Shown here piece after piece: positions 1-64,000 of a stretch of DNA of 64,000 bases (within the stretch, counting starts at the first letter, position 1; every line of letters begins with the position of its first letter). Below the pieces are notes generated by a model. The model was not told the DNA's origin. It was given only the letters and a program-made list of their open reading frames with translations, and did not search any database. The stretch lies in assembly GCA_963791085.1 (NCBI GenBank), contig CAWBQG010000003.1, forward strand, positions 119,447-183,446, written 5' to 3'. The translations under genes were made by a program, and so were the position numbers. This stretch comes from an uncultured Acidobacteriaceae bacterium. GTDB lineage: Bacteria > Acidobacteriota > Terriglobia > Terriglobales > Acidobacteriaceae.

Positions 1-148
1 GTGAAAGTGGCGAGTAAAGTGGAAAAGCCAGAAGGACAATAGGCCGCACGCCAGACCGCTTTCGTTCCTTTACTCTCACCTTTGTAACCGACTCCGTGTC
101 TAATCAGAGCAACTTTGCGCGAGAACCTCCTCAACCCCGGCCGTCATT

Positions 149-637
149 TTGTCGATAGGCTTATTAGGTCCAATGGCGATGCTTCGTTCCATGACGGTCC
201 GCCTCCTGGTAACGGTGTTGATTTGCGCGGCGTGGAGCCCTGTCTATGCGCAGGCCTCTGGTACCTCCACTACCAATAAGGCAAATTTGGTGGCTTTAGA
301 ACGGATTTGGGGCCAGGCTCAGGTCAATCGCGACGCGCGCACCGTGGCCGCGATGCTCGGGGAACATTTCGTGGACACGGAATACGACGGAGTTACAAAT
401 AACCGGAGCGCATTTCTCGCGGAAATCACGGATCCAGACTTCAAGCCGACTCTCATGACGATTGGTAACGTAACCGTGGAAGTGTATGGCAACGCGGCCG
501 TGATAACGGGCGATTATCACGCCAAGGGAACATACGGCAACAAGCCTTATGAGCATTTCGGCCGGTTCACCGATACCTGGGTGTATCAAGACGGCAAATG
601 GATATGTGTTGCCAGCCACTCCAGCCGCACGAGATAG
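149..637 (+). CDS. secreted NTF2-superfamily protein (DUF4440/SnoaL-like)
   Basis: 162-aa ORF with a signal-like N-terminus (LLVTVLICAAWSPVYAQA). The remainder resembles DUF4440/SnoaL-like proteins (LERIWGQAQVNRDARTVAAMLGEHF ... WVYQDGKWICVASHSS). The start is uncertain: TTG at 149, ATG at 173 or 191. Confidence 0.65.
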   Translation: MSIGLLGPMAMLRSMTVRLLVTVLICAAWSPVYAQASGTSTTNKANLVALERIWGQAQVNRDARTVAAMLGEHFVDTEYDGVTNNRSAFLAEITDPDFKPTLMTIGNVTVEVYGNAAVITGDYHAKGTYGNKPYEHFGRFTDTWVYQDGKWICVASHSSRTR

Positions 638-802
638 AAGGAGGAGGTGTACTCCCGGACAATTAAGGTTTGAGTGAATGGCAGCATGCCGTGCGCAAAT
701 TGCCATCGGCGCATCCCTGCCCTTGTGAGTTTGGACCCTGTCCTTGTGATAGCTGCGCGTTCCTGGCAGAACCCGTAGCATGCCCACATGGAGGCCCTCC
801 CC

Positions 803-3241
803 ATGAAACGCGTTGCCAGTCGCCGGTTTTTGGCGATCCTACCGACGGTTATTCTCCTGGCTCTTATTGCTCTCGTGGGAGCTGGCGGCGTCTCGGGTTC
901 GGGGCCGGTCGCTGGATCGCAACCTGCCGGGGCGGTTCCGATGAATGAACGGGCCGCTGATGCAATCAATGCCAGGGCAGGTAACTCCGCGAATGAACTG
1001 CCGCCTGCGGCGCCGCCGACTCAGGTATGGCCGGCGGCAACGAAGGCGGTGACCATCACCATTGACGCGCTGAGCAATCGGCACGCCATCAGTCCGTATG
1101 TGTATGGATTCGCTTATCCGAACTCGGCGGCCGACATTAGCGACAGCGGCGCCACCGAAGTGCGCTGGGGCGGAGACGCGACTTCGACATACAACTGGCA
1201 GCTCGAGACGTACAGTGCCGCAGCCGACTACTACTTCGAAGACTACGCGGCGGCGGGATTCAATAATGGCGGCGATGGCAGTTCCACGCAGTTCATCACG
1301 GACGTGAAGAACGCGGGCGGCACTCCGCTGATGACGATGGTGATGCTGCCCTGGGTGGCGCAGAGCCCGGAAACGTCGGTGACGCAGGGAGGGACGGACA
1401 ACTACCACTGGAGTTACTCGGTAGCGAGTTTTGGAGCGCAGTGCAGCGTCGATCCCTACAACACCGATGCAGGGGACGGCCTGAAAACCGATTGCTCGAC
1501 GCCCGTCACGACCAACGCGGCCACCACGGCCTATTACCCCTTGCTCGACGACAACAGCCAAACCTGCCCGGGAACGACCTGCGTGTATCGCAACACATGG
1601 GCGTCGGCGTTAGCCACAGCTTTTGGCTCGGCTCCGCATTTTTACGACATGGACAACGAGATCGAAATCTGGGGCAGCACGCATCGCGACGTGCATCCGC
1701 AGCCTTCGGCGTATGAAGAACTCCGTGACACCTACATTGCCGAGAGCCGGGCGCTGAAGGGATGGGATCCGGCGGCGATCCGGTTCGGGCCCATCACCTG
1801 TTGCTGGTGGTTTTACTGGAATGGCGCGAACAACAACGATAAGGGGGCGCACGCGGGCATCGACTTCGTGCCGTGGTGGTTGAACGAAGTTTACTGGCAG
1901 GACCAGATTGCGGGGACGCGGTCGGTCGACGTATTCGATCTGCACGCCTATCCGGACACGCCGGATACTTCGGGTTATACGCTGGCCCAGAAGCGGGCGC
2001 TGGCCCTGAAGATATTCCGTGATTACTGGGATCCGACTTTCGTCAGCCCGTCGTCTTCCATCAATCAGAAGTGGACGACGTTCATTCAGCCGAAGAAGAC
2101 GATTCCATTTCGCATACCGCGCATGCGCGCGATTGCGAACATGATTTATCCCGGCACGCCCATGAGTTTTACGGAGTGGAACGCGGCGGTTGCGGGCGAG
2201 TCGGACTTTTCGACGGCGCTGGGGGATGCGGATGCCTATGGAATCTTCGGGCGGGAGCGGATGTATCTGGCTTCGCGCTGGACGGCTCCGGTGAATACGA
2301 ACCCGAATTATCAGGCTTTGAAGCTCTATCGCAATTATGACGGTCAGCATCACACGTTTGCGGCGACGTCGGTTTCGGACACGAACAATGCCAGCGCGAA
2401 TCTGTTCAGCAGCTATGCCGCGATTGATCCGACGGGCACGACCATGACGGTGATGGTCGTGAACAAGGCACCCGCCACGACTTTTGCGGGGCAGTTCGCG
2501 CTCAGCGGTTTCACGCCGTCGCAGGTGACGGCGTACACGCTGTCGCAGAAGAACCCGACTGCGATTGTGGCATCGGCGGCCGGAGCGTGGTCTGCGAGCA
2601 TGAGCTTCGCTCCTTATAGCGCGACGCTGCTGGTGGTGACGGGATCGATGGCGAAGGCGCCCGAAGCGGAGTGGGATTTGAATCCGGATACGACGATGCT
2701 TCCGGCGGGAGGGACGGTGACACTGGCGCCGAAAATAGTTTCGGGATCGGGAGCGGTCGCGCTGGGCACGCCGACGTTTGATACCGGCATTACCGTGACT
2801 GTGACGGCAGGCACGATTACGTCGAGCCAGAATGGAGCGATTACGGTGTCGGCAGGCAGCAAGCCCGGCTTTTTCCGGTACACGGTTCCCGGCACGGACA
2901 GCTCGGGCGTGACCCAGGAGCAGAGCGGTTGGATCGTGGTGGGGAATCCTCCGGCGGCGTTCACCAAGCAAGGAGACGGGCAAACGGGCGCGCCGGGCAC
3001 GAATTTGATCTTGTCGGTGACGCTGGAGCCCAAGACATCGGGTGGAAGCGCTGCCGGGGCCACGGTGCTATTCACAACCGATGCGGGGACGCTTTCAAGC
3101 CGGCTGGTAACGACGGACGCTTCGGGGAATGCGGCGGTTGTGCTGACTCTGCCGTCGAGCGCGGGCGCGGTGCATGTGACGGCGGAGGGTCCGTACGGGT
3201 TGGGACATCCCGAGGTGACGTTTACGGAGACATCGCAATAG
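803..3241 (+). CDS. glycoside hydrolase family 44 protein with C-terminal Ig-like (Big_1-type) domains
   Basis: Long ORF 788..3241. GGAGG at 790-794 favours the ATG at 803 (MKRVASRRFLAILPTVILLAL signal). It carries the GH44-type motif 'VRWGGDATSTYNWQLE'. The C-terminal third is Ig-like repeats (GTITSSQNGAITVSA ..., SGNAAVVLTLPSSAGAVHVTAEG). Confidence 0.85.
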   Translation: MKRVASRRFLAILPTVILLALIALVGAGGVSGSGPVAGSQPAGAVPMNERAADAINARAGNSANELPPAAPPTQVWPAATKAVTITIDALSNRHAISPYVYGFAYPNSAADISDSGATEVRWGGDATSTYNWQLETYSAAADYYFEDYAAAGFNNGGDGSSTQFITDVKNAGGTPLMTMVMLPWVAQSPETSVTQGGTDNYHWSYSVASFGAQCSVDPYNTDAGDGLKTDCSTPVTTNAATTAYYPLLDDNSQTCPGTTCVYRNTWASALATAFGSAPHFYDMDNEIEIWGSTHRDVHPQPSAYEELRDTYIAESRALKGWDPAAIRFGPITCCWWFYWNGANNNDKGAHAGIDFVPWWLNEVYWQDQIAGTRSVDVFDLHAYPDTPDTSGYTLAQKRALALKIFRDYWDPTFVSPSSSINQKWTTFIQPKKTIPFRIPRMRAIANMIYPGTPMSFTEWNAAVAGESDFSTALGDADAYGIFGRERMYLASRWTAPVNTNPNYQALKLYRNYDGQHHTFAATSVSDTNNASANLFSSYAAIDPTGTTMTVMVVNKAPATTFAGQFALSGFTPSQVTAYTLSQKNPTAIVASAAGAWSASMSFAPYSATLLVVTGSMAKAPEAEWDLNPDTTMLPAGGTVTLAPKIVSGSGAVALGTPTFDTGITVTVTAGTITSSQNGAITVSAGSKPGFFRYTVPGTDSSGVTQEQSGWIVVGNPPAAFTKQGDGQTGAPGTNLILSVTLEPKTSGGSAAGATVLFTTDAGTLSSRLVTTDASGNAAVVLTLPSSAGAVHVTAEGPYGLGHPEVTFTETSQ

Positions 3242-3244
3242 GGC

Positions 3245-3325
3245 TGACCTCAGCGGCTAAAGCCGCTGGGGAAAAGTGCAGCACTTACCGCAGCGCTAAA
3301 GCGCTGCGCCACCCAAAATCAGAGA
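3245..3325 (+). repeat. composite REP-like hairpin repeat, family A (cctcagcggctaaagccgc ... cgcagcgctaaagcgctgcgccacccaaaatc)
   Basis: Two hairpins. The core 32-mer at 3289..3320 recurs at 60783..60815 (+) and 42684..42715 (inverted). A degenerate copy lies at 6345..6415. Confidence 0.8.
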
Positions 3326-3411
3326 TCGCAGGCGCGGCGCGCCTCGCAGATCGGGCGAGGCCCAGAACCCTAGCCGTTGGTTTCCGCTGGGTAGGTTAGT
3401 GATAAATCAAT

Positions 3412-3435
3412 AAGGCCGCTTTGGAAAGCGGCCTT
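3412..3435. terminator. bidirectional hairpin between convergent genes
   Basis: 'aaggccgct-ttggaa-agcggcctt', a 9-bp stem with T-rich flanks on both strands. It lies between the GH44 gene (+) and the 3472..3933 gene (-). Confidence 0.55.
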
Positions 3436-3471
3436 TGATTTCTTGCATACGACGGCGACGCTGGCAATCGT

Positions 3472-3933
3472 CTACTGCTTGTCGTAAACCGCGGTTTCTT
3501 CGACCTTCTTGCCCATCGCATCGGTTGCCTTGATGGTGACGGTGCGGGTCTTGCCGTCGGCAGAGACGACGATGCGAGCGGTGACCGTTGTCTTGCCGCC
3601 CTTTTTGTTGGTCAATTCCATGGTATTGCCGTTGATCTTCTTATACGAGCGCGAGTCTGACGCTGCATCGCCGGTGAGCGGATAGTCTTTGCCGTCAAAT
3701 TTTCCAGTCCACTCGTTGTGGGTCGGCTTGCCTTCAGCGTCGACGCCGTCGACGGTGACTTTGATGTTGTCTCCCACGGCTTCGTAAACGACGGTGTGAT
3801 TCTTGGGTGCTCCGGGGCTGAATTTGGATTTGGCTTCGTTCAGCTTCCAGGTGCCCATGATCGGGCTTGCAAAGCACATCGTCAGCCCCACAAAACAAGC
3901 CACAATCGTCAATGCGATATTTCTTGTCTTCAT
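3472..3933 (-). CDS. small secreted beta-rich hypothetical protein (lipocalin-like pattern)
   Basis: ORF 3472..4059. The internal ATG at 3933 is preceded by GGAGG (plus-strand cctcc at 3938-3942) and starts a signal peptide (MKTRNIALTIVACFVGLTMCFA). The mature part begins GTWKLNEAKSKF. Confidence 0.7.
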   Translation of the reverse strand: MKTRNIALTIVACFVGLTMCFASPIMGTWKLNEAKSKFSPGAPKNHTVVYEAVGDNIKVTVDGVDAEGKPTHNEWTGKFDGKDYPLTGDAASDSRSYKKINGNTMELTNKKGGKTTVTARIVVSADGKTRTVTIKATDAMGKKVEETAVYDKQ

Positions 3934-4202
3934 CTTCCCTCCTAGTTGGAAAATGCCGCAGGACTGCGGCGAGCCATCGTCGTCGTTTCGGACTTCGTTG
4001 TCAAGGCGGGGGAGTGGGCGAGCGGAACAACGGACGGGAGGTTGAAGCTGCATGGTCACGGCAACAGGGTTTACGCGGACTCTCGGAGCGCAAGGCGCGC
4101 TCGAAACCGTCGGCGAGGCGCCGGCGCTACGGCGCGAGAACGGGTGGAAACTTTATGGGGCAGCCAGTAGTCTAACTGAGTGACAGGTGTGCCTATTTTC
4201 GA

Positions 4203-5339
4203 ATGAGACTCTTCCGGGGTTCGATTGTATTCATTTTGATTGCAGTTGCCGGCGCGGCGAGTTTCGCCGCCGGCACGGAGGCGCCTTTGCCTGTTTTGCC
4301 TGCGCAATTTGGCGGCTGGCAGATGAATGCGACCGCGTCCAAGAGCGACGATGCGGCCGTAGCCGATGCGGCCAACGCGGACGTGCTCAAGGAATATGGT
4401 TTTCAGCACTTTGAGAAGGCGGAATACCGGCGCGACGACGGGCGCAAACTGGCCATCAAGGCGGCGGCGTTTGAAGACGCGAGCGGCGCGTATGGGGCAT
4501 TCACGTTCTACCGCACTCTGGAGATGCTCGAGGAAAAGATCGGCGGCGCGGGAAGCTCGTTTGGAAACCGCGTGCTGTTTTTCCAGGGAAACGTGCTGGT
4601 GGATGCGGTGTTCGACAAGCTGACGGCGATGTCGGCGGCGGAATTGCGCGAACTGGCGGGAGTGTTGCCGCGGCCGGTGGGCAGCGCGGGCAAGCTGCCT
4701 CCGCTGCGCAATTATCTGCCTATGCGGGGCTACGAGAAGAACACGGAAAAATATGTAATGGGACCGGCGGCGCTTGACCGCATGAATGCCCCGCTGGCCA
4801 GTTCGGTGGTGGATTTCAAGACGGATACGGAAGTGGTGCTCGGGAAGTACGGGGCGCAGTTGGGCGATGCGACCCTGATGCTGATCGAGTATCCGACTCC
4901 CCAGATTGCCGCGGAGAAGTTGCGGCAGATCGATGCTTCGCATCAAGTGACCACGCAGCAACCGGGAGTGGCGCCGATGGTGGATGTAGGCCCGTTCTTC
5001 GACAAGCGCACCGGGCCGATCGTGGTGATTGCGGCAGGACCGCTTTCGCAACGCGAAGCGCAAACACTAATGGGAGCGATCAGCTACGACGCCGACGTCA
5101 CGTGGAATGAGAACACGTATCTGACCAAGCGCGACAATCTGGCGAACCTGTTGTTCAACGTGATCGTGCTCTGCGGGATCGTGATCGGACTGGCGCTGGT
5201 GGTGGGAGCGGGGTTCGGAGGGGTCCGAATCGTGTTGAAGAAGGTTTTTCCGGGACGGGTGTTCGACCGTCCGGAGGACATGGAAATCATCTCGTTGCAC
5301 TTGGATGACCAAGTACGGGAGACGAATGGTGGACGCTAA
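4203..5339 (+). CDS. hypothetical protein with N-terminal signal/anchor and C-terminal transmembrane helix
   Basis: 378-aa ORF with normal composition. N-terminal hydrophobic segment IVFILIAVAGAASFAAG; C-terminal TM LLFNVIVLCGIVIGLALVVGAGFGG. The antisense 330-aa ORF is Arg-rich junk. Confidence 0.7.
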   Translation: MRLFRGSIVFILIAVAGAASFAAGTEAPLPVLPAQFGGWQMNATASKSDDAAVADAANADVLKEYGFQHFEKAEYRRDDGRKLAIKAAAFEDASGAYGAFTFYRTLEMLEEKIGGAGSSFGNRVLFFQGNVLVDAVFDKLTAMSAAELRELAGVLPRPVGSAGKLPPLRNYLPMRGYEKNTEKYVMGPAALDRMNAPLASSVVDFKTDTEVVLGKYGAQLGDATLMLIEYPTPQIAAEKLRQIDASHQVTTQQPGVAPMVDVGPFFDKRTGPIVVIAAGPLSQREAQTLMGAISYDADVTWNENTYLTKRDNLANLLFNVIVLCGIVIGLALVVGAGFGGVRIVLKKVFPGRVFDRPEDMEIISLHLDDQVRETNGGR

Positions 5340-5464
5340 GTGACTCAATCAAGGGCCGTTAAGCGCCGGAAGGCGATTTTGGTCCCGTTTTGGCCCCGTT
5401 TAACGGTTTGTGCACATGTTTCGTAAGTTGTTGAAAATAAGACCATTTAATTCATAAATTTTGC

Positions 5465-5494
5465 TTGACACCCTGCTTTTCCGGCTCATAAGAT
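5465..5494 (+). promoter_or_regulatory. sigma70-like promoter (TTGACA-N18-TAAGAT)
   Basis: -35 'ttgaca' at 5465-5470 and -10 'taagat' at 5489-5494, with an AT-rich UP-like region at 5400-5460. Confidence 0.45.
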
Positions 5495-5500
5495 TCCCGC

Positions 5501-5590
5501 AGAAAGTTCTGATGGGTTTTCAAGCTCCGTTAGGACTATTCTCCCTTGAAAGAAAAGGCCGCCCAAGTTGCCGGGTGGCCTTTTCGTTTG
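5501..5590 (+). ncRNA. candidate small RNA or short leader transcript (promoter-to-terminator unit, about 90 nt)
   Basis: It is bounded by TTGACA-N18-TAAGAT (5465..5494) and a GC-rich hairpin plus T-run (5553..5590). It contains no convincing ORF or RBS. The upstream 120 nt are AT-rich. Confidence 0.3.
5553..5590 (+). terminator. intrinsic terminator-like hairpin + T-run
   Basis: 'aaaaggccgccc-aagttgcc-gggtggcctttt cgttt', a 10-bp stem with one G-U pair. Confidence 0.5.
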
Positions 5591-5601
5591 AGCAATTGCC
5601 G

Positions 5602-5631
5602 GTTCTCAGTTTTCAGTTCTCAATAACGGCG
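5602..5631 (+). repeat. family F repeat 'gttctcagttttcagttctcaataacggcg'
   Basis: Near-identical to 63849..63878. Confidence 0.7.
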
Positions 5632-5819
5632 GACCTTACCGCGGGGCACGGAAACACGGAGAAAGACATTCGATTTGGTCCGTGACCGGCGCGAAGCACG
5701 GGAGCGCGGAGCACCTGTGCGCTGGAAACATGCAACTGAAACAGAACTGGGAACCCTTTACGTCTTGCGGACGTATTGTTATTGAGAACAGAAACTGGTG
5801 TTGCGACGGAGGGAGACCG

Positions 5820-6311
5820 ATGTTTTGCGATCAATGCGGAGCGCAGTTGCAGGCGGGGCAGGCACGTTGCGCACGATGCGGCAAGCCGGTGACGGGGCCT
5901 CTTGAGTATGGACGCAATCGGGTGCGGGAGCATGTGAAGCTGGTGGGTATTTTGTGGATGGCCTACTCGGCGCTGCATGTGGTGAGCGGAGTCTTCGTGC
6001 TTCTGGTGGGGAAGTTGGTGATTGTGAGGCTGGGCGCGATTCCGAACGGACCACCGCCGGAGGTGATGGCATGGCTGCCGACGCTGGTCAGTATGATCGG
6101 GTGGCTGATTCTGGCGAAGGCCGCAGCAGGAGTGATCACGGGCTGGGGTTTATTGCAGCGCGAAGAATGGGCGCGCGTGTTGGCGCTGGTGATGGGATTC
6201 GTCGCGCTGCTCAGCGTGCCGATTGGCACGGCGCTCGGGATTTATACATTGTGGGTCTTGTTGCCTTCGCAGTCGGAGGAGCAGTACAAAACGCTGGCGC
6301 AGGCAGCGTAA
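5820..6311 (+). CDS. zinc-ribbon domain membrane protein
   Basis: The ATG at 5820 is preceded by GGAGGGA. The N-terminus MFCDQCGAQLQAGQARCARCGKPV is a CxxC...CxxC zinc ribbon, followed by about 4 hydrophobic helices. Confidence 0.7.
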   Translation: MFCDQCGAQLQAGQARCARCGKPVTGPLEYGRNRVREHVKLVGILWMAYSALHVVSGVFVLLVGKLVIVRLGAIPNGPPPEVMAWLPTLVSMIGWLILAKAAAGVITGWGLLQREEWARVLALVMGFVALLSVPIGTALGIYTLWVLLPSQSEEQYKTLAQAA

Positions 6312-6344
6312 GGGCCCAGCACGATTGACCATTCAGCGGATGGC

Positions 6345-6415
6345 GCTCAGCGGCTGAGGCCGCCGATGATAAGGCGCCTCTTTACCGCAGCACTGAAGTA
6401 CTGCGCCACTCAAAC
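6345..6415 (+). repeat. family A-like REP hairpin repeat (degenerate)
   Basis: 'ctcagcggctgaggccgcc ... cgcagcactgaagtactgcgccactcaaaca'. Confidence 0.6.
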
Positions 6416-6473
6416 ATCCTTGAAGTTGCTGGACGGCGTCCCAGTTATGCGGTTTTGCGGGTAGAGTAGCTGG

Positions 6474-7661
6474 ATGAACTCGAAATCCGAAAAGGTCTCC
6501 GCGAACGCCGGGGCGCGTCGCCTGGCTGGTTCTCGCCTCGCCTATTTTGAGGAACTCCGCGAGCAGATGGTTGCCGCCATCCGCGAATTGGTGGAAATCG
6601 AGTCGCCCAGCGACAACAAAGCCGCGGTCGATCGCGTTGCGGAAGTGGCCGCCCGAAAATTTGCTGCGCTGGGCGGACAGGTGCGCCTGCATCGCACTCC
6701 AGATTTTGGCAATCATCTTCAAGTCGATTTCGGTGGAAGCGCAGGTGGCAAACCGGTTCTGCTGCTCGGCCACTACGACACGGTTTATCCGCTGGGCACG
6801 CTGGCGACGATGCCATGCCGGGTTGTGGACAGCAAACTCACGGGCCCGGGCGTGCTCGATATGAAGTCCGGGATCGCCCTGATGCTTTACGCACTTGCAG
6901 GGCTCAGGGAGTGGCATGGCGTGCTGCCGCGGCCGGTCACCGTTCTGCTGGTCTCCGACGAAGAAGTGGGCAGCAATTCGTCGCGCCCTGTCACGGAATC
7001 GCTGGCGAAAAGATCGGCCGCCGTGCTGGTCGTCGAGCCGTCCTATGGCTCCGAAGGTGCGGTGAAAACAGCGCGCAAAGGCGTAGGCGAGTATCAGATC
7101 AAAGTTACGGGCAAAGCATCCCATGCCGGGCTCGATTTCGAAAAAGGAGTCAACGCCATCGTGGAACTGGCGCGGCAGATTGAGAAGGTCACCGGTTTCA
7201 CCGATTTGGAGAAGGGCCTGACGGTGAACGTCGGCATCGTAAGCGGAGGATCCTGCACGAATGTTGTTCCGGCCGAAGCTATCGCGCAGGTCGACGTCCG
7301 CATCGCCCGTTTGAAGGACGCCGCCGGCATTGACAGGAAGATGCGCAACCTGCGTGCTTTCAACCGCAAGTGCAGGCTCGAAATCACCGGCGGCATAAAC
7401 CGGCCGCCCATGGAGCGCACGCCAGGAGTTGCCGCGCTTTACGCCAAAGCGGCTGCCTGGGCCCGCGACCTGGGTTGGAAGCTCGGGGAAGCTGCAGTTG
7501 GTGGCGGTTCCGATGGCAACTTTACGGCCAGTCTGGGGATACCGACGTTGGATGGTCTGGGCGCTGTCGGCGACGGCGCGCATGCGCCCCACGAACACAT
7601 TGTGATCGCGGAACTGCCGCGCCGGGCCGCCTTGATTGCCGGGCTCATCGAGTCCGCTTAA
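6474..7661 (+). CDS. M20 family metallopeptidase (carboxypeptidase G2-like)
   Basis: 395-aa ORF with M20 hallmarks: LLLGHYDTVYP, VLDMKSG, LLVSDEEVGS, GKASHAG, GGGSDGNF. Confidence 0.9.
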   Translation: MNSKSEKVSANAGARRLAGSRLAYFEELREQMVAAIRELVEIESPSDNKAAVDRVAEVAARKFAALGGQVRLHRTPDFGNHLQVDFGGSAGGKPVLLLGHYDTVYPLGTLATMPCRVVDSKLTGPGVLDMKSGIALMLYALAGLREWHGVLPRPVTVLLVSDEEVGSNSSRPVTESLAKRSAAVLVVEPSYGSEGAVKTARKGVGEYQIKVTGKASHAGLDFEKGVNAIVELARQIEKVTGFTDLEKGLTVNVGIVSGGSCTNVVPAEAIAQVDVRIARLKDAAGIDRKMRNLRAFNRKCRLEITGGINRPPMERTPGVAALYAKAAAWARDLGWKLGEAAVGGGSDGNFTASLGIPTLDGLGAVGDGAHAPHEHIVIAELPRRAALIAGLIESA

Positions 7662-7735
7662 ACCGGGCCTGCGGGGTCGCCTCAAACCATGTGACCGGAA
7701 TCACACTCGCCGGTGATAGAGGGTACGGGCGTACT

Positions 7736-7764
7736 TTGACGCGCCTTCTACACTAACCTAGAAT
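7736..7764 (+). promoter_or_regulatory. sigma70-like promoter upstream of tatA (TTGACG-N17-TAGAAT)
   Basis: 'ttgacg' at 7736-7741, a 17-nt spacer, 'tagaat' at 7759-7764, about 115 nt upstream of the tatA start. Confidence 0.5.
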
Positions 7765-7880
7765 TGATCTTGGGGATATTCGCCTGGCCCGGCGCGGGCG
7801 ACACTGCGCCGATTCAGGTTAACGGAATTCCCTGCGGTTTCGGTCGGACGTGTTCAGCCCGGGCCGCAATGGAGGAAGTT

Positions 7881-8054
7881 ATGGGTGAGGGTTTATTCCA
7901 GCCGCTGCATATTCTGCTGATTATCGGCATCGCGCTGCTGCTGTTTGGCCCCAGCAAGTTTGCCGACCTCGGCAAGGGTCTGGGCGAGGGCATTCGCAAC
8001 TTCAAGCAAGCGGTAAAAGAAGACGACAAGAAAGACGCCGAGAAGAAGTCCTAG
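7881..8054 (+). CDS. tatA: twin-arginine translocase subunit TatA/TatE
   Basis: The ATG at 7881 lies 5 nt after GGAGGA. The 57-aa product is MGEGLFQPLHILLIIGIALLLFGPSKFADLGKGLGEGIRNFKQAVKE, i.e. a TatA TM helix plus amphipathic helix. Confidence 0.85.
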   Translation: MGEGLFQPLHILLIIGIALLLFGPSKFADLGKGLGEGIRNFKQAVKEDDKKDAEKKS

Positions 8055-8158
8055 GCGCTTTGTAGCGGATTCTTCAATTCCGCTGACCGATTTGCGAAGC
8101 GAATCGGCCCGCTCGCTCAGGATGACGGGATACGATCCGCCGGTTTCAAACGCGCTTC

Positions 8159-8716
8159 TCAGAGCAACCGCGACTCCCGCAGCATTCGATACACCAGCGC
8201 GACCGGCAATCCGACCACATTGCTGTAGTCCCCTTCGATCCGAGGAATCCAGCGCGACGCGATCCCCTGGATCGCATAGGCCCCGGCCTTGTCCATCGGT
8301 TCGCCGGTCTTGACGTAATCGCCGATCTCCTTGCCGGAAATCTCGCTCATCGTGACCGAGGTGGTCTCGCTGCCCATGGAAGACCGGCCATCGGCCACCA
8401 AACAAACGCCCGTTATCACGCGGTGCGTGCGCGCGGAAAGCAGGCGCAGCATGCGCGCGGCATCGGCCGCATCCAGCGGCTTGCCAAGAATCTGGTCGTC
8501 GATCACTACCACGGTGTCCGCGCCAAGGACGGCAGCGTCGGGCCGCAGCCGCGCAACCACAAGCGCCTTCTCGCGCGCCAGGCGTTCGGCGCAGTCCTTC
8601 GCTTCTTCGCCCGGAAGAGGATCCTCGGCGATGTGCGCAGGTTGAACGACAAACGAAATTCCCGCGTTGCGCAGAAGTTCCTGACGGCGTGGCGAAGCGG
8701 AAGCAAGCACGAGCAT
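8159..8716 (-). CDS. maf: Maf-like nucleoside triphosphate pyrophosphatase (septum formation protein)
   Basis: 185 aa with a Maf-type N-terminus ([20 protein letters not shown]) and C-terminus ([10 protein letters not shown]...). Confidence 0.9.
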
Positions 8717-8864
8717 GGGAATATTGTACGGGTCGTTAGGGGCCCGCCGGGGCCGCGAATGGAATCGGGATTTACGCCAATCGCAACATCACGGGGGAGC
8801 CGCATTGAATCGGCGGCGCCGACTGATGCCGAAGAACCGGGAGGAACAGCGCGCCCTGGACGAG

Positions 8865-9086
8865 CTAGCCTTGGGTGCGGTCCAGGAATTCGGAGTGCCA
8901 TGCCATCTGGATGGCTTCGAGCTTCGCTTCGCTCGATTTTGCGGGGTCATCCTTAAAGCCGGGGAGCGCGAGCACGTACTTGTGCAGATCGGTGAAGCGG
9001 ACAGACAGCGGGTCAATTTCGGGATGACCTTCGGAGAGCAGAATTCCAAGATCCTCCGGATCGCTCCAAGTAAGTTCTTTTGGCAT
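8865..9086 (-). CDS. iscX: Fe-S cluster assembly protein IscX
   Basis: 73 aa, collinear with the E. coli IscX pattern (W.D...IG..L.......DP..VRFTD.H......F.DDP....E..LEAI...W). It is the last gene of the isc operon. Confidence 0.8.
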   Translation of the reverse strand: MPKELTWSDPEDLGILLSEGHPEIDPLSVRFTDLHKYVLALPGFKDDPAKSSEAKLEAIQMAWHSEFLDRTQG

Positions 9087-9108
9087 AACTGAGTGCCTCC
9101 CCGCCGCG

Positions 9109-9194
9109 TTGTCATGCTGAGCGTTAGCGAAGCATCCCTGCAGGGCTAACGAATCTGGTGGAGTAGAGATTCCTCACTTCGTTCGGAATGACAA
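9109..9194. repeat. MITE-like 86-bp element with 'ttgtcat...atgacaa' termini (family C) between fdx and iscX
   Basis: 'ttgtcatgctgagcgttagcgaagcatccctgcaggg...ggtggagtagagattcctcacttcgttcggaatgacaa'. The right half recurs at 62619..62693. A related left-half-like unit lies at 37935..37972. Confidence 0.7.
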
Positions 9195-9206
9195 TTTGCG
9201 AGATTC

Positions 9207-9620
9207 TTAGTGTTCTTCCGAAACGTAATTCCGGTTCCAGGCCGGAATTTCCACGACTACCTTACCCGGCTTTTGAATCACCGCTTGGCATCCGAGACGC
9301 GAGTTTAGCTGAAGGTCAGCGGCCATGTCGAGCTTGTCGGCTTCATCGTCTTCCATCTCGGAGATCAGATCCGCGCCCTCTTTAACCCAGACGTGACAGG
9401 TGGTGCAGGCGCAGTTGCCGCCGCAGGCGTGATCGAGGTGCACGCCGTAATTCAGTGCGACATCGAGAATCGACTGCTCTTTGCCATGATCCTTGTAGGG
9501 CAACTTGCCATGCTCGAAGGCGACGGTCTTGCCTTCAGGCAGGAAGGTGATCTCAACGGTGTTTTCGGTGGGAGCGTCGATAGTGGTGACTCCGGTGGAT
9601 TGTGTTTTTTCCTCAGACAT
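9207..9620 (-). CDS. fdx: ISC-type 2Fe-2S ferredoxin
   Basis: 137 aa with an adrenodoxin-type cluster motif (CGGNCACTTCHVWV ... RLGCQ). It lies between hscA and iscX. Confidence 0.9.
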   Translation of the reverse strand: MSEEKTQSTGVTTIDAPTENTVEITFLPEGKTVAFEHGKLPYKDHGKEQSILDVALNYGVHLDHACGGNCACTTCHVWVKEGADLISEMEDDEADKLDMAADLQLNSRLGCQAVIQKPGKVVVEIPAWNRNYVSEEH

Positions 9621-9629
9621 ATGACTCCA

Positions 9630-9690
9630 AAGGTTGCAAGGTTTTCAAAGTTTCAAGGTTCAAAGTCCAAACCCCCGTTGAAACCCGCTC
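9630..9690. repeat. 'gtttcaaRg' short-unit repeat (family B) between hscA and fdx
   Basis: 'aaggttgcaaggttttcaaagtttcaaggttcaaagtccaaaccc'. Confidence 0.7.
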
Positions 9691-11614
9691 CTACTTAAAT
9701 TCTGCCTTCGCCACCGGATGCCCGGCCTTTGGTCCTTCTTCCAGATCGGTATCATCCATGGCCTTGCCTTTGAGCGCGGCGGTGACGGCGGTATCCATCA
9801 TGAGCTCCGCTAGATGCATCGTTCCCTCGTTGAGCGCGTCAATCGCTTTGCGGATCCCCTGATAGTCGCTGCCATCGATCGCCGCGACCAGCGATTTTTC
9901 CAGGGCCTCCGCATTGGTTCGCTCGGCGCTCGTAAGTTCCTGCCATGCCGGATTCTTCTTTCCCTTGGCCAGCGCAGCGAGGATGGTCTCAGCTTCGCGG
10001 CGCGCTTCAATCACCTGGCGCTGGCGGAAATCCTCTTCGGCGAAATCGAACGACTCGAGCAGCATGTTCTCGACCTGCTCGTCGGTCAGGCCATAACTGG
10101 GCTGAACGTCGATCTCGGCTTCCTTGCCGCTGCGCTGCTCGCGGGCGGAAACGTGCAGAATGCCGTTGGCATCGATCAGGAATTTGACTTCGATGCGCGG
10201 CATGCCGGCAACCATGGGCGGCACGCCCTTCAGATCGAATCGGGCGAGCGAGCGGCAATCCCGCGCCAGTTCACGCTCGCCCTGCAACACATGGATTGCG
10301 ACGTTGGTCTGGCCGTCGACCTGCGTGGTGTAGTACTGCGTTGCCGAGGCCGGGATCGTCGAATTGCGCAGGATGATTTTATCGGTCACGCCGCCGGCGA
10401 CTTCGATGCCGAGCGAAAGCGGCGTTACGTCGAGCAGCAGCATCTCTTTGGTGACGGCCGAGCCACCACCGAGAATATTTGCCTGCACGGCCGCGCCGAG
10501 AGCTACCACTTCATCGGGATTCAGATCGGTATGCGGAGTACGTCCGAAGAGATCCTGCACCAGTTGGCGGACTTTCGGAATACGCGTGGATCCGCCGACC
10601 AGTACAATCTCGTCGATCTGCGCGGGCTGCAGACCAGCATCTTTCAAGGCCTGTTTAGTTGGCCCGACGGTGCGATCGATGACGGGCTGGATGAGCTGCT
10701 CGAACATTTCGCGGGTGATTTCGCGCTGATAATGGCCGCCGCCGGGCAGCTCCACATCCAGTTTGGTGGCGGGTTGCGATGAAAGTGCAATCTTGGCTTC
10801 GATCACAGCCTTGCGGATGCGCTGAATGGCTCTCGCCGTTGCGGCGGACGTCGAGCTTCAGGTCGCCTTGAATATCGTCGAGCGCAATGGCAATCAGCAG
10901 ATTATCGATATCGTCGCCACCGAGGTGCGTGTCGCCGTTGGTGGCGGCGACCTCGAAGATGCCGTCGTGGAGCTTGAGAATCGAAATGTCGAAAGTGCCG
11001 CCACCGAGATCGTAGACGGCGACGATTCCGTTCTTGTGTTTGTCGAGGCCGTAGGCAAGCGAAGCCGCGGTCGGTTCGTTGACGAGACGAAGCACGTCGA
11101 GTCCGGCGATGCGGCCGGCATCTTTTGTGGCTTGGCGCTGCGCATCGTTGAAATATGCGGGAACGGTGATGACGGCCTTCGTTACCGGGCCGCCGAAAAA
11201 ACGCTCGGCGTTGCGCTTCAGCTGGCGAAGGATGAGGGCCGAAATTTCGGGCGGCGTATAGGTGCGCTCGCCGATCCGGATGCGGAGAACTTCGCCGGGC
11301 TGCAGATCGTCGGCGAGACGAAAAGGAAACAGCTTCAGCTCGTCCCGGACATCTTCAAGGCCGCGCCCCATCAGCCGTTTCACGGAGTAGACAGCGCGCT
11401 CCGAAGTCTCGATCAGAAACTTGCGCGCCGCATTGCCGACGATGACTTGATTGTTGCCATCAAGCGCGACGACCGAGGGCACCAGATTCAACCCGTCTTC
11501 GCCCGGGATGACGGCGGGCGTCTCTCCTTGCATGAAGGCCACGAGAGAGTTCGTCGTGCCCAGGTCGATGCCGACAATGTGATCAGTAGTAGACATTTGT
11601 GATTTGTAATTCAC
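9691..11614 (-). pseudogene. hscA: Fe-S chaperone HscA (Hsp70 family), reading frame interrupted by a 1-nt shift
   Basis: Two overlapping minus-strand ORFs in different frames (10655..11614 and 9691..10806). Together they form a collinear HscA: N-terminal part [13 protein letters not shown] ... [12 protein letters not shown] ... [11 protein letters not shown]-terminal part (A)[17 protein letters not shown] ... VLVGGSTRIPKV. The frame switch must lie within 10828..10857. The start is GTG 11614 or ATG 11596. Confidence 0.85.
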
Positions 11615-11655
11615 CTTCGCCGCGCAGCCAGGCGGTTCTAATTACAAATTGAAAA
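11596..11655. repeat. AT-rich inverted repeat 'tttgtgatttgtaatt / aattacaaattgaaaa' spanning the hscB-hscA junction
   Basis: The 16-nt arms are complementary at 13/16 positions, around a GC-rich loop. The left arm abuts the ATG at 11596. Confidence 0.55.
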
Positions 11656-11669
11656 TTACCAATTGCAAA

Positions 11670-12407
11670 TTATTCCAGCGCCTCGTTCACGTCGCGCACC
11701 AGATTTCTCACGTAGTTCCTGCGGTTCAGCACGTCGAGCATCCGGGCCAGAATCTGTCTGCGATCGTCTTCGGTGCCGGTGTCAACCGCCGTGTCCCACT
11801 TGTTCCACTCGTGCTTCAGTTCGTTGAACAGGACGTCGTATTTTTCTTCCAGAGAAAGCTTGGCTTTCCCGATTTCCTCGAGCAGCGCGGGATCGTCCTC
11901 TCCCGTTTTTTTCTGCATCCGAAGCTCTTCGAGATGCATGTTGAGCTCAAAGACTTCCTCCAGCAGATCGGCGGGCACCACCTGTTTCTTCGGTTCTCCC
12001 GTACTACGCGCCTTCTCGGTGGCCTGTTTCGACTGTTCTTCGAGTTCCACACCTTCCAGGCGCAACAGGTATTCCGTCCGCTTGATGGGATCTTTCAAGG
12101 TGCGATAGGCATCGTTGAGCATGGAGCTTTGTTGGAGGCTCCAGGCGCGCTCCTGCTGAGCGGATTGCGCGAAGACGTCGGGATGCAAGCGCCGGCTGAG
12201 CGCGTAAAACTCCTTTTCCAGGATTGCGGTATCGAGCTGAAGTTTGCGCGGGAACCCGAAGAACGTAAAGTAATCCACCGGTACGGCGGGCTGCACTTTG
12301 CCGCACGCGCCGCAAAAGTGAGTGGCGCGCATGGTGCCGCACGACCAGCAACTGGTGCTCGATTCGCCGGGTACGATTAACGACGATTTTGATTCCGTAT
12401 TCGCCAT
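11670..12407 (-). CDS. hscB: Fe-S co-chaperone HscB with N-terminal CxxC...CxxC zinc-finger extension
   Basis: 245 aa with a J-domain (LSRRLHPDVF) and a C-terminal helical domain. The N-terminus is SCWSCGTMRATHFCGACG. It lies between iscA and hscA. Confidence 0.85.
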   Translation of the reverse strand: MANTESKSSLIVPGESSTSCWSCGTMRATHFCGACGKVQPAVPVDYFTFFGFPRKLQLDTAILEKEFYALSRRLHPDVFAQSAQQERAWSLQQSSMLNDAYRTLKDPIKRTEYLLRLEGVELEEQSKQATEKARSTGEPKKQVVPADLLEEVFELNMHLEELRMQKKTGEDDPALLEEIGKAKLSLEEKYDVLFNELKHEWNKWDTAVDTGTEDDRRQILARMLDVLNRRNYVRNLVRDVNEALE

Positions 12408-12555
12408 AAGAAATTCACATACAACAATAATCCACAGCGCTAAATTTAGAGCGGGACGTGTCGCCGGCCCACGAGAAACGGCTGGACAGCCGAGGGAGGC
12501 TGCTCCTGCATTGCTTGTGGTGGACGGGCGAGGGCGCCCGTCGCTCCATAATCAT

Positions 12556-12933
12556 CTAGGCCGAGAACGATGTCCCGCAGCCGCACGACTTCGTCGAGTT
12601 CGGATTCACGAAGACGAAGCCTTGCTGCATCAGCGTCTCCTGGTAGTCGAGGATCATCCCGTGGAGGTAGATAAACGACTTCGGATCGACAAACACGCGG
12701 ACGTCGCCGAATTGAAAGATGCGGTCGCGTTCGCGCGGCTGCGTGTCGAAGCGGATGTTATAGCTCAGGCCCGAACAGCCTCCGCCTTGCACGCCAAGGC
12801 GCAAGCCGCCCTGCTCGGGAGAAATCCCTTCCTTCTGCATGGCGGAGCGAATTTTGGCGATCGCCTTCTCGGTGACCTCGATGCCTTTGGCCGGGGCCGC
12901 GGGCGGAGCAATCGTTTTGAGTGTGTCTTCCAT
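12556..12933 (-). CDS. iscA: iron-sulfur cluster assembly accessory protein IscA (HesB family)
   Basis: The ATG at 12933 begins MEDTLKT. A-type carrier motifs are present: GGGCSGLSY and the C-terminal CGCGTSF. Confidence 0.85.
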   Translation of the reverse strand: MEDTLKTIAPPAAPAKGIEVTEKAIAKIRSAMQKEGISPEQGGLRLGVQGGGCSGLSYNIRFDTQPRERDRIFQFGDVRVFVDPKSFIYLHGMILDYQETLMQQGFVFVNPNSTKSCGCGTSFSA

Positions 12934-13039
12934 AAATCGGTTGCGAGTCGCGAGCCTCAAGTCACGGGAATCAAAATCATGACGCAACCTTCGAACAGGC
13001 GTGGTTGCTCGAAGTACGCCGCACGTGGCTCGCCGCCCT

Positions 13040-13453
13040 TTATCTCGCTTCCACTTCGGCCGGCTTCGCAGATTCCTGCTTTTTCTTCCAGTCGCCGATG
13101 GCGGCGCGAATCGCGTCTTCAGCCAGCACGGAGCAGTGAATTTTGACCGGCGGCAACGCCAATTCTTTCACAATCTCCGTGTTCTTGATCTCCAGTGCCT
13201 GATCAATCGTCTTGCCCTTCACCCACTCGGTGGCGAGCGAGGACGATGCAATAGCCGAACCGCAACCGAACGTTTTGAACTTTGCGTCTTCAATCACGTT
13301 GGTTTCCGGATTGACCTTGATTTGCAGCTTCATGACGTCGCCGCACTCGGGAGCCCCGACCAGGCCAGTCCCCACATCGCTGCTGGCCTTGTCCATGGAA
13401 CCCACGTTGCGCGGGTGGTTGTAGTGATCGATTACCTTATCGCTGTATGCCAT
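13040..13453 (-). CDS. iscU: Fe-S cluster assembly scaffold IscU
   Basis: 137 aa with canonical IscU sequence: MAYSDKVIDHYNHPRNVG, GAPECGDVM, FKTFGCGSAIASSS, LPPVKIHCSVLA. Confidence 0.95.
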   Translation of the reverse strand: MAYSDKVIDHYNHPRNVGSMDKASSDVGTGLVGAPECGDVMKLQIKVNPETNVIEDAKFKTFGCGSAIASSSLATEWVKGKTIDQALEIKNTEIVKELALPPVKIHCSVLAEDAIRAAIGDWKKKQESAKPAEVEAR

Positions 13454-13475
13454 TTCTTGCTCCTCACCCTTTTAC

Positions 13476-13592
13476 AGGTTTCAAAGTTTCAATGTCTCAA
13501 GGTTTCAACAGAACCCACCGGGTCGTCAGAGCTGCAAGAGCTTCACTACGCTCACTTTGAAACCTTGCAACCCTGAAACTTTGAAACCTTGC
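13476..13592. repeat. family B element: about 34-nt imperfect inverted arms of 'gtttcaaRg' units around a central segment (iscS-iscU spacer)
   Basis: The left arm 'caggtttcaaagtttcaatgtctcaaggtttcaa' pairs with the right arm 'tttgaaaccttgcaaccctgaaactttgaaaccttg'. Confidence 0.75.
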
Positions 13593-13594
13593 TT

Positions 13595-14884
13595 CTAATG
13601 CGCTTCCGCGGCCCATTTCACACTTTTCAAATCCACGCCTTCTTTCGCCATTTCATAGAGCGGCGAAAGCTCGCGCAGACGTTGCACGGTCTCGACCACG
13701 CGGTCGGCAACATAATCGACTTCGGCCTGGGTATTGAAGCGCCCAATGCCGAAGCGGATCGAACTGTGCGCCAGATCGTCTCCGGTGCCAAGAGCCTTTA
13801 ATACATAAGATGGCTCAAGTGTCGCGGAGGTGCAGGCCGACCCGCTCGAAACCGCGATATCGTTGATGCCCATCAGCAACGACTCGCCCTCGACATAGGC
13901 GAAGCTGATGTTCAGGTTGCCGGGCAACCGGTGTTCTGTCGAACCGTTGATGTAAATCTCGTCCAGGCGGCTCATAATGCTGTCTTTCAGGCGGTTGCGC
14001 AGGCCAGCCAGCTCGCAGGATTCCTGCGGCATTTCTTCCTGCGCGATCGCGCACGCCTTGCCCAGGCCGACAATGCCGGGAACGTTCAAGGTTCCGGAAC
14101 GCATGCCGCGCTCGTGGCCGCCGCCGTCAATTTGAGCGACCAACTGCACGCGCGGATTCTTGCGGCGCACATAGAGCGCTCCCGCGCCCTTCGGGCCGTA
14201 AAGCTTGTGGCCAGTGATGGAGGCGACGTCGATGTTCATCTTGTTTACATCGATGGGAACCTTGCCGATCGCCTGCACGGCATCGGAGTGGAAAACCACG
14301 CCGCGTTCACGGCACAACTTCCCAATCTCCGCCATCGGCTGAAGGATGCCGATTTCGTTATTGGCGGCCATGATCGTGACCAGGATCGTCTTGTCGTCCA
14401 TGGCGCGCTTCAGGTCGTCGAGATCGATGAGGCCGTCTTTTTGTACCGGCAGATAGGTCACGCGGAAGCCGAGTTTTTCGAGGTGCTTGCACGTGTCGAG
14501 TACAGCCTTGTGCTCGGTAACCTCGGTGATGATGTGGTTGCCTTTTTCGCGGTACATTTCAGCGACGCCCTTGATGGCCAGGTTGTCGCTTTCGGTCGCA
14601 CCTGAAGTAAAAATGATTTCCTTGGCCGAGGCGCCAATCAGTTTGGCGATGCGGTCGCGCGAGAGTTCAACCGCTTCCTCCGCCGCCCATCCGAAGGGAT
14701 GATTGCGGCTGGCAGCGTTGCCGAATTTCTCGGTGAAGTATGGAAGCATTTCTTCGAGCACGCGCGGATCCATCGGCGTGGTCGCGTGGTTATCCATGTA
14801 AATGGGCAGTTTTACACCGTCGGGGACGGTGCGCTGTCCGTTGTCTTGACTGCTGGGGGTCGCCGTCTTCACATCCGTACTCAT
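13595..14884 (-). CDS. iscS: IscS-type cysteine desulfurase
   Basis: 429 aa with class V aminotransferase / IscS motifs: [29 protein letters not shown]. Confidence 0.95.
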
Positions 14885-14899
14885 GATTACTCCTGCGCA

Positions 14900-14982
14900 G
14901 CCCCTGAAGGGGCATTTGTTTCCACCTTACGGCATCGCTAAAGCGATGCCCTGATACAAACCTGCTTTACTGCAAACCTGCT
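14900..14982 (+). repeat. hairpin repeats in the iscR-iscS spacer (family A2: ggcaYSgctRaagcSRtgccct...)
   Basis: 'gcccctgaaggggc' and 'ggcatcgctaaagcgatgccctgatacaaacc'. Related units lie at 63911..63957 and 60836..60875. Confidence 0.65.
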
Positions 14983-15450
14983 CTACGAAATCGTGACCAA
15001 ATCTGCCGGCTTGCTGATCGCTTGCTGCTTGACTTCGATCGTCTCCGGCTCTTCTTTCATCTGCGAAATCCGAATGTTTTTCAGCACCTGCTCGATGCTT
15101 TCATTCACTTTGCGCAGCGGCTCGCGGATGGTGCAGCGGTTGCTCTGGCCGCACTCGCCTCGCACCGTGACGCACGAAGTAATGAACAATGGGCCGTCGA
15201 TGGCCTTGATCACCTCGAAAGCCGAAATCGTTTTGGCGTCGCGCGCCAGCGTGTATCCGCCGTTGATGCCATGCTGCGAAGTCAGCAAGCCAGCCTTGGC
15301 CAGCCGCTGCAAAATCTTGGCCAGAGCTTCCTGCGGAATGCCGTAAGCCTCGGCAACATCCTTGGCGCTGCAGGCGCCGTCTGCCGCGCGCTCCGCCAGG
15401 TGCTTCATTGCCATCAGTCCGTAGTCGGCTTTCTTGGTCAGCTTTAGCAT
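14983..15450 (-). CDS. iscR: Rrf2 family transcriptional regulator, IscR-like
   Basis: 155 aa, starting MLKLTKKADYGLMAMKHLA with a winged HTH. Cys residues (ITSCVTVRGECGQSNRC) could ligate a cluster. It is the first gene of the isc operon. Confidence 0.85.
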   Translation of the reverse strand: MLKLTKKADYGLMAMKHLAERAADGACSAKDVAEAYGIPQEALAKILQRLAKAGLLTSQHGINGGYTLARDAKTISAFEVIKAIDGPLFITSCVTVRGECGQSNRCTIREPLRKVNESIEQVLKNIRISQMKEEPETIEVKQQAISKPADLVTIS

Positions 15451-15468
15451 CCCGGCACCGGCATTTCA

Positions 15469-15518
15469 AATGGCGACCAATACGGTCGGATAGAAGTACG
15501 ACTCTTTCGGTCGCCTTT
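15469..15518 (-). promoter_or_regulatory. two tandem IscR type-1-like boxes (GAC-N7-GTC cores)
   Basis: Minus-strand 'aaaggcgaccgaaagagtcgtactt' (15494..15518) matches the E. coli type-1 consensus ATASYYGACTRWWWYAGTCRRSTAT at 16/25 positions. 'ctatccgaccgtattggtcgccatt' (15469..15493) matches at 17/25. Both counts are by hand. The boxes lie directly downstream of the -10 element. Confidence 0.45.
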
Positions 15519-15519
15519 C

Positions 15520-15549
15520 ATTCTAAACGTATCGGCGGTCCGAGCGCAA
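15520..15549 (-). promoter_or_regulatory. candidate iscR operon promoter (TTGCGC-N18-TAGAAT)
   Basis: Read on the minus strand: -35 'ttgcgc' (15544-15549) and -10 'tagaat' (15520-15525), about 70 nt upstream of the iscR ATG. Confidence 0.45.
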
Positions 15550-15713
15550 GCTTGAGCAGCCAGCGGATGAAAATCGCTGGCGAGCGGTAAGTTTAGGGGG
15601 ATAAACGGCTTACGTCTTGGCTGGAACGTGAGTCTCAGTCCTGACAACGGTCGACAAGACCAACTCTAACCGGTCAGTGCCTGGTAACCAGCCGGGGGGC
15701 TTCCTTTGGGGAC

Positions 15714-15742
15714 TTGACATCTGGAGCGACCCGCCCCAAAAT
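15714..15742 (+). promoter_or_regulatory. promoter-like element (TTGACA-N17-CAAAAT)
   Basis: 'ttgaca' at 15714-15719 and 'caaaat' at 15737-15742, 58 nt upstream of the small ORF at 15800. Confidence 0.3.
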
Positions 15743-15799
15743 ACCGCCAATTTCGACAAATCAAACCACCACCCCCTCTTAAGAGCCGAATCACTCCGC

Positions 15800-16003
15800 A
15801 TGCAAATGATGCCGATGCAGCCGTCGCAGCCCCCCAAGCAGAAAATCAGCCGGGAACTTTGCAAGCATCCGCAGGTGCAGATCGTTTCCAGGGACGAGGA
15901 TTCCGAATACGTCGAATGCATGGAATGCGGCGACGTGTTCGAATCGAGCGAATTCAAGGATATGGCGATCGAGGAGAAGAAGGAACCAGAAGAAGAAGAG
16001 TAA
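15800..16003 (+). CDS. small acidic protein with C-x-H...C-x2-C zinc-ribbon-like motif (hypothetical)
   Basis: ATG at 15800 inside ORF 15677..16003. High third-position GC. Motif CKHPQ...CMECG, with an EEKKEPEEEE tail. A TTGACA-N17-CAAAAT promoter-like element sits at 15714..15742. Confidence 0.4.
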   Translation: MQMMPMQPSQPPKQKISRELCKHPQVQIVSRDEDSEYVECMECGDVFESSEFKDMAIEEKKEPEEEE

Positions 16004-16022
16004 CGAGCGCAACCGCCGTAGC

Positions 16023-16607
16023 TCATCGGGGCGCGGCGCTCAGTCTTGCCGCACGACCCCTGGTATAGGCAACGATCACAATGTGAATTGCAATCGCCGC
16101 ACCCAATCCAACTGCGTGGTGCAGCTGTCGGACTCCCGGTTGGCGGCTGGTCTCCAGCAGGGCCAACCCTCCCACGGGCAGGAACAGGCCGAGAGCGGTC
16201 CACAAGCCGGGATTGTATTCACGCCATATGGCGGCGGCGACGTGCAACAGCGCGTTCACGAGGACCAGATACACAATGCTCAATCCCCAACCGATGCCGA
16301 GATAGGTAGCGGCGTAGAGCGAGAGCAGCCCCACGCCCCAAACGCCCGGCAGATTGATCCACAGAACGGCGGCGTGGCTCAGGGCCTCAACCCCGCTAAA
16401 AATCTTCTCGTTCACAAAATTGCGGAAGCGGTCGCCGGTGTGTTCTTCAACCTGATGGAACATGTAAACCGGGAGCAGGGAATACGTGAGAAGCCACGCG
16501 GCGTCCGGGTGTTTCGGGAGCGCTGGCAACAGCAGCGTCAAAACGGTTGCGGTGCAAAGCGCCGCCGCCACCCAGTGTTCATTGAGCCAGCGCTCGATCA
16601 TGTCCAA
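16023..16607 (-). CDS. HXXEE domain-containing membrane protein
   Basis: 194 aa with multiple TM helices and the motif 'FHQVEEH'. Confidence 0.75.
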   Translation of the reverse strand: MDMIERWLNEHWVAAALCTATVLTLLLPALPKHPDAAWLLTYSLLPVYMFHQVEEHTGDRFRNFVNEKIFSGVEALSHAAVLWINLPGVWGVGLLSLYAATYLGIGWGLSIVYLVLVNALLHVAAAIWREYNPGLWTALGLFLPVGGLALLETSRQPGVRQLHHAVGLGAAIAIHIVIVAYTRGRAARLSAAPR

Positions 16608-16642
16608 AGTCTAAGGCAAGTCGCTCTCGCGATGGGCGAACG

Positions 16643-18775
16643 CTAGGTTTTGCGGCGGATGTCAATCACCAGGTTCCCGGCGCGATCCAGGTGAAACTGC
16701 TTTCCCGGTGGAATCACCGTGGTCGCGCTGTATTCGGTGATTATGGCTGGTCCTCTTAGTATGTGAGCCGTGGGAACTTCGCTGCGTTCATAGACCGGCG
16801 TGGTTTCCGGCTTCTCAAAGATGACGCGCGCCCGCTCTACGGGCTTCACTCCGGCGGCCGAACCGCGCACGACGGAGGCCGCGCGGACAGGAGCGGGCCA
16901 CCCCATCACGCCAAAGCGGGGCGTGCCGGGGACCCCGGTGTCCGTGCCACACAAACTCGGTGTTCGCAGCTTCGCGCGGAGTCGCACCGTAACCAACTCG
17001 ATCTCCCGGTCGGGGTGGTGATAGCCGTAGCGGCGTTGGTGCTCTTGGTGAAAGCGGGCGACGGCATCTCCGCCGGCGGGCACGTTGAGTTCGTAGCCTT
17101 GCCCGCGATAACGCAGGTCGAGTGTTCTTTCATAATGGACGGCTCGGTGGCTCTGCCATCGCTCCGCGGCGAATGACTTCCGCGCCGCCGCTTCCAGCTT
17201 GCGAAACTCTTTTTGAAGTTCGGCTCGCGGCACTCGCCGGTCCAGCCGCCAAAGCAGCGTGCGCGAGAAATCCTTGACCACATCGCTGACCAGAATCCCG
17301 AAGGCCGAGAGAGCGCCGGGCCGCGCCGGGATGATCACGGTGGGAATTGAGAGCGCCTCGGCGAGTTCGCAGGCATGAAGGCCTCCCGCGCCGCCAAATG
17401 CCACCAATGCAAAATCGCGCGGATCGTAGCCGCGTTCGATGGAGACGACGCGCAAGGCCCGCTCCATGTTTGCGTTGACCACGCGCAGCACGCCGCGCGC
17501 GAAATGCTCGAGTGTCATGTGTTGCTTTTTCGGTCCGTCTTTATTCGGTTGCTGTTTATCCAGACACTCTTTATCCAGCCACCCCTGCGCGATGCGGCGG
17601 GTTCGTTCCATATCAAGCGTGAACTCGCCGCCCAGAAAGCGGTCGGGCCGCAGCCGGCCCAAAATCAGATTGGCATCGGTGACGGTGGGCTGCGTGCCGC
17701 GGCCGTAGCAGATGGGACCCGGATCGGCGCCCGCCGATTCCGGACCGACGCGCAGCAGGCCGCCGGCATCGAAACGCGCCAGCGATCCGCCGCCTGCGCC
17801 CACGGTGTGAATTTCGAGCATGGGAACGCCGACGGGAAGTCCGGCTACTTCTGACTGATTGCCCGCGCTGATCTCGCCCTGAACGGCGGCAACGTCGGTC
17901 GAGGTGCCTCCCATGTCGAACGAAAGTATTTTCGCGAAGCCGCTTCTCGATGCGGCCGCGGCAGCGCCTACCAGACCGCCAGCGGGACCCGATAACACGG
18001 TGCGCACGGGTTCGCGCGCGGCAGACTCGAGCGCGGCGATTCCGCCGTTTGATTGCATGACGAAGATTCGCGACTTTGCCCTGGCAGTTGTTCCGATCTG
18101 CTCGACTCGCTCTGCAAGCTTTTCCATGTAGCGCTGCATCAGCGGTTGGAGGTAAGCGTTCACAACCACCGTGCTGGTGCGTTCGTATTCGCGGAACTCG
18201 GGGAGGATCTGATGAGAAACCGAAAGCGGCTTACCGGAATCGGCCAGCGCGGCGGCAACCCGCGTTTCGTTCGCGGTGTTCGCAAACGAAAACAAGAACG
18301 AGATTGCAATGGCTTCGGGCTGCGCTCGCAATACCGCTCGCCGCAGGCGCATTAATTCCGCGTCCGACGGACGCTCCAGCACTCGGCCTTCGGCATCGAC
18401 CCGTTCCTTGACGCCAAAGCGCATGTCGCGGGCGACGAGTGGCGGAATGCGGTCAAAAAAGAAATCGTAGAGACGCGGCCGTGCCTGTCTGCCAATCTCG
18501 ATGACATCTTCAAACCCAGCGGTGGTGATGAGCGCCACTCGTGCACCTTTTCGCTCGAGCAGCGCATTGGTCCCGACGGTCGTCCCATGCAGCAGCGTAA
18601 CGCCCGCTGCCACGCCGATTTTGGCTAGCGCGTCGCCGATTGCGCGCGACGGATCATCGGGCGTGGAAAATACCTTGAGAGTCTCGAGTTCGCCGCCTTC
18701 GACCCACACGCAGTCGGTGAAAGTTCCGCCGGTGTCAATGGCAATGCGGAGCGGGGGTTTGGCGGACCCGGGCAT
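16643..18775 (-). CDS. hydantoinase/oxoprolinase family protein (HyuA-type subunit)
   Basis: 710 aa with an N-terminus IAIDTGGTFTDCV and the motif FDMGGTSTDV. No HyuB-type partner is adjacent. Confidence 0.9.
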   Translation of the reverse strand: MPGSAKPPLRIAIDTGGTFTDCVWVEGGELETLKVFSTPDDPSRAIGDALAKIGVAAGVTLLHGTTVGTNALLERKGARVALITTAGFEDVIEIGRQARPRLYDFFFDRIPPLVARDMRFGVKERVDAEGRVLERPSDAELMRLRRAVLRAQPEAIAISFLFSFANTANETRVAAALADSGKPLSVSHQILPEFREYERTSTVVVNAYLQPLMQRYMEKLAERVEQIGTTARAKSRIFVMQSNGGIAALESAAREPVRTVLSGPAGGLVGAAAAASRSGFAKILSFDMGGTSTDVAAVQGEISAGNQSEVAGLPVGVPMLEIHTVGAGGGSLARFDAGGLLRVGPESAGADPGPICYGRGTQPTVTDANLILGRLRPDRFLGGEFTLDMERTRRIAQGWLDKECLDKQQPNKDGPKKQHMTLEHFARGVLRVVNANMERALRVVSIERGYDPRDFALVAFGGAGGLHACELAEALSIPTVIIPARPGALSAFGILVSDVVKDFSRTLLWRLDRRVPRAELQKEFRKLEAAARKSFAAERWQSHRAVHYERTLDLRYRGQGYELNVPAGGDAVARFHQEHQRRYGYHHPDREIELVTVRLRAKLRTPSLCGTDTGVPGTPRFGVMGWPAPVRAASVVRGSAAGVKPVERARVIFEKPETTPVYERSEVPTAHILRGPAIITEYSATTVIPPGKQFHLDRAGNLVIDIRRKT

Positions 18776-18916
18776 AAACAGGGAAGACTACCACGGGCGT
18801 GCCGAGCCCACCGAATCGGCAAGTGTCAGTATCGCAAACATAACGCCTTTCGCACGCGCACTGCCGTATTCTGAAAGCTGAGATCGCGAGCAGCGATCTC
18901 GGCACAGAGGTCCGAG

Positions 18917-20221
18917 GTGAACGGCAAAACCTGGAAGGCGTGGCTGGTGCCCGGCGGAGCGGTGTTGGCTGTCGCGGTGGCGCTCGTCAACAGTTCGCTG
19001 TTCGCCCAGGTCGCGTCTTCGCTCTCCTTTTATTACGTAGCCGTTTTTGCGGCCGGATTGCTCCTGGCCTGGCGGTTCAATTCCAGCCGCATTCTGTTTT
19101 CGCTGCTCACTCTTCTGCTCGCGCATCGCGCGGTCGATTTCTTTTCCGCGGGGCACGCGCACAGCGGCCCGGGCCGCACGGCTGTGACGCTGGCCGCGCT
19201 CCTGATCCCGCTCAACTTCATTGTGTTTGCCGCAATGCGCGAGCGCGGGCTCATCATCGCCGGCATCGCACCGCGCTTTGGTCTGCTCTTTTTGGAGTCT
19301 GTTGTCGTCGCCATTCTGTGCCGTCCGGAGAATAGCGTTGCCACGGCGCGGCCTCCCAACATGGCTGATGCTCCCGTTTGGGTGCTGGCCGGTCTGGCCG
19401 CAGCGGTCGCGCTGTTCATCTGGCGCTACGTACTGACCCGCAAGCCCATCGAGCCCGGCTTTGCCTGGTCGATGGCCGCTGTTTTCCTGTGGCTCGAGTT
19501 TGCACCGGTCGGCCGGGGCGCCGACGCTTATGTGGCCACCGCCGCGCTAATCATTGCGGCTTCGCTGATTGAGACTTCCTACGTGCTCGCTTACCACGAT
19601 GAACTTACCGGCATCCGCGGAAGGCGCGCCTTCAACGAAGCGCTGCTTTCGCTCGATGAGCAATACGCCATCGCCATTGTCGACATCGATCACTTCAAGA
19701 TCTTTAACGATACCTACGGGCACGACGTCGGCGACCAGGTTTTATGCATGGTGGCGTCGCGCATCTCGAAGGTCGCGGGCGGAGGCCAGGCGTTTCGCTG
19801 CGGAGGCGAAGAGTTCGCGGTAATTTTCCGCGGCACATCGGCTAAAGACGCCTTTGAGCACTTGGAGGCGCTGCGCAAAGTTATTGAGGGTTCATCGTTC
19901 CGCATGCGCGGCGGCGAACGAAGAACCGACCTGCGGGCGGAGGAGGCCGATCGCAGAAAAGCCACTGACCGCAGAAGGCCGGCGAAAAAGAAGGCCGCTG
20001 CGCCGTACGCTCTCATCCAGCCGCCCGACCGCTTATCGGTAACCGTGAGCATGGGCGTGGCCGAGCCCAGCACTCGCTATCGGCAACCCGAGCAGGTGAT
20101 TCAGGCGGCTGACCAGGCGCTGTATCGCGCCAAGCAAAAAGGGCGCAACCGCGTAGAACTGGCTTCCACCGCTCCGTTGTGGCTGGAACGAACGAAGCGG
20201 GTCAAGGCGTCGCGGCAGTAG
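18917..20221 (+). CDS. membrane-anchored diguanylate cyclase (GGDEF domain, GGEEF active site)
   Basis: 434 aa (GTG start). About 6 N-terminal TM helices, then DELTGIRGRRAF, IDIDHFKIFNDTYGH, FRCGGEEFAVIF, RAKQKGRNRV. Confidence 0.85.
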   Translation: MNGKTWKAWLVPGGAVLAVAVALVNSSLFAQVASSLSFYYVAVFAAGLLLAWRFNSSRILFSLLTLLLAHRAVDFFSAGHAHSGPGRTAVTLAALLIPLNFIVFAAMRERGLIIAGIAPRFGLLFLESVVVAILCRPENSVATARPPNMADAPVWVLAGLAAAVALFIWRYVLTRKPIEPGFAWSMAAVFLWLEFAPVGRGADAYVATAALIIAASLIETSYVLAYHDELTGIRGRRAFNEALLSLDEQYAIAIVDIDHFKIFNDTYGHDVGDQVLCMVASRISKVAGGGQAFRCGGEEFAVIFRGTSAKDAFEHLEALRKVIEGSSFRMRGGERRTDLRAEEADRRKATDRRRPAKKKAAAPYALIQPPDRLSVTVSMGVAEPSTRYRQPEQVIQAADQALYRAKQKGRNRVELASTAPLWLERTKRVKASRQ

Positions 20222-20252
20222 GGAACTCACGACTTTACCGTCTCGCTGCGCG

Positions 20253-21419
20253 CTACCAGTCGCGCAAATGGATGACGAGCAGCAGCACCGTCGCACCCAA
20301 TGGAAGCAACAATCCCGCCCGCAGGCTTCCGGTGCTTTGGGAGACGACACCTACCATCCAGGGAATCACGGCCGGGCCTACCGCCGCCAGCGAAAACATG
20401 ACGGCGCCGATGCTGCGCGCGGCCACTCCGAAGTGCGCCGAAAGCCGCGCGATGGTGATGGGATACAACGTGGCAAAACTTAGCCCCGTAATCAAAGCTC
20501 CGGCAATTACTCCCGGGAGCGCGGAAGCAACGAGCATCAAGACGATTCCAGCGGAGGCGGTGGCGAAGCCCGCCCGCAACACGCGCCGCTCGGAAACGTA
20601 AGAGAGAAACAAGGTGCCGAGGCCGCGCCCGGCGGTCAGCGCAGCCCAGAAAAACGCCGGCATCAGCGGCGCCCACTTTGCTTCCTGTGGACCCAACCGT
20701 GCGACGTAGGAGCCAATCCATCCGCCGACGGCGGTTTCCGCCCCGGGATACAAGAAAAACACGGCCGCAAAAAGCCAGATCACCGGATTGCGTGCAAGCT
20801 CCTGCCACCGGAGCTTGCCGCCCAATGGCGTCTCCGCCGCCGCTGCTGGGAAGGTCAATCCCCACATCCTGAATGCGAGCAACACCAGGAACAACGAGAC
20901 CGCGCCAAGGAAAACCGGCAGCATCTTATGCGCAGCCGCCCACGCCACCATCAACGAGCAAAACACCGCGCCCGCTCCCCAGAAGAAATTCAGAAGGTTG
21001 ACGGCGCTGGTGCGCGAATTCGGGCTGACCTCGGCAATCAGCAAGCTGTCGGTCGGAACGATGAGGCCGATTCCAAGGCCGTACACGCCCACCGAGACCA
21101 TCCCCAACCCCACCGATCCCGCGTAGAGCGTGGCCGCGCCGCCGGCCATGAGCAGCAAGCCCAGCAAAAATGCAGGGCGATATCCAAATTTGACGAGCAG
21201 AACGCCCGAGAGCTGCACGCCCACAACCGAAGCCAGAAACTGCACCAGAAACAGATTGCCCGCGTGCGTGTCATTGAGCGCCCAGCGCGCGATGAGCAGC
21301 GGCAGCATGGGCCCAAGCAGGGTCATCAGGATTCCGGTGGGTAGAAACGCAAGCTGGGCGGCGAGGATCAGCTTCTTATTTGTGGAAGGAGGAAGATGCT
21401 CGATTTGTGCGCTCGCCAT
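20253..21419 (-). CDS. MFS transporter
   Basis: 388 aa with about 12 hydrophobic helices and an MFS-like loop pattern. Confidence 0.85.
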   Translation of the reverse strand: MASAQIEHLPPSTNKKLILAAQLAFLPTGILMTLLGPMLPLLIARWALNDTHAGNLFLVQFLASVVGVQLSGVLLVKFGYRPAFLLGLLLMAGGAATLYAGSVGLGMVSVGVYGLGIGLIVPTDSLLIAEVSPNSRTSAVNLLNFFWGAGAVFCSLMVAWAAAHKMLPVFLGAVSLFLVLLAFRMWGLTFPAAAAETPLGGKLRWQELARNPVIWLFAAVFFLYPGAETAVGGWIGSYVARLGPQEAKWAPLMPAFFWAALTAGRGLGTLFLSYVSERRVLRAGFATASAGIVLMLVASALPGVIAGALITGLSFATLYPITIARLSAHFGVAARSIGAVMFSLAAVGPAVIPWMVGVVSQSTGSLRAGLLLPLGATVLLLVIHLRDW

Positions 21420-21662
21420 GCGGAAAAGTTGCCCCTCGAGATTTTCTTCTGCCGTTGAAGGTTAAGAGCTGTGCAGAGACTAAAGAACGAGGATAACCGA
21501 TGGGACGCGGCTCGATGCGAAAGGAAGATGAATTGTGAGGGGCAGACGCAGGCGGACGTTGCCCATAGGAAGACGGCCTGCCAGGCCCAAATCAAGCCAC
21601 GCTGATCTACAGAGAGCATCGGTGTCGCGGCCGGTTCGGTAGCGAACAGACTATCCCGCCGC

Positions 21663-21872
21663 TTACGTCGTGACCAGATATTTTTCGGGAGCGCCATCCC
21701 CCGCCGGTTCTTCTTCCCGCGCCGGCTCCAGCACATTGCGCGATTCAGCGATGCCGTTCTCAGCGGCGGTTTCGATCAGCTCCTCGAGAATGTCATCATC
21801 CTGTTTTTCCAGGTCCGCTTTCCACTCTGCTTCTTCTTCCAGATTCCAGGGCCACACCGCTGTTCTGTCCAT
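21663..21872 (-). CDS. small acidic hypothetical protein
   Basis: The ATG at 21872 is preceded by GGAGGAGG. The 69-aa product is very acidic (MDRTAVWPWNLEEEAEWKADLEKQDDDILEELIE...). It lies downstream of the acyl-CoA ligase. Confidence 0.45.
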   Translation of the reverse strand: MDRTAVWPWNLEEEAEWKADLEKQDDDILEELIETAAENGIAESRNVLEPAREEEPAGDGAPEKYLVTT

Positions 21873-21989
21873 CTTGAACCTCCTCCACTGCGGTTTCGAC
21901 GATCTTTCTTGAGTTATCCGGCACCCGAGTTTCATGTGTCCGACATGAGTAATGGCTTTTGAAGTTAGAGCAAACGACGAAATCACGTT

Positions 21990-23762
21990 CTATGCCACTG
22001 TGGCAACTTCCGCTTCCTCGTATAAGTCATCGATCTGCTTTCGATAACGTTCTTCGACGATCTTGCGGCGAAGTTTCAACGTTGGCGTAAGACTGCCGTC
22101 GTCTGTGCTGAATTCATCCGCCACCACCAGCACCTTTTTCAATGTTTCGTAACGGGCAAGCTTCTGGTTTACTTCCTGAACAATGCCGTCATAGAGAGTC
22201 TGAACTTTCGGGTTGCCAACCAATTCCCGCCGCGACGAGAAAGAGATATGGTTGGCGCGCGCCCAATCCTCAAGCAGACTAAAGCACGGAGAAATAATTA
22301 CCGACGCGAATTTCCTCCGGTCCCCCACCACCACTGCGGTTCCGATCAGAGCGTTCAGCTTGAGGGAATTCTCAACCGGTTGGGGCGCGATAAACTTCCC
22401 GCCCGAGGTCTTGAGCAAGTCTTTCTTACGATCGGTGACCGATAGAAATCCATCCTCATCCAGCATCCCGATATCCCCGGTTTTGAACCAGCCATCCACA
22501 AACGCGCTCCTGGTTTCCTCCGGGCGGTTCCAGTACGCTCGAAAGACCGAGGGACCGCGCACCAGAATTTCATGGTCTTCCGCGATCTGCACTTCGACAT
22601 TCGAGAGAAGCCGGCCCACTGTGCCCAGTTTGTGGGCGCGCGGCGTGTTCACGGCAATTACAGGCGAAGTTTCTGTCAGGCCGTATCCTTCGTGAATGCG
22701 GATCCCAATGCTCGCATACCACGCGGCCAGTTCACTGCCCAGAGGCGCTCCGCCCGAAACAAATACTTCAACGTTGCCGCCCATTCGCGCTCGCACCTGC
22801 GAATAGACCAACTTATTCGCCAGTTTCCAACTTAGAGACGTCGGCACCTCGCCTGCCAGGACCCTGTGTGCATGCGCACGGCCCACCGCGAGCGCCCAAC
22901 GGTAGATCGCTCGTTTGGGGAATTTCTTGGCCTTCTGTTCAACCTGGCCGTAAATTTTTTCGTAAACGCGCGGCACGCCCACGAAAAGCGTAGGCATCAC
23001 CTCCATAAGAGTCTGTGGCAGGTGTTCGAAGAAGGGGCAGTAGGCCAGAGTTACGCCGTGGTAGAGCAGCGCGAAATCGGCATGACGCGCGGTTACGTGC
23101 GACAGCGGCAAAAACGAAACACTGATCTGCCCAGGGTGAACATTGAAGCCCTCAAGCGAGCACAGAATGTTCGAGGTCAAATTTCCGTGCGTGAGCTGCA
23201 CCCCTTTAGAGATGCCCGTTGTTCCCGAGGTGTAAATGATGGATGCCAGGTCGTCTGCGGCGACGGCGCGCGCGCACGCATCCAGATCGGGGTCGAATTC
23301 AGCTGAACCTTCCTCCATTAACCGGCGCATGGGCGCCGCATCGGCAGTGTCCAGTGCATCCATCACCACTACCCGTTCCACCGCCGTCTGGTCCTTGATG
23401 GAAAGGACTTTCTTCAATTGTGCCTCGGTGGAAACGACCACAACCTTCGCCCCGGAATCGCACAAAATGTAGGCTGTCTGCTGAGCGGTCAAGGTGGCAT
23501 AGATGGGAACAACCGCAACGCCCAGTTGAAAAGATGCGAAGTCCGCTACGGCCCACTCCGGCCGATTCTCACTCAGGATCGCGAGCCGGTCTCCTTTCGT
23601 CAGCCCCCACTTGCGGAGCCCTCGCGCCACGCCCGCCACATGCCGATAGAACTGGCGCGAACTGACGGGAGTCCATCGGCCCGACTCACGAGTCAGCATC
23701 ACCCGCTCGTGCCTGCGGTCCACAATCGCCGAAAAGATGTCGTTAAGGGTTCGAGGCGTCAT
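21990..23762 (-). CDS. long-chain fatty acid-CoA ligase (AMP-dependent synthetase)
   Basis: 590 aa with AMP-binding motifs: IIYTSGTTGISKGV, GYGLTETS, TGDIG, GKFIAPQ. Confidence 0.9.
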   Translation of the reverse strand: MTPRTLNDIFSAIVDRRHERVMLTRESGRWTPVSSRQFYRHVAGVARGLRKWGLTKGDRLAILSENRPEWAVADFASFQLGVAVVPIYATLTAQQTAYILCDSGAKVVVVSTEAQLKKVLSIKDQTAVERVVVMDALDTADAAPMRRLMEEGSAEFDPDLDACARAVAADDLASIIYTSGTTGISKGVQLTHGNLTSNILCSLEGFNVHPGQISVSFLPLSHVTARHADFALLYHGVTLAYCPFFEHLPQTLMEVMPTLFVGVPRVYEKIYGQVEQKAKKFPKRAIYRWALAVGRAHAHRVLAGEVPTSLSWKLANKLVYSQVRARMGGNVEVFVSGGAPLGSELAAWYASIGIRIHEGYGLTETSPVIAVNTPRAHKLGTVGRLLSNVEVQIAEDHEILVRGPSVFRAYWNRPEETRSAFVDGWFKTGDIGMLDEDGFLSVTDRKKDLLKTSGGKFIAPQPVENSLKLNALIGTAVVVGDRRKFASVIISPCFSLLEDWARANHISFSSRRELVGNPKVQTLYDGIVQEVNQKLARYETLKKVLVVADEFSTDDGSLTPTLKLRRKIVEERYRKQIDDLYEEAEVATVA

Positions 23763-23852
23763 ATAGCAGACCTCCCTCGCTGTGAAACTCCCGACAAGTC
23801 GCTTTTCATGAGCGCACCTCAGCGACTTATGGCTCTATCAGTGCCCAATAGG

Positions 23853-24548
23853 CTACTTCAAATGCCCCCAGCGGAACGTCGGTCCCGTGGAGAATCGCCA
23901 ATAGTTCTGCCGGGATGCCAGAATGTTAGAAAACAAATGCGTATTCACATAGTCAGTGGCAAACCGCCATCCTAGTGGCCGCGTTATGTTGATATCGAAC
24001 CCGCCGCCCAAGCCAACGAATAGCTGGGTGTCAGTCTGGTGGGAGCTGGGAACAGGGATATTAAGTACGTCGAACAGAGTGCCCAACCCCAACGGGAAAG
24101 TGATGTTTGCCACCTCGTGAATTCCGCCCAGGCCGGGACGCGCAAAAAACGTAACTCTATCCCACTTCCGAAAATAAAACTGCGGGCCGGCGGCGAAAGT
24201 ATATGTCGTTGATCGGAACGGCACGTTAATCGAGCTTGCGCCACCAGGTACCAATCCCGACTGGTTAATCGCACCTGCATAGACCGTTTCGCTTCCATTG
24301 ATGGTCCCGGCGCCACTGATCACAGAGTCGCCGATAGCGCTGAAATCCCCGCCCAGGCCAAGCCATGGTTTCACCGTGACGCCGAAATCACCTTCGAACC
24401 CACGTTCCGTCAAGTTTCTGGCCGGGCTGATCAGGTAATCGAATCCCGTAAAAAGCGTATAGCGGTTAATATCAGTCCGCTGGGCCAAAGCAGGCAGACA
24501 CAAAATAATTGCGAGGCTGCAAAACACCGCACACGGTATTGCTTTCAT
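23853..24548 (-). CDS. outer-membrane beta-barrel protein (small porin/OmpW-size)
   Basis: 231 aa with a signal peptide (MKAIPCAVFCSLAIILCLPALAQ) and an alternating beta-strand pattern rich in G/F/Y. Confidence 0.7.
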   Translation of the reverse strand: MKAIPCAVFCSLAIILCLPALAQRTDINRYTLFTGFDYLISPARNLTERGFEGDFGVTVKPWLGLGGDFSAIGDSVISGAGTINGSETVYAGAINQSGLVPGGASSINVPFRSTTYTFAAGPQFYFRKWDRVTFFARPGLGGIHEVANITFPLGLGTLFDVLNIPVPSSHQTDTQLFVGLGGGFDINITRPLGWRFATDYVNTHLFSNILASRQNYWRFSTGPTFRWGHLK

Positions 24549-24580
24549 GCTCCACCTCAGGAGATTTATCTATTAAATGA

Positions 24581-26167
24581 CTAAGCAACGACTAAGTCTG
24601 CTGCCGGATCGTTTATCTTACTTGTTGACACTGGTTCCGCGACTCGTTGTGCGCGCCGTACTGGCCGACTGGGCGCTGTTCCAACTGCCGCAAATGCGGT
24701 TTGTGCCGCTGCGTCCGGCGCTGCCTTCCGCCTTCGGGCTGTGCGCTTCTTTTCCGGCGGCTTGATCCCGGCGGCATCGCGCAGTTCACCGAAGCTCTCT
24801 TCAAGCAATATCTCCAGCTTCCGCAAATCCGGCGCTGCCTGCGCATCTCCGCTGAAACCGAAGTACGCCATTCCGTTGTAACTCAAAATGGCGCAATTGA
24901 CGGCCATCTCGCCTCCGACCGGAACATACGGATAGCAATGCAGCATTTTGTGTCCGAACAGATAAAGCGGCCACTGCGGACCGGGCACATTCGTGCAGAC
25001 CAGATTGAAAGGTGTGATCGGCAACCGGCTCGCCAGTGGCCCCATCAATCCCTGCACCGAGGTCGGAAACATGCCGATCAATCCTCCGGCCAAACTTACT
25101 AACTCGGCGGCATGCACTCGCTTGAGAAATTCGGTTCGCTTGTGTGCCGCAGCAAGCAAGTGTAGCGGCCGGCGGATATCCAGCGGAATGGTAACTGGAA
25201 CCAGCGAGATCCGATTGCCGAGTTCCGACGGGCTGCTTTTCCCCCGCAGGCTGACTGGGACCATGATGCGCAGCAATCTCCCCTTCACGCTATCGCCATG
25301 TAACTCGCAGTAGCGCCGAATCGTCGCCGTGACGATCGCGAGAATGACGTCGTTTACGCTGGTCTTACATTTGTGCCGGATGGCTTTGATCTCCTCGAGC
25401 GGAATCTGAGTGAAACAGAACTTCTGCGGTCCCTGGTAAAGAACGTTGAACCGTAGCCGCTCCGTAAACGCCGTGAGTTCAGGGAACAGGCCGGCAAACT
25501 CGCGAGTGTCCAGGTCGCTGCCGTTGGCCGCCGCGCGCTCCGCCATGCTTAGCAGATCGCCCAGCGCCGAGAGAATTCGTTTGAGAAAGTCCGAATATGT
25601 CTCCACAAACCCCGTTGTAAGTGACGTCAGTGGGTCGCGAGGCGGCGGAACACGGAATTTAAGCTTTTTTCTGGGAAGACGCGGCGCTTCCGGGTTCGCA
25701 TCCAGAAGTACGTTCATGATACCCACGCCGGCGATTCCATCGGCCAGGCAGTGGTGCAACCGGAAGATAAGTGCGCTCCGACCGCCTTTTAATCCCCTCA
25801 CAAGCGTGATATCCCATAACGGGTGTTGTCGATCCATTACCGTGCCGAAAAGTTTTCCGGCCAGCGTTTTCAGTTCCGTGTCGGTGCCGTGTTTGAGTCT
25901 TACTTCACGCACATGGCGGTCGAGTGCAAAATTTGGATCGTACTCCCAGGTGGGGAGACCCAGGCCGAAAGGCGCGGGCACCACACGTTTCAGATAACGC
26001 GGCAGGAGCGGCAGCTTCGACTCGATAAACTGAACGCAGTCTGCAAATGAAACTTCACCTTCGAACACGCAGATGCTCGCCACATTGAGCGGCATGCCTT
26101 CCCGCTCCAGATGCAGGAAGACCGTGTCCCCCCAGGAAAGGCGGTCGCTCTGTTGATCGTTCTGCAT
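24581..26167 (-). CDS. wax ester synthase/diacylglycerol acyltransferase (WS/DGAT) family protein
   Basis: 528 aa with the catalytic HHxxxDG motif (RLHHCLADGIAG) and a downstream NVPGP motif. The Lys/Arg/Ala-rich C-terminal tail of about 65 aa is unusual. Confidence 0.9.
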   Translation of the reverse strand: MQNDQQSDRLSWGDTVFLHLEREGMPLNVASICVFEGEVSFADCVQFIESKLPLLPRYLKRVVPAPFGLGLPTWEYDPNFALDRHVREVRLKHGTDTELKTLAGKLFGTVMDRQHPLWDITLVRGLKGGRSALIFRLHHCLADGIAGVGIMNVLLDANPEAPRLPRKKLKFRVPPPRDPLTSLTTGFVETYSDFLKRILSALGDLLSMAERAAANGSDLDTREFAGLFPELTAFTERLRFNVLYQGPQKFCFTQIPLEEIKAIRHKCKTSVNDVILAIVTATIRRYCELHGDSVKGRLLRIMVPVSLRGKSSPSELGNRISLVPVTIPLDIRRPLHLLAAAHKRTEFLKRVHAAELVSLAGGLIGMFPTSVQGLMGPLASRLPITPFNLVCTNVPGPQWPLYLFGHKMLHCYPYVPVGGEMAVNCAILSYNGMAYFGFSGDAQAAPDLRKLEILLEESFGELRDAAGIKPPEKKRTARRRKAAPDAAAQTAFAAVGTAPSRPVRRAQRVAEPVSTSKINDPAADLVVA

Positions 26168-26209
26168 GGCGTCTCTCCTAATCAGGGCGCCGCGCGGCCA
26201 AAGCGCACT

Positions 26210-26491
26210 TCAGTTCTCGAAAGAAAAGCGCCGCGTCAATTTCATCAGCTTGAGCACTTTATAAACCTCAACGTTCACGGCGCGTAAGACGACCCTGACC
26301 CCTACCGCGTCAGCCCTTCGGATAAACTCTTCCATCGCGCGGAGCGTGCTCGAATCCACCCGGCGCACGGCAGAGAAATCCACAATCAAGTCCCCGGTCG
26401 CGGCGTCGAGCTTTTCTCCGGCCTCTCGCAAAACCGCGGCCACGCGCTTTTCATCGATCTTTAACGACATCGCAATCATCGACATATGCAC
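26210..26491 (-). CDS. STAS domain protein (anti-sigma-antagonist/MlaB-like fold)
   Basis: 93 aa (DFSAVRRVDSSTLRAMEEFIRRADAVGVRVVLRAVNVEVYKVLKLMKL). It starts 8 nt after the adhE stop. Confidence 0.7.
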   Translation of the reverse strand: MHMSMIAMSLKIDEKRVAAVLREAGEKLDAATGDLIVDFSAVRRVDSSTLRAMEEFIRRADAVGVRVVLRAVNVEVYKVLKLMKLTRRFSFEN

Positions 26492-26499
26492 CGCCGCGG

Positions 26500-29166
26500 T
26501 TACACGGTTTGTTGTTCGGGTATGTCAGCAGGTTTGGCAACGCCTCGGCCCTCATACGCTTTCCAAAGCAGTTCGGCCAGTTCGCTCATTAGGGGCATGC
26601 GCGGATTCGAGCGCCACGACGGATCTTCAAAAGTGGCCTTCACGAGGTCGGGAATCGCCCGCTCGAATTCTTCCTTCGAAATGCCCATCTCGGCGATTGA
26701 TCGTGGAAAGTTCAAGTCATCGAGCAATTGTTCCGTTGCCTCGATCAGTTTCTTGACTTTTTCTTCCACCGTATGACCGCCTAGTCCGAGTAAGTCTGCG
26801 ACCGTAGCGTACTTTTTATGCGCCACATAACCCTGCGTATAAGGCGACGGCATGAACTTGGCAGGAACTGCGGCGTTATAGGCAATTACATGCGGCAACA
26901 TGAGCGCATTGGCCCGGCCGTGCGCGACGTTAAAACGCGCCCCAAAAGCATGCGCTAGCGCGTGATTGACTCCCACTGACGCGTTTGAGAATGCCATTGC
27001 CGCGATGCAGGCGGCGTTGTGCATCATCGAGCGGGCCTCTTCATCGCGTGGATGCTCATAGGCGATCGGCAGGTACTTAAATGCCAGCCGAATCGCCTGC
27101 ATGGCGTTGGCATCGGTATAAGGCGATGCATAATTCGACACGCCAGCTTCCAGCGCGTGAGTCAGGCAATCGATGCCGGTGTCGGCCGTCAGGCCTTTCG
27201 GCATCGACATGACAAACTGCGGATCAACAATCGCCACGTCCGGAGTTAGCGAGTAATCGGCAAGTGTCACCTTGCGCCCACTCGACTTATCGGTCAGTAC
27301 CGCAAATGGAGTAACTTCGCTGCCGGTTCCGCTGGTTGTAGCAATCGCAATCATCCGTGCCCGGCTTGCTTTTTCGGTCGGAAACTGAACCACTCGTTTG
27401 CGGAGATCGAGAAAAGGCGCCGCCAACCCTTGCAGGTCAGCCTCGGGCGATTCATACTTAAGCTTCATGATCTTCGCCGCGTCGATAACCGACCCGCCGC
27501 CGAGCGCAATGATCTGGTCCGCTTTGTAGAAGTTGAGTGTCTCCACTCCCTGCGAGATGACCTTGATCTCAGGCTCCGCATCCGGAATGACTAGCACGTG
27601 AACGTGAGTGTCCGCGCCAATGTTTCGCCGGACGATATCTACGTGGCCGATTTGCTCGAGGCCCGGACTGGTGACGATGATGGTCGAGCGGGAGGGAAAC
27701 TGCCGCACGTTTTCCACCGCGTTCATGTTGAAGTAGATCTGATTCGGAATTCGGAACCACATATGGTTTTGTGTCCTGCGGGCGACGCGCTTGATGTTCA
27801 GATAGTGATAAACGTTGACGTTGTCGGTTGTGCTGTTACCGCCTCCGGTCCCGCATCCGAAAGAGAACGTCGGCACGAGATCGTTGTAAACCGCGCCCAG
27901 CGCTCCAATTGAGCCCGGCGAATTCACAATGATTCGCCCTGCGTTGATCACTTCGCTGAACTTGCGGATCACCTCATCGTTGCGCGAGAAAACAACCGCG
28001 GTGTGCCCAAGCCCTCCGGCATGATTTACGTCCACGCACACCTGGAGTGCCTCGCTCACCGACTTCGCGCGATAGACCGCGAGCACCGGGAATAGCTTTT
28101 CGGCCGAAAGCGGATGCTCCCGACCCACGCCTCGAATCGGCGCAATCAGAAGTTTGGTATTTGGCTTCACCGCGAGACCAATGAAGCGCGCGATATCGGT
28201 AGCCTTCTGCCCAACGGCCATAGGCTGCATAAATCCGGTCTGCGGATCAATCACCGTGCGCTCCAGCAGCGCGGTTTCTTTCTCGTTGCAGATGTGCGCG
28301 CCCAGGTCGGCAAATGTTTTCAGGGCGGCATCATAAATCTCGTCGTCGATCACCACCGTCTGCTCGGAAGCGCAAATGGTCCCGTTATCGAATGTTTTCG
28401 AAATAATAATGTCGACCACGGCCGCATTCAGATCCGCGGATTTTTCCAGGTAAACTGGCGTGTTCCCCGGTCCCACACCCAACGCCGGCTTGCCCGAACT
28501 GTAAGCGGCTTTTACCGCGCCCGGCCCGCCCGTGGCGTCGATCATGGCCACGTCTTTGTGCCGCATCATGTAGACGTTGTCGGGGATCGTGGGCGATTCC
28601 AGGCAGCTAAAAACCCCCTCCGGCGCGCCTTGCTTCACTGCCGTCTCGTACATGATTCTCACGGCCTCGGCGCAACAGCGCCACGCTTTCGGGTGCGGGC
28701 TGAAGATAACCGCGTTCCGCGTCTTCATCGCCACGATGCACTTGAACAAGACCGTGGAAGTGGGGTTCGTAATCGGCGTAATTGAAAACAAGACGCCGAT
28801 CGGGTCCGCTATCTCCACTAAATTCCGCTCGGGAAACTCGCGAATCACACCGACTGTGCGCTTGTCCTTGACATAGTTATAGACAAACTCGCTGGCCACC
28901 ATGTTCTTGATGACCTTGTCTTCCATCACGCCAAGCCTGGTTTCCTCAACCGCCAGCCGCGCCAGATGCTGAGCCTGCTCAAGTCCCGCCAGCACCATCG
29001 ATTTGACGATGCGATCCACGTCCTCCTGTGTAAATTGGGTAAAAACAGCGGCGGCGGTTTTTGCCTGACTAACCAGGTTCTCCAGGTAAGCAGTTCGTTC
29101 CGGACTGAGGCTGTCCGCGGCGGATGGACCGTGCGCTTGCTCCTTCACCGCTTCACTCGCGATCAT
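26500..29166 (-). CDS. adhE: bifunctional acetaldehyde-CoA/alcohol dehydrogenase AdhE
   Basis: 888 aa. N-terminal aldehyde dehydrogenase half (TNPTSTVLFK, FDNGTICASEQ) and C-terminal Fe-ADH half (GGGSVIDAAK, GVNHALAHAFG). Confidence 0.95.
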   Translation of the reverse strand: MIASEAVKEQAHGPSAADSLSPERTAYLENLVSQAKTAAAVFTQFTQEDVDRIVKSMVLAGLEQAQHLARLAVEETRLGVMEDKVIKNMVASEFVYNYVKDKRTVGVIREFPERNLVEIADPIGVLFSITPITNPTSTVLFKCIVAMKTRNAVIFSPHPKAWRCCAEAVRIMYETAVKQGAPEGVFSCLESPTIPDNVYMMRHKDVAMIDATGGPGAVKAAYSSGKPALGVGPGNTPVYLEKSADLNAAVVDIIISKTFDNGTICASEQTVVIDDEIYDAALKTFADLGAHICNEKETALLERTVIDPQTGFMQPMAVGQKATDIARFIGLAVKPNTKLLIAPIRGVGREHPLSAEKLFPVLAVYRAKSVSEALQVCVDVNHAGGLGHTAVVFSRNDEVIRKFSEVINAGRIIVNSPGSIGALGAVYNDLVPTFSFGCGTGGGNSTTDNVNVYHYLNIKRVARRTQNHMWFRIPNQIYFNMNAVENVRQFPSRSTIIVTSPGLEQIGHVDIVRRNIGADTHVHVLVIPDAEPEIKVISQGVETLNFYKADQIIALGGGSVIDAAKIMKLKYESPEADLQGLAAPFLDLRKRVVQFPTEKASRARMIAIATTSGTGSEVTPFAVLTDKSSGRKVTLADYSLTPDVAIVDPQFVMSMPKGLTADTGIDCLTHALEAGVSNYASPYTDANAMQAIRLAFKYLPIAYEHPRDEEARSMMHNAACIAAMAFSNASVGVNHALAHAFGARFNVAHGRANALMLPHVIAYNAAVPAKFMPSPYTQGYVAHKKYATVADLLGLGGHTVEEKVKKLIEATEQLLDDLNFPRSIAEMGISKEEFERAIPDLVKATFEDPSWRSNPRMPLMSELAELLWKAYEGRGVAKPADIPEQQTV

Positions 29167-29447
29167 TACTGCCTCCCTTCCGAACTGCGGGGAACCTCGC
29201 CGGCGTGAGCGCGTCTACTTGGAAATCAAATGTCCGAAGTAAAATGCCGGCGTCGAATCTTCGTCTATGACGGCGGCACTAATCTCTTGATCGCCTCAAA
29301 GCGCAAAATTACAAGGGATTAGCGACAGCGTGTGAGGAAAGTTCGGCGATGCAGATTCCGGGGCTCCGGCGGGCACCATACGTCAGCCTCGCTACCAAAG
29401 TAGAGCCCCTTCGGTGGAGTTGGTCTACAACGTGTGTCACACCTGAA

Positions 29448-29463
29448 TGTGACTATTATCACG
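29448..29463. promoter_or_regulatory. CRP/FNR-family-like site TGTGA-N6-TCACG in the adhE upstream region
   Basis: 'tgtgactattatcacg' matches TGTGA-N6-TCACA at 9/10 positions, about 290 nt upstream of the adhE ATG. Confidence 0.25.
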
Positions 29464-29542
29464 GGCTAACCGCAGATAGGCCGTGACCTACTAAGTCGCC
29501 GCTGGCTGAACTAAGGGCCGCTTGGTTTTCGAGGGGCAGGAG

Positions 29543-29557
29543 TGCTGCGGTGCAGCA
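29543..29557. promoter_or_regulatory. PhaR-type palindromic operator TGCTGC-ggt-GCAGCA (adhE leader/promoter region)
   Basis: Perfect 6+3+6 palindrome, identical in its arms to the sites at both phasin-like promoters. It lies 377 nt upstream of the adhE ATG. Confidence 0.5.
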
Positions 29558-29642
29558 TAAGTCATGCACGCACGGCGTTAGTTGCAGACTCAACACGCGC
29601 ATGGTGATCACCACGCGACTTAGCGGACATGCCAGGTTATTA

Positions 29643-29655
29643 GCTGCAATGCAGC
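29643..29655. promoter_or_regulatory. second, shorter palindrome GCTGC-aat-GCAGC upstream of adhE
   Basis: Same 5+3+5 core as the 15-mers, 100 nt further upstream. Confidence 0.35.
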
Positions 29656-29872
29656 GCAAGAATTGTTTTGCGGCGGGCCCATGGAAAGGAATCCGATTTG
29701 GCGTCCAGCTGATTGCGAAACAGGGGTTTCGCCTCATCCGTCGTGGAAGTCATGGAAATTTGTTGCAGAAACCAAGGGGTATTGCGGAAGGGCAGTCTGG
29801 GGCATTCTTTTCCCCTCATCACCGGCGTTCTCGACGAGGTTGCCGAGCAACGGTCGCCCCGCATGGGCAGCT

Positions 29873-30160
29873 TCAGAACATTACGCAGGCTTCGTTGACC
29901 CGATCCAGCACCCGTTGCAGCAGCGCGAGTTTCCGCTCGAGTTCCGCCTTCCGTGCAGCATCCGTCTCCCGGGCGATTTGCTCCTTCATGCTGTTCTTCT
30001 TGCCCGCAAGCAACTCTCCCGTCTGTTCGAGTTCGCCGGCGTCGAGCCGCAGATCATGGGCCATGACCTTTGTCAAAATTTCGTTGTATTGTCGCGGGTC
30101 GCCTTCTAGCAGAACATTCGCCAGCAGTTTCAGTTCGTCCGTTTCCAGGTGGAATTGCAT
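29873..30160 (-). CDS. hypothetical coiled-coil protein
   Basis: The ATG at 30160 is preceded by GAGGGGGAG. The 95-aa product starts MQFHLETDELKLLANVLLEG. Family not recognised. Confidence 0.5.
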   Translation of the reverse strand: MQFHLETDELKLLANVLLEGDPRQYNEILTKVMAHDLRLDAGELEQTGELLAGKKNSMKEQIARETDAARKAELERKLALLQRVLDRVNEACVMF

Positions 30161-30352
30161 GGCTCCCCCTCTCAACTCGAAAAATGCTTCATAGAAATTA
30201 GATCACGGTAACCCGCGAGGTGTCAGTGACGACCATCATCGGAGCACAGTCCGGCCGTACTTCTTCCAGGAATTCTCGATGAGGTGGAATTGGGTTGATG
30301 ACGCCGCAGGCGCGGGCGCGGGAAAGAACGAATTGCAGCGGTTCCTCCCGGT

Positions 30353-30913
30353 CTACTGCCCAAGCAGGCCTTTTTTCAGAGCCGCAGTGGGCGGCTTTGG
30401 CCCAAGCCACACGGAGAAGAGCGCTTGGCCGAAGCTCGGGCCGTCGATCACCAGCCTCTCCTTGCCATTGATGGCGAACGTCGTGCCCATGCCGGGGACG
30501 CAGGTGAAGATCATCTGATCGCCCTCCTTGAGCGGTTCAAGGGCGCCCAGCATCCGGTCGATGTCCGCCTTCATCGTCCTCTCAGCGTCCGGCGCGTTGT
30601 CGCGAAACGATTCGTCGAACGCCTCCGCCATCTGGTTCTTGCTTACGCTGCGCATGAACTGCAGGACGATCCGCTTGGGTTCATCGGCCTTGAGGATTGC
30701 GCCGGGATCCGCGGACTTCTGCGTCAGGTAGAGTCCTGCAACGTAAACCTTAACCATGTATTTCGTGCGCAATCCCATGCCATTGAGCACCAGCGACGTT
30801 CTCCCCACCTGTACCGTATCCGGCATGGACACGCCCGCCAGTTCGGCAGCGTATAGATTGCAGATCGACGCCAGCGCGAACGCGACCGCCAACGAAATAA
30901 CCGTGCTTCGCAT
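30353..30913 (-). CDS. secreted chalcone isomerase-like family protein
   Basis: 186 aa with a signal peptide and a pattern typical of bacterial CHI-like proteins (LVLNGMGLRTKYMVKVYVAGLYL ... FSVWLG). Confidence 0.8.
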   Translation of the reverse strand: MRSTVISLAVAFALASICNLYAAELAGVSMPDTVQVGRTSLVLNGMGLRTKYMVKVYVAGLYLTQKSADPGAILKADEPKRIVLQFMRSVSKNQMAEAFDESFRDNAPDAERTMKADIDRMLGALEPLKEGDQMIFTCVPGMGTTFAINGKERLVIDGPSFGQALFSVWLGPKPPTAALKKGLLGQ

Positions 30914-31081
30914 GTGTATCCCTCAGTAAACGGGCCTGCGAGACGAGATCGTACCACAGGCAAACCTGCCGTCCGAGCCACCTCTTAGTCCGAGGCTGGC
31001 TCCATGAATACCTGAACGAACTCGACTCTTGTTGATAAAATGAGCGGCGAGCGGCGAGTCGGAAACCCAAAAGGGAGGCGG

Positions 31082-32344
31082 ATGGAGAACGCGATCGGTC
31101 TCGTGATGACCGGCGGAGGCGCCAGGGGTGCCTATCAAGCCGGAGTTCTGAAGCGCATCGGTGAGCTGAAAGCGATCGAGGCCCACGGCAATCCTTTTCC
31201 TTTGATCGGAGGCGCGTCCGCCGGCGCAGTGAATGGCAGTGCGCTCGCCGCCGGTTGCGACGATTTCTCCTCCGCAACCCGTCTTCTCGCCGAAATGTGG
31301 GCGGGGCTCCAACCCTCCGATGTCTTCCGCTGCGATTTCGTAACGCAGGCGCACAATTCCCTCACCTGGATTCTGGATCTTTCATTTGGCGGGATTACCG
31401 GCGGAGGCCATGCCCGATCCTTATTAGATGCCGCTCCACTGCGGCACTTCCTGGGGCGGCATCTCGATTGTGACCGCATTCAAGCCAACATCAAGTGCGG
31501 CAACCTCTATGCTCTGGCCATTTCGGCGACCAACTTCAACTCCGGAAAGAGCTATCTTTTCATTCAGGGCGCCAAAGGGCACCCCATGTGGCAGCGTAGC
31601 CGGAGGGTGACGGTAGCGGCCAAAATTACGGTTGACCACATTTGCGCGTCCGCCGCCATTCCACTGATCTTCGAGCCGGTGCAACTCAAGATCCCAAGGG
31701 GATCAGCTTTCTTCGGTGACGGTTGCGCTCGCCTTCAACAACCTCTCAGCCCGGTCATCCGCCTGGGAGCGAAGAAGGTTTTCGCCATCGGCGTCCGCTG
31801 TGACAGCCAGCAACCCCTGGAAGTAAGCGCAGTTGAGAAAAGTCCCTCGCTCGCGCAGGTGATGGGAGTTCTCTTCAACGTGATCTTCCTCGACCATCTC
31901 GCCACCGATCTGGAGCACTTGGAGCGGCTGAATCATCTGCTCGAACATGGCCAGATCGTGAAGCACGACGTGGAAGAGTGCGAAACAATCCGCCCCTTGC
32001 GGACGTTTGTCATCACCCCATCCGTCATCTTGTCGGATGTGGCAGAGCGCCATCAAAAAGACATGCCCTCTCTGGTTCGGTACTTTGTCAACAGCTTGGG
32101 ACGGGATTCGGATTCCTGTGCGGACTTGATGAGTTACTTGCTCTTCACTTCAAAGTACACCCGCGAGTTGATTGACGTCGGCTATCGCGACGCCGACGAG
32201 CGAATCGATGAAATCGAAGACTTCCTATATTCCTCGGACGGTGGGGAAAGCCGGAAGATCGCCGCCAATGCGGCGAAAGGTGGGATCAAGCCACCTGCGG
32301 ACCTGAACGCCGATGGACCGGGTAACGTAAACCGGTTCTTGTGA
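31082..32344 (+). CDS. patatin-like phospholipase family protein
   Basis: The ATG at 31082 follows GGAGGCGG. Motifs: oxyanion GGGARGAYQAGV, nucleophile GASAGA, and FFGDGC (catalytic Asp region). Confidence 0.85.
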   Translation: MENAIGLVMTGGGARGAYQAGVLKRIGELKAIEAHGNPFPLIGGASAGAVNGSALAAGCDDFSSATRLLAEMWAGLQPSDVFRCDFVTQAHNSLTWILDLSFGGITGGGHARSLLDAAPLRHFLGRHLDCDRIQANIKCGNLYALAISATNFNSGKSYLFIQGAKGHPMWQRSRRVTVAAKITVDHICASAAIPLIFEPVQLKIPRGSAFFGDGCARLQQPLSPVIRLGAKKVFAIGVRCDSQQPLEVSAVEKSPSLAQVMGVLFNVIFLDHLATDLEHLERLNHLLEHGQIVKHDVEECETIRPLRTFVITPSVILSDVAERHQKDMPSLVRYFVNSLGRDSDSCADLMSYLLFTSKYTRELIDVGYRDADERIDEIEDFLYSSDGGESRKIAANAAKGGIKPPADLNADGPGNVNRFL

Positions 32345-32586
32345 GCGAGCAGCCTTCCGGCATGCGGAAATCGCGCCGCCGGATAGTTGAAGCTGGAAAT
32401 AAAATCGCGTCCTCGGACGAATGACTTGATTCGTTCGAAAAAGTGCCTCGAATCGAACGACCATTCGCCCGAAGACGCCTCGCCGGAGTCAACGATCTTT
32501 CTCCAGACGATAATGGGCTGGCGTTTTCGGCAACACGCATCGCCACAGACCGAAAAAGCTCGCCCTGCCTCGTTATTGCCGTCGCA

Positions 32587-33513
32587 TCAGGCGGTCGCCG
32601 CGACCGGAGGCTTTCTGGTGGCCCGCACTGGACGCTTGGCGCTCCGCTCCGTCTTGCCCGTTCGCGCGTGTCCATTCACAGGCCTTACGACGGCATCCAT
32701 CACTGCCCGCTGCGCGTCCACGTAGCTCTTCACAGTCTCCCGCGCCAACTCGCCCAGTGGGACGAACGGGAACGGCTGCAGAAGGTCCAGGGTCTTGCCT
32801 GCAGTTTTCACATAGGCGTTCATTTGCTGCCCTGCAACGTCGGCCAGCTTCTTTTGGGCCTCGATGAACGAGTCTGTCGCCTGTCGCGCAATCTCCGCCA
32901 GTTCGGTCTTCTTCATCTTCTTCGCACCGTTGGCGCTCTTCCCGCGGGTTGCGTTGGAGGTCTCTTCGGCGATCACGTCCAGAAAACGCTTCTGCGCCTT
33001 GACGAAGGTCTCCATGCTTTCGCGGGCCAGATCCACCACGTGCTCCGGCTGGTATGGCTTGCGGGCTTTGGCGGCCTCCACCCAGACATGATTCTGCTTG
33101 CCGGCGATCTTCAGGAACCCCTCTTGCATCTCAATGAAGGTGTCCACGCTGCGCCGCAGCAGATCAATGGCGGCATGGCGCCGCGGGCACTCGCCGATAC
33201 GTTCCTTGACCCCGGTCATCAGAATTTCGTTCTGCTCCTTGCCGAGATCGAGAAGCACCTTCTGTCCTTCGAGAAAGTTTTCCATGCCCTCGCCCGCCAT
33301 TTCGTTGAGGATGGTCGTGGGCGAACGATGGGGATCCGATAGTTGCTGCCGCAGGACGTCCATCACGCTGGCATTCTGCCGCATCGCCAGATCCAGCAGG
33401 ATCCGCTGCGTGCCGAAGAAAGCCTGTGCTCCCTGCTGCGCCCAACCGGAAAGAAGCGACAACACCGACGCTTCCTTTTGCGGAGTGGGTTCGTGCTTTG
33501 TTGCCGCTGCCAT
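32587..33513 (-). CDS. phasin-like repeat protein (paralog 1)
   Basis: 308 aa with six copies of an amphipathic motif, x-F-x3-Q-x3-L-D (e.g. ENFLEGQKVLLDLGKEQ, ETFVKAQKRFLDVIAEE, DSFIEAQKKLADVAGQQ), and a basic C-terminal tail. It is divergent from phaR and preceded by a strong promoter plus a palindromic operator. Confidence 0.7.
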   Translation of the reverse strand: MAAATKHEPTPQKEASVLSLLSGWAQQGAQAFFGTQRILLDLAMRQNASVMDVLRQQLSDPHRSPTTILNEMAGEGMENFLEGQKVLLDLGKEQNEILMTGVKERIGECPRRHAAIDLLRRSVDTFIEMQEGFLKIAGKQNHVWVEAAKARKPYQPEHVVDLARESMETFVKAQKRFLDVIAEETSNATRGKSANGAKKMKKTELAEIARQATDSFIEAQKKLADVAGQQMNAYVKTAGKTLDLLQPFPFVPLGELARETVKSYVDAQRAVMDAVVRPVNGHARTGKTERSAKRPVRATRKPPVAATA

Positions 33514-33528
33514 ATGAGTTCCTCCGAT

Positions 33529-33543
33529 TGCTGCGTTGCAGCA
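33529..33543. promoter_or_regulatory. PhaR-type palindromic operator TGCTGC-gtt-GCAGCA at the phasin-like gene 1 / phaR divergent region
   Basis: Perfect palindrome, 8 nt downstream of the -10 of the phasin-like promoter and just upstream of its RBS. Confidence 0.65.
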
Positions 33544-33551
33544 TCAGCTAA

Positions 33552-33580
33552 ACTATACGAGGTCAAGGGACTTGTGTCAA
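33552..33580 (-). promoter_or_regulatory. sigma70-like promoter of phasin-like gene 1 (TTGACA-N17-TATAGT)
   Basis: On the minus strand: 'ttgaca' (33575-33580), a 17-nt spacer, 'tatagt' (33552-33557). Confidence 0.55.
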
Positions 33581-33623
33581 GATATTCCGGGTCGCTTGTG
33601 CACAGCAACATAGGCGGGGAACC

Positions 33624-34157
33624 ATGAAGCCTTCCGCAGTCGTCATCAAGAAATACGGGAATCGCCGCTTGTACGACACCACTGGCAGCCGCTACGTCAA
33701 CCTCGACGACCTGGCCGCGCTCGTTCGAGCAGGTCAGGAGGTCCGCGTCGTCGATGCGAAAACCGGCCAGGACCTGACCCGCGTCACGCTGACGCAAATC
33801 ATTACCGAGGACGCTAAGGATAAGCCGACCGGCCTGCCGCTCGAACTGTTGCGTCAGTTGATCATCGCCTCCGATGAAGTGCGGCAGGAATTCCTCATGT
33901 GGTATCTGAAATCCGCGTTTGACACCTACGAGAAGGTGCATGATACGGTGCAGCACCGCTTGAGTGAAGTTCAGTCCGCCATCCTCTCTCCGGTAGACAT
34001 GATGAAGCGCTTCCTCGGTACAGCGGTGCCATCGTCTCCGCAAGCCGGCGTGGAGCCCGAAGTGGATGCCCTGCGCAAGCGGGTCGCGGAACTCGAGGCG
34101 CGACTGGAAAAGCCCGCGCGCGGCAAAGGCAAACGTAAATCCCGCAAGAAGCGTTGA
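33624..34157 (+). CDS. phaR: polyhydroxyalkanoate synthesis repressor PhaR
   Basis: 177 aa with a PhaR N-terminal DNA-binding signature (IKKYGNRRLYDT..S.YV.L.DL) and a basic tail (GKGKRKSRKKR). Confidence 0.9.
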   Translation: MKPSAVVIKKYGNRRLYDTTGSRYVNLDDLAALVRAGQEVRVVDAKTGQDLTRVTLTQIITEDAKDKPTGLPLELLRQLIIASDEVRQEFLMWYLKSAFDTYEKVHDTVQHRLSEVQSAILSPVDMMKRFLGTAVPSSPQAGVEPEVDALRKRVAELEARLEKPARGKGKRKSRKKR

Positions 34158-34315
34158 GCGCGCATCTGTCACGAGACCGCTCAACCTGACACGAGTGCCG
34201 GGGATGTCAACTTCGATATCTGTTTGGCCGGCAGAAGAGAGCGGTATAATCCCGCAGCACGCCAATCGCCCTCTCCGCGCGGCAACGCGAGGACAGAGGC
34301 CAGCGCAGGACGAAC

Positions 34316-35128
34316 TTGCAGCGCAAACAGAAAAGGACAACAAAACGTCATTCAACGATCGGACAGCGCAGGCGTCCTCGTCGGCAACTCCGCCCGGAAG
34401 CGAACACCTCCCTCTGGACCGAGGCGCTGCTCGGAGCTGAAATCCTCATCCTTCACGCCGCTCCTGTGTTCTACGGCCTGGGCGTGCCGCACGGCGATGG
34501 CTCCGCGGTTGTCATCATTCCCGGGTTTCTCGGCACCGATCTCTACCTGACGGAGCTGCATGCATGGCTGCGCCGCATTGGATACCAGCCGTATTTTTCC
34601 GGGATCGGCATGAATGCAGAATGTCCGAACCTGCTCATCCAGCGCCGTCTGAATCAGACCATCGACAGGGCGTTGGCCGAGACGGGGCGCAAGATTCATC
34701 TGATTGGCCATAGCCTGGGAGGAGTCATCGCCCGCTCGGTGGCGGGCGAGCGGCCGAACGATGTTGCTTCAGTAATTACCCTGGCTGCGCCCATCCGCGG
34801 CATGGTTGCGAATCGCGCTGTTCGCCGCGCCGCCGAAGCTGTTCGCCTCCGCATTCTTGAGGAGCACGGCCGAGGCGTGCTGCCCGATTGTTACACCGGC
34901 CAATGTACCTGCAATTTCCTGAATTCGCTCCGTCGCAAAGTCCCCGCCGCGATGGGCGAGACCGCCATTTTCACACGCAACGACGGCGTTGTGGACTGGC
35001 GCAACTGTCTGACGAGAGACCCTGAAAAAGACGTGGAAGTCCCCGGCACTCACATCGGAATGGCATTCAATCCAGCGGTATATGCGGTGGTCGCCGAGCG
35101 GCTGGCCCGGGCGCATTCGGCCGGGTAG
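34316..35128 (+). CDS. alpha/beta hydrolase (lipase/esterase-like)
   Basis: Nucleophile elbow GHSLGG, with an upstream PGFLGTD loop. The first available start is TTG 34316, giving a very basic N-terminus. The real start is uncertain. Confidence 0.75.
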   Translation: MQRKQKRTTKRHSTIGQRRRPRRQLRPEANTSLWTEALLGAEILILHAAPVFYGLGVPHGDGSAVVIIPGFLGTDLYLTELHAWLRRIGYQPYFSGIGMNAECPNLLIQRRLNQTIDRALAETGRKIHLIGHSLGGVIARSVAGERPNDVASVITLAAPIRGMVANRAVRRAAEAVRLRILEEHGRGVLPDCYTGQCTCNFLNSLRRKVPAAMGETAIFTRNDGVVDWRNCLTRDPEKDVEVPGTHIGMAFNPAVYAVVAERLARAHSAG

Positions 35129-35147
35129 CGTGATCGCTGCGGACTGC

Positions 35148-36089
35148 TCAGCCAACCATCTCCAGCACCGCGCCGGCGGTGGTTTCTAAACTTTCTGCCG
35201 GTGCGCCCGCAATCTCAATAACAAGCGACGCCGATGCCAGGCTGTTGTTCAGGACCTCGAACGCGCTCGTGCAATCAGTCTTTAAATAAGGAAGGCGATG
35301 CAGGCTCGGACCGCGTCCGTCAATCGAAGCTTCCAGGCGGAGCCCATTTCGTCCGCCGCAGCGAAAATTCCACTGCATGCCGGTGCGGATGTCGCCGTGT
35401 TCCCGCAAATCGCGGAGGACATGCTTCTCGCCACCGTGCCAGAGCACCGCTTTGCGGAATACCAGTCCAAATGGCATCTCGTAGACCAGGGCCTCAAACG
35501 TGGTTGCGGGCCGGCCGGCGCGAGGAAAATATGCGTGGGTCCAGGTCCAGAAGTTGCGATGCCGGTATCCGCAGTTGTGTCCCTGCAAGCCGAACCCGAG
35601 CGCGTCGCCCGCAAAGCTCCAGCCGTCCAGCGTGATCTCGCCGGAAAAAATCGCATCGGAGTGCGGCGTCCGCGAAAAGCCAATCCAGCCTTTGTTGCTC
35701 AACGTCACACGAAACGTGGAACGGTAACGCAGGTTCCAGCCGATCGTATGCCCGTCGACCACCAGCGCTCCCCGGCACGAGTCTTCTTCGATGCCGTTTT
35801 CGCCAACGTGAAACTGAAAGGGAGCCTGTCCTCTTCGGCTGAGGTCTAGCGACTGCAGCGGAAATCCCTGAATGAAGCTCTGCGGCTGCCCGCCCGCCGG
35901 AAACCATGTCGCCCACACCTGCACGGGCATTCCGCGCGGATTTCCGGCGCAGCCGCCGCGCCCGGGATTCATCAGCAAGTAACGAAACCACCAGGCGCCG
36001 CTGCCGTCGGCCAGTCCCATACGAAGAAACCAGACTTCATAGCGGCGCCGAACCGACAATGACGAAAATACTTCGTTTAGAGTGGCCAA
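35148..36089 (-). CDS. hypothetical protein, tentatively tocopherol-cyclase-like family
   Basis: 313 aa (TTG start). From memory, it resembles tocopherol cyclases: an N-terminal YEVWFLR...WWFRYLLMNP (cf. FFEGWY.R...F.YS.ENP), a central GHNCGYRHRNFWTWTHAYF (cf. EKNWG..FP..W.W.Q.N.F), and a C-terminal TAGAVLEMVG. The family call needs an HMM search. Confidence 0.5.
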   Translation of the reverse strand: MATLNEVFSSLSVRRRYEVWFLRMGLADGSGAWWFRYLLMNPGRGGCAGNPRGMPVQVWATWFPAGGQPQSFIQGFPLQSLDLSRRGQAPFQFHVGENGIEEDSCRGALVVDGHTIGWNLRYRSTFRVTLSNKGWIGFSRTPHSDAIFSGEITLDGWSFAGDALGFGLQGHNCGYRHRNFWTWTHAYFPRAGRPATTFEALVYEMPFGLVFRKAVLWHGGEKHVLRDLREHGDIRTGMQWNFRCGGRNGLRLEASIDGRGPSLHRLPYLKTDCTSAFEVLNNSLASASLVIEIAGAPAESLETTAGAVLEMVG

Positions 36090-36221
36090 GGATTTTCACG
36101 CTCCACGTAATGCAAGAAACGACATAGGAACTGTCTCACGGACGGATCGCACACGCCGTGATAGCTGTTACTGCGCTTCCGGGCCCCGGAGACTATAGTG
36201 TGAAGATCGAGACTCACCTCT

Positions 36222-37889
36222 ATGCTGGATGCGTCCGCCATCGCCGCGGGCTTTGGCCAGCTCGCCCCCGGCCAGTTGCGCGCCGCCCTCGAGAGCTTCT
36301 TGCCCCAGGGCGTCCCGGCCGCCGATAAAGTCAGCGTCATCGAAACCGGCCTGCGCAGCCCTGCCGGCCAGGCCATGCGCGACGTAATGGCGCGATGGAT
36401 CGTCGATGAAATCGTTCCGGTGGATACGCTCGTTCCCGAAGCTTATGTCAAGTGGCGTCCGCCTGTAAGGGACGCCATGATGTTTGTGGTGGCGCGACTT
36501 TCCCCGGCGCGCCTCGCCCCAAAACTTCTGGAGCAGATTGATCTTCCCGCCAACACGCTGGCCGAAGTGCGGCTGCTGCGCTTGATCGCGAAGGTGCCGG
36601 GCCTGCAAAAGCTGGGCCAGGTTATCGCGCGCAATCAGCATCTTCATCCGGCTCTGCGCAAGGCGCTTGCCCGGCTCGAAAACGGGATTCGCGACGTCCG
36701 GCCGGAACAGATTCATGCCATCATTCAGCGCGATCTGGGGAAGAGGATCGAAACGTACGCCATCGAGATCGCCCCTGCCATCCTCTCGGAGGCCAGCGTC
36801 AGCGCGGTTGTGCGCTTCAGCTGGCGAAATCCCGAGACCGGACGCCGCCAGCGTGGCGTCTTCAAAGTCCTGAAGCCTCACATCCCCGAGTATTTCGCCG
36901 AAGACATGGACTATCTGCAAGGGCTGGCCCAATATTTCGGAGATCGGCACCACCGCTATGGATTTCCTGCGCACCTCATTCCTGATACCTTCCGCAAAGT
37001 CCGGCGCTTGCTCCGGCACGAAGTCAATCTTGTCCGCGAACAGAAGACGCTGGTCGAAGCGGAAACTCTCTATCGGTCGATGCCCGGTGTTCGTGTGCCG
37101 CAGGTGATCGCCCCTTTGTGCGCGCCCACCATCACAGCGCTCACTGAGGAACGCGGGATCAAGGTAACGAGCGCGGCCGCCCGCTTGCCTGTCGCGCGCC
37201 GCCGAAAAGTGGCCGAGCAGCTCATCGAAGCTCTCGTCGCCGTGCCTTTGTTTGCGGCCACGCCCGATGCGATCTTCCACGGCGATCCTCATGCCGGCAA
37301 CCTGCTCTACAACAACCGCACCGGCGATTTGGTCATCCTCGACTGGGCCCTGCGGGAGCGACTGGGCCGCGAGCAGCGCCGGCATCTGGCGCTCCTGTTT
37401 CTGATGGTCAGCTTGCGCGATCCTCTCGGCGCCAGCGCCGCGATCGGCGCGCTCAGTCAGCAGCCCACAAGAATGCATTCGACTCGGGGAAAAATGCTGC
37501 GCCAGTCGGTAACGGAATTTCTGGGCGAGATGCCGCCCTCCCATTTGCCCAGTGCCGCCGACTCCATGCGCCTTCTCGAACGGGTCGCGATGAAAGGCGT
37601 CAGGTTTCCCGCCTCGCTCGTCATGCTGTCAAAGGTGATGTTCACGCTCGAAGGCATACTGGCCGACATCGTTGGGTCGGACACGGGTATGGGCTTCGCC
37701 ATCGCGCGTCGCGTCGCCCGCCGCTGGCTTGCCAATCGCTCCGCGTTCCGCTCGCCGCTCCGAACACGGGACTGGCTGACGCTGCAGTGCAGCGCGTTGC
37801 TCTACACCAGCCGCCTGTGGATCGATTGGGAGCAAGCGATGCTGAGGCGTTTTCTGACACACCGTTCCAAAGCGTTGCCAGCTGCCTGA
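36222..37889 (+). CDS. ABC1/UbiB (AarF) atypical kinase family protein
   Basis: 555 aa with ABC1 motifs: VFKVLKP, FHGDPHAGNLLY, ILDWA. Confidence 0.9.
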   Translation: MLDASAIAAGFGQLAPGQLRAALESFLPQGVPAADKVSVIETGLRSPAGQAMRDVMARWIVDEIVPVDTLVPEAYVKWRPPVRDAMMFVVARLSPARLAPKLLEQIDLPANTLAEVRLLRLIAKVPGLQKLGQVIARNQHLHPALRKALARLENGIRDVRPEQIHAIIQRDLGKRIETYAIEIAPAILSEASVSAVVRFSWRNPETGRRQRGVFKVLKPHIPEYFAEDMDYLQGLAQYFGDRHHRYGFPAHLIPDTFRKVRRLLRHEVNLVREQKTLVEAETLYRSMPGVRVPQVIAPLCAPTITALTEERGIKVTSAAARLPVARRRKVAEQLIEALVAVPLFAATPDAIFHGDPHAGNLLYNNRTGDLVILDWALRERLGREQRRHLALLFLMVSLRDPLGASAAIGALSQQPTRMHSTRGKMLRQSVTEFLGEMPPSHLPSAADSMRLLERVAMKGVRFPASLVMLSKVMFTLEGILADIVGSDTGMGFAIARRVARRWLANRSAFRSPLRTRDWLTLQCSALLYTSRLWIDWEQAMLRRFLTHRSKALPAA

Positions 37890-37934
37890 ACGCTGGCGCA
37901 CCCACGAGAGGATCTGGTTGCGCTAACTAAGTCC

Positions 37935-37972
37935 GTCATCCCGACCGGAGCGAAGCGGAGTGGAGGGACCTC
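37935..37972 (+). repeat. family C-related unit 'gtcatcccgaccggagcgaagcggagtggagggacctc'
   Basis: It shares the gtcat-...-agcgaagc- pattern with 9111..9140. Confidence 0.5.
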
Positions 37973-38039
37973 GTGTCTTCAACGACTCTCATTCTTGATG
38001 AGGCCCCTTCAATATGCCGATTATCTCCGGGGTACTACA

Positions 38040-38792
38040 TTACGCCGGCACAACCTTGGGCCGGCGAACTGCGCGCCGCTGGCTGTGTTTGGCCTTGGCC
38101 ACGACCTTCCTGCCCGGCTTGACAAGCTCCCCGATCCGGGACGCCTCCTTCTCGACAAAGTTCTTCACGCTTTCGCTGGTGAGGTTCGCCATCGGCAGCA
38201 AGCGGGAAGGCGACATCATTTCGGCCGTTCGAGTGGCCACGTCCAGGTTGACGTTCATCTGCTGGCCCACGACGTCGAGCAGCCTTTTCTGCGCCTCGAC
38301 AAAGGCGTTTCCTGCTTCGCGAGCCAGTTGCGTCAGTTCGGTTTTTTTCGCAGTCTTGCCGTCGTGCTCGTGCTTGCCCCGCGTCGCTTTCGCGGTTTCC
38401 TGCGCCACCACGTCGAGGAACTTTTTTTGCGCGCGCGTAAAGGTCTCGACCCCCTCGCGGGCAAACTCCACCAACTGGGCCGAGCGCGATCCCTTGGCTC
38501 CCTTTTCCGGCTCCAGCATCCGGAGCGCCTGTTTGCTGGTGGTGGTCAGCAGCTCTTGCTGCATCCCGATGAGTGTATCGAGGCCCCGCCGTACAAGATC
38601 GGTCGCTGCAACCGCCGGCAGAAAGCCGCCGACTCGTTCTTTTACACCGTTGAAGATGATGTCGTTCTCTTGTTGTGCCAGGTTAAGAAGAGTGCGCTGC
38701 GTTTCCACAAGGCTCGATGTTCCCTCGACGGCCAGCTCAGTCAACAACGACAGAGGCGAGTGCCCATTGTGGAGATTGGTATGGGTCGGCAT
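38040..38792 (-). CDS. phasin-like repeat protein (paralog 2)
   Basis: ATG at 38792 (MPTHTNLH). It is collinear with 32587..33513 (ETFTRAQKKFLDVVAQETAKATRGK...KKTEL...AFVEAQKRLLDVVGQQMN) and has a basic tail. It has the same promoter/operator architecture. Confidence 0.7.
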   Translation of the reverse strand: MPTHTNLHNGHSPLSLLTELAVEGTSSLVETQRTLLNLAQQENDIIFNGVKERVGGFLPAVAATDLVRRGLDTLIGMQQELLTTTSKQALRMLEPEKGAKGSRSAQLVEFAREGVETFTRAQKKFLDVVAQETAKATRGKHEHDGKTAKKTELTQLAREAGNAFVEAQKRLLDVVGQQMNVNLDVATRTAEMMSPSRLLPMANLTSESVKNFVEKEASRIGELVKPGRKVVAKAKHSQRRAVRRPKVVPA

Positions 38793-38806
38793 AAGTGCCC
38801 TCCAAA

Positions 38807-38821
38807 TGCTGCAATGCAGCA
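38807..38821. promoter_or_regulatory. PhaR-type palindromic operator TGCTGC-aat-GCAGCA at phasin-like gene 2
   Basis: Perfect palindrome, again exactly 8 nt downstream of the -10 and just upstream of the RBS. Confidence 0.65.
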
Positions 38822-38829
38822 TTGACACT

Positions 38830-38858
38830 AATATAGTATTCGCGCCGCTGCCCGTCAA
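38830..38858 (-). promoter_or_regulatory. sigma70-like promoter of phasin-like gene 2 (TTGACG-N17-TATATT)
   Basis: On the minus strand: 'ttgacg' (38853-38858), a 17-nt spacer, 'tatatt' (38830-38835). Confidence 0.55.
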
Positions 38859-39037
38859 GAGTTGTCTTCAGCCCATTGCGTTGCATCAATATGCAGCCTC
38901 GTGTGTCCTGAAACGGGAGGTGATTCGTCACATTTCCTTCGTGACCCAGCGCATATTCCTGCCGGTTCCGCCGCGCTACTCTGATTCCACTCCCAGCGAC
39001 CACTGACGGTCCGCTCCCCTCCAGAAAGAGATTTGCC

Positions 39038-39643
39038 ATGCGTGTCTTGCGGCGAGTGTTCTTGGCCGCTCTATTCCTGATCGTGTTCTGCCCCTGGAGC
39101 CTCGCGGCCTCCGGTGAATCCGATCAGGCCGTCGCGGAACGCGTCTTGGGTCCGCAATGGAAGCACCTTTCGTGCCGGGCGGGGATGGTATTTGCCGGCA
39201 CGGTGCTCGCCGACCGGGTACAAACCGCGCGAACCGACCGCAACGTGCCATCCATCGCGATGCGGTTCCGCGTGGACCGCGCGATTGCCGGCGTCGAGCC
39301 CGGACAGGTTCTGACCATCCAGGAATGGACCGGCGCGTGGTCGATTCAACCGCCCATGCGCCGAGGCGAGCGCTTCCTCCTCTTTCTATATCCGCTCAGC
39401 CGCCTCGGTCTGACCAGCCTGGTCGGGGGATCGCAGGGGCAGATTCCGCTGGATCCAACTGGCAGATACATCCTCGGCCACCGCCTGTGGGCTTCAGCCC
39501 GCATGCAAAATGCAGCGCAGCCGACTGCGTCGTTGGCTCGCGGGTCGGCCAGTGCTGCCTGCGCAACTCACACTCCGGCGGACCGCGCTCCCGTCACGCT
39601 GGACCAACTGGAGCGGGCGATCCGCTCGGCGCGAGGCGAGTGA
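39038..39643 (+). CDS. secreted hypothetical protein
   Basis: 201 aa with a signal peptide (MRVLRRVFLAALFLIVFCPWSLAASG). Its stop is 3 nt before the next gene. Confidence 0.6.
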   Translation: MRVLRRVFLAALFLIVFCPWSLAASGESDQAVAERVLGPQWKHLSCRAGMVFAGTVLADRVQTARTDRNVPSIAMRFRVDRAIAGVEPGQVLTIQEWTGAWSIQPPMRRGERFLLFLYPLSRLGLTSLVGGSQGQIPLDPTGRYILGHRLWASARMQNAAQPTASLARGSASAACATHTPADRAPVTLDQLERAIRSARGE

Positions 39644-39646
39644 GCC

Positions 39647-42600
39647 ATGCGAACTCGAATCATGACCGCCGCGCTGCTCGCCATTCTCACTCCCGTCACT
39701 CTCCGTGCCGGGGGCCCGGCTTTCATCGCCGGATCCGGCTACGATCCCGGAGTCGAGGGCCAGCCGCTCGTATGGGCGAACGCGTCGGTGCAGTACTACA
39801 CCGATCAGGGCGACCTCAGTCCCATCCTCACCAATGCGCAGGCGGATGCGTTCGTCGCCGCCGCGATCACTCCGTGGACCACCGCCGTCGGCGTCGGCCT
39901 CACCGTTAGCCAAGCGGGTCATCTGGCCGAGGACGTCACCGGCAGCAACATCCAGGTCACCGATGGCGCGATCAGGGCGCCCGCCGACATCACTCCTTCC
40001 GCGACCACGACGCCGCTCGGCATCGTCTACGACTATGACGGCACCGTCACCGATGCCATCCTCGGCGAAGGCGCAGGCGACCTCGAGGATTGCTTCACCA
40101 ACGCCGTCTATGGCGGCCCCGACAACTTCGCCGCCAGCGGCAACATCGTCCATGCTCTCGCCGTAATCAATGGAGTCTGTGCTTCCGCCAGTGCGCAACT
40201 CCCGGATGTGCAATACCGCCTGGTGCGCGTGCTCGCGCGCATCTTTGGACTTGGCTGGTCGCAGGCGAACATCAACGTCCTCACCAACGACCCGCCGCCA
40301 ACCGAGGACGACTACGCGGGCTTTCCCGCAATGCACTTTGCCGACCCGATCAGCTGCGTGCCCATCAGCCGTTGCTATCCCAATGCCGCCGTTCCCAAGC
40401 TCGATGACGTTACGGCGCTTGCGGCGTTGTACCCCGCCTCCAGCGGCAATCCGCAGCCAACCGGCGGACTCTGGGGCAATGTCTACTTCACCGACGCTTC
40501 CGGGAATGCCGCGCAAATGATGCAGGACGTCAACGTTGTAGCTCGCCTGATCGTCAACGGTCAGCCCTCGCGTCAATCCGTTGTGACTTCGGTCTCCGGA
40601 TATGCTTTTGTCGGCAACGCCGGCAACATCATCACCGGATACCTGAACCCAAACGGACAGCCGTTTAACAGCTTCGGCTCGAGCGATCCTGCACTCGAAG
40701 GCTTTTTCAGCCTGGGCCAGCTGATGATCCCCAGCGGCCAGACCTCGGCCTTATATCAACTCAGCGTCGAGGCGCTCGATCCGGACTGGTCGATGGGTGT
40801 GGGGCCCTACGCGCCCACCCAGGTCGCGCCCTCAGGTTCGTTTGCTCCGGTAGTCGTCACCGTAGTCAGCGGAACGAATCCCGAGCGCGACATCCTGATG
40901 GCGGGGAGCGAAATTGCCCAATCCCATCCCGGAAGCGGCTCGAGCTACCAGAATCCCGCGCCTTTGCCGCAAGGCGGCAGTTGGGGCTCGTGGATCTCGG
41001 GTTATGGCGCGGCCGATTTCTTCCAGTTCAATGCGCAAGCCAACCGTACCGCGTCGGTCACGGTGACGGCGTACGACGAATCCGGCAATCCTACCGAATC
41101 CAAGCTGCTGCCGGTCATTGGAATCTGGGAACTGAGCGACCTGAACGGCAACCCTGCGCCCGCCGCCACGCCTTCACCATTCAATTCGACGACGTTTGCC
41201 GTGACTCGCCTCAATGCCCAGTTCAGCACCTCCGAACCGTTCCGCGTCGGCGTGGCCGATTACCGCGGCGACGGACGTCCCGACTATTTTTACCAGGCCA
41301 GCGTCCTCTATTCGGATACGCTTACCCCCGCACGCCTCAGCGTGGCCGGAGGCGTAACCACGCTCGAAGGAATCGGCTTTCAATCCGGACTACAGGTAAG
41401 CGCGGGCGAAAATAACGGCACTGTGCTGACCCAATCCGCAACCCGGATGCAGGTGGCGCTGCCGCCGGCCGTGCAGGATGGCGCGGCCACGATTCAGGTC
41501 GCGAATCCGGTGAGCGGTTCGTTCTCGCAAATGATTGGCGCGCTCACGTATGGCGCGGCCGCGACCGATCTGCTTCTGCTTCTGCAAGGCGTCGAGCCGG
41601 CAACTCCCGCAGGAGCGCAGGCGCCGAATTTGATCCGCGTGCGCGCGACCGCCTCCGATCGAGTCACGCCCGTGAATGGAGCAACCATTGCGTGGAGTTC
41701 AACCAACGGCGTTGAATTCTCAGCTTGCGGCGCCGCAACTTTCTGTTCCGTCCTCACCGACCAAGCCGGAGAAGCTTCCACCTGGGGCCACGGGGCCCGG
41801 CACAATCACGGCACAGCTCGCGCCCGCTTCCTATTCGTCCGCCCAGACGCAGCAAACTACGCTGGTCGGATCCGAGAGCGCTCTCGATCTCGCCGCCATC
41901 GCCGCCACGCACTGGATCGCGAAGGGCGCAACCCTCGCGGTTCCGCTCACGGTCGAAGCGCTCGACCTCGGGGTGCCGCAAGCGAACGTGGCCATCCAAT
42001 TCACGGTCGTCAACGGCACGGCTTCTCTTTCTTCGACGACTGCAACCACCAGCAGCGCGGGACTGGCCAGCGTGACCGCGCAAGTCGCAAACCTCAGTGC
42101 CACCGTGCAGGTGAGCGCTTGCGTTTCTCCCGCCAATGCTCCCTGCCAGACCTTCACGTTGTTCGCCGTCCCGGCTTCTTCGTGGACGCTGGAACCGGTG
42201 AGCGGAACCCTTCAGGTCGTCCCCAATGGCCAGCCCTTTCAGCCGTTGGCGATGCGCGTGACCGACGGCTCGTCGGCCGACAATCCCGTGATGGGAGTCA
42301 ATGTCACCTTTGTGACCACGCTCGAACGCAACCCGCAGCCGCCCGGCGGAGGTCCACCTGCGGGCGGCGATGTCCAGGGACAGGATGACGCGCCCATTAT
42401 CCTCGGAACGTCGCAAACGCAAATCGTTACCGGACAGGATGGACTCGCGTCCATCACGCCGAGCGTCGGCAACCTCGGCCCGTGCGACGCGTTCATCGCT
42501 GTGACTGCGGGAAGCGCGACCGCTCAGTTTGAACTCGAGAGCGTCGACCCGCTGCCCTCGGAAACGCAGCCGCCCCAGAAAAAGGCCGGATGGGAACCGC

Positions 42601-42647
42601 CCCGAATTGCAGTGTCCCCGAAGCCACGCACGGCCCCGGAGAATTGA
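39647..42647 (+). pseudogene. large surface protein (degenerate matrixin-like domain + IPT/TIG + Big_1-like domains), frame interrupted
   Basis: ORF 39647..42388 loses protein-like sequence after ...SVLTDQAGEAST(W), near 41785. ORF 41676..42647 in another frame continues with ATGPGTITAQLAPASY... and more Ig-like repeats. The junction lies in G/C runs at 41783..41800. Confidence 0.75.
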
Positions 42648-42758
42648 TTTTGGATAGCGCAGCGCTTCACCGGTGTTGTACTTGATTTTGGGTGGCGCAG
42701 CGGTTTACCGCTGCGATAACTGGCGTGTTCTCATCGGCGGCTTTAGCCGCTGAGGCAG
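42648..42758 (-). repeat. family A composite repeat, inverted orientation, core duplicated
   Basis: 'gattttggatagcgcagcgc...' plus 'gattttgggtggcgcagcggtttaccgctgcg' plus 'cggcggctttagccgctgagg'. Confidence 0.8.
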
Positions 42759-43168
42759 GCTCGAGGAACCCCATGAAAGCCATCTATGAAAGACGCTGAA
42801 CGCGCCAGCAACTGCCATAGACCGGCAAACACAAACCCCAAAACGCTCGAGAAGAAACGATGAAACGACTCTCTGCCGCACTCGCGCAACCTAACAGCGG
42901 GGAGTGGACGTGATTAAGTTCTGAGGAGCCGAGTAGCGCCTTGCGAGGTTGCCCCGCCCTTCGCGTTCGTTGCGAAGGGTGGGATATCCTGCACAGGGCC
43001 GCACCCGTCTACCTTCGTATACCCCTCTTAAGAGGACTTGATAAAACTCTCGACTTGCCCATCAAATAAAAGACGAGCGAACCGAGCTTCGCAAACGCAG
43101 GACTCAGCTCTTTGACAACAGAACCGAACACGAGAGCGCCCCAGGCGCTGCCGTGAAGAGAAGACGGA

Positions 43169-43281
43169 CTAACTCCTTATTCCGTAATACTTTACCTCTA
43201 ACTTCTTTGTCCGGAATACTTTGCGGGGAAGATCGCGCTAAGTCTATGATTCCAATAGACCGGGCGTGGGGGGGTACCCCC
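43169..43281 (+). repeat. about 115-nt dispersed element, family D (contains repeated 'ggaatactt' subunits)
   Basis: 'ctaactccttattccgtaatactttacctctaac...ccggaatactttgcgggg...tatgattccaatagaccggg...ggtaccccc'. About 75% identical to the reverse complement of 51711..51825 (alignment by eye). Confidence 0.75.
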
Positions 43282-43309
43282 TGCCAGGCCGGAACCATCC
43301 ACCCATCCT

Positions 43310-45490
43310 TTATTTCTTCGTCGCAGCGCCCGGTCCAATCCATTGATCGACCCAGTCGTTGACCGTCTTCCACCAGAGCTGCGAATTCTGCGGCTTCAGC
43401 ACCCAGTGGCCTTCGTCGGGGAAGTAGAGCATTTTCGACGGCACGCCCATCGTCTGCAGAGTGGTGAAAAGCTGGAAGCCTTCGCTCACGTCGAGGCGGT
43501 AGTCGAGTTGCCCGTGCACGACCAGCGTCGGCGTCTTGAAATTCTTCGCCGCGTTGCGCGGAGACCACCTCTCATACATCTCCGGATTCGTGTACGGCGT
43601 GCCCTTGAACTCCCACTGGTTGAACCAGAGTTCTTCGGTCGTGCCCCAGGCCGAAACGAGGTTGAACATGCCGTCGTGCGAGACGATGCACTTGAAGCGG
43701 TCGGTGTGGCCGAGCACCCAGTTGGCCGCGTATCCACCGTAGCTCGCGCCCAGCGCGCACTCGCGGTCTTTGTCGATAAACGGATAAGTCTTCTCCGCGT
43801 AGTCGAGCCCCTTCATCAGGTCTTCAAACGGAGCCCCGCCCCAGTCGCCATTGATCGCGTCAACAAACTTCTGCCCGTATCCAGTCGAGCCGTGGAAGTT
43901 GATCATGATGGCCACGTATCCATTGGCAGCAAAGAGTTCCGGATTCCAGCGATACGACCAGTCGTCGTCCCAGGCTCCCTCGGGCCCGCCGTGGAGGAGG
44001 AACTTCACGGGATATTTCTTGGAAGCATCAAAGTTCGGCGGCTTGACGAGGAAGCCTTCGACTTTGTCGCCGTGAGCGCCGGTGAACCAGAAGGGTTCGA
44101 GCGGAGACATGGCGACTTGCGAGAGAACGGCGTCGTTGAAAAGCGTCAGCTTATGCGGAGGCGGCGGAGGAAGGTGACCGCACGGGTTGTCGCGCCCGTT
44201 GGGGCAAAGAAGGGAGCTGTATATCGCATTCGGCTCCTGGACAGAGTTGTTTGTAAAAAGGATGTCTTGGCCATCTGAAGTGACCACCAAATCATCGGAC
44301 GTGGCCATTATCAAAAGCGGAACTTCGAGTCGCTCGCCGGTTGCCACCAAGACGGAATAAACGGGAGATCTCCCCTGATCCTCGGCGCTGAAAAAAATCC
44401 GCGTCGAAAACGGTGACCACGTGAAGGTACCCACCCAGCCGTCAAAACCTTCGGTCAGGTTCTTCTTCTCACCCGTCTTGCGGTCGTACTGCATCAGCCG
44501 GAAGCGGTCGCTCTCGTATCCCGGACGCTGCTGGGCGCGGTAGGCGATGTACTTGCCATCGGGCGAATAGAGCGGAGTCGAGTCGCTGGCGGGGTTGTCG
44601 GCGGTGATGTTCTTCGTCTTGGCCAGCACGTCGGCAGGCGTGGCGTTCGCGGGCCAGTTCACCGGAACGGTCCACAGATCGTTGTTCGTCGAAGTGGCTT
44701 CGACCTTGTCGTGATTCGAGGTGTAGCAAATCTCCTGCCCGTCAGGCGAAAAGGCATAGTCATCCTGCCCGCCGAGCGAGAACTCGGGAGAGTCGTGATC
44801 GCCGGGAGTCAGATCGCGCACTGCACCGCGGTCAGCGGAAGTGACGAGGATGTGCGTGCGTTTTCCTGCCTTGTAGGCGTTCCAATGGCGGTAGAGCAGC
44901 CGATCAAAAACCAGCGCTTTGACTTTCGAGTCTTCGGTTTCCTTCGTTTTTTTCGCGTTACAGGCGAGTTCAGCGTCAGGAGCGCCGTCGCATTCGGGAT
45001 AAACGTCCGACGTGAAGAGAATGTTCTTGCCGTCAGGCGACCAGAGTTCGCCTCCGGCTTCGGTCGCGATCGACGTGAGTTTATGTGCGCCGTTGACCGC
45101 GCCCGCAGCGCCATCGAAATCCGCAATCCAGACCTGCGAGCCGCCTTCTCGATTCGAGATGAACGCAAACCGCTTCCCATCCGGATCCCAGCGCGGACGG
45201 TCTCCATCTTGATCGGCAATGAGAATGTGCTCGGCGGCTGCTCCGCCTCGGACGGGCGAGGCACTCGTCGCTCCACTATCCAGCGGCACGATCCAGATGT
45301 GTGGAGTCTTCGTGTTGGCCGCCAGATCCACATCCACTGCGCTGAACAGCACCCACTTGCCGTCGGGCGAAGGCACCGGCTCGCCGACGCGCTTCAGCTT
45401 CATCATGTCTTCAAAGGTGAAGGGATGCTTGGCTTGGGAAAATGCGGGAAGGGAGAAACAAAGGACAAGCAGAAACACGAGACGGCGCAT
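43310..45490 (-). CDS. S9 family peptidase (beta-propeller + prolyl oligopeptidase/acylaminoacyl peptidase domain)
   Basis: 726 aa with a signal peptide. The catalytic domain carries GASYGGY (nucleophile) and a C-terminal GHW region. Confidence 0.9.
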   Translation of the reverse strand: MRRLVFLLVLCFSLPAFSQAKHPFTFEDMMKLKRVGEPVPSPDGKWVLFSAVDVDLAANTKTPHIWIVPLDSGATSASPVRGGAAAEHILIADQDGDRPRWDPDGKRFAFISNREGGSQVWIADFDGAAGAVNGAHKLTSIATEAGGELWSPDGKNILFTSDVYPECDGAPDAELACNAKKTKETEDSKVKALVFDRLLYRHWNAYKAGKRTHILVTSADRGAVRDLTPGDHDSPEFSLGGQDDYAFSPDGQEICYTSNHDKVEATSTNNDLWTVPVNWPANATPADVLAKTKNITADNPASDSTPLYSPDGKYIAYRAQQRPGYESDRFRLMQYDRKTGEKKNLTEGFDGWVGTFTWSPFSTRIFFSAEDQGRSPVYSVLVATGERLEVPLLIMATSDDLVVTSDGQDILFTNNSVQEPNAIYSSLLCPNGRDNPCGHLPPPPPHKLTLFNDAVLSQVAMSPLEPFWFTGAHGDKVEGFLVKPPNFDASKKYPVKFLLHGGPEGAWDDDWSYRWNPELFAANGYVAIMINFHGSTGYGQKFVDAINGDWGGAPFEDLMKGLDYAEKTYPFIDKDRECALGASYGGYAANWVLGHTDRFKCIVSHDGMFNLVSAWGTTEELWFNQWEFKGTPYTNPEMYERWSPRNAAKNFKTPTLVVHGQLDYRLDVSEGFQLFTTLQTMGVPSKMLYFPDEGHWVLKPQNSQLWWKTVNDWVDQWIGPGAATKK

Positions 45491-45543
45491 GCGGCGATCT
45501 CCTTGGTGGGAACAGGAGAGTGTAGCAAAGAGCAGGTGTCCGT

Positions 45544-45627
45544 GTTTCGAGGATGCAGAGTTTCAAAGTCGGCGGCGCTGCCGACCCGATTCCTCGCAAC
45601 CTTGAGATTCTGAAACCTTGAAACCTG
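45544..45627. repeat. family B element with central GC hairpin (tcggcggcgctgccga)
   Basis: 'gtttcgaggatgcagagtttcaaag ... cctcgcaaccttgagattctgaaaccttgaaac'. Confidence 0.7.
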
Positions 45628-45629
45628 CT

Positions 45630-45938
45630 TCACCCAAGCTCTTCCAGCATCGTCGTCATCTCCGATTGCGCGTGCGCGTTGCCGGTGCGGCGGGCCGACG
45701 CGATGCCATCCACCAGCATGCGCTTGGCTTCGGGGACACGATCAGCGCCGGCCAGAGTCTGCGCGGCCATGAAGTAGCCAGGAGTGTAGTCTGGATTTTT
45801 CTCGAGCAGCGTCTTGAATTCGGCGAGGGCGTGCTCGACGTCGCCGGCTTTGGAGTGCTCCAGCGCCAGCCCGTAGCGCGCAAAAGCATCGCCGGGATTG
45901 CTGGCCAGAATTTCGGTCAACATCGCAATACGGTCCAT
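45630..45938 (-). CDS. tetratricopeptide repeat protein
   Basis: 102 aa with a TPR-like helical pattern (ARYGLALEHSKAGDVEHALAEFKTLLEKNPDY). Confidence 0.7.
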   Translation of the reverse strand: MDRIAMLTEILASNPGDAFARYGLALEHSKAGDVEHALAEFKTLLEKNPDYTPGYFMAAQTLAGADRVPEAKRMLVDGIASARRTGNAHAQSEMTTMLEELG

Positions 45939-46070
45939 AAGTGAGGTCTCAAGTCACGCGTCTCAGGCCAGGAAGAAGTGTCCAATGCTGTTTGCCGGTC
46001 CAAAACGCCAATTGCTAATTCTTACCACGCCTCCCGGGCGTTACAATAAAATTTCTTCGAGGAAGAAAAG

Positions 46071-46487
46071 TTGGCTTGCCCTTATTTTATTCCGCGTGAA
46101 GTTGTGAACGACGGCTCGTGGCCGCACCCTTCGCGTTTGCCGTTGGGCGCGGGATGGAGCGGCGCGTGCAGCGCAACTGGACAGGAAATAACGCCCGCTG
46201 GAACGCACATCCGTGAATTCTGCAATCTCGGTTGTGCCACCGCATGTCCACATCTTCCTCCCGAGCGCGATTGGGATGCTGTCCGCTTTTCGGTCGCGGG
46301 TTCGAGCGGGGAACAGATCACGCTCCGCTACGCCTGCGAATTGCGCCATGCTCCCGTGACGCATGGGACACTGACTTACGACTTATCGGGAGAGAGTTGG
46401 ACGAGTACGCATCCGGATGCAAGAATTAACAGGCTGGCGGCCAGTTATCTGCATGCTTACCGAGTCCGCCGGAACGGCGTTCTCTGA
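46071..46487 (+). CDS. Cys-rich hypothetical protein
   Basis: 138 aa. The TTG start follows GAGGAAG. N-terminus MACPYFIPRE; further cysteines at CNLGCATACP. Family not recognised. Confidence 0.5.
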   Translation: MACPYFIPREVVNDGSWPHPSRLPLGAGWSGACSATGQEITPAGTHIREFCNLGCATACPHLPPERDWDAVRFSVAGSSGEQITLRYACELRHAPVTHGTLTYDLSGESWTSTHPDARINRLAASYLHAYRVRRNGVL

Positions 46488-46492
46488 CAGTT

Positions 46493-47002
46493 ATGAATCA
46501 AGTTGACAAAGTAAAGTTAGATCCGCGGCCGGTGCGGGAATCGATCTCGGAAATGGCCGAGATCATTTTGCCGAACGACGCCAACCCCCTGAATGCGCTT
46601 CTCGGCGGCCGACTCATGCACTGGATCGACCTGGCGGGCGCGATGGCTGCTCATCGGCACTCGCGCCAGTGGGTGGTGACGGCTTCCATCGACCACCTGG
46701 ATTTTCTGGTGCCCGTGCGCGTCGGCGATCTTATTATTCTGCGTTCGTCGGTGAATCGCGCGTTCCGCACTTCCATGGAGGTTGGCGTGAAAGTGTGGGT
46801 GGAGAACTATCGCGCCGAGGAAAAGCAGCATGTAAGTTCCGCGTATCTGACCTTTGTAGCCATCGATGCCGCCGGGAATCGTCTGCCGGTGCCGCCGGTG
46901 ATTGCCGAAACTGCCGACGAGAAGCGACGCTACGAAGACGCCGCGCGCCGGCGTGAAATTCGCAGGGTGGAAGCCGAACGCAGAAAAGCGGGACGCCGGT
47001 AA
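46493..47002 (+). CDS. acyl-CoA thioesterase (hotdog fold, YciA-like)
   Basis: 169 aa with motifs LPNDANPLNALLGGRLMHWIDLAG and VVTASIDHLDF. Confidence 0.85.
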   Translation: MNQVDKVKLDPRPVRESISEMAEIILPNDANPLNALLGGRLMHWIDLAGAMAAHRHSRQWVVTASIDHLDFLVPVRVGDLIILRSSVNRAFRTSMEVGVKVWVENYRAEEKQHVSSAYLTFVAIDAAGNRLPVPPVIAETADEKRRYEDAARRREIRRVEAERRKAGRR

Positions 47003-47107
47003 AGGTCGGGTGATCGGCCTCGCATCGGCAAGGATGGGGCACGCTGACTGTTGTCGTAGTAATTACGCATGTGGGCTCGCGCAGTGGGATGATTCGAGGC
47101 TTTTTCT

Positions 47108-48469
47108 ATGGAAAGCGCACTTCTGATTCACCGTCTTCACTTCGCCTTTACGGCAACCTTCCACTACCTTTTTCCGCAACTCACCATGGGTCTTGCCTTG
47201 CTGATCGTTGTGCTCAAGACGATCGCGCTGCGGCGGAAGGATCGCGTGTACGACGAGGCGGCACGCTTCTGGGCCAGGATTTTCGGGATTAACTTCGTGC
47301 TCGGGGTTGTGACCGGCATTCCCATGGAATTTCAGTTCGGCACGAACTGGGCAGTGTTTTCGAGATTTGCGGGCGGGGTGATCGGACAGACGCTGGCCAT
47401 GGAGGGCATGTTTGCCTTCTTCCTTGAGTCGGCGTTTCTGGGATTGTTTCTCTACGGAGAGAAACGGCTAAGCCCGCGCGCGCACTGGCTGTCGGCGGTC
47501 GCAGTCTTTGTGGGTTCGTGGCTGTCAGGATATTTCATTATCGCCACGGATGCTTTCATGCAGCATCCCGTCGGTTATTTCACCGCGCCGGACGGCAGCC
47601 TGCAGCTCGCGAGCTTCTGGGATTTCGTGTTGAACCGCTGGGCGCTCTGGCAATATGCGCACAACATGAGCGGTGCGGCGATCACGGGTGCGTTCGCCAT
47701 GACGGCGGTCGGCGCGTTTTATTTGCTATCTGGGAAGTGGACCGAGCATGGCCGCATCTTCGTGAAAGCGGGAGTCGTGGTGGGCTGCGTGTTCACCATC
47801 TTGCAGGTTTTCCCAACGGGCGACAGGCAGGGCAAAATGGTCGCCGATCATCAACCGGTAACTCTGGCGGCGATGGAAGGATTGTTCCACGGCCAGAATG
47901 CGGCGCCTCTGCTCCTCCTCGGCCAGCCGAACGAACTCGAAGGCAAGATTGAGAACCCGATTGAAGTGCCGGGCATGTTGAGCATGCTGACCTACCAACG
48001 CTGGAACGCCAACGTGCAAGGGCTCGACGCGTTTCCCAAAGACGATTGGCCGGGCAATATTCCGCTCCTCTATTACAGCTATCACATCATGGTCGGGCTG
48101 GGGACGTTTTTCATCGCGGTGATGGTGATTGCGTTGTTTCTGCTATGGCGCGGCAAAATATTCAACGCGCGGTGGATGCTCTGGATTCTCATGCTTTCGG
48201 CGCCTTTCCCTTACATCGCCAACACTGCCGGATGGATGACCGCTGAATTGGGACGCCAGCCCTGGCTGGTGTATGGGCTGATGCGCACCGAAAACGGTTA
48301 CTCTAAGGTCGTTTCGGCCGGCAACGGTATGTTTACGCTTCTCGGTTTCATGGGCATGTACACTGTGCTTGGAATTCTGTTCCTGTTTCTGGTGCGCAGG
48401 GAAATTGAACTTGGTCCCGCAGGGGATGGATCTGCGGCTCAACCCTATTCCTCGACGGAAGCGAGGTAA
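47108..48469 (+). CDS. cydA: cytochrome bd ubiquinol oxidase subunit I
   Basis: 453 aa with CydA motifs: RLHFAFTATFHYLFPQLTMG, GWMTAELGRQPW. Confidence 0.95.
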   Translation: MESALLIHRLHFAFTATFHYLFPQLTMGLALLIVVLKTIALRRKDRVYDEAARFWARIFGINFVLGVVTGIPMEFQFGTNWAVFSRFAGGVIGQTLAMEGMFAFFLESAFLGLFLYGEKRLSPRAHWLSAVAVFVGSWLSGYFIIATDAFMQHPVGYFTAPDGSLQLASFWDFVLNRWALWQYAHNMSGAAITGAFAMTAVGAFYLLSGKWTEHGRIFVKAGVVVGCVFTILQVFPTGDRQGKMVADHQPVTLAAMEGLFHGQNAAPLLLLGQPNELEGKIENPIEVPGMLSMLTYQRWNANVQGLDAFPKDDWPGNIPLLYYSYHIMVGLGTFFIAVMVIALFLLWRGKIFNARWMLWILMLSAPFPYIANTAGWMTAELGRQPWLVYGLMRTENGYSKVVSAGNGMFTLLGFMGMYTVLGILFLFLVRREIELGPAGDGSAAQPYSSTEAR

Positions 48470-48471
48470 CT

Positions 48472-49509
48472 ATGGCCAGGCTGTGGTTCTGGATTGTCGC
48501 GGTGATGGTGACCGCGTACGCCGTGCTGGACGGTTTCGATCTCGGCGCGGGCGTGATCTATCTGCTCGTGGCCAAGACCAACGACGAACGGCGGCGCGTG
48601 CTGCGCGCCATCGGCCCCGTATGGGATGGCAACGAGGTCTGGCTGCTGGCGGCGGGCGGTACGCTGTACTTTGCGTTTCCCTTGCTCTATGCGTCAAGTT
48701 TCAGCGGATTCTATCTTCCGCTGATGATCGTCCTGTGGCTGCTGATGCTGCGCGCCGTCGGTATTGAATTTCGCGTGCACATCGACAATTCCATCTGGCG
48801 GGATTTGTTTGACGTGGTCTTTGCCCTTTCAAGCATTCTGCTGTGCGTATTTCTAGGCGCGGCGCTGGGCAATGTGGTACGCGGTGTTCCACTTGATGCG
48901 ACCGGCTATTTTTTCGAGCCGCTCTGGACGAATTTCAAACTCGGGCCACAGACGGGAATTCTCGACTGGTACACCATTCTCACGGGCGTAGTGGCGCTGG
49001 TGACGCTGACGGCGCACGGCGCGCACTATGTCGCACTCAAGACCGACCAGGATCTTGGCCGGCGCGCCCGGGGCCTCGCACTGCTCTTATGGCCGTTGCA
49101 ATTCTTCCTGACGTGCGTTGCATTGATCGTCACCTACTTCATACGGCCAGAAGTCATGGCGAACTACCAGATGCATGCCATCGGGATTCTTGTGCCAATC
49201 ATCGTTTTCGCCAGCCTGGCGACGATGTTGTGGGCGGCTCCCAAAGGAAAAGAGAAAACTGCGTTCGTAGCCTCAACCCTCTATATCGTGGGGATGCTGG
49301 TTGGAGCGGCGTTTGCGCTCTATCCCATCGTTCTTCCCTCGCGTGATCGCGAACACGACCTTACCATTTGGAATACGAGTGCGGGCGTCCATGGCCTGAA
49401 CGTGGGCTTGGTTTGGTGGACGCTCGGCGCGATGCTGGCCGTGGCATACTTTGTATTCATCTATCGAATGTTCCGCGGCAAGGTGCAACTGGGAGAAGGG
49501 CATTATTAA
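48472..49509 (+). CDS. cydB: cytochrome bd ubiquinol oxidase subunit II
   Basis: 345 aa. It starts 2 nt after the cydA stop. Motifs: DGFDLGAG, WDGNEVWLL. Confidence 0.95.
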   Translation: MARLWFWIVAVMVTAYAVLDGFDLGAGVIYLLVAKTNDERRRVLRAIGPVWDGNEVWLLAAGGTLYFAFPLLYASSFSGFYLPLMIVLWLLMLRAVGIEFRVHIDNSIWRDLFDVVFALSSILLCVFLGAALGNVVRGVPLDATGYFFEPLWTNFKLGPQTGILDWYTILTGVVALVTLTAHGAHYVALKTDQDLGRRARGLALLLWPLQFFLTCVALIVTYFIRPEVMANYQMHAIGILVPIIVFASLATMLWAAPKGKEKTAFVASTLYIVGMLVGAAFALYPIVLPSRDREHDLTIWNTSAGVHGLNVGLVWWTLGAMLAVAYFVFIYRMFRGKVQLGEGHY

Positions 49510-49638
49510 CACCTAACATCGGATGAGCGATTGATCGAATCATTGTTGTTTTGCAGCAGATGGTCCGATCCGCACCTTCGTCCTCCCGTATAATCAACGC
49601 TTCGGCCGATTTGCGGCCGCTTCTGAAAGAGGATTCCT

Positions 49639-50487
49639 GTGAGCGCCCATTCTCATCATCCTGGCCAGCAACAGCCCACTCCGCAACCCTTGCCCGGCGT
49701 GAACGCGATCATCGCGGTCGGTTCCGGAAAAGGCGGAGTCGGCAAAACCACGCTTGCTGTAAATCTCGCCATCGCCCTGACAAAAATGGGCTACAAAGTC
49801 GGCCTGCTCGACGCCGATGTCTATGGCCCAAACGTTCCTCTGATGCTTGGAACGAATGAGCAACCTAAAGCGATGGGAGAAAATCAGATCGCTCCGATTC
49901 TGTCCAACGGGCTTAAGGTGATTTCGGTTGGATTCCTGAACCCAGGCGACAAGCCGCTGATCTGGCGCGGACCGATGCTGCATTCGATCATCCGTCAGTT
50001 TCTGGGATCTGTGCAGTGGGGAGAGCTTGACTATCTTGTGATTGACTTGCCTCCGGGAACGGGCGACGTGGCGCTCTCGCTCATCCAAACGGTGCCGCTG
50101 ACTGGATCGATCGTGGTTTCCACGCCTTCCGATGTGGCCTTGCAGGATGCCCGCAAAGCCATCGAGATGTTCCGCCAGATGAAGGTCGATATCGTGGGCG
50201 TGGTCGAGAACATGAGTTACTTTGTGTGTCCGCATTGCGAGCATGAGATCGACATCTTCTCGCGCGGCGGCGCGGAAAAGACCGCGAAGCAGTTCGATGT
50301 GGCTTTTCTCGGCAATATTGAACTGGATCCGGAGATTCGCAAGGCGGGAGACGGCGGAACGCCCGCGGTGCTGCAGGGCGAAGACTCGCCGCACGCGAAG
50401 TCGCTGTTCGAGTTTGCGCGAAAAGTTGTGGCGCGAGTCGAAGAGATCAAATCGAGCAGCTCGGAAGGCGTGATCCAGATTCAGTAG
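49639..50487 (+). CDS. apbC: Mrp/NBP35 family Fe-S cluster carrier ATPase (ApbC)
   Basis: 282 aa. The GTG start follows AGAGGA. Motifs: P-loop GSGKGGVGKTT and the CPHC cluster-bridging motif. Confidence 0.9.
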   Translation: MSAHSHHPGQQQPTPQPLPGVNAIIAVGSGKGGVGKTTLAVNLAIALTKMGYKVGLLDADVYGPNVPLMLGTNEQPKAMGENQIAPILSNGLKVISVGFLNPGDKPLIWRGPMLHSIIRQFLGSVQWGELDYLVIDLPPGTGDVALSLIQTVPLTGSIVVSTPSDVALQDARKAIEMFRQMKVDIVGVVENMSYFVCPHCEHEIDIFSRGGAEKTAKQFDVAFLGNIELDPEIRKAGDGGTPAVLQGEDSPHAKSLFEFARKVVARVEEIKSSSSEGVIQIQ

Positions 50488-50490
50488 ACG

Positions 50491-51648
50491 CTAGGCCTGT
50501 CCTTTGCGAAACCTTCCTAACCGATAGTGTGCGTTCGCCTCTTCGTCTTTCAAGAGCGACCGCGCGACCATTTCGCCGAGCGCGGGACCGTGCTTGAAGC
50601 CGTGGCCTGAACCGCCGCCGACAATCCAAACATTTTCATTTGCGGGATGGCGATCGACGATAAAACTGTGGTCGGTCGTGTCTTCGTATTGGCAGACGCG
50701 TGTCTCGATCAGCGGCGCGTCTTTCAATCCTGGAAATCGGTACCCCAGATAACGGCGCGCTTCGGCCAGACGATCCTGGCTGACCACGCGCTCGCCATTC
50801 GTAGGATCGAACTTCGGACCGCGTGTGTCGTCGGCTACCTTGAAGCCGCGTCCTTGATTTCCGGGAATGCCATACATGAAGCGATCGCTATGATCGGCCC
50901 AGACGGGAATATTTGATTCGTCGTAGCGCGAATCGCCCGCTGGAGTTCCAAAGAAAAAGACTTCTTGTTTGGTCGAGGCAAAGTGTGGGCCAATCGTGTG
51001 CGGAAAAAGTTTGCCGAGCCACGGACCGCACGCAAATACATAGCGGTCGGCGGTGAGCGCCGATTCATCCGATAGAAGCAACTGCTTCCACGTTCCGCCA
51101 TCAAATTGCTGCGTACGCGGTTCGTGGGTCACCACTGCTGCCTGCCGATATTCGCCGCCTTCGCCGATGAAATGTTCAACCACGGCTTGCGCCGATGCGC
51201 GAGCCAACAGGTATCCGCTCTCGGGTTCGTAGATTCCCCATTCGACCTTGTCGAAGTTGATCTGCGGCCAGCGCCGCATCATCTCTCTGGTCGAAAGCTG
51301 CTCGAACGGAATGCCCGCGTCTTTCAACAGCGGCAGCGAGCCGCGTTCGAATTCACCCGAGCCTTCGACCATCCACAAGACGCCAATCGGGAAGAAAAAG
51401 TTCCGTTTCCACTGGCGCTCATTTTCTTTCCACAGTTCGAGAGCGCGAGCGGCAAGTTTCGTGTACGGCTGATCTGGGCCATACGCGCCTCGAATCACGC
51501 GCGTCTCGCCGCCGGAAGAGGAGCGCGAATTTCCTGGTCCCCAAGCATCGACGAGAGTGACCCGTGCTCCGCTGCGCAGTAGATAGAGAGCGGTCCATCC
51601 GCCGAAGGCGCCTGCGCCGATCACGACGATGTGAGGTTTGCCGGGCAT
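50491..51648 (-). CDS. FAD-dependent oxidoreductase (DAO/sarcosine-oxidase-like)
   Basis: 385 aa with an N-terminal Rossmann motif (IVVIGAGAFGGWTA) and GGSGHGFKHGP near the C-terminus. Confidence 0.85.
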   Translation of the reverse strand: MPGKPHIVVIGAGAFGGWTALYLLRSGARVTLVDAWGPGNSRSSSGGETRVIRGAYGPDQPYTKLAARALELWKENERQWKRNFFFPIGVLWMVEGSGEFERGSLPLLKDAGIPFEQLSTREMMRRWPQINFDKVEWGIYEPESGYLLARASAQAVVEHFIGEGGEYRQAAVVTHEPRTQQFDGGTWKQLLLSDESALTADRYVFACGPWLGKLFPHTIGPHFASTKQEVFFFGTPAGDSRYDESNIPVWADHSDRFMYGIPGNQGRGFKVADDTRGPKFDPTNGERVVSQDRLAEARRYLGYRFPGLKDAPLIETRVCQYEDTTDHSFIVDRHPANENVWIVGGGSGHGFKHGPALGEMVARSLLKDEEANAHYRLGRFRKGQA

Positions 51649-51710
51649 GCCGCGCAGTATATCGTGACCTTATTTCTTAGCTAATTTGGCGATGTTCACT
51701 GGCTAGTACT

Positions 51711-51825
51711 GGGTACCCCCTCCCCCTATCCCGGTCTAATAGAATCATGACTTTAGAGCGTGTTTCCTTCCAAAGTATTCATCCGATTAGACTTAGATGG
51801 AAAGTATTCCGAAATAAGGAGTTAG
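51711..51825 (-). repeat. family D element, inverted copy
   Basis: Its reverse complement reads 'ctaactccttatttcggaatactttccatctaag...gatgaatactttggaagg...catgattctattagaccggg...ggtaccc'. Confidence 0.75.
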
Positions 51826-52223
51826 CTCCACGAAACAAGCTGAAAATGAGTTTGGGGCAGTTTCGGGATGCGTCCTGGCCAGTGGACACACTACGAAACT
51901 GCCCCAATCAGATTTCTATTTTCGCGCAGGTTGGGTGGGAAGTCTGTGATGGGTGCACGGGATTTTTGTGATGAAAAATCGCGGTGCTGGCCACCCGCTT
52001 ACAAGCGAATAATGGGCGAACAAAATATTTTTTAGAATACAGGCATGTACGTACAAGCTGCCTACAGACAACAAATGAAAGCGGTTCTGAGATTTCCTGG
52101 AGGTAAAAGGGGGCTTGACAAGGTGTGCTATGGACAATCGCGGCTGGCATGCGTGCCTCTATGTGGGCGACCGCTCCGAGGGCGAGGCGCCCTCGGAACC
52201 GCCGGCAAGGTGCCGGCGCTACA

Positions 52224-52280
52224 CCCAGGTCTCGCAAAGCGCAAGACCCTTCGACAGGCTCAGGGCAGGCTCTGGGGCAC
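52224..52280 (+). repeat. 57-nt repeat, family E ('cccaggtctcg.aaagcgc.agacccttcgacaggctcagggcaggctctggggcac'), copy 1
   Basis: 55/57 identical to 55677..55733 and in the same orientation. It contains a 'ggtctcg...cgagacc'-type hairpin. Confidence 0.85.
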
Positions 52281-52349
52281 CCGGCGCAGTTGTCTTCACT
52301 TTTAGCGACGTTTCCGCTTCTACGTGTACGGAATAAATGACGAAATGTC

Positions 52350-55300
52350 TCATCTTAAGGGTTCGATCCTCAATTTAGAGCGAACCCCTCCATTGAGATG
52401 ATCCGTAGTGAGGTAAGGAACTTCGCGCACAATTCGCACAGCCTGATGTCGTTCGTCGGAAGGACGCGCGTGTCGTTCACGTGGTAAACCAAGCCTGCGT
52501 TCATTTTGCAACGGTAGCGGCTCAGAGATCGAAGTTAGGTCAACGACTGTGATTCCATTGCCGGTCCCGGTTATGGCAACCAGAACATTGTCCGTACCGT
52601 CGTCGACCAGTGCGTCGTAGTTAGGCGAGAGTGCAACTGGGAGCGAGACTCGGTCTTGCAGGTTGCCGAATCCGTTGGCGAAAACATCGATCCCGTTTGT
52701 GGAGGGCTGAAAGATTAAGCGCCCATCGGGGCTCATTTTGGCGCCGTAGACATAGAGAATATTCAGATTTTCCCGGTCATTCATCGCGTAGTACGATTCC
52801 TGGTTCAGGTCGTAATCGTAGATGTAAAAGCCCGCAGTTAGCTGCATTTGGTTGCTGGATAGTGCCAATTCGTAGTTGGCACAACAGTTGCGATAATAAG
52901 GTGCGTACATCTGGTTAGTTGAAGTATCTATGCTGAATAGTTGGCCGTCGTCATTAAAAAAGACCTCGGAGTTATCCGGGCTGATTAGTGTTCGAAGATA
53001 GACGTCACTTGGTTCGTTGGGACCCTCTTCATAAGCTATGATCTGGCCCGTATTCGTATTTAGCCCAAAAAACTGCGAAGGAAGGCCGTACCCCCCAACG
53101 ATTCCCGAGGCAACTGTTGCGAAGTACACCATTCCGCTATCGTTAACCGAGACTCCGCAGGGAACCGCGGCACTGCCCAACTGGGCGATTACCACGAACG
53201 TCTGCACCGAAGTTGGGCTTGCAGGATTGAGAACGTAAATCGCGCCAGCGCTGGTATCGGCGATAGCCATCATGCTGCCGTTCGGCGAGAGCGCAATCCC
53301 CCACAACCTTTGTGTTGCTCCTGCAGGAGCAGGGATGCTGATCGGGGGCAGCCACTTGCCTTCAGTCCGCGAGAAAACCTGGACTTGGCTTGTGTCCGTA
53401 AAGTAATAGAGGTCGGTATACGGGTCGTATATGCCTTGCACGAGCGTTGATCCCGCTAGCGCGAATTGCTGCGTTGCTGGCAGATAAGCCAAGGCGTTCG
53501 ATGCCGTCGCACCTCCCGCGCTGGAGGTGACGCGCACGTTCACTGTTGTGCCGCTGACGCCCGGCGGAATAGTGTAGGCCAGACCCTGCAAGGGAAATGG
53601 CGGCGTCACGCCGTACGCGTTCCAAGCAAATCCTGTCACCTGGGCCGCGATGCCATTCACTGTCACTACAAGATCGGATGGAATCGCATCCGAATAGAGT
53701 GGCCCAAAACCATAGCCGTAGATAAGTCCGGTCCCACCGCCCTCTGCAGTGGCCATGTTCGGCGTTACCTCCAGGATGGTTGGGCCGTAACTGAAGGCTT
53801 CAGGCAGAAGCTGCATTCCACCGTCGAAAGTGAATGCGTAGACATCGACCGGTCCCGCTTGACCTGGAGGTGTTGTTGCATAAATATATCCCGCCCCTTC
53901 CGAGATCGTGAGCGACTGCTGCGAACCGAAATAGATACCCATTAACGAACCGACTGCATTCGGATCGGACCATTTCGTCGCTGTTCCACCTGAAACCGGC
54001 CCTGTTGCGGGGTTGAGGTATCCGTTCGTGAACTGCGTGCCGAGCTGACCAGTTTGCAGCGCGGAGAGGTCGACAAAACCGATGCCCTCTTCCATCGGGC
54101 CAACATATAGGCCTGTTCCATCTGTGGCCAGAAGATATGGGCTGCTAGGAGAGGTGAACGACGTGCCGCCGCTGATCGATTGAACGTCCATCTGCGGTGC
54201 CCAGCCTATAAGTTGTTGCGTTGCAAGATCGTACGCATAGATGTACTGGTAAGCGGCTGAGGAGAGGAACAGCGTTGTCGAATCGGGACTTATGCTGAGA
54301 GTACCACCACTGGCTATATCGAATTGCGAAACTAAAGCAAGAGTCTGCGCGTCAAACACGTCTGCAACAGAGGGATTTCCCTGAGTGAGCAGCTCGGTCG
54401 TCATGACGATATACTTTCCGTCCGGTGTAACGAGAATGTCGTATAGAGAATCCGCGAACAACCCCCCTTCTGAAGTGGAAACGACCGCGCCGGTTGAGGC
54501 ATTCATTTCGCGCAGGCCAGAATCTCCGAAGATGATCTGAGTGCGATCTGCGCTGAGCATGAAGCCGGTGATGGAATCATCGTCACCACCCCAGAGCGTA
54601 AGAGAGTTATTAGTTGGATTCCAGAGCGCAATGTTCGGCGCACCGTCAAAGGGGCCTGGGGCGGTCGCTCCTCCTATCAACGCTAATCGGCCATCCGCCA
54701 ACGGCAATGCCGCGTATGCGAAGAAACCATGGGGACCAATTTCCGACGCGGGATACCGCTGAGTAACGGTCATCCCCACAGGATCGACTGCGTAAACGTC
54801 GCCGATAATTGTTCCGACGTAGAGCATCGTGTGATCGGGAGTTTGGTCAATCCCATAAGCGCCGGGAACTCCAATGCTTGATATCGTCATTTCCGATGCG
54901 CCGTCCACCACAATGACTCGATTCGAGGAAGGATCCGTTACAAAATACCGTGCTGTGCTCGTGTGATAGACGATCCAGTGCTCATTCAGCCAGGCGAAAT
55001 ATTCCGTGGCCGCATCAGTCCGAACGTAGCGCGTACGAACAGGCAATCCGCTAGACGTGCCGTTCACCGTGAGACTTAGTGCTGCCTTGTGCGTACCAAT
55101 GTCGGCAGTGCCGACGAAAGTAATCGTGGAGCTGGTGGTCGGCGCGGAGGCCACAGCGGTAAATGTTACTTGCTGTGGTGTACCCACGACGAGGGTAAAG
55201 GTGGTTGGCGATGCCTGAACGCCGATTGGAAGCCCTGTCACTTGGACACTGATCGAGGACGAGAAGCTATTCACCGGTACCGCTGAAACGGAAACAGAAG

Positions 55301-55454
55301 CTGAAGTGCCGGCGTTCATGGACTGGCTCGTTGGGTTCACTGCCAAACTGAAGTCGGATACCGGTGGAGGACTTTGTGACCCGCCGCCAGCGCCGCTTCC
55401 GCACCCCGCTACCACGAGAACAAGCAGCGCGACCGCGAGAGCGTGCCCTTTCAT
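52350..55454 (-). CDS. large lipoprotein with Ig-like, beta-propeller and IPT/TIG domains
   Basis: ORF 52350..55484. The ATG at 55454 gives MKGHALAVALLVLVVAGC, a lipobox. It has an IPT/TIG-like segment (PTILEVTPNMATAEGGGTGLIYGYGFGP ... VNVRVTSSAGGATAS). GC is noticeably lower than in neighbouring genes. Confidence 0.8.
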   Translation of the reverse strand: MKGHALAVALLVLVVAGCGSGAGGGSQSPPPVSDFSLAVNPTSQSMNAGTSASVSVSAVPVNSFSSSISVQVTGLPIGVQASPTTFTLVVGTPQQVTFTAVASAPTTSSTITFVGTADIGTHKAALSLTVNGTSSGLPVRTRYVRTDAATEYFAWLNEHWIVYHTSTARYFVTDPSSNRVIVVDGASEMTISSIGVPGAYGIDQTPDHTMLYVGTIIGDVYAVDPVGMTVTQRYPASEIGPHGFFAYAALPLADGRLALIGGATAPGPFDGAPNIALWNPTNNSLTLWGGDDDSITGFMLSADRTQIIFGDSGLREMNASTGAVVSTSEGGLFADSLYDILVTPDGKYIVMTTELLTQGNPSVADVFDAQTLALVSQFDIASGGTLSISPDSTTLFLSSAAYQYIYAYDLATQQLIGWAPQMDVQSISGGTSFTSPSSPYLLATDGTGLYVGPMEEGIGFVDLSALQTGQLGTQFTNGYLNPATGPVSGGTATKWSDPNAVGSLMGIYFGSQQSLTISEGAGYIYATTPPGQAGPVDVYAFTFDGGMQLLPEAFSYGPTILEVTPNMATAEGGGTGLIYGYGFGPLYSDAIPSDLVVTVNGIAAQVTGFAWNAYGVTPPFPLQGLAYTIPPGVSGTTVNVRVTSSAGGATASNALAYLPATQQFALAGSTLVQGIYDPYTDLYYFTDTSQVQVFSRTEGKWLPPISIPAPAGATQRLWGIALSPNGSMMAIADTSAGAIYVLNPASPTSVQTFVVIAQLGSAAVPCGVSVNDSGMVYFATVASGIVGGYGLPSQFFGLNTNTGQIIAYEEGPNEPSDVYLRTLISPDNSEVFFNDDGQLFSIDTSTNQMYAPYYRNCCANYELALSSNQMQLTAGFYIYDYDLNQESYYAMNDRENLNILYVYGAKMSPDGRLIFQPSTNGIDVFANGFGNLQDRVSLPVALSPNYDALVDDGTDNVLVAITGTGNGITVVDLTSISEPLPLQNERRLGLPRERHARPSDERHQAVRIVREVPYLTTDHLNGGVRSKLRIEPLR

Positions 55455-55587
55455 AGTGACCACCAAAGCAGTTTTCGCCAGCAAACTTAACTAACTGACT
55501 TACATCCTGTTGTCAAGTTGGAAACAGCAATGTCACAGTAATGTGTGACGGCCAGCACGACAGGAGATAGTACCTGCGTCTTTTCAT

Positions 55588-55627
55588 AAAAAAACATACC
55601 CCGCGGCCCGATTTCGGTTTCGGGGTA
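55588..55627 (-). terminator. intrinsic terminator on the minus strand without an obvious upstream minus-strand gene
   Basis: On the minus strand: 'taccccg...cggggta' stem (55597-55627) followed by 'tgttttttt' (55596-55588). Confidence 0.45.
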
Positions 55628-55676
55628 CCAGGTGCTTGCGCGGGGCGATTTTGGAAGGTGGACGCGTCTGTGGAAT

Positions 55677-55733
55677 CCCAGGTCTCGAAAAGCGCGAGAC
55701 CCTTCGACAGGCTCAGGGCAGGCTCTGGGGCAC
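55677..55733 (+). repeat. 57-nt repeat, family E, copy 2
   Basis: Direct repeat of 52224..52280. The two copies bracket the 1034-aa lipoprotein gene. Confidence 0.85.
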
Positions 55734-55840
55734 GCAGCTCTGGAGCACCCGGCAACCGCAAAAATCGACTTCTCGCCTGGTCGATGGTACGATATCCGCC
55801 ATTTTGTGGGACATAATGTAAATAACTGTGGGGCGTCGAA

Positions 55841-57474
55841 GTGAGAATAGGAACATTAGCAGGATTGGCCATGAGGTGCGGTCTGACTTTGGGGATTGCA
55901 CTTTCCTTGTGCGCAGCGCAGGACAAGGCCACGCCGACGCCCAGCGCCCTTGCGGAACGATCCTACGATCCGGATCTGCTTTCCTTTGACGAACTCGTCG
56001 CCCTTGCTTCAACTGCCAAACCAGAAGCCGATCTGGGTATGCGCCTCAATGCGCTCCTGAACACGCCCTTCCTGCATCAGGAGACGGCAGCCGCGGCCAT
56101 CCTCCCCCGGCGGCCGAGCGTAGGGGGGATCGGCCCAGTTCTTCGGGTTGGTCTGTGGAACATCGAGAGAGGTCTGAACCTCGATCTGATTCGATCTGCA
56201 CTCAGCGATTCCAGCGGGTTTCTGCGCGACATCAACGCCCAGGATCGTACGAGCCTTCGAAAAAGGAAGCCGTCGAATCGCAACTGGCCACGCTGCAAGG
56301 TGTCGATGTTCTGGTTCTGAACGAGGCGGACTGGGGCATGAGGCGAACCGGGTATCAAGATGTGACCCGTGAACTGGCTGCCGCGCTGCACATGAATTAC
56401 GCCTACGGAGTCGAGTTCGTGGAAGTGGATCCGGTGTTCGAGTTGGGGACAGAGCAAGTGCATCTGCCGGATGCGCAGCAGGATCGACAACTGCAACAAG
56501 ATGTGCAGGTGGATCGGCAGCGATATCACGGTCTACACGGGACGGCCATCCTGAGCCGCTATCCAATCGACCGTGCGCGCATCCTTCGTCTGCCAGTCTG
56601 CTATGACTGGTACGGAAAGGAGTACAAAGCCATCTCCAAACTCGAACAGGGGAGGCGATGGTCGGCGCACAAATTGTTTCGGGAGCGAGTGGAGCGCGAA
56701 CTGCGCCAGGGCGGACGAATGGCGCTGATTGCCGATATCTCTGTGCCCGACTTACCCACCGGTCAGGCCACAATCGTGGCGACGCACCTGGAGAATAAAT
56801 GTCCGCCGGAGTGCCGCCGGCGCCAGATGCAGGCGTTGCTGGCGGAGTTGAAAGCGGACACAAATCCAGTCGTCGTCGCCGGCGATCTGAACACGACGAG
56901 CCGTGACAATACACCCACGTCGATCCGCAACGAGATCATGACGCGTGTTACAGACTACAAATTCTGGGTTGGCCAGGCAGTTTCCCACTTCCACCCGCTT
57001 GGAATTTTCCAATACGCACTCTCGCCGGTTCGTTACTTTCACGGACACAACGACCCGACCGCGTTTCATCTGCCGATTCTGTGGGACAACCGGGAGAAGC
57101 CCCTGTTTAGGACTATGGAGAAGTTCCGCTTTGACGACGGTCACGCGTTCGATTTTCGAGGCGAGCGGGAACGGACGCGTCCGCCGAAGAGTCGCACGCT
57201 CGCCGACAGCAACCAGCGGGGCGGAAAAGGTTTTGCTCCTACATACGCCTTCACTCGCGACTTCGGAGGACTCGTCGGCCGGTTCAAACTGGACTGGATC
57301 TTTGTGAAGCCATTTACCGAGAATCCGCGTCGCGCGGGACAGAGCTACCGGTTTGCTCCGCATTTCCCGGTGACGATGCGCGAATTGAACGAGTCCGTTA
57401 CGGATCGCATCTCGGACCACCCACCGATGACCGTCGATTTGCCGCTGACGGAACCGGCAAAGCTGGCGCCTTGA
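55841..57474 (+). pseudogene. endonuclease/exonuclease/phosphatase (EEP) family protein, frame interrupted at an A5 run
   Basis: ORF 55841..56320 (signal peptide, ...LRVGLWNIERGLNLDLI...DINAQDRTSLRK) and ORF 56155..57474 (KKEAVESQLATLQGVDVLVLNEADWG ... SDHPPMTVDL) are collinear parts of one EEP protein. The frames meet at 'cgaaaaagg', 56258..56266. The start is GTG 55841 or ATG 55871. Confidence 0.75.
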
Positions 57475-57854
57475 AAAGGTAAACGCGAGAAGCACTGTGA
57501 CTGCGGTTCAGCGGCAACAAGGACTAAGTGGTCAGAGAAGGGCGTGGACAATAAACAAGATAAGTGGTGGAAGGCAGCGGGAGTCGGATTGCTCTATCGC
57601 GATGTTACGTCAAGGGACCCTCTTGAGGCGCCGCCAATTCCGCGGCCTTCATTGATTCACTTGCCCCTGTCTTCCGCGCTACGACTGCAACTCTTTGCAG
57701 ATTGACAGGGGCAACAACCGCCGAGCACAATGTTGGACACGTTTTGAGCACATCCTTTGTCCGATGCCCAGAACCTCATTTCCCATACCGGCTTTTTGCA
57801 TGGTATTGGGCACCACCTGGAACTACGATGTGGCCAAGGACTTGAGTTAGGTGC

Positions 57855-60233
57855 GTGCGAAAAATACCGCGTCCAGAAAAGACCAATGTGCAAGACCGTC
57901 CGGTGCATCCGAACCCTGATCGGGTGCAACCAGTTCAGGCGCCCGCCCCACTGGTTGGGATTCGCGATGCCGTCCCCTTTGTAGCGATCTGGCTGTCCGT
58001 TTTTTTGGCCTACTGGCCCGCGCTCCGGGGAGGCCTAGTTTGGGACGACACGTTCCATATCACTGCGCCGCAGTTGCGATCTTTCCACGGTCTGTGGCGC
58101 GTCTGGTTTCAGCTGGGCGCCACTCAGCAATACTATCCGCTGCTGCACAGTGCATTTTGGATTGAGCACCGTTTGTGGGCCGACGCCGTAATCGGCTACC
58201 ATCTTGCGAACGTCACGCAGCATGCCCTGGCAGCCTGTCTCGTCGTGCTGATCGTGCGACGCCTCGGACTGCCGGGCGCGTGGTTAGCGGGCTTGATCTT
58301 TGCGTTGCACCCGGTGTGCGTGGAAACAGTAGCCTGGATTTCAGAGCAAAAGAGCACGCTCTCGGCGGTGTTCTACCTAGGGTCGGCGCTGACTTACCTG
58401 CGTTTCGATCGGACCCGCCGGAAATCCGACTACCTGTGGGCACTCGGGCTGTTTTTCCTGGCCCTGCTCAGCAAAACCGTGACCGCAACGCTTCCGCCGG
58501 TGTTGCTGGTGATTTTCTGGTGGCAGCGGGGCAGGCTTGACTGGCGGCGCGACGTGCGACCTTTGGTGCCGTGGTTTGTGATCGGCGCGAGCGCGGGCAT
58601 GTTTACGGCATGGGTGGAAAAGACCTACATCGCCGCCCACGGCGCAACTTATAATCTCACGTTTGGCCAACACCTCCTGCTGACCGGCCGGATAATCTGC
58701 TTTTACGCCGGCAAGCTAGCGTGGCCGTCCAACCTGATCTTCACATACCCGCGCTGGCAACTGGATCCTACCGCCTGGAGCCAATATCTGTACCCGCTAG
58801 CGGTTGCAGTGGTATCCCTTGGCCTCTGGCGGCTCGCGAGGCGATACCGCGGACCTCTCGCGGGGTTTCTGATCTTCTCCGGAACCCTGTTCCCGGTGCT
58901 GGGGTTCTTCAATGTTTATCCCTTTCGATTCTCTTACGTCGCCGACCACTTCCAATACCTAGCCTCTCTAGGAATGATTGTGCCGGTTGCCAGCGTGCTC
59001 GCGGCCACGATCCAGCGGGTCTCTCCCGGCAAAGCGAGTGCGGCAGCTCTGGTTGTATTGCCAGCGATTCTCGGGGGGTTGACGTGGCGGCAGAGCGCCA
59101 TGTACGTCGACAGCGAGACATTGTACCGGACAACTGTGGCACGCAACCCGGCGAGTTGGATGGGGCACAATAACCTGGGAGTATTGTTGTTACAAGTCCC
59201 AGGCCGGCGGCCAGAGGCCATCGCCGAATTCCAGGCAGCGTTGCGGATTGCCCCCGACTACGTGGAAGCGCACAACAACCTGGGACTCGCGCTGGCACAA
59301 ACTCCCAACGGTCTACCGGAAGCAATTTCGGAGTATCAAGCTGCTCTGCGCATACAGCCCGACAACGCGGAAGCGCATGACTCAATGGGCGCTGCGCTCA
59401 TGGACCCCGCCTTCGCCTTGACGGCGAATAGTCTCGACGGATTGGATACCCAACAGAAGCGGATGGACGCGGCCCGCCGACACTGGGAGTATGCTTTGGG
59501 ACTGCGCCGGCGGTTCTTGCAGGGGCATCCGGAAGCGCCGCCGCAGAAGGGCATAGCCACGGAGCTGAACAACCTGGGTTTCGTGGATCGACTCCAGAAC
59601 CGTACAGAAGATGCACGCAAGCACTATGAGGAAGCCTTAAATGTCTACCGGCAGCTTGCGCAGCAGGACCCAGACGCGTACCTACCCTTATTGGCGGCGG
59701 CCCTGGACAACCTGGGAGCCATGGAGCGACTCCAGAACCGGATGGATGAGGCCAGCCAGCACGACGCGGAGGCCTTGACGATCCGCCGCCAACTGGCGCG
59801 GCAGAATCCCGCCAAGTACCTCCCGGGCATGGCCATGACGTTGAACGACCTCGGGCTGGTGGAAAGACTCCAGAACCGCCTGGACGACGCCCGCCAGCAC
59901 GATGAAGAATCCCTGAAGATTGATCGTCAACTGGCGCAGCAGGACCCGGGAAAGTACGGATCATATGTGGCAGGGACGTTGATTAACTTGGGGAATCTGG
60001 ACGTTCTCCAGAACCGAACGGATGAAGCCCGGAAGCACTATGAGGAGGCTTTGAAGATTCAGTCTCAACTGAGGCAGCAGAATCCGGCTAAGTACGTGTC
60101 GGACATGGTCACGACGTTGAACAACCTGGGGAATCTGGATCTACTCCAAAAGCGGAAGGACGAAGCACAACAGCATTTCGAGCAGGCGTCCGAGTTGCGC
60201 CGTCAACTGGCGCAGCGGAATCCGGACAAGTAA
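57855..60233 (+). CDS. membrane protein with TMTC/DUF1736-like polytopic N-terminal domain and C-terminal TPR repeats
   Basis: 792 aa. About 10 TM helices (WPALRGGLVWDD ... HPVCVETVAWISEQKS), then classical TPRs (AEFQAALRIAPDYVEAHNNLGLAL), then five tandem 42-aa TPR-like repeats. Confidence 0.85.
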   Translation: MRKIPRPEKTNVQDRPVHPNPDRVQPVQAPAPLVGIRDAVPFVAIWLSVFLAYWPALRGGLVWDDTFHITAPQLRSFHGLWRVWFQLGATQQYYPLLHSAFWIEHRLWADAVIGYHLANVTQHALAACLVVLIVRRLGLPGAWLAGLIFALHPVCVETVAWISEQKSTLSAVFYLGSALTYLRFDRTRRKSDYLWALGLFFLALLSKTVTATLPPVLLVIFWWQRGRLDWRRDVRPLVPWFVIGASAGMFTAWVEKTYIAAHGATYNLTFGQHLLLTGRIICFYAGKLAWPSNLIFTYPRWQLDPTAWSQYLYPLAVAVVSLGLWRLARRYRGPLAGFLIFSGTLFPVLGFFNVYPFRFSYVADHFQYLASLGMIVPVASVLAATIQRVSPGKASAAALVVLPAILGGLTWRQSAMYVDSETLYRTTVARNPASWMGHNNLGVLLLQVPGRRPEAIAEFQAALRIAPDYVEAHNNLGLALAQTPNGLPEAISEYQAALRIQPDNAEAHDSMGAALMDPAFALTANSLDGLDTQQKRMDAARRHWEYALGLRRRFLQGHPEAPPQKGIATELNNLGFVDRLQNRTEDARKHYEEALNVYRQLAQQDPDAYLPLLAAALDNLGAMERLQNRMDEASQHDAEALTIRRQLARQNPAKYLPGMAMTLNDLGLVERLQNRLDDARQHDEESLKIDRQLAQQDPGKYGSYVAGTLINLGNLDVLQNRTDEARKHYEEALKIQSQLRQQNPAKYVSDMVTTLNNLGNLDLLQKRKDEAQQHFEQASELRRQLAQRNPDK
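59565..60230 (+). repeat. five tandem 126-nt (42-aa) coding repeats inside the TPR gene
   Basis: Units of the type LNNLGxxxxLQNRxDEARxHYEEALxIxRQLAQQxPxKYxxxxAxT. Confidence 0.8.
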
Positions 60234-60407
60234 CTTACCGAATTTGGCAGGTACGCTGACCAGTCCCGGTATGAGAATTTGCTACCCCAACCTGCTAGCC
60301 GAAAGCGTACGTCGCGAGCGCTGCCCCTACCTGCGAGCGCGCAGGGCCCCGTCTGTGGTCAATGGGGGGCGGCTTTGGAAGCCTCTGTCTCCTAACCCGC
60401 GCCATCC

Positions 60408-60436
60408 TTGACACCCTTCTCCGGGCTCCCTAGAAT
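60408..60436 (+). promoter_or_regulatory. near-consensus sigma70-like promoter (TTGACA-N17-TAGAAT) with no adjacent ORF
   Basis: 'ttgaca' at 60408-60413 and 'tagaat' at 60431-60436. The next gene (hrcA) starts 465 nt downstream. Confidence 0.45.
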
Positions 60437-60744
60437 CGAAAATGGAGTAGTGGAATCGTAATCTAAGCCTCTGCATCTAAAGTATTTAGGAGGGCGCTTC
60501 CGACTCCTGCTCATGGCGAAGAGCGCGGATCAGCGGAGCATCCTTAATTTGGTTCAGTCAACTTTCCCACCCTAACGTCGCAAAAGGCGCGAGGTTAGGA
60601 TGGGGCACCCTCGAGGATGCAGGTGCAAGCCTCGGGGATTTACAACTGGTTTCATAAGGGGATGTCACGAGGGAGAAGCTCTCATTTTTGGGGGCGTCTG
60701 GCGGCACGGCTAAGCAGTTTGCTGAAAAACTCGGCGGAGATACC

Positions 60745-60875
60745 TCGGGGGCTAAAGCCCTGGCAGAAAAAAAGGGCTTTATCGCAGCGCTGAAAGCGCT
60801 GCGCCACCCAAAATCGAGTTTTTCAGCAAGCTAAATCCGTGCCCTGCCCAAAACCTATTTATGAAAACTGTTGTA
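60745..60875 (+). repeat. family A composite repeat followed by an A2-type unit
   Basis: 'cctcgggggctaaagccctgg...cgcagcgctgaaagcgctgcgccacccaaaatc...ccgtgccctgcccaaaacctatttatgaaaac'. Confidence 0.8.
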
Positions 60876-60901
60876 GGTCGTTGTAAGCACCTTGGGGACA
60901 T

Positions 60902-61945
60902 ATGCCACCAGGACCAGCGGGCGGGCGGGAACGTGAAATCCTGACCGCGATTGTCGAGACCTTTATTGCCAGCGGAGAGCCGGTGGGGTCGCGCACGATT
61001 GCGCGCGCGAGTCGCGAGGGGCTGAGTGCGGCTACGATTCGCAACGTGATGGCCGATCTGACCGAGGCGGGGTATCTCGATCAGCCGCACACTTCGGCGG
61101 GGCGCGTGCCGACTCCGGAGGCTTACCGGTATTACGTGGAGCAACTGAGCGGCGAGGCGCATCTGTCGCGCGAGAACGAGAGCATTATTCAGGATACGCT
61201 GACCGGGGTCACCGATGTGCAGGAGTTCATGGAGCGGACCTCGCACGTGCTGTCGCTGGTTTCGCACAGCGTGGGCGTGACGATTGCAACGAGCGGGCCG
61301 CGCAATGCGCTGGAGCACGTTTACTTCTCGCGACTGGGCGATCAGAAAGTGCTGGCGGTGGTGGTGACGCGGTCGGGCGTGGTGCGCGACCGGGTGCTGC
61401 GGCTGGATATTGCGCAGGGCGATCTGGACGTGGCGGCGCGCTACCTGAACGACAATTTTCGCGGCTGGACGATGGAGGACATGCGCTCGGAACTGGCGCG
61501 TCGCATTGAAGGCGAGCGCAGCGAGTACGACCGGCTGATGCAGTCGCTGGAACAGCTGTACAAGCAGGGAGCGCTGGCGGCGAGCGACGGCACCGAAGCG
61601 GTATTCGTGGAAGGCGCGGCCAATCTGCTGACCGGCGAAGAGGACCACCAGCGGCTGCAGGATCTGCTGCGCACTTTGGAAGAGAAAGAAAAAGTGGTGA
61701 AGCTGCTGGGCGCGTATCTCGACACGAAGCAGGAAGCGGTGCGCGTGGTGATCGGGCTGGATGAGGCGCTGCCGGCGTCATCGTTGCAGAATTTTGTGCT
61801 GATTGGAGCGCCGGCGCGAGTGGGCAAGGAAGTTGTGGGCTCGCTGGCGGTGATTGGGCCAACGCGACTGGATTATCAGCACACGATGTCGGCGGTGTCG
61901 TATATCGCGCGGCTGTTTGACAGACTATTGAACGAATCGGAGTAA
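60902..61945 (+). CDS. hrcA: heat-inducible transcription repressor HrcA
   Basis: 347 aa with N-terminus REREILTAIVETFIASGEPVGSRTI and RNVMADLTEAGYL. Confidence 0.9.
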   Translation: MPPGPAGGREREILTAIVETFIASGEPVGSRTIARASREGLSAATIRNVMADLTEAGYLDQPHTSAGRVPTPEAYRYYVEQLSGEAHLSRENESIIQDTLTGVTDVQEFMERTSHVLSLVSHSVGVTIATSGPRNALEHVYFSRLGDQKVLAVVVTRSGVVRDRVLRLDIAQGDLDVAARYLNDNFRGWTMEDMRSELARRIEGERSEYDRLMQSLEQLYKQGALAASDGTEAVFVEGAANLLTGEEDHQRLQDLLRTLEEKEKVVKLLGAYLDTKQEAVRVVIGLDEALPASSLQNFVLIGAPARVGKEVVGSLAVIGPTRLDYQHTMSAVSYIARLFDRLLNESE

Positions 61946-61953
61946 TTGGCAGT

Positions 61954-62595
61954 ATGGCGAAAGTCAATGGAAAGAGCGAGGCGGCCAAGCTCGACCTGGA
62001 ACACGAGCTTCCGGCCGGGGAGAGCGGCGAGGAAACCGGCGCTGCGGCTGCGGTGCCTGCGGCTACGGGCGCGATTTCGGAAGTCGAGAAGCTGAAGGCC
62101 GAGCGGGAGGCGCTGCTCGACCGGCTGGCGCGGCTGCAGGCCGAGTTTGACAATGCGCGGAAGCGCGCGGTTCGCGAGCAGCAGGAGTTCCGCGAATATG
62201 CGGCCGCGGACGTGATCAAGGGATTGTTGCCCGCGCTCGATAGCTTTGAGCGGGCGCTGAAAGCGTCGCAGAACCCACCGAAGCAGAACTTGGGTGGGGC
62301 ACACGGCTCGGGTAGGGCACCCGCATCTACAGTTGGACCCGAGGCTGGCGAGTTCCGCAGCGGAATCGAACTTATTTACCGGCAGTTTCAGGATGCGTTG
62401 CAGAAGGCGGGAGTGCAGGCGATCGTGAGCGTGGGGCAGCCGTTCGATCCGCGGATTCACGAAGCGATCGAAATGGTCGATACAACGGAAGTGCCGGATC
62501 ATCATGTGATGGACGAATTGCAGAGGGGGTATAAGTTCAAGGATCGGCTGCTGCGTCCGGCGATGGTGCGGGTGGCGCGGAATGCGGGCGGGTAG
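61954..62595 (+). CDS. grpE: nucleotide exchange factor GrpE
   Basis: 213 aa with a coiled coil (LARLQAEFDNARKR) and a C-terminal GYKFKDRLLRPAMV. Confidence 0.9.
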   Translation: MAKVNGKSEAAKLDLEHELPAGESGEETGAAAAVPAATGAISEVEKLKAEREALLDRLARLQAEFDNARKRAVREQQEFREYAAADVIKGLLPALDSFERALKASQNPPKQNLGGAHGSGRAPASTVGPEAGEFRSGIELIYRQFQDALQKAGVQAIVSVGQPFDPRIHEAIEMVDTTEVPDHHVMDELQRGYKFKDRLLRPAMVRVARNAGG

Positions 62596-62618
62596 TGCGT
62601 GGATTCGTGAGCGGAGTT

Positions 62619-62693
62619 GGTGGAGCATGAGATTCCTCGCCCACTCGCTCTGCTCGGGCTCGGAATGACAAGCGAAAGTGAAGGAATGACAAC
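62619..62693 (+). repeat. family C repeat (right-half type, terminal 'ggaatgacaa' duplicated) between grpE and dnaJ
   Basis: 'ggtggagcatgagattcctcgcccactcgctctgctcgggctcggaatgacaagcgaaagtgaaggaatgacaa'. Confidence 0.7.
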
Positions 62694-62713
62694 AGGGAAG
62701 ATCAGGGGGAATT

Positions 62714-63844
62714 CTGGCCGCTAACACAAGGCGTGATTATTACGAGGTACTGGGCGTTACGCGCGCGGCTACCGAGGTGGAAATCAAGAGCGCGTATCGC
62801 AAGCTGGCGATGACGTACCATCCGGACCGCAATCCGAATAATCCAGACGCGGAAGACAAGTTCAAAGAGATAACGGAAGCCTACGCAATTCTGGCGGACG
62901 GCGAGAAGCGATCTCTCTATGATCGCTTTGGCCACGCGGGTGTGGGCGGAGGTGCGTCGGGGCCGGCGGGATTTGATCCCGTCATCTTCCAGGATTTCGG
63001 CGACATTTTCGGCGAGTTCTTCGGGTTTGGCGATTTGTTCGGCGCAGGCGGCCGGCGCCGCAGCCGGGCTCAGCGCGGGGCGGACCTGCGCGAGGACCTG
63101 CATCTCGAATTTGAGGAAGCTATCTTCGGCGTCGAGAAGCAGGTGAAGGTCCGACGCCACGAGACTTGCGACACGTGCCGCGGGGTGGGAGCGGCTCCGG
63201 GCAAGGCTCCGGTCACGTGCCGGTCATGCGAAGGCCGCGGCCAGGTTCGCTATCAGCAGGGATTTTTCAGCATCGCGCGAACCTGCTCGACCTGTCAGGG
63301 CTCGGGCGCCGTCATCACCGATCCGTGCCCGAAGTGCAAGGGCGAGGGACGGCAGTTGCGCGAGCGCATCGTCGAAGCAAAAGTGCCCGGCGGAGTGGAA
63401 GACGGAACGCGCATTCGCTTTGGCGGCCTGGGCGAGGCGGGGGCATTCGGAGGCCCGGCTGGCGATTTGTACATTGTGCTGCATGTCAAAGAGCATCTTT
63501 TTTTCGAGCGCGAGGGCAACGACCTGCACTGCGTAGTACCAATTTCGTTCGCGCAAGCCAGCTTGGGTACCGAGATCATGGTGCCTACGCTCGAAGGCGA
63601 GCACAGATTGAAAGTGCCGGAAGGCACGCAATCGGGAACGGCGTTTCGCATCCGGAGCAAAGGCGTGCCGGTACTCAACGGGCACGGCAAGGGCGATCTT
63701 TTCGTCGAGGTGCGCATTCAAACGCCCGGAAAACTCACGAAGAGACAACGCGAGCTTCTGACCGAATTGGCAGAACTGACACCGGTCGAAAACAAGCCAC
63801 AGCGGCGCTCGCTGCTGGGGCGCGTGAAGGATATGTTTGCGTAG
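62714..63844 (+). CDS. dnaJ: molecular chaperone DnaJ (probable non-canonical CTG start)
   Basis: The tracked ORF starts at GTG 62777 (MEIKSAYRKLAMTYHPDRN). The frame is open from 62690 and encodes (L)AANTRRDYYEVLGVTRAATEV, i.e. J-domain helix I, upstream. The only candidate starts there are CTG 62714 and ATT 62711. Also present: a G/F region, four CxxCxG zinc motifs and the C-terminal domains. Confidence 0.85.
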   Translation: MAANTRRDYYEVLGVTRAATEVEIKSAYRKLAMTYHPDRNPNNPDAEDKFKEITEAYAILADGEKRSLYDRFGHAGVGGGASGPAGFDPVIFQDFGDIFGEFFGFGDLFGAGGRRRSRAQRGADLREDLHLEFEEAIFGVEKQVKVRRHETCDTCRGVGAAPGKAPVTCRSCEGRGQVRYQQGFFSIARTCSTCQGSGAVITDPCPKCKGEGRQLRERIVEAKVPGGVEDGTRIRFGGLGEAGAFGGPAGDLYIVLHVKEHLFFEREGNDLHCVVPISFAQASLGTEIMVPTLEGEHRLKVPEGTQSGTAFRIRSKGVPVLNGHGKGDLFVEVRIQTPGKLTKRQRELLTELAELTPVENKPQRRSLLGRVKDMFA

Positions 63845-63848
63845 GACA

Positions 63849-63997
63849 GTTCTCAGTTGTCAGTTCTCAGTAACGGCGAGTAACATTTGCGCATTTCTGG
63901 CGGCCGCGGATGGCACGGCTGAAGCCGTGCCCTACCCAGAACCTATTTACGAAACCGGCGCTAATCATAAAGACCGAGAACTGGCCTCTGAGAACTG
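63849..63997 (+). repeat. A2-type hairpin unit flanked by inverted 'gttctcag' arms (family F)
   Basis: 'gttctcagttgtcagttctcagtaacggcg' (63849..63878), 'ggcacggctgaagccgtgccctacccagaacctatttacgaaacc', then 'cgagaactggcctctgagaactg' (63975..63997). A family F copy also lies at 5602..5631. Confidence 0.7.
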
Positions 63998-64000
63998 CGA

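Follow-up and report, generated by a model that had tools for sequence, protein, structure and literature searches.

ABC1-family kinases (ABC1Ks) and the tocopherol cyclase VTE1 (VTE1/slr1737; PF14249, EC 5.5.1.24) are found together on plastoglobules and cyanoglobules (PMC12223511), while several heterotrophs (Myxococcales, Nocardioides and others) carry 'tocopherol cyclase family proteins' (PMC4963081). We analysed a 64,000-nucleotide stretch of DNA from an uncultured soil Acidobacteriaceae bacterium, hereafter the window, in which a sequence-only reading had placed a tocopherol-cyclase-like protein (hereafter TC-like) and a divergently transcribed ABC1 kinase inside a lipid locus and had likened the pair to the plastoglobule core. 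As in plastoglobules and cyanoglobules, ABC1-family and tocopherol-cyclase-family proteins are tied here to a putative lipid-droplet system and, as for VTE1, to neutral-lipid bodies, an association known for TC-like from genomes alone. Unlike the plastoglobule pair, TC-like and ABC1 are joined through the closeness of their genes, which is seen in a single bacterial order and at about half of the loci; the droplet core is predicted to be not prenyl lipid but wax ester/TAG from WS/DGAT, and the host is non-photosynthetic. Both ORFs are present as claimed, and all strings cited in that reading were recovered from their translations. The features of the locus are as follows.

21990..23762 (-): acyl-CoA synthetase (AMP-binding), found between TC-like and ABC1 at loci L072 and L149
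24581..26167 (-): ORF found in deeper-branching relatives immediately 5' of TC-like and ABC1, all three on one strand
26500..29166 (-): aldehyde/alcohol dehydrogenase resembling AdhE, 5' of the WS/DGAT gene
29543-29557 and 29642-29656: PhaR-type operators in the upstream region of the AdhE-like gene
31040..32344 (+): patatin-like lipase
32587..33513 (-): phasin-like protein 1, with weak PhaE/phasin similarity, divergent from PhaR
33529-33543: TGC-rich palindromic operator at the phasin-like protein 1 gene
33624..34157 (+): PhaR-like regulator with a PHB_acc_N domain
34316..35128 (+): alpha/beta hydrolase resembling lipases (GHSLGG); its gene and that of TC-like converge, with 19 bp between them
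35148..36089 (-): TC-like, 313 aa, TTG start, remote member of the tocopherol-cyclase superfamily
35526..35582 (-): signature segment GHNCGYRHRNFWTWTHAYF, aa 170-188 of TC-like
36090..36221: divergent TC-like/ABC1 promoter region, 132 bp
36222..37889 (+): ABC1/UbiB-family atypical kinase, 555 aa, PF03109
38040..38858 (-): phasin-like protein 2, a paralog of phasin-like protein 1 (~45% identity)
38807-38821: perfect operator inside the longer ORF of phasin-like protein 2

Family membership and motifs of TC-like

The TC-like ORF is a real gene: it has more than 2,500 homologs, the best 120 of which share 74-82% identity with it, and the conservation of the N-terminus among these homologs supports the TTG start. 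Within the searches run, the family was seen solely in Terriglobia. Inspection of the N-terminus revealed no signal peptide and hydropathy no transmembrane segment, and the protein is predicted to be cytoplasmic.

The hmmscan proposed along with the sequence-only reading gave no match of TC-like to any Pfam family at E<=1, including the tocopherol cyclase family PF14249 and the CrtC, AttH-type and DUF2804 families; nor was there a match to NCBIfam at the same threshold. The closer relatives P0121 and P0122 likewise match no Pfam family at E<=1, and a metagenome scan for deep relatives resembling P0122 gave the main family only. A phmmer search of 1.84e9 proteins, on the other hand, yielded full-length but remote relatives, with E-values between 1e-12 and 1e-9, that match PF14249 above its gathering score and are labelled 'tocopherol cyclase family protein' by NCBI. 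Aligning the profile of the window family (A1) with that of these PF14249-positive relatives (A2) by hhalign spanned 288 columns, with E=2e-38 and a probability of 100%, and the combined profile aligned with Arabidopsis VTE1 over its full length (97.3% probability, E=2.4e-11, 293 columns). The TC-like family profile alone aligned with VTE1 at the N-terminal motif only (2.5% probability), and PDB sequence searches with A1 and A2 returned chance matches such as plastocyanin and DsbE. The tocopherol-cyclase-like assignment, the weakest link of the earlier reading, is thus upheld through intermediates only, and profile comparison makes TC-like a true remote member of the superfamily. Its nearest named relatives are the heterotroph tocopherol cyclase family proteins (27-32% identity, related at the profile level as above), with which it shares a Q-[GA]-H...G and WxWxH signature. 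They differ in matching PF14249 and having no ABC1 gene nearby, whereas the TC-like family has no Pfam match and sits in a PhaR/phasin/WS-DGAT cluster.

The three landmarks that had prompted the assignment, YEVWFLR (aa 17-23) with WWFRYLLMNP (aa 33-42), GHNCGYRHRNFWTWTHAYF (aa 170-188) and the C-terminal TAGAVLEMVG (aa 304-313), prove to be segments homologous to FEGWYFR, YxEKNWG..WxWxQxNxF and AVEIGG of VTE1. Near its N-terminus TC-like has (F)E-x-W-(Y/F)-x-R in common with VTE1, and the two also share the signature WxW and a C-terminal V-x-E-x-x-G. Mature VTE1 as reconstructed has 393 aa, about 80 more than TC-like. YxEKNWG is the most conserved VTE1 motif and was proposed to be catalytic (PMC4963081); a mutagenesis paper (PMC12754398) does not define the catalytic residues of VTE1. 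The segment GHNCGYRHRNFWTWTHAYF is homologous to (E)KNWG...FPRKWFWVQCNVF of VTE1, and Y-S-E-K-N-W-G aligns with L168-Q-G-H-N-C-G174, so that only the Asn and the last Gly persist in TC-like, where Gly stands in place of Glu, His in place of Lys and Cys in place of Trp. In the region corresponding to FPxxWxWxQxNxF, W181 and W183 are conserved, while Gln is replaced by His185 and Asn by Tyr187 (QxN reads HAY). Since YxEKNWG reads LQGHNCG, TC-like is not an orthodox tocopherol cyclase, and it may work by another mechanism or no longer be catalytic. Both within the TC-like family and among the remote relatives, E18, E310 and Y268 are invariant, and H171, H177 and N281 nearly so.

Predicted fold and candidate chemistry

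Using a diverse alignment, AlphaFold generated a model of TC-like with a pLDDT of 85 and a pTM of 0.86. It replaced a first model built from close homologs only (pLDDT 59), whose Foldseek matches pointed in the same direction and were not relied on. Foldseek searches, as the sequence-only reading had suggested, returned kievitone hydratase, AttH, fungal decalin pericyclases and 25-phosphosteroid lyase as best matches, all full-length with a probability of 1.00. Compared to the other matches, kievitone hydratase (7A0Q) has the best E-value and the lowest rmsd (TM 0.60, rmsd 5.2); 2ich scores a TM of 0.52 at a probability of 1.00, and TM values range from 0.49 to 0.63 over the two-barrel matches. 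The predicted fold is therefore a full-length double beta-barrel of the AttH/CrtC/kievitone-hydratase type. None of these proteins, which include the fungal pericyclases CghA, Fsa2 and Phm7, uses a cofactor, and their substrates are hydrophobic prenyl, polyketide or steroid compounds; they are likened to TC-like by fold alone, with 10-14% identity and no HMM-level relationship. TC-like is a very divergent, Pfam-unannotated branch of the tocopherol-cyclase/CrtC/kievitone-hydratase superfamily.

We give about an even chance to a scheme in which TC-like is a cofactor-free two-barrel lipid-binding enzyme of a wax ester/TAG storage cluster. It would hold a long hydrophobic lipid, prenyl or unsaturated, between its barrels, as its relatives do, and would protonate a C=C bond, to which water or an internal hydroxyl would add, leading to hydration or ring closure. 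Candidate acid/base residues are the superfamily-wide Glu18 and Glu310, together with His171, His177 and Tyr268. TC-like would probably work on the surface of lipid bodies that WS/DGAT forms, with the ABC1 protein as a probable ATP-dependent helper that either phosphorylates it or hands over its hydrophobic substrate. ABC1K1/3 reportedly phosphorylate VTE1, and a hand-over of hydrophobic substrates has been proposed for COQ8/UbiB.

The ranking of kievitone hydratase at the top of the fold matches raises a reading that we consider unlikely, in which TC-like is a CrtC/kievitone-hydratase-type hydratase that adds water to an isoprenoid or otherwise unsaturated C=C, yielding an alcohol for WS/DGAT to esterify into storage wax. 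TC-like shares operon-like arrays with the gene of the AdhE-like enzyme, which produces alcohols, and with that of WS/DGAT, which esterifies them, in keeping with such a route, and its changed VTE1 motif would suit another nucleophile. However, TC-like is nearer in sequence to tocopherol cyclases than to hydratases, no HMM of CrtC or a related family matches it, and the fungal pericyclases equal the hydratase in fold score, so that the fold alone leaves the chemistry of TC-like unfixed.

The ABC1 protein and the lipid-storage neighbourhood

The call of an ABC1 kinase at 36222..37889 proved correct, the 555-residue protein matching PF03109 with E=3.8e-25 over profile positions 2-236 of 244. Like UbiB/COQ8, it combines an ABC1 domain with KxGQ (KLGQ, aa 130-133), the catalytic Lys (FKVLKP, 214-219), HGDxHxGN (HGDPHAGN, within FHGDPHAGNLLY, aa 352-363) and the DFG-equivalent Asp (ILDWA, 372-376), and phmmer found no match to it in the PDB. 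Unlike UbiB, it reaches only 106.1 bits against TIGR01982 (cut-off 487.55) and 64.3 bits against PRK04750 (cut-off 667), and was rejected as a UbiB equivalog. Acidobacteriaceae use menaquinone, not ubiquinone, and a role in ubiquinone synthesis is therefore unlikely.

The lipid setting described in the sequence-only reading is borne out, with WS/DGAT, phasin-like genes and lipases around the pair; the neighbours comprise the acyl-CoA synthetase, WS/DGAT, AdhE-like, patatin, PhaR-like, two phasin-like and lipase-like alpha/beta hydrolase genes. The combination of PhaR and phasins could also mean PHA granules rather than neutral lipid. An ORF at 29550..30194 (+) was discarded for its junk-like composition, the plausible gene there being 29873..30175 (-). 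Phasin-like protein 2 probably begins at the ATG at 38792, since both the operator and a GGAGG ribosome-binding site fall inside the longer ORF.

Within the divergent promoter at 36090..36221, three blocks are conserved over 52 genomes, namely CACACTAT, which is -10-like for ABC1, GCAGTGAC-N4-CATCACCG at 36158-36171, and TGTGAGATAGT, which is -10-like for TC-like. The PhaR-type operator TGCTGCAnTGCAGCA lies 5' of both phasin-like genes and of the AdhE-like/WS-DGAT operon; it is missing from 36090-36221, which rules out co-regulation of the TC-like/ABC1 pair by PhaR.

The conservation of this neighbourhood was followed over 160 Terriglobia TC-like loci. The most constant neighbour is the alpha/beta hydrolase, present at 133/160 loci, followed by PhaR (125/160) and phasin-like genes (118/160), all of which are tighter partners of TC-like than ABC1 is. 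Such company is what would be expected if TC-like served PHA granules or lipid bodies not as a catalyst but by binding lipid or as a structural component, a barrel-type partner of phasins under PhaR. We hold this to be improbable: the VTE1 catalytic motif is degenerate and some members of the AttH fold have no known enzymatic role, yet the family-wide retention of polar residues at E18, E310 and Y268, nearly matched at H171, H177 and N281, is a pattern more typical of an active site, and TC-like itself has no PhaR-type operator 5' of it.

ABC1 linkage and the plastoglobule parallel

The presence of ABC1 within 7 kb could be assessed at 133 of the loci, and 66 of these have it, in at least four arrangements. 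In the window the two genes are divergent across the 132-bp spacer, at L160 they are convergent, and elsewhere they form operon-like arrays in the order AdhE>WS/DGAT>TC-like>ABC1 (L115), WS/DGAT>TC-like>ABC1 with gaps of 49 and 22 bp (L152 and L158) or TC-like>OMP>ACS>ABC1 (L072 and L149). One large clade of 67 loci has neither ABC1 within the flanks nor a conserved gene upstream, and none of six remote PF14249-positive relatives (0/6) has ABC1 nearby; these relatives adjoin GMC oxidoreductases, an aldehyde dehydrogenase or acyl-CoA ligases. Four family members (L089, L102, L106 and L107) have no cluster partner at all. On these counts ABC1 was rejected as a constant partner, and in view of the rearranged linkages its irrelevance was rejected as well. 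The linkage is recurrent, not universal, and the conserved pair postulated in the sequence-only reading holds for about half of the assessable loci and fails in the large clade and the remote relatives.

A genuine chromanol-forming cyclase, closing the ring of a prenylquinol such as menaquinol-8 or a plastoquinol-like compound to give a chromanol antioxidant kept in lipid bodies, and regulated by ABC1 as VTE1 is by ABC1K1/3, would fit the full-length homology to VTE1, the linkage to ABC1 in several arrangements alongside WS/DGAT, and the occurrence of ABC1Ks and VTE1 in plastoglobule and cyanoglobule proteomes (PMC12223511). We regard such an activity as quite improbable, given the loss of the Glu-Lys of YxEKNWG (Gly-His in TC-like) and the absence of ABC1 from half of the TC-like loci. 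Furthermore, no gene for homogentisate prenyltransferase, HPPD or quinone (MPBQ) methyltransferase, nor any other gene of tocopherol or prenylquinone synthesis, was found among the genes scanned in the first 50 kb of the window. To our knowledge, no chromanols are known from Acidobacteriota. The proposal of prenylquinone or chromanol metabolism at this locus is accordingly not borne out. With ABC1 linked at half of the loci and YxEKNWG changed, the plastoglobule parallel is partly supported, standing as a genomic association and not extending to chromanol chemistry.

It is very improbable that the neighbourhood is merely inherited synteny around an unrelated step of lipid, steroid or hopanoid catabolism: all linked loci do come from one order-level lineage, by Fitch count the ABC1-adjacent and ABC1-absent states change into each other only 3 times, and remote relatives have other partners while some members are orphans, but the linkage with ABC1 and WS/DGAT outlasts several rearrangements, including same-strand arrays with gaps of 22-63 bp, and an ABC1 gene would fall within 7 kb by chance in less than 1% of cases (a rough estimate).

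The most far-reaching reading, which we think decidedly unlikely, is that the droplet partnership of ABC1 and tocopherol-cyclase-family proteins is older than, or was recruited in bacteria independently of, cyanobacteria and plastids, rather than being their invention. The Terriglobia version would then be wired into WS/DGAT-made bodies under PhaR and phasins, with TC-like making a new cyclised or hydrated prenyl lipid. If this is true, the product, such as a chromanol derived from menaquinol or an isoprenoid alcohol that can be esterified, would protect or join the stored lipid. The locus makes testable the function of the heterotroph tocopherol-cyclase-like proteins, noted in 2016 and with no characterisation found in the literature, as well as the role of ABC1/UbiB proteins at lipid droplets and in organisms that lack ubiquinone, and neutral-lipid storage by the abundant soil Acidobacteriota. 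A Pfam-unannotated family of more than 2,500 members, found arrayed on one strand with WS/DGAT and ABC1 at some loci, offers a simpler genetic handle than chloroplasts. Should the link prove functional, the make-up of the plastoglobule core would have a counterpart beyond photosynthetic lineages.

A divergent gene pair in a lipid-storage locus

Judged by gene content, the 17 kb around the gene for a tocopherol-cyclase-superfamily (TC-like) protein and its ABC1 neighbor is a lipid-storage locus, encoding an acyl-CoA synthetase, an outer-membrane barrel protein, a patatin and the following products:

24581..26167 (-): WS/DGAT
26500..29166 (-): AdhE-type aldehyde/alcohol dehydrogenase, full-length, 888 aa
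30353..30913 (-): secreted chalcone-isomerase-like protein
32587..33513 (-): phasin-like 1
33624..34157 (+): PhaR-like regulator
34316..35128 (+): lipase-like alpha/beta hydrolase
35148..36089 (-): TC-like protein, 313 aa, TTG start
36222..37889 (+): ABC1 protein, 555 aa
38040..38858 (-): phasin-like 2, mechanical ORF

The TC-like and ABC1 ORFs are divergently transcribed across a 132-bp spacer, and both, with every peptide string quoted in the sequence-only reading, were located where it had placed them. Its call of an ABC1 kinase is borne out: the 555-aa product matches PF03109 (E=3.8e-25) and belongs to the ABC1/UbiB family of atypical kinases, with KLGQ, the Lys within FKVLKP, HGDPHAGN, and DWA where DFG is expected. 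It scores far under the NCBI UbiB equivalog cut-off (106 vs 487.55 bits) and the quinone of Acidobacteriaceae is menaquinone, so ubiquinone-pathway UbiB was rejected as its identity.

The AdhE-like gene lies directly upstream of the WS/DGAT gene, an order also seen on one strand in several relatives (e.g. comparison locus L115, 601-5128). Its product may provide the fatty alcohol or ethanol that is esterified, and would then be an unusual WS/DGAT partner, standing in for a classical fatty acyl-CoA reductase. The chalcone-isomerase-like protein (PF16036, E=9e-51) has an apparent N-terminal signal peptide and may be an exported fatty-acid-binding protein. Between the AdhE-like and chalcone-isomerase-like genes, a 100-aa coiled-coil-like ORF (29873-30175, -) is the plausible gene; the longer ORF 29550-30194 (+) was dropped for its junk-like composition. 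Two ORFs flanking the cluster, 39038-39643 (+, 201 aa) and 39647-42388 (+, 913 aa), have no Pfam match, and their conservation (62-81% identity) is confined to the closest relatives, L001-L003 and L099. Elsewhere, the adjacent plus-strand ORFs 9814-10782 and 10826-11602 strongly match two halves of one profile, PF10712 (NAD-GH), and are overlapped by long minus-strand ORFs (9691-10806, 10655-11614), as for a frameshifted gene or wrong-strand matches.

For a TGC-rich palindrome, TGCTGCAnTGCAGCA, 15 matches at up to 3 mismatches were counted vs 4.1 expected, a number reached by no shuffle; the palindrome resembles a PhaR-type operator. The four best copies among those in promoter regions lie before phasin-like 1 (33529-33543, the copy of the phasin-like/PhaR spacer, kept in 73 genomes), before phasin-like 2 (38807-38821, perfect), and upstream of the AdhE-like/WS-DGAT operon (29543-29557 and 29642-29656), which suggests a neutral-lipid regulon, and not a PHA one, under a PhaR-like regulator. 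The palindrome is absent from the TC-like/ABC1 spacer, which has its own blocks conserved across 52 genomes. A second motif, GTRAC-N2-4-ATCAC, occurs four times vs 0.65 expected: in the lipid-locus promoters upstream of AdhE-like (29449-29462), in the TC-like/ABC1 spacer (36158-36171) and upstream of phasin-like 2 (38920-38931), and at 7691-7704. Conserved across genomes at the spacer and phasin-like 2 sites with differing spacing, it may be a shared operator. For phasin-like 2, the mechanical ORF probably extends too far upstream of the start, an ATG at 38792 (MPTHTNLH...), because it takes in the perfect operator and a GGAGG ribosome-binding site, both a short way ahead of that ATG; this architecture matches the front of phasin-like 1.

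Superfamily assignment and fold of the TC-like protein

The ORF 35148..36089 is a real gene. It has more than 2,500 homologs, the best 120 of which are 74-82% identical, come from Terriglobia-type Acidobacteriota and are all unnamed and without Pfam annotation; the TTG start is supported by homologs' N-termini, conserved from residue 3. The sequence-only reading had proposed a tocopherol-cyclase family and an hmmscan as a check; scans against Pfam and NCBIfam returned no family at E<=1, and a PDB sequence search with the family found no relative. An exhaustive phmmer search against 1.84 billion representatives recovered a compact family and, at 27-32% identity (E 1e-12 to 1e-9), a tail of remote full-length relatives, several of which exceed the gathering score of PF14249 (Tocopherol_cycl) and are named "tocopherol cyclase family protein" by NCBI. 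In profile-profile comparison, the family of the TC-like protein matches this PF14249-positive group with 100% probability (E=2e-38, 288 columns). The profile combining both groups aligns with Arabidopsis tocopherol cyclase VTE1 (residues 73-465, rebuilt from the BLAST alignments of PMC4963081, S2 Fig) at 97.3% probability (E=2.4e-11, 293 columns); no full alignment was obtained with the window family alone. In the combined alignment, RYEVWFLR pairs with FFEGWYFR, LQGHNCG...FWTWTHAYF with YSEKNWG...KWFWVQCNVF, and GAVLEMVG with AAVEIGGG, so that the three landmarks given in the earlier reading are segments homologous to VTE1. The family call, marked in that reading as its weak link, is therefore correct at the superfamily level, through profiles and intermediates, but not by direct Pfam match.

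A first structure model, built on close homologs, was of poor quality (pLDDT 59), and a second, from an alignment including remote relatives, was confident (pLDDT 85.2, pTM 0.86). Foldseek searches of the PDB with this second model, another check proposed earlier, gave full-length matches at probability 1.00 to kievitone hydratase (TM 0.60), AttH (0.52), the decalin-forming fungal pericyclases CghA, Fsa2 and Phm7 (0.57-0.63) and 25-phosphosteroid lyase (0.49), pointing to a predicted fold of the AttH/kievitone-hydratase type. These proteins are cofactor-free, with two beta-barrels holding hydrophobic prenyl, polyketide or steroid substrates. The profile of PF14249-positive relatives matched no solved structure by sequence.

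The most conserved, probably catalytic region of tocopherol cyclases is YxEKNWG followed by FPxxWxWxQxNxF (PMC4963081). The first motif reads L-Q-G-H-N-C-G in the TC-like protein (Glu to Gly, Lys to His, Trp to Cys), its Q-[GA]-H form being common to the remote bacterial group, and the second retains two Trp and nothing else; by these motifs the protein is thus a divergent superfamily branch and not an orthodox tocopherol cyclase. E18, W34, W59, W118, W183, Y268 and E310 are kept from the window family to the remote bacterial relatives, and H171, H177 and N281 nearly so; E18 and E310 stand opposite Glu in VTE1 in the combined-profile alignment. Inspection of the N-terminus showed no signal peptide and hydropathy no TM segment; the N-terminal helix is short and moderately amphipathic. 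No tocopherol or prenylquinone synthesis genes occur among the genes scanned in the window.

Conservation of the genomic neighborhood

The genomic tie of the TC-like gene to the PhaR/phasin-like/lipase cluster and WS/DGAT is robust. Among 80 species-level genomes with a TC-like protein at least 70% identical, the alpha/beta hydrolase is present in 75, PhaR in 73, phasin-like 1 in 74, and a divergent, adjacent ABC1 in 52. Among 80 metagenome loci (58-83% identity), counted where the flank suffices, the figures are 51/66, 50/58, 36/43 and 7/53, respectively. Loci without ABC1 have no conserved gene upstream of TC-like, and before deeper-branching members were mapped they seemed to refute the pair. 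Those members carry the two genes in other arrangements: AdhE>WS/DGAT>TC-like>ABC1 on one strand (L115), WS/DGAT>TC-like>ABC1 with gaps of 49 and 22 bp (L152, L158), TC-like>OMP>ACS>ABC1 (L072, L149) and a convergent pair (L160), their ABC1 homologs being 51-61% identical to that of the window. Overall, the conserved pair proposed in the earlier reading stands as a recurrent linkage that survives rearrangement, with ABC1 at most 7 kb from TC-like in 66 of 133 assessable loci and at least four arrangements, but a dispensable one: a large clade (67 loci) lacks ABC1, and six remote PF14249-positive relatives have none nearby (GMC oxidoreductases lie beside three, acyl-CoA ligases beside two). On a neighbor-joining tree, about three switches between a divergent, adjacent ABC1 and no ABC1 suffice, so independent events are few.

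Remote relatives are adjacent or close to GMC-family oxidoreductases in L081 (6443-11057), L083 (8001-11332) and L084 (4395-8939); a Myxococcales MAG has the order Aldedh>TC-like>GMC oxidoreductase>carboxyltransferase beside 3beta-HSD, thiolase, ChsH2-like and acyl-CoA ligase genes. Such neighbors are a hint of lipid processing of the sterol or isoprenoid type. In the window family itself, the usual partners are absent around a few members, L089, L102, L106 and L107 (65-68% identity, flanks up to 7 kb). L021 (DASQGJ010000025.1) and L045 (DATKAP010000149.1), from MAGs labelled Dormiibacterota and Binatia, have the whole Terriglobia-type cluster, with proteins 72-77% identical, which suggests an error of binning or labelling and not transfer.

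Proposed role and the plastoglobule parallel

Tocopherol cyclase, CrtC and kievitone hydratase share a chemistry of ring closure or hydration at a C=C bond. We infer that the TC-like protein would be a cofactor-free acid/base enzyme acting likewise on a C=C bond of a long hydrophobic lipid. Its site of action would probably be the lipid bodies made by WS/DGAT, with ABC1 as its probable ATP-dependent partner. ABC1 kinases and VTE1 are both resident on plastoglobules and cyanobacterial lipid droplets (PMC12223511). At the level of gene association, the plastoglobule parallel drawn in the sequence-only reading is a fair analogy, but chromanol chemistry is not supported, and TC-like with ABC1 is not the best-conserved combination. 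Tocopherol-cyclase-like proteins were noted in heterotrophic bacteria in 2016 without known function (PMC4963081), and we found nothing in the searchable library tying them, or ABC1/UbiB proteins, to bacterial WS/DGAT clusters. What is new here is a superfamily variant invisible to Pfam in a new genomic setting.
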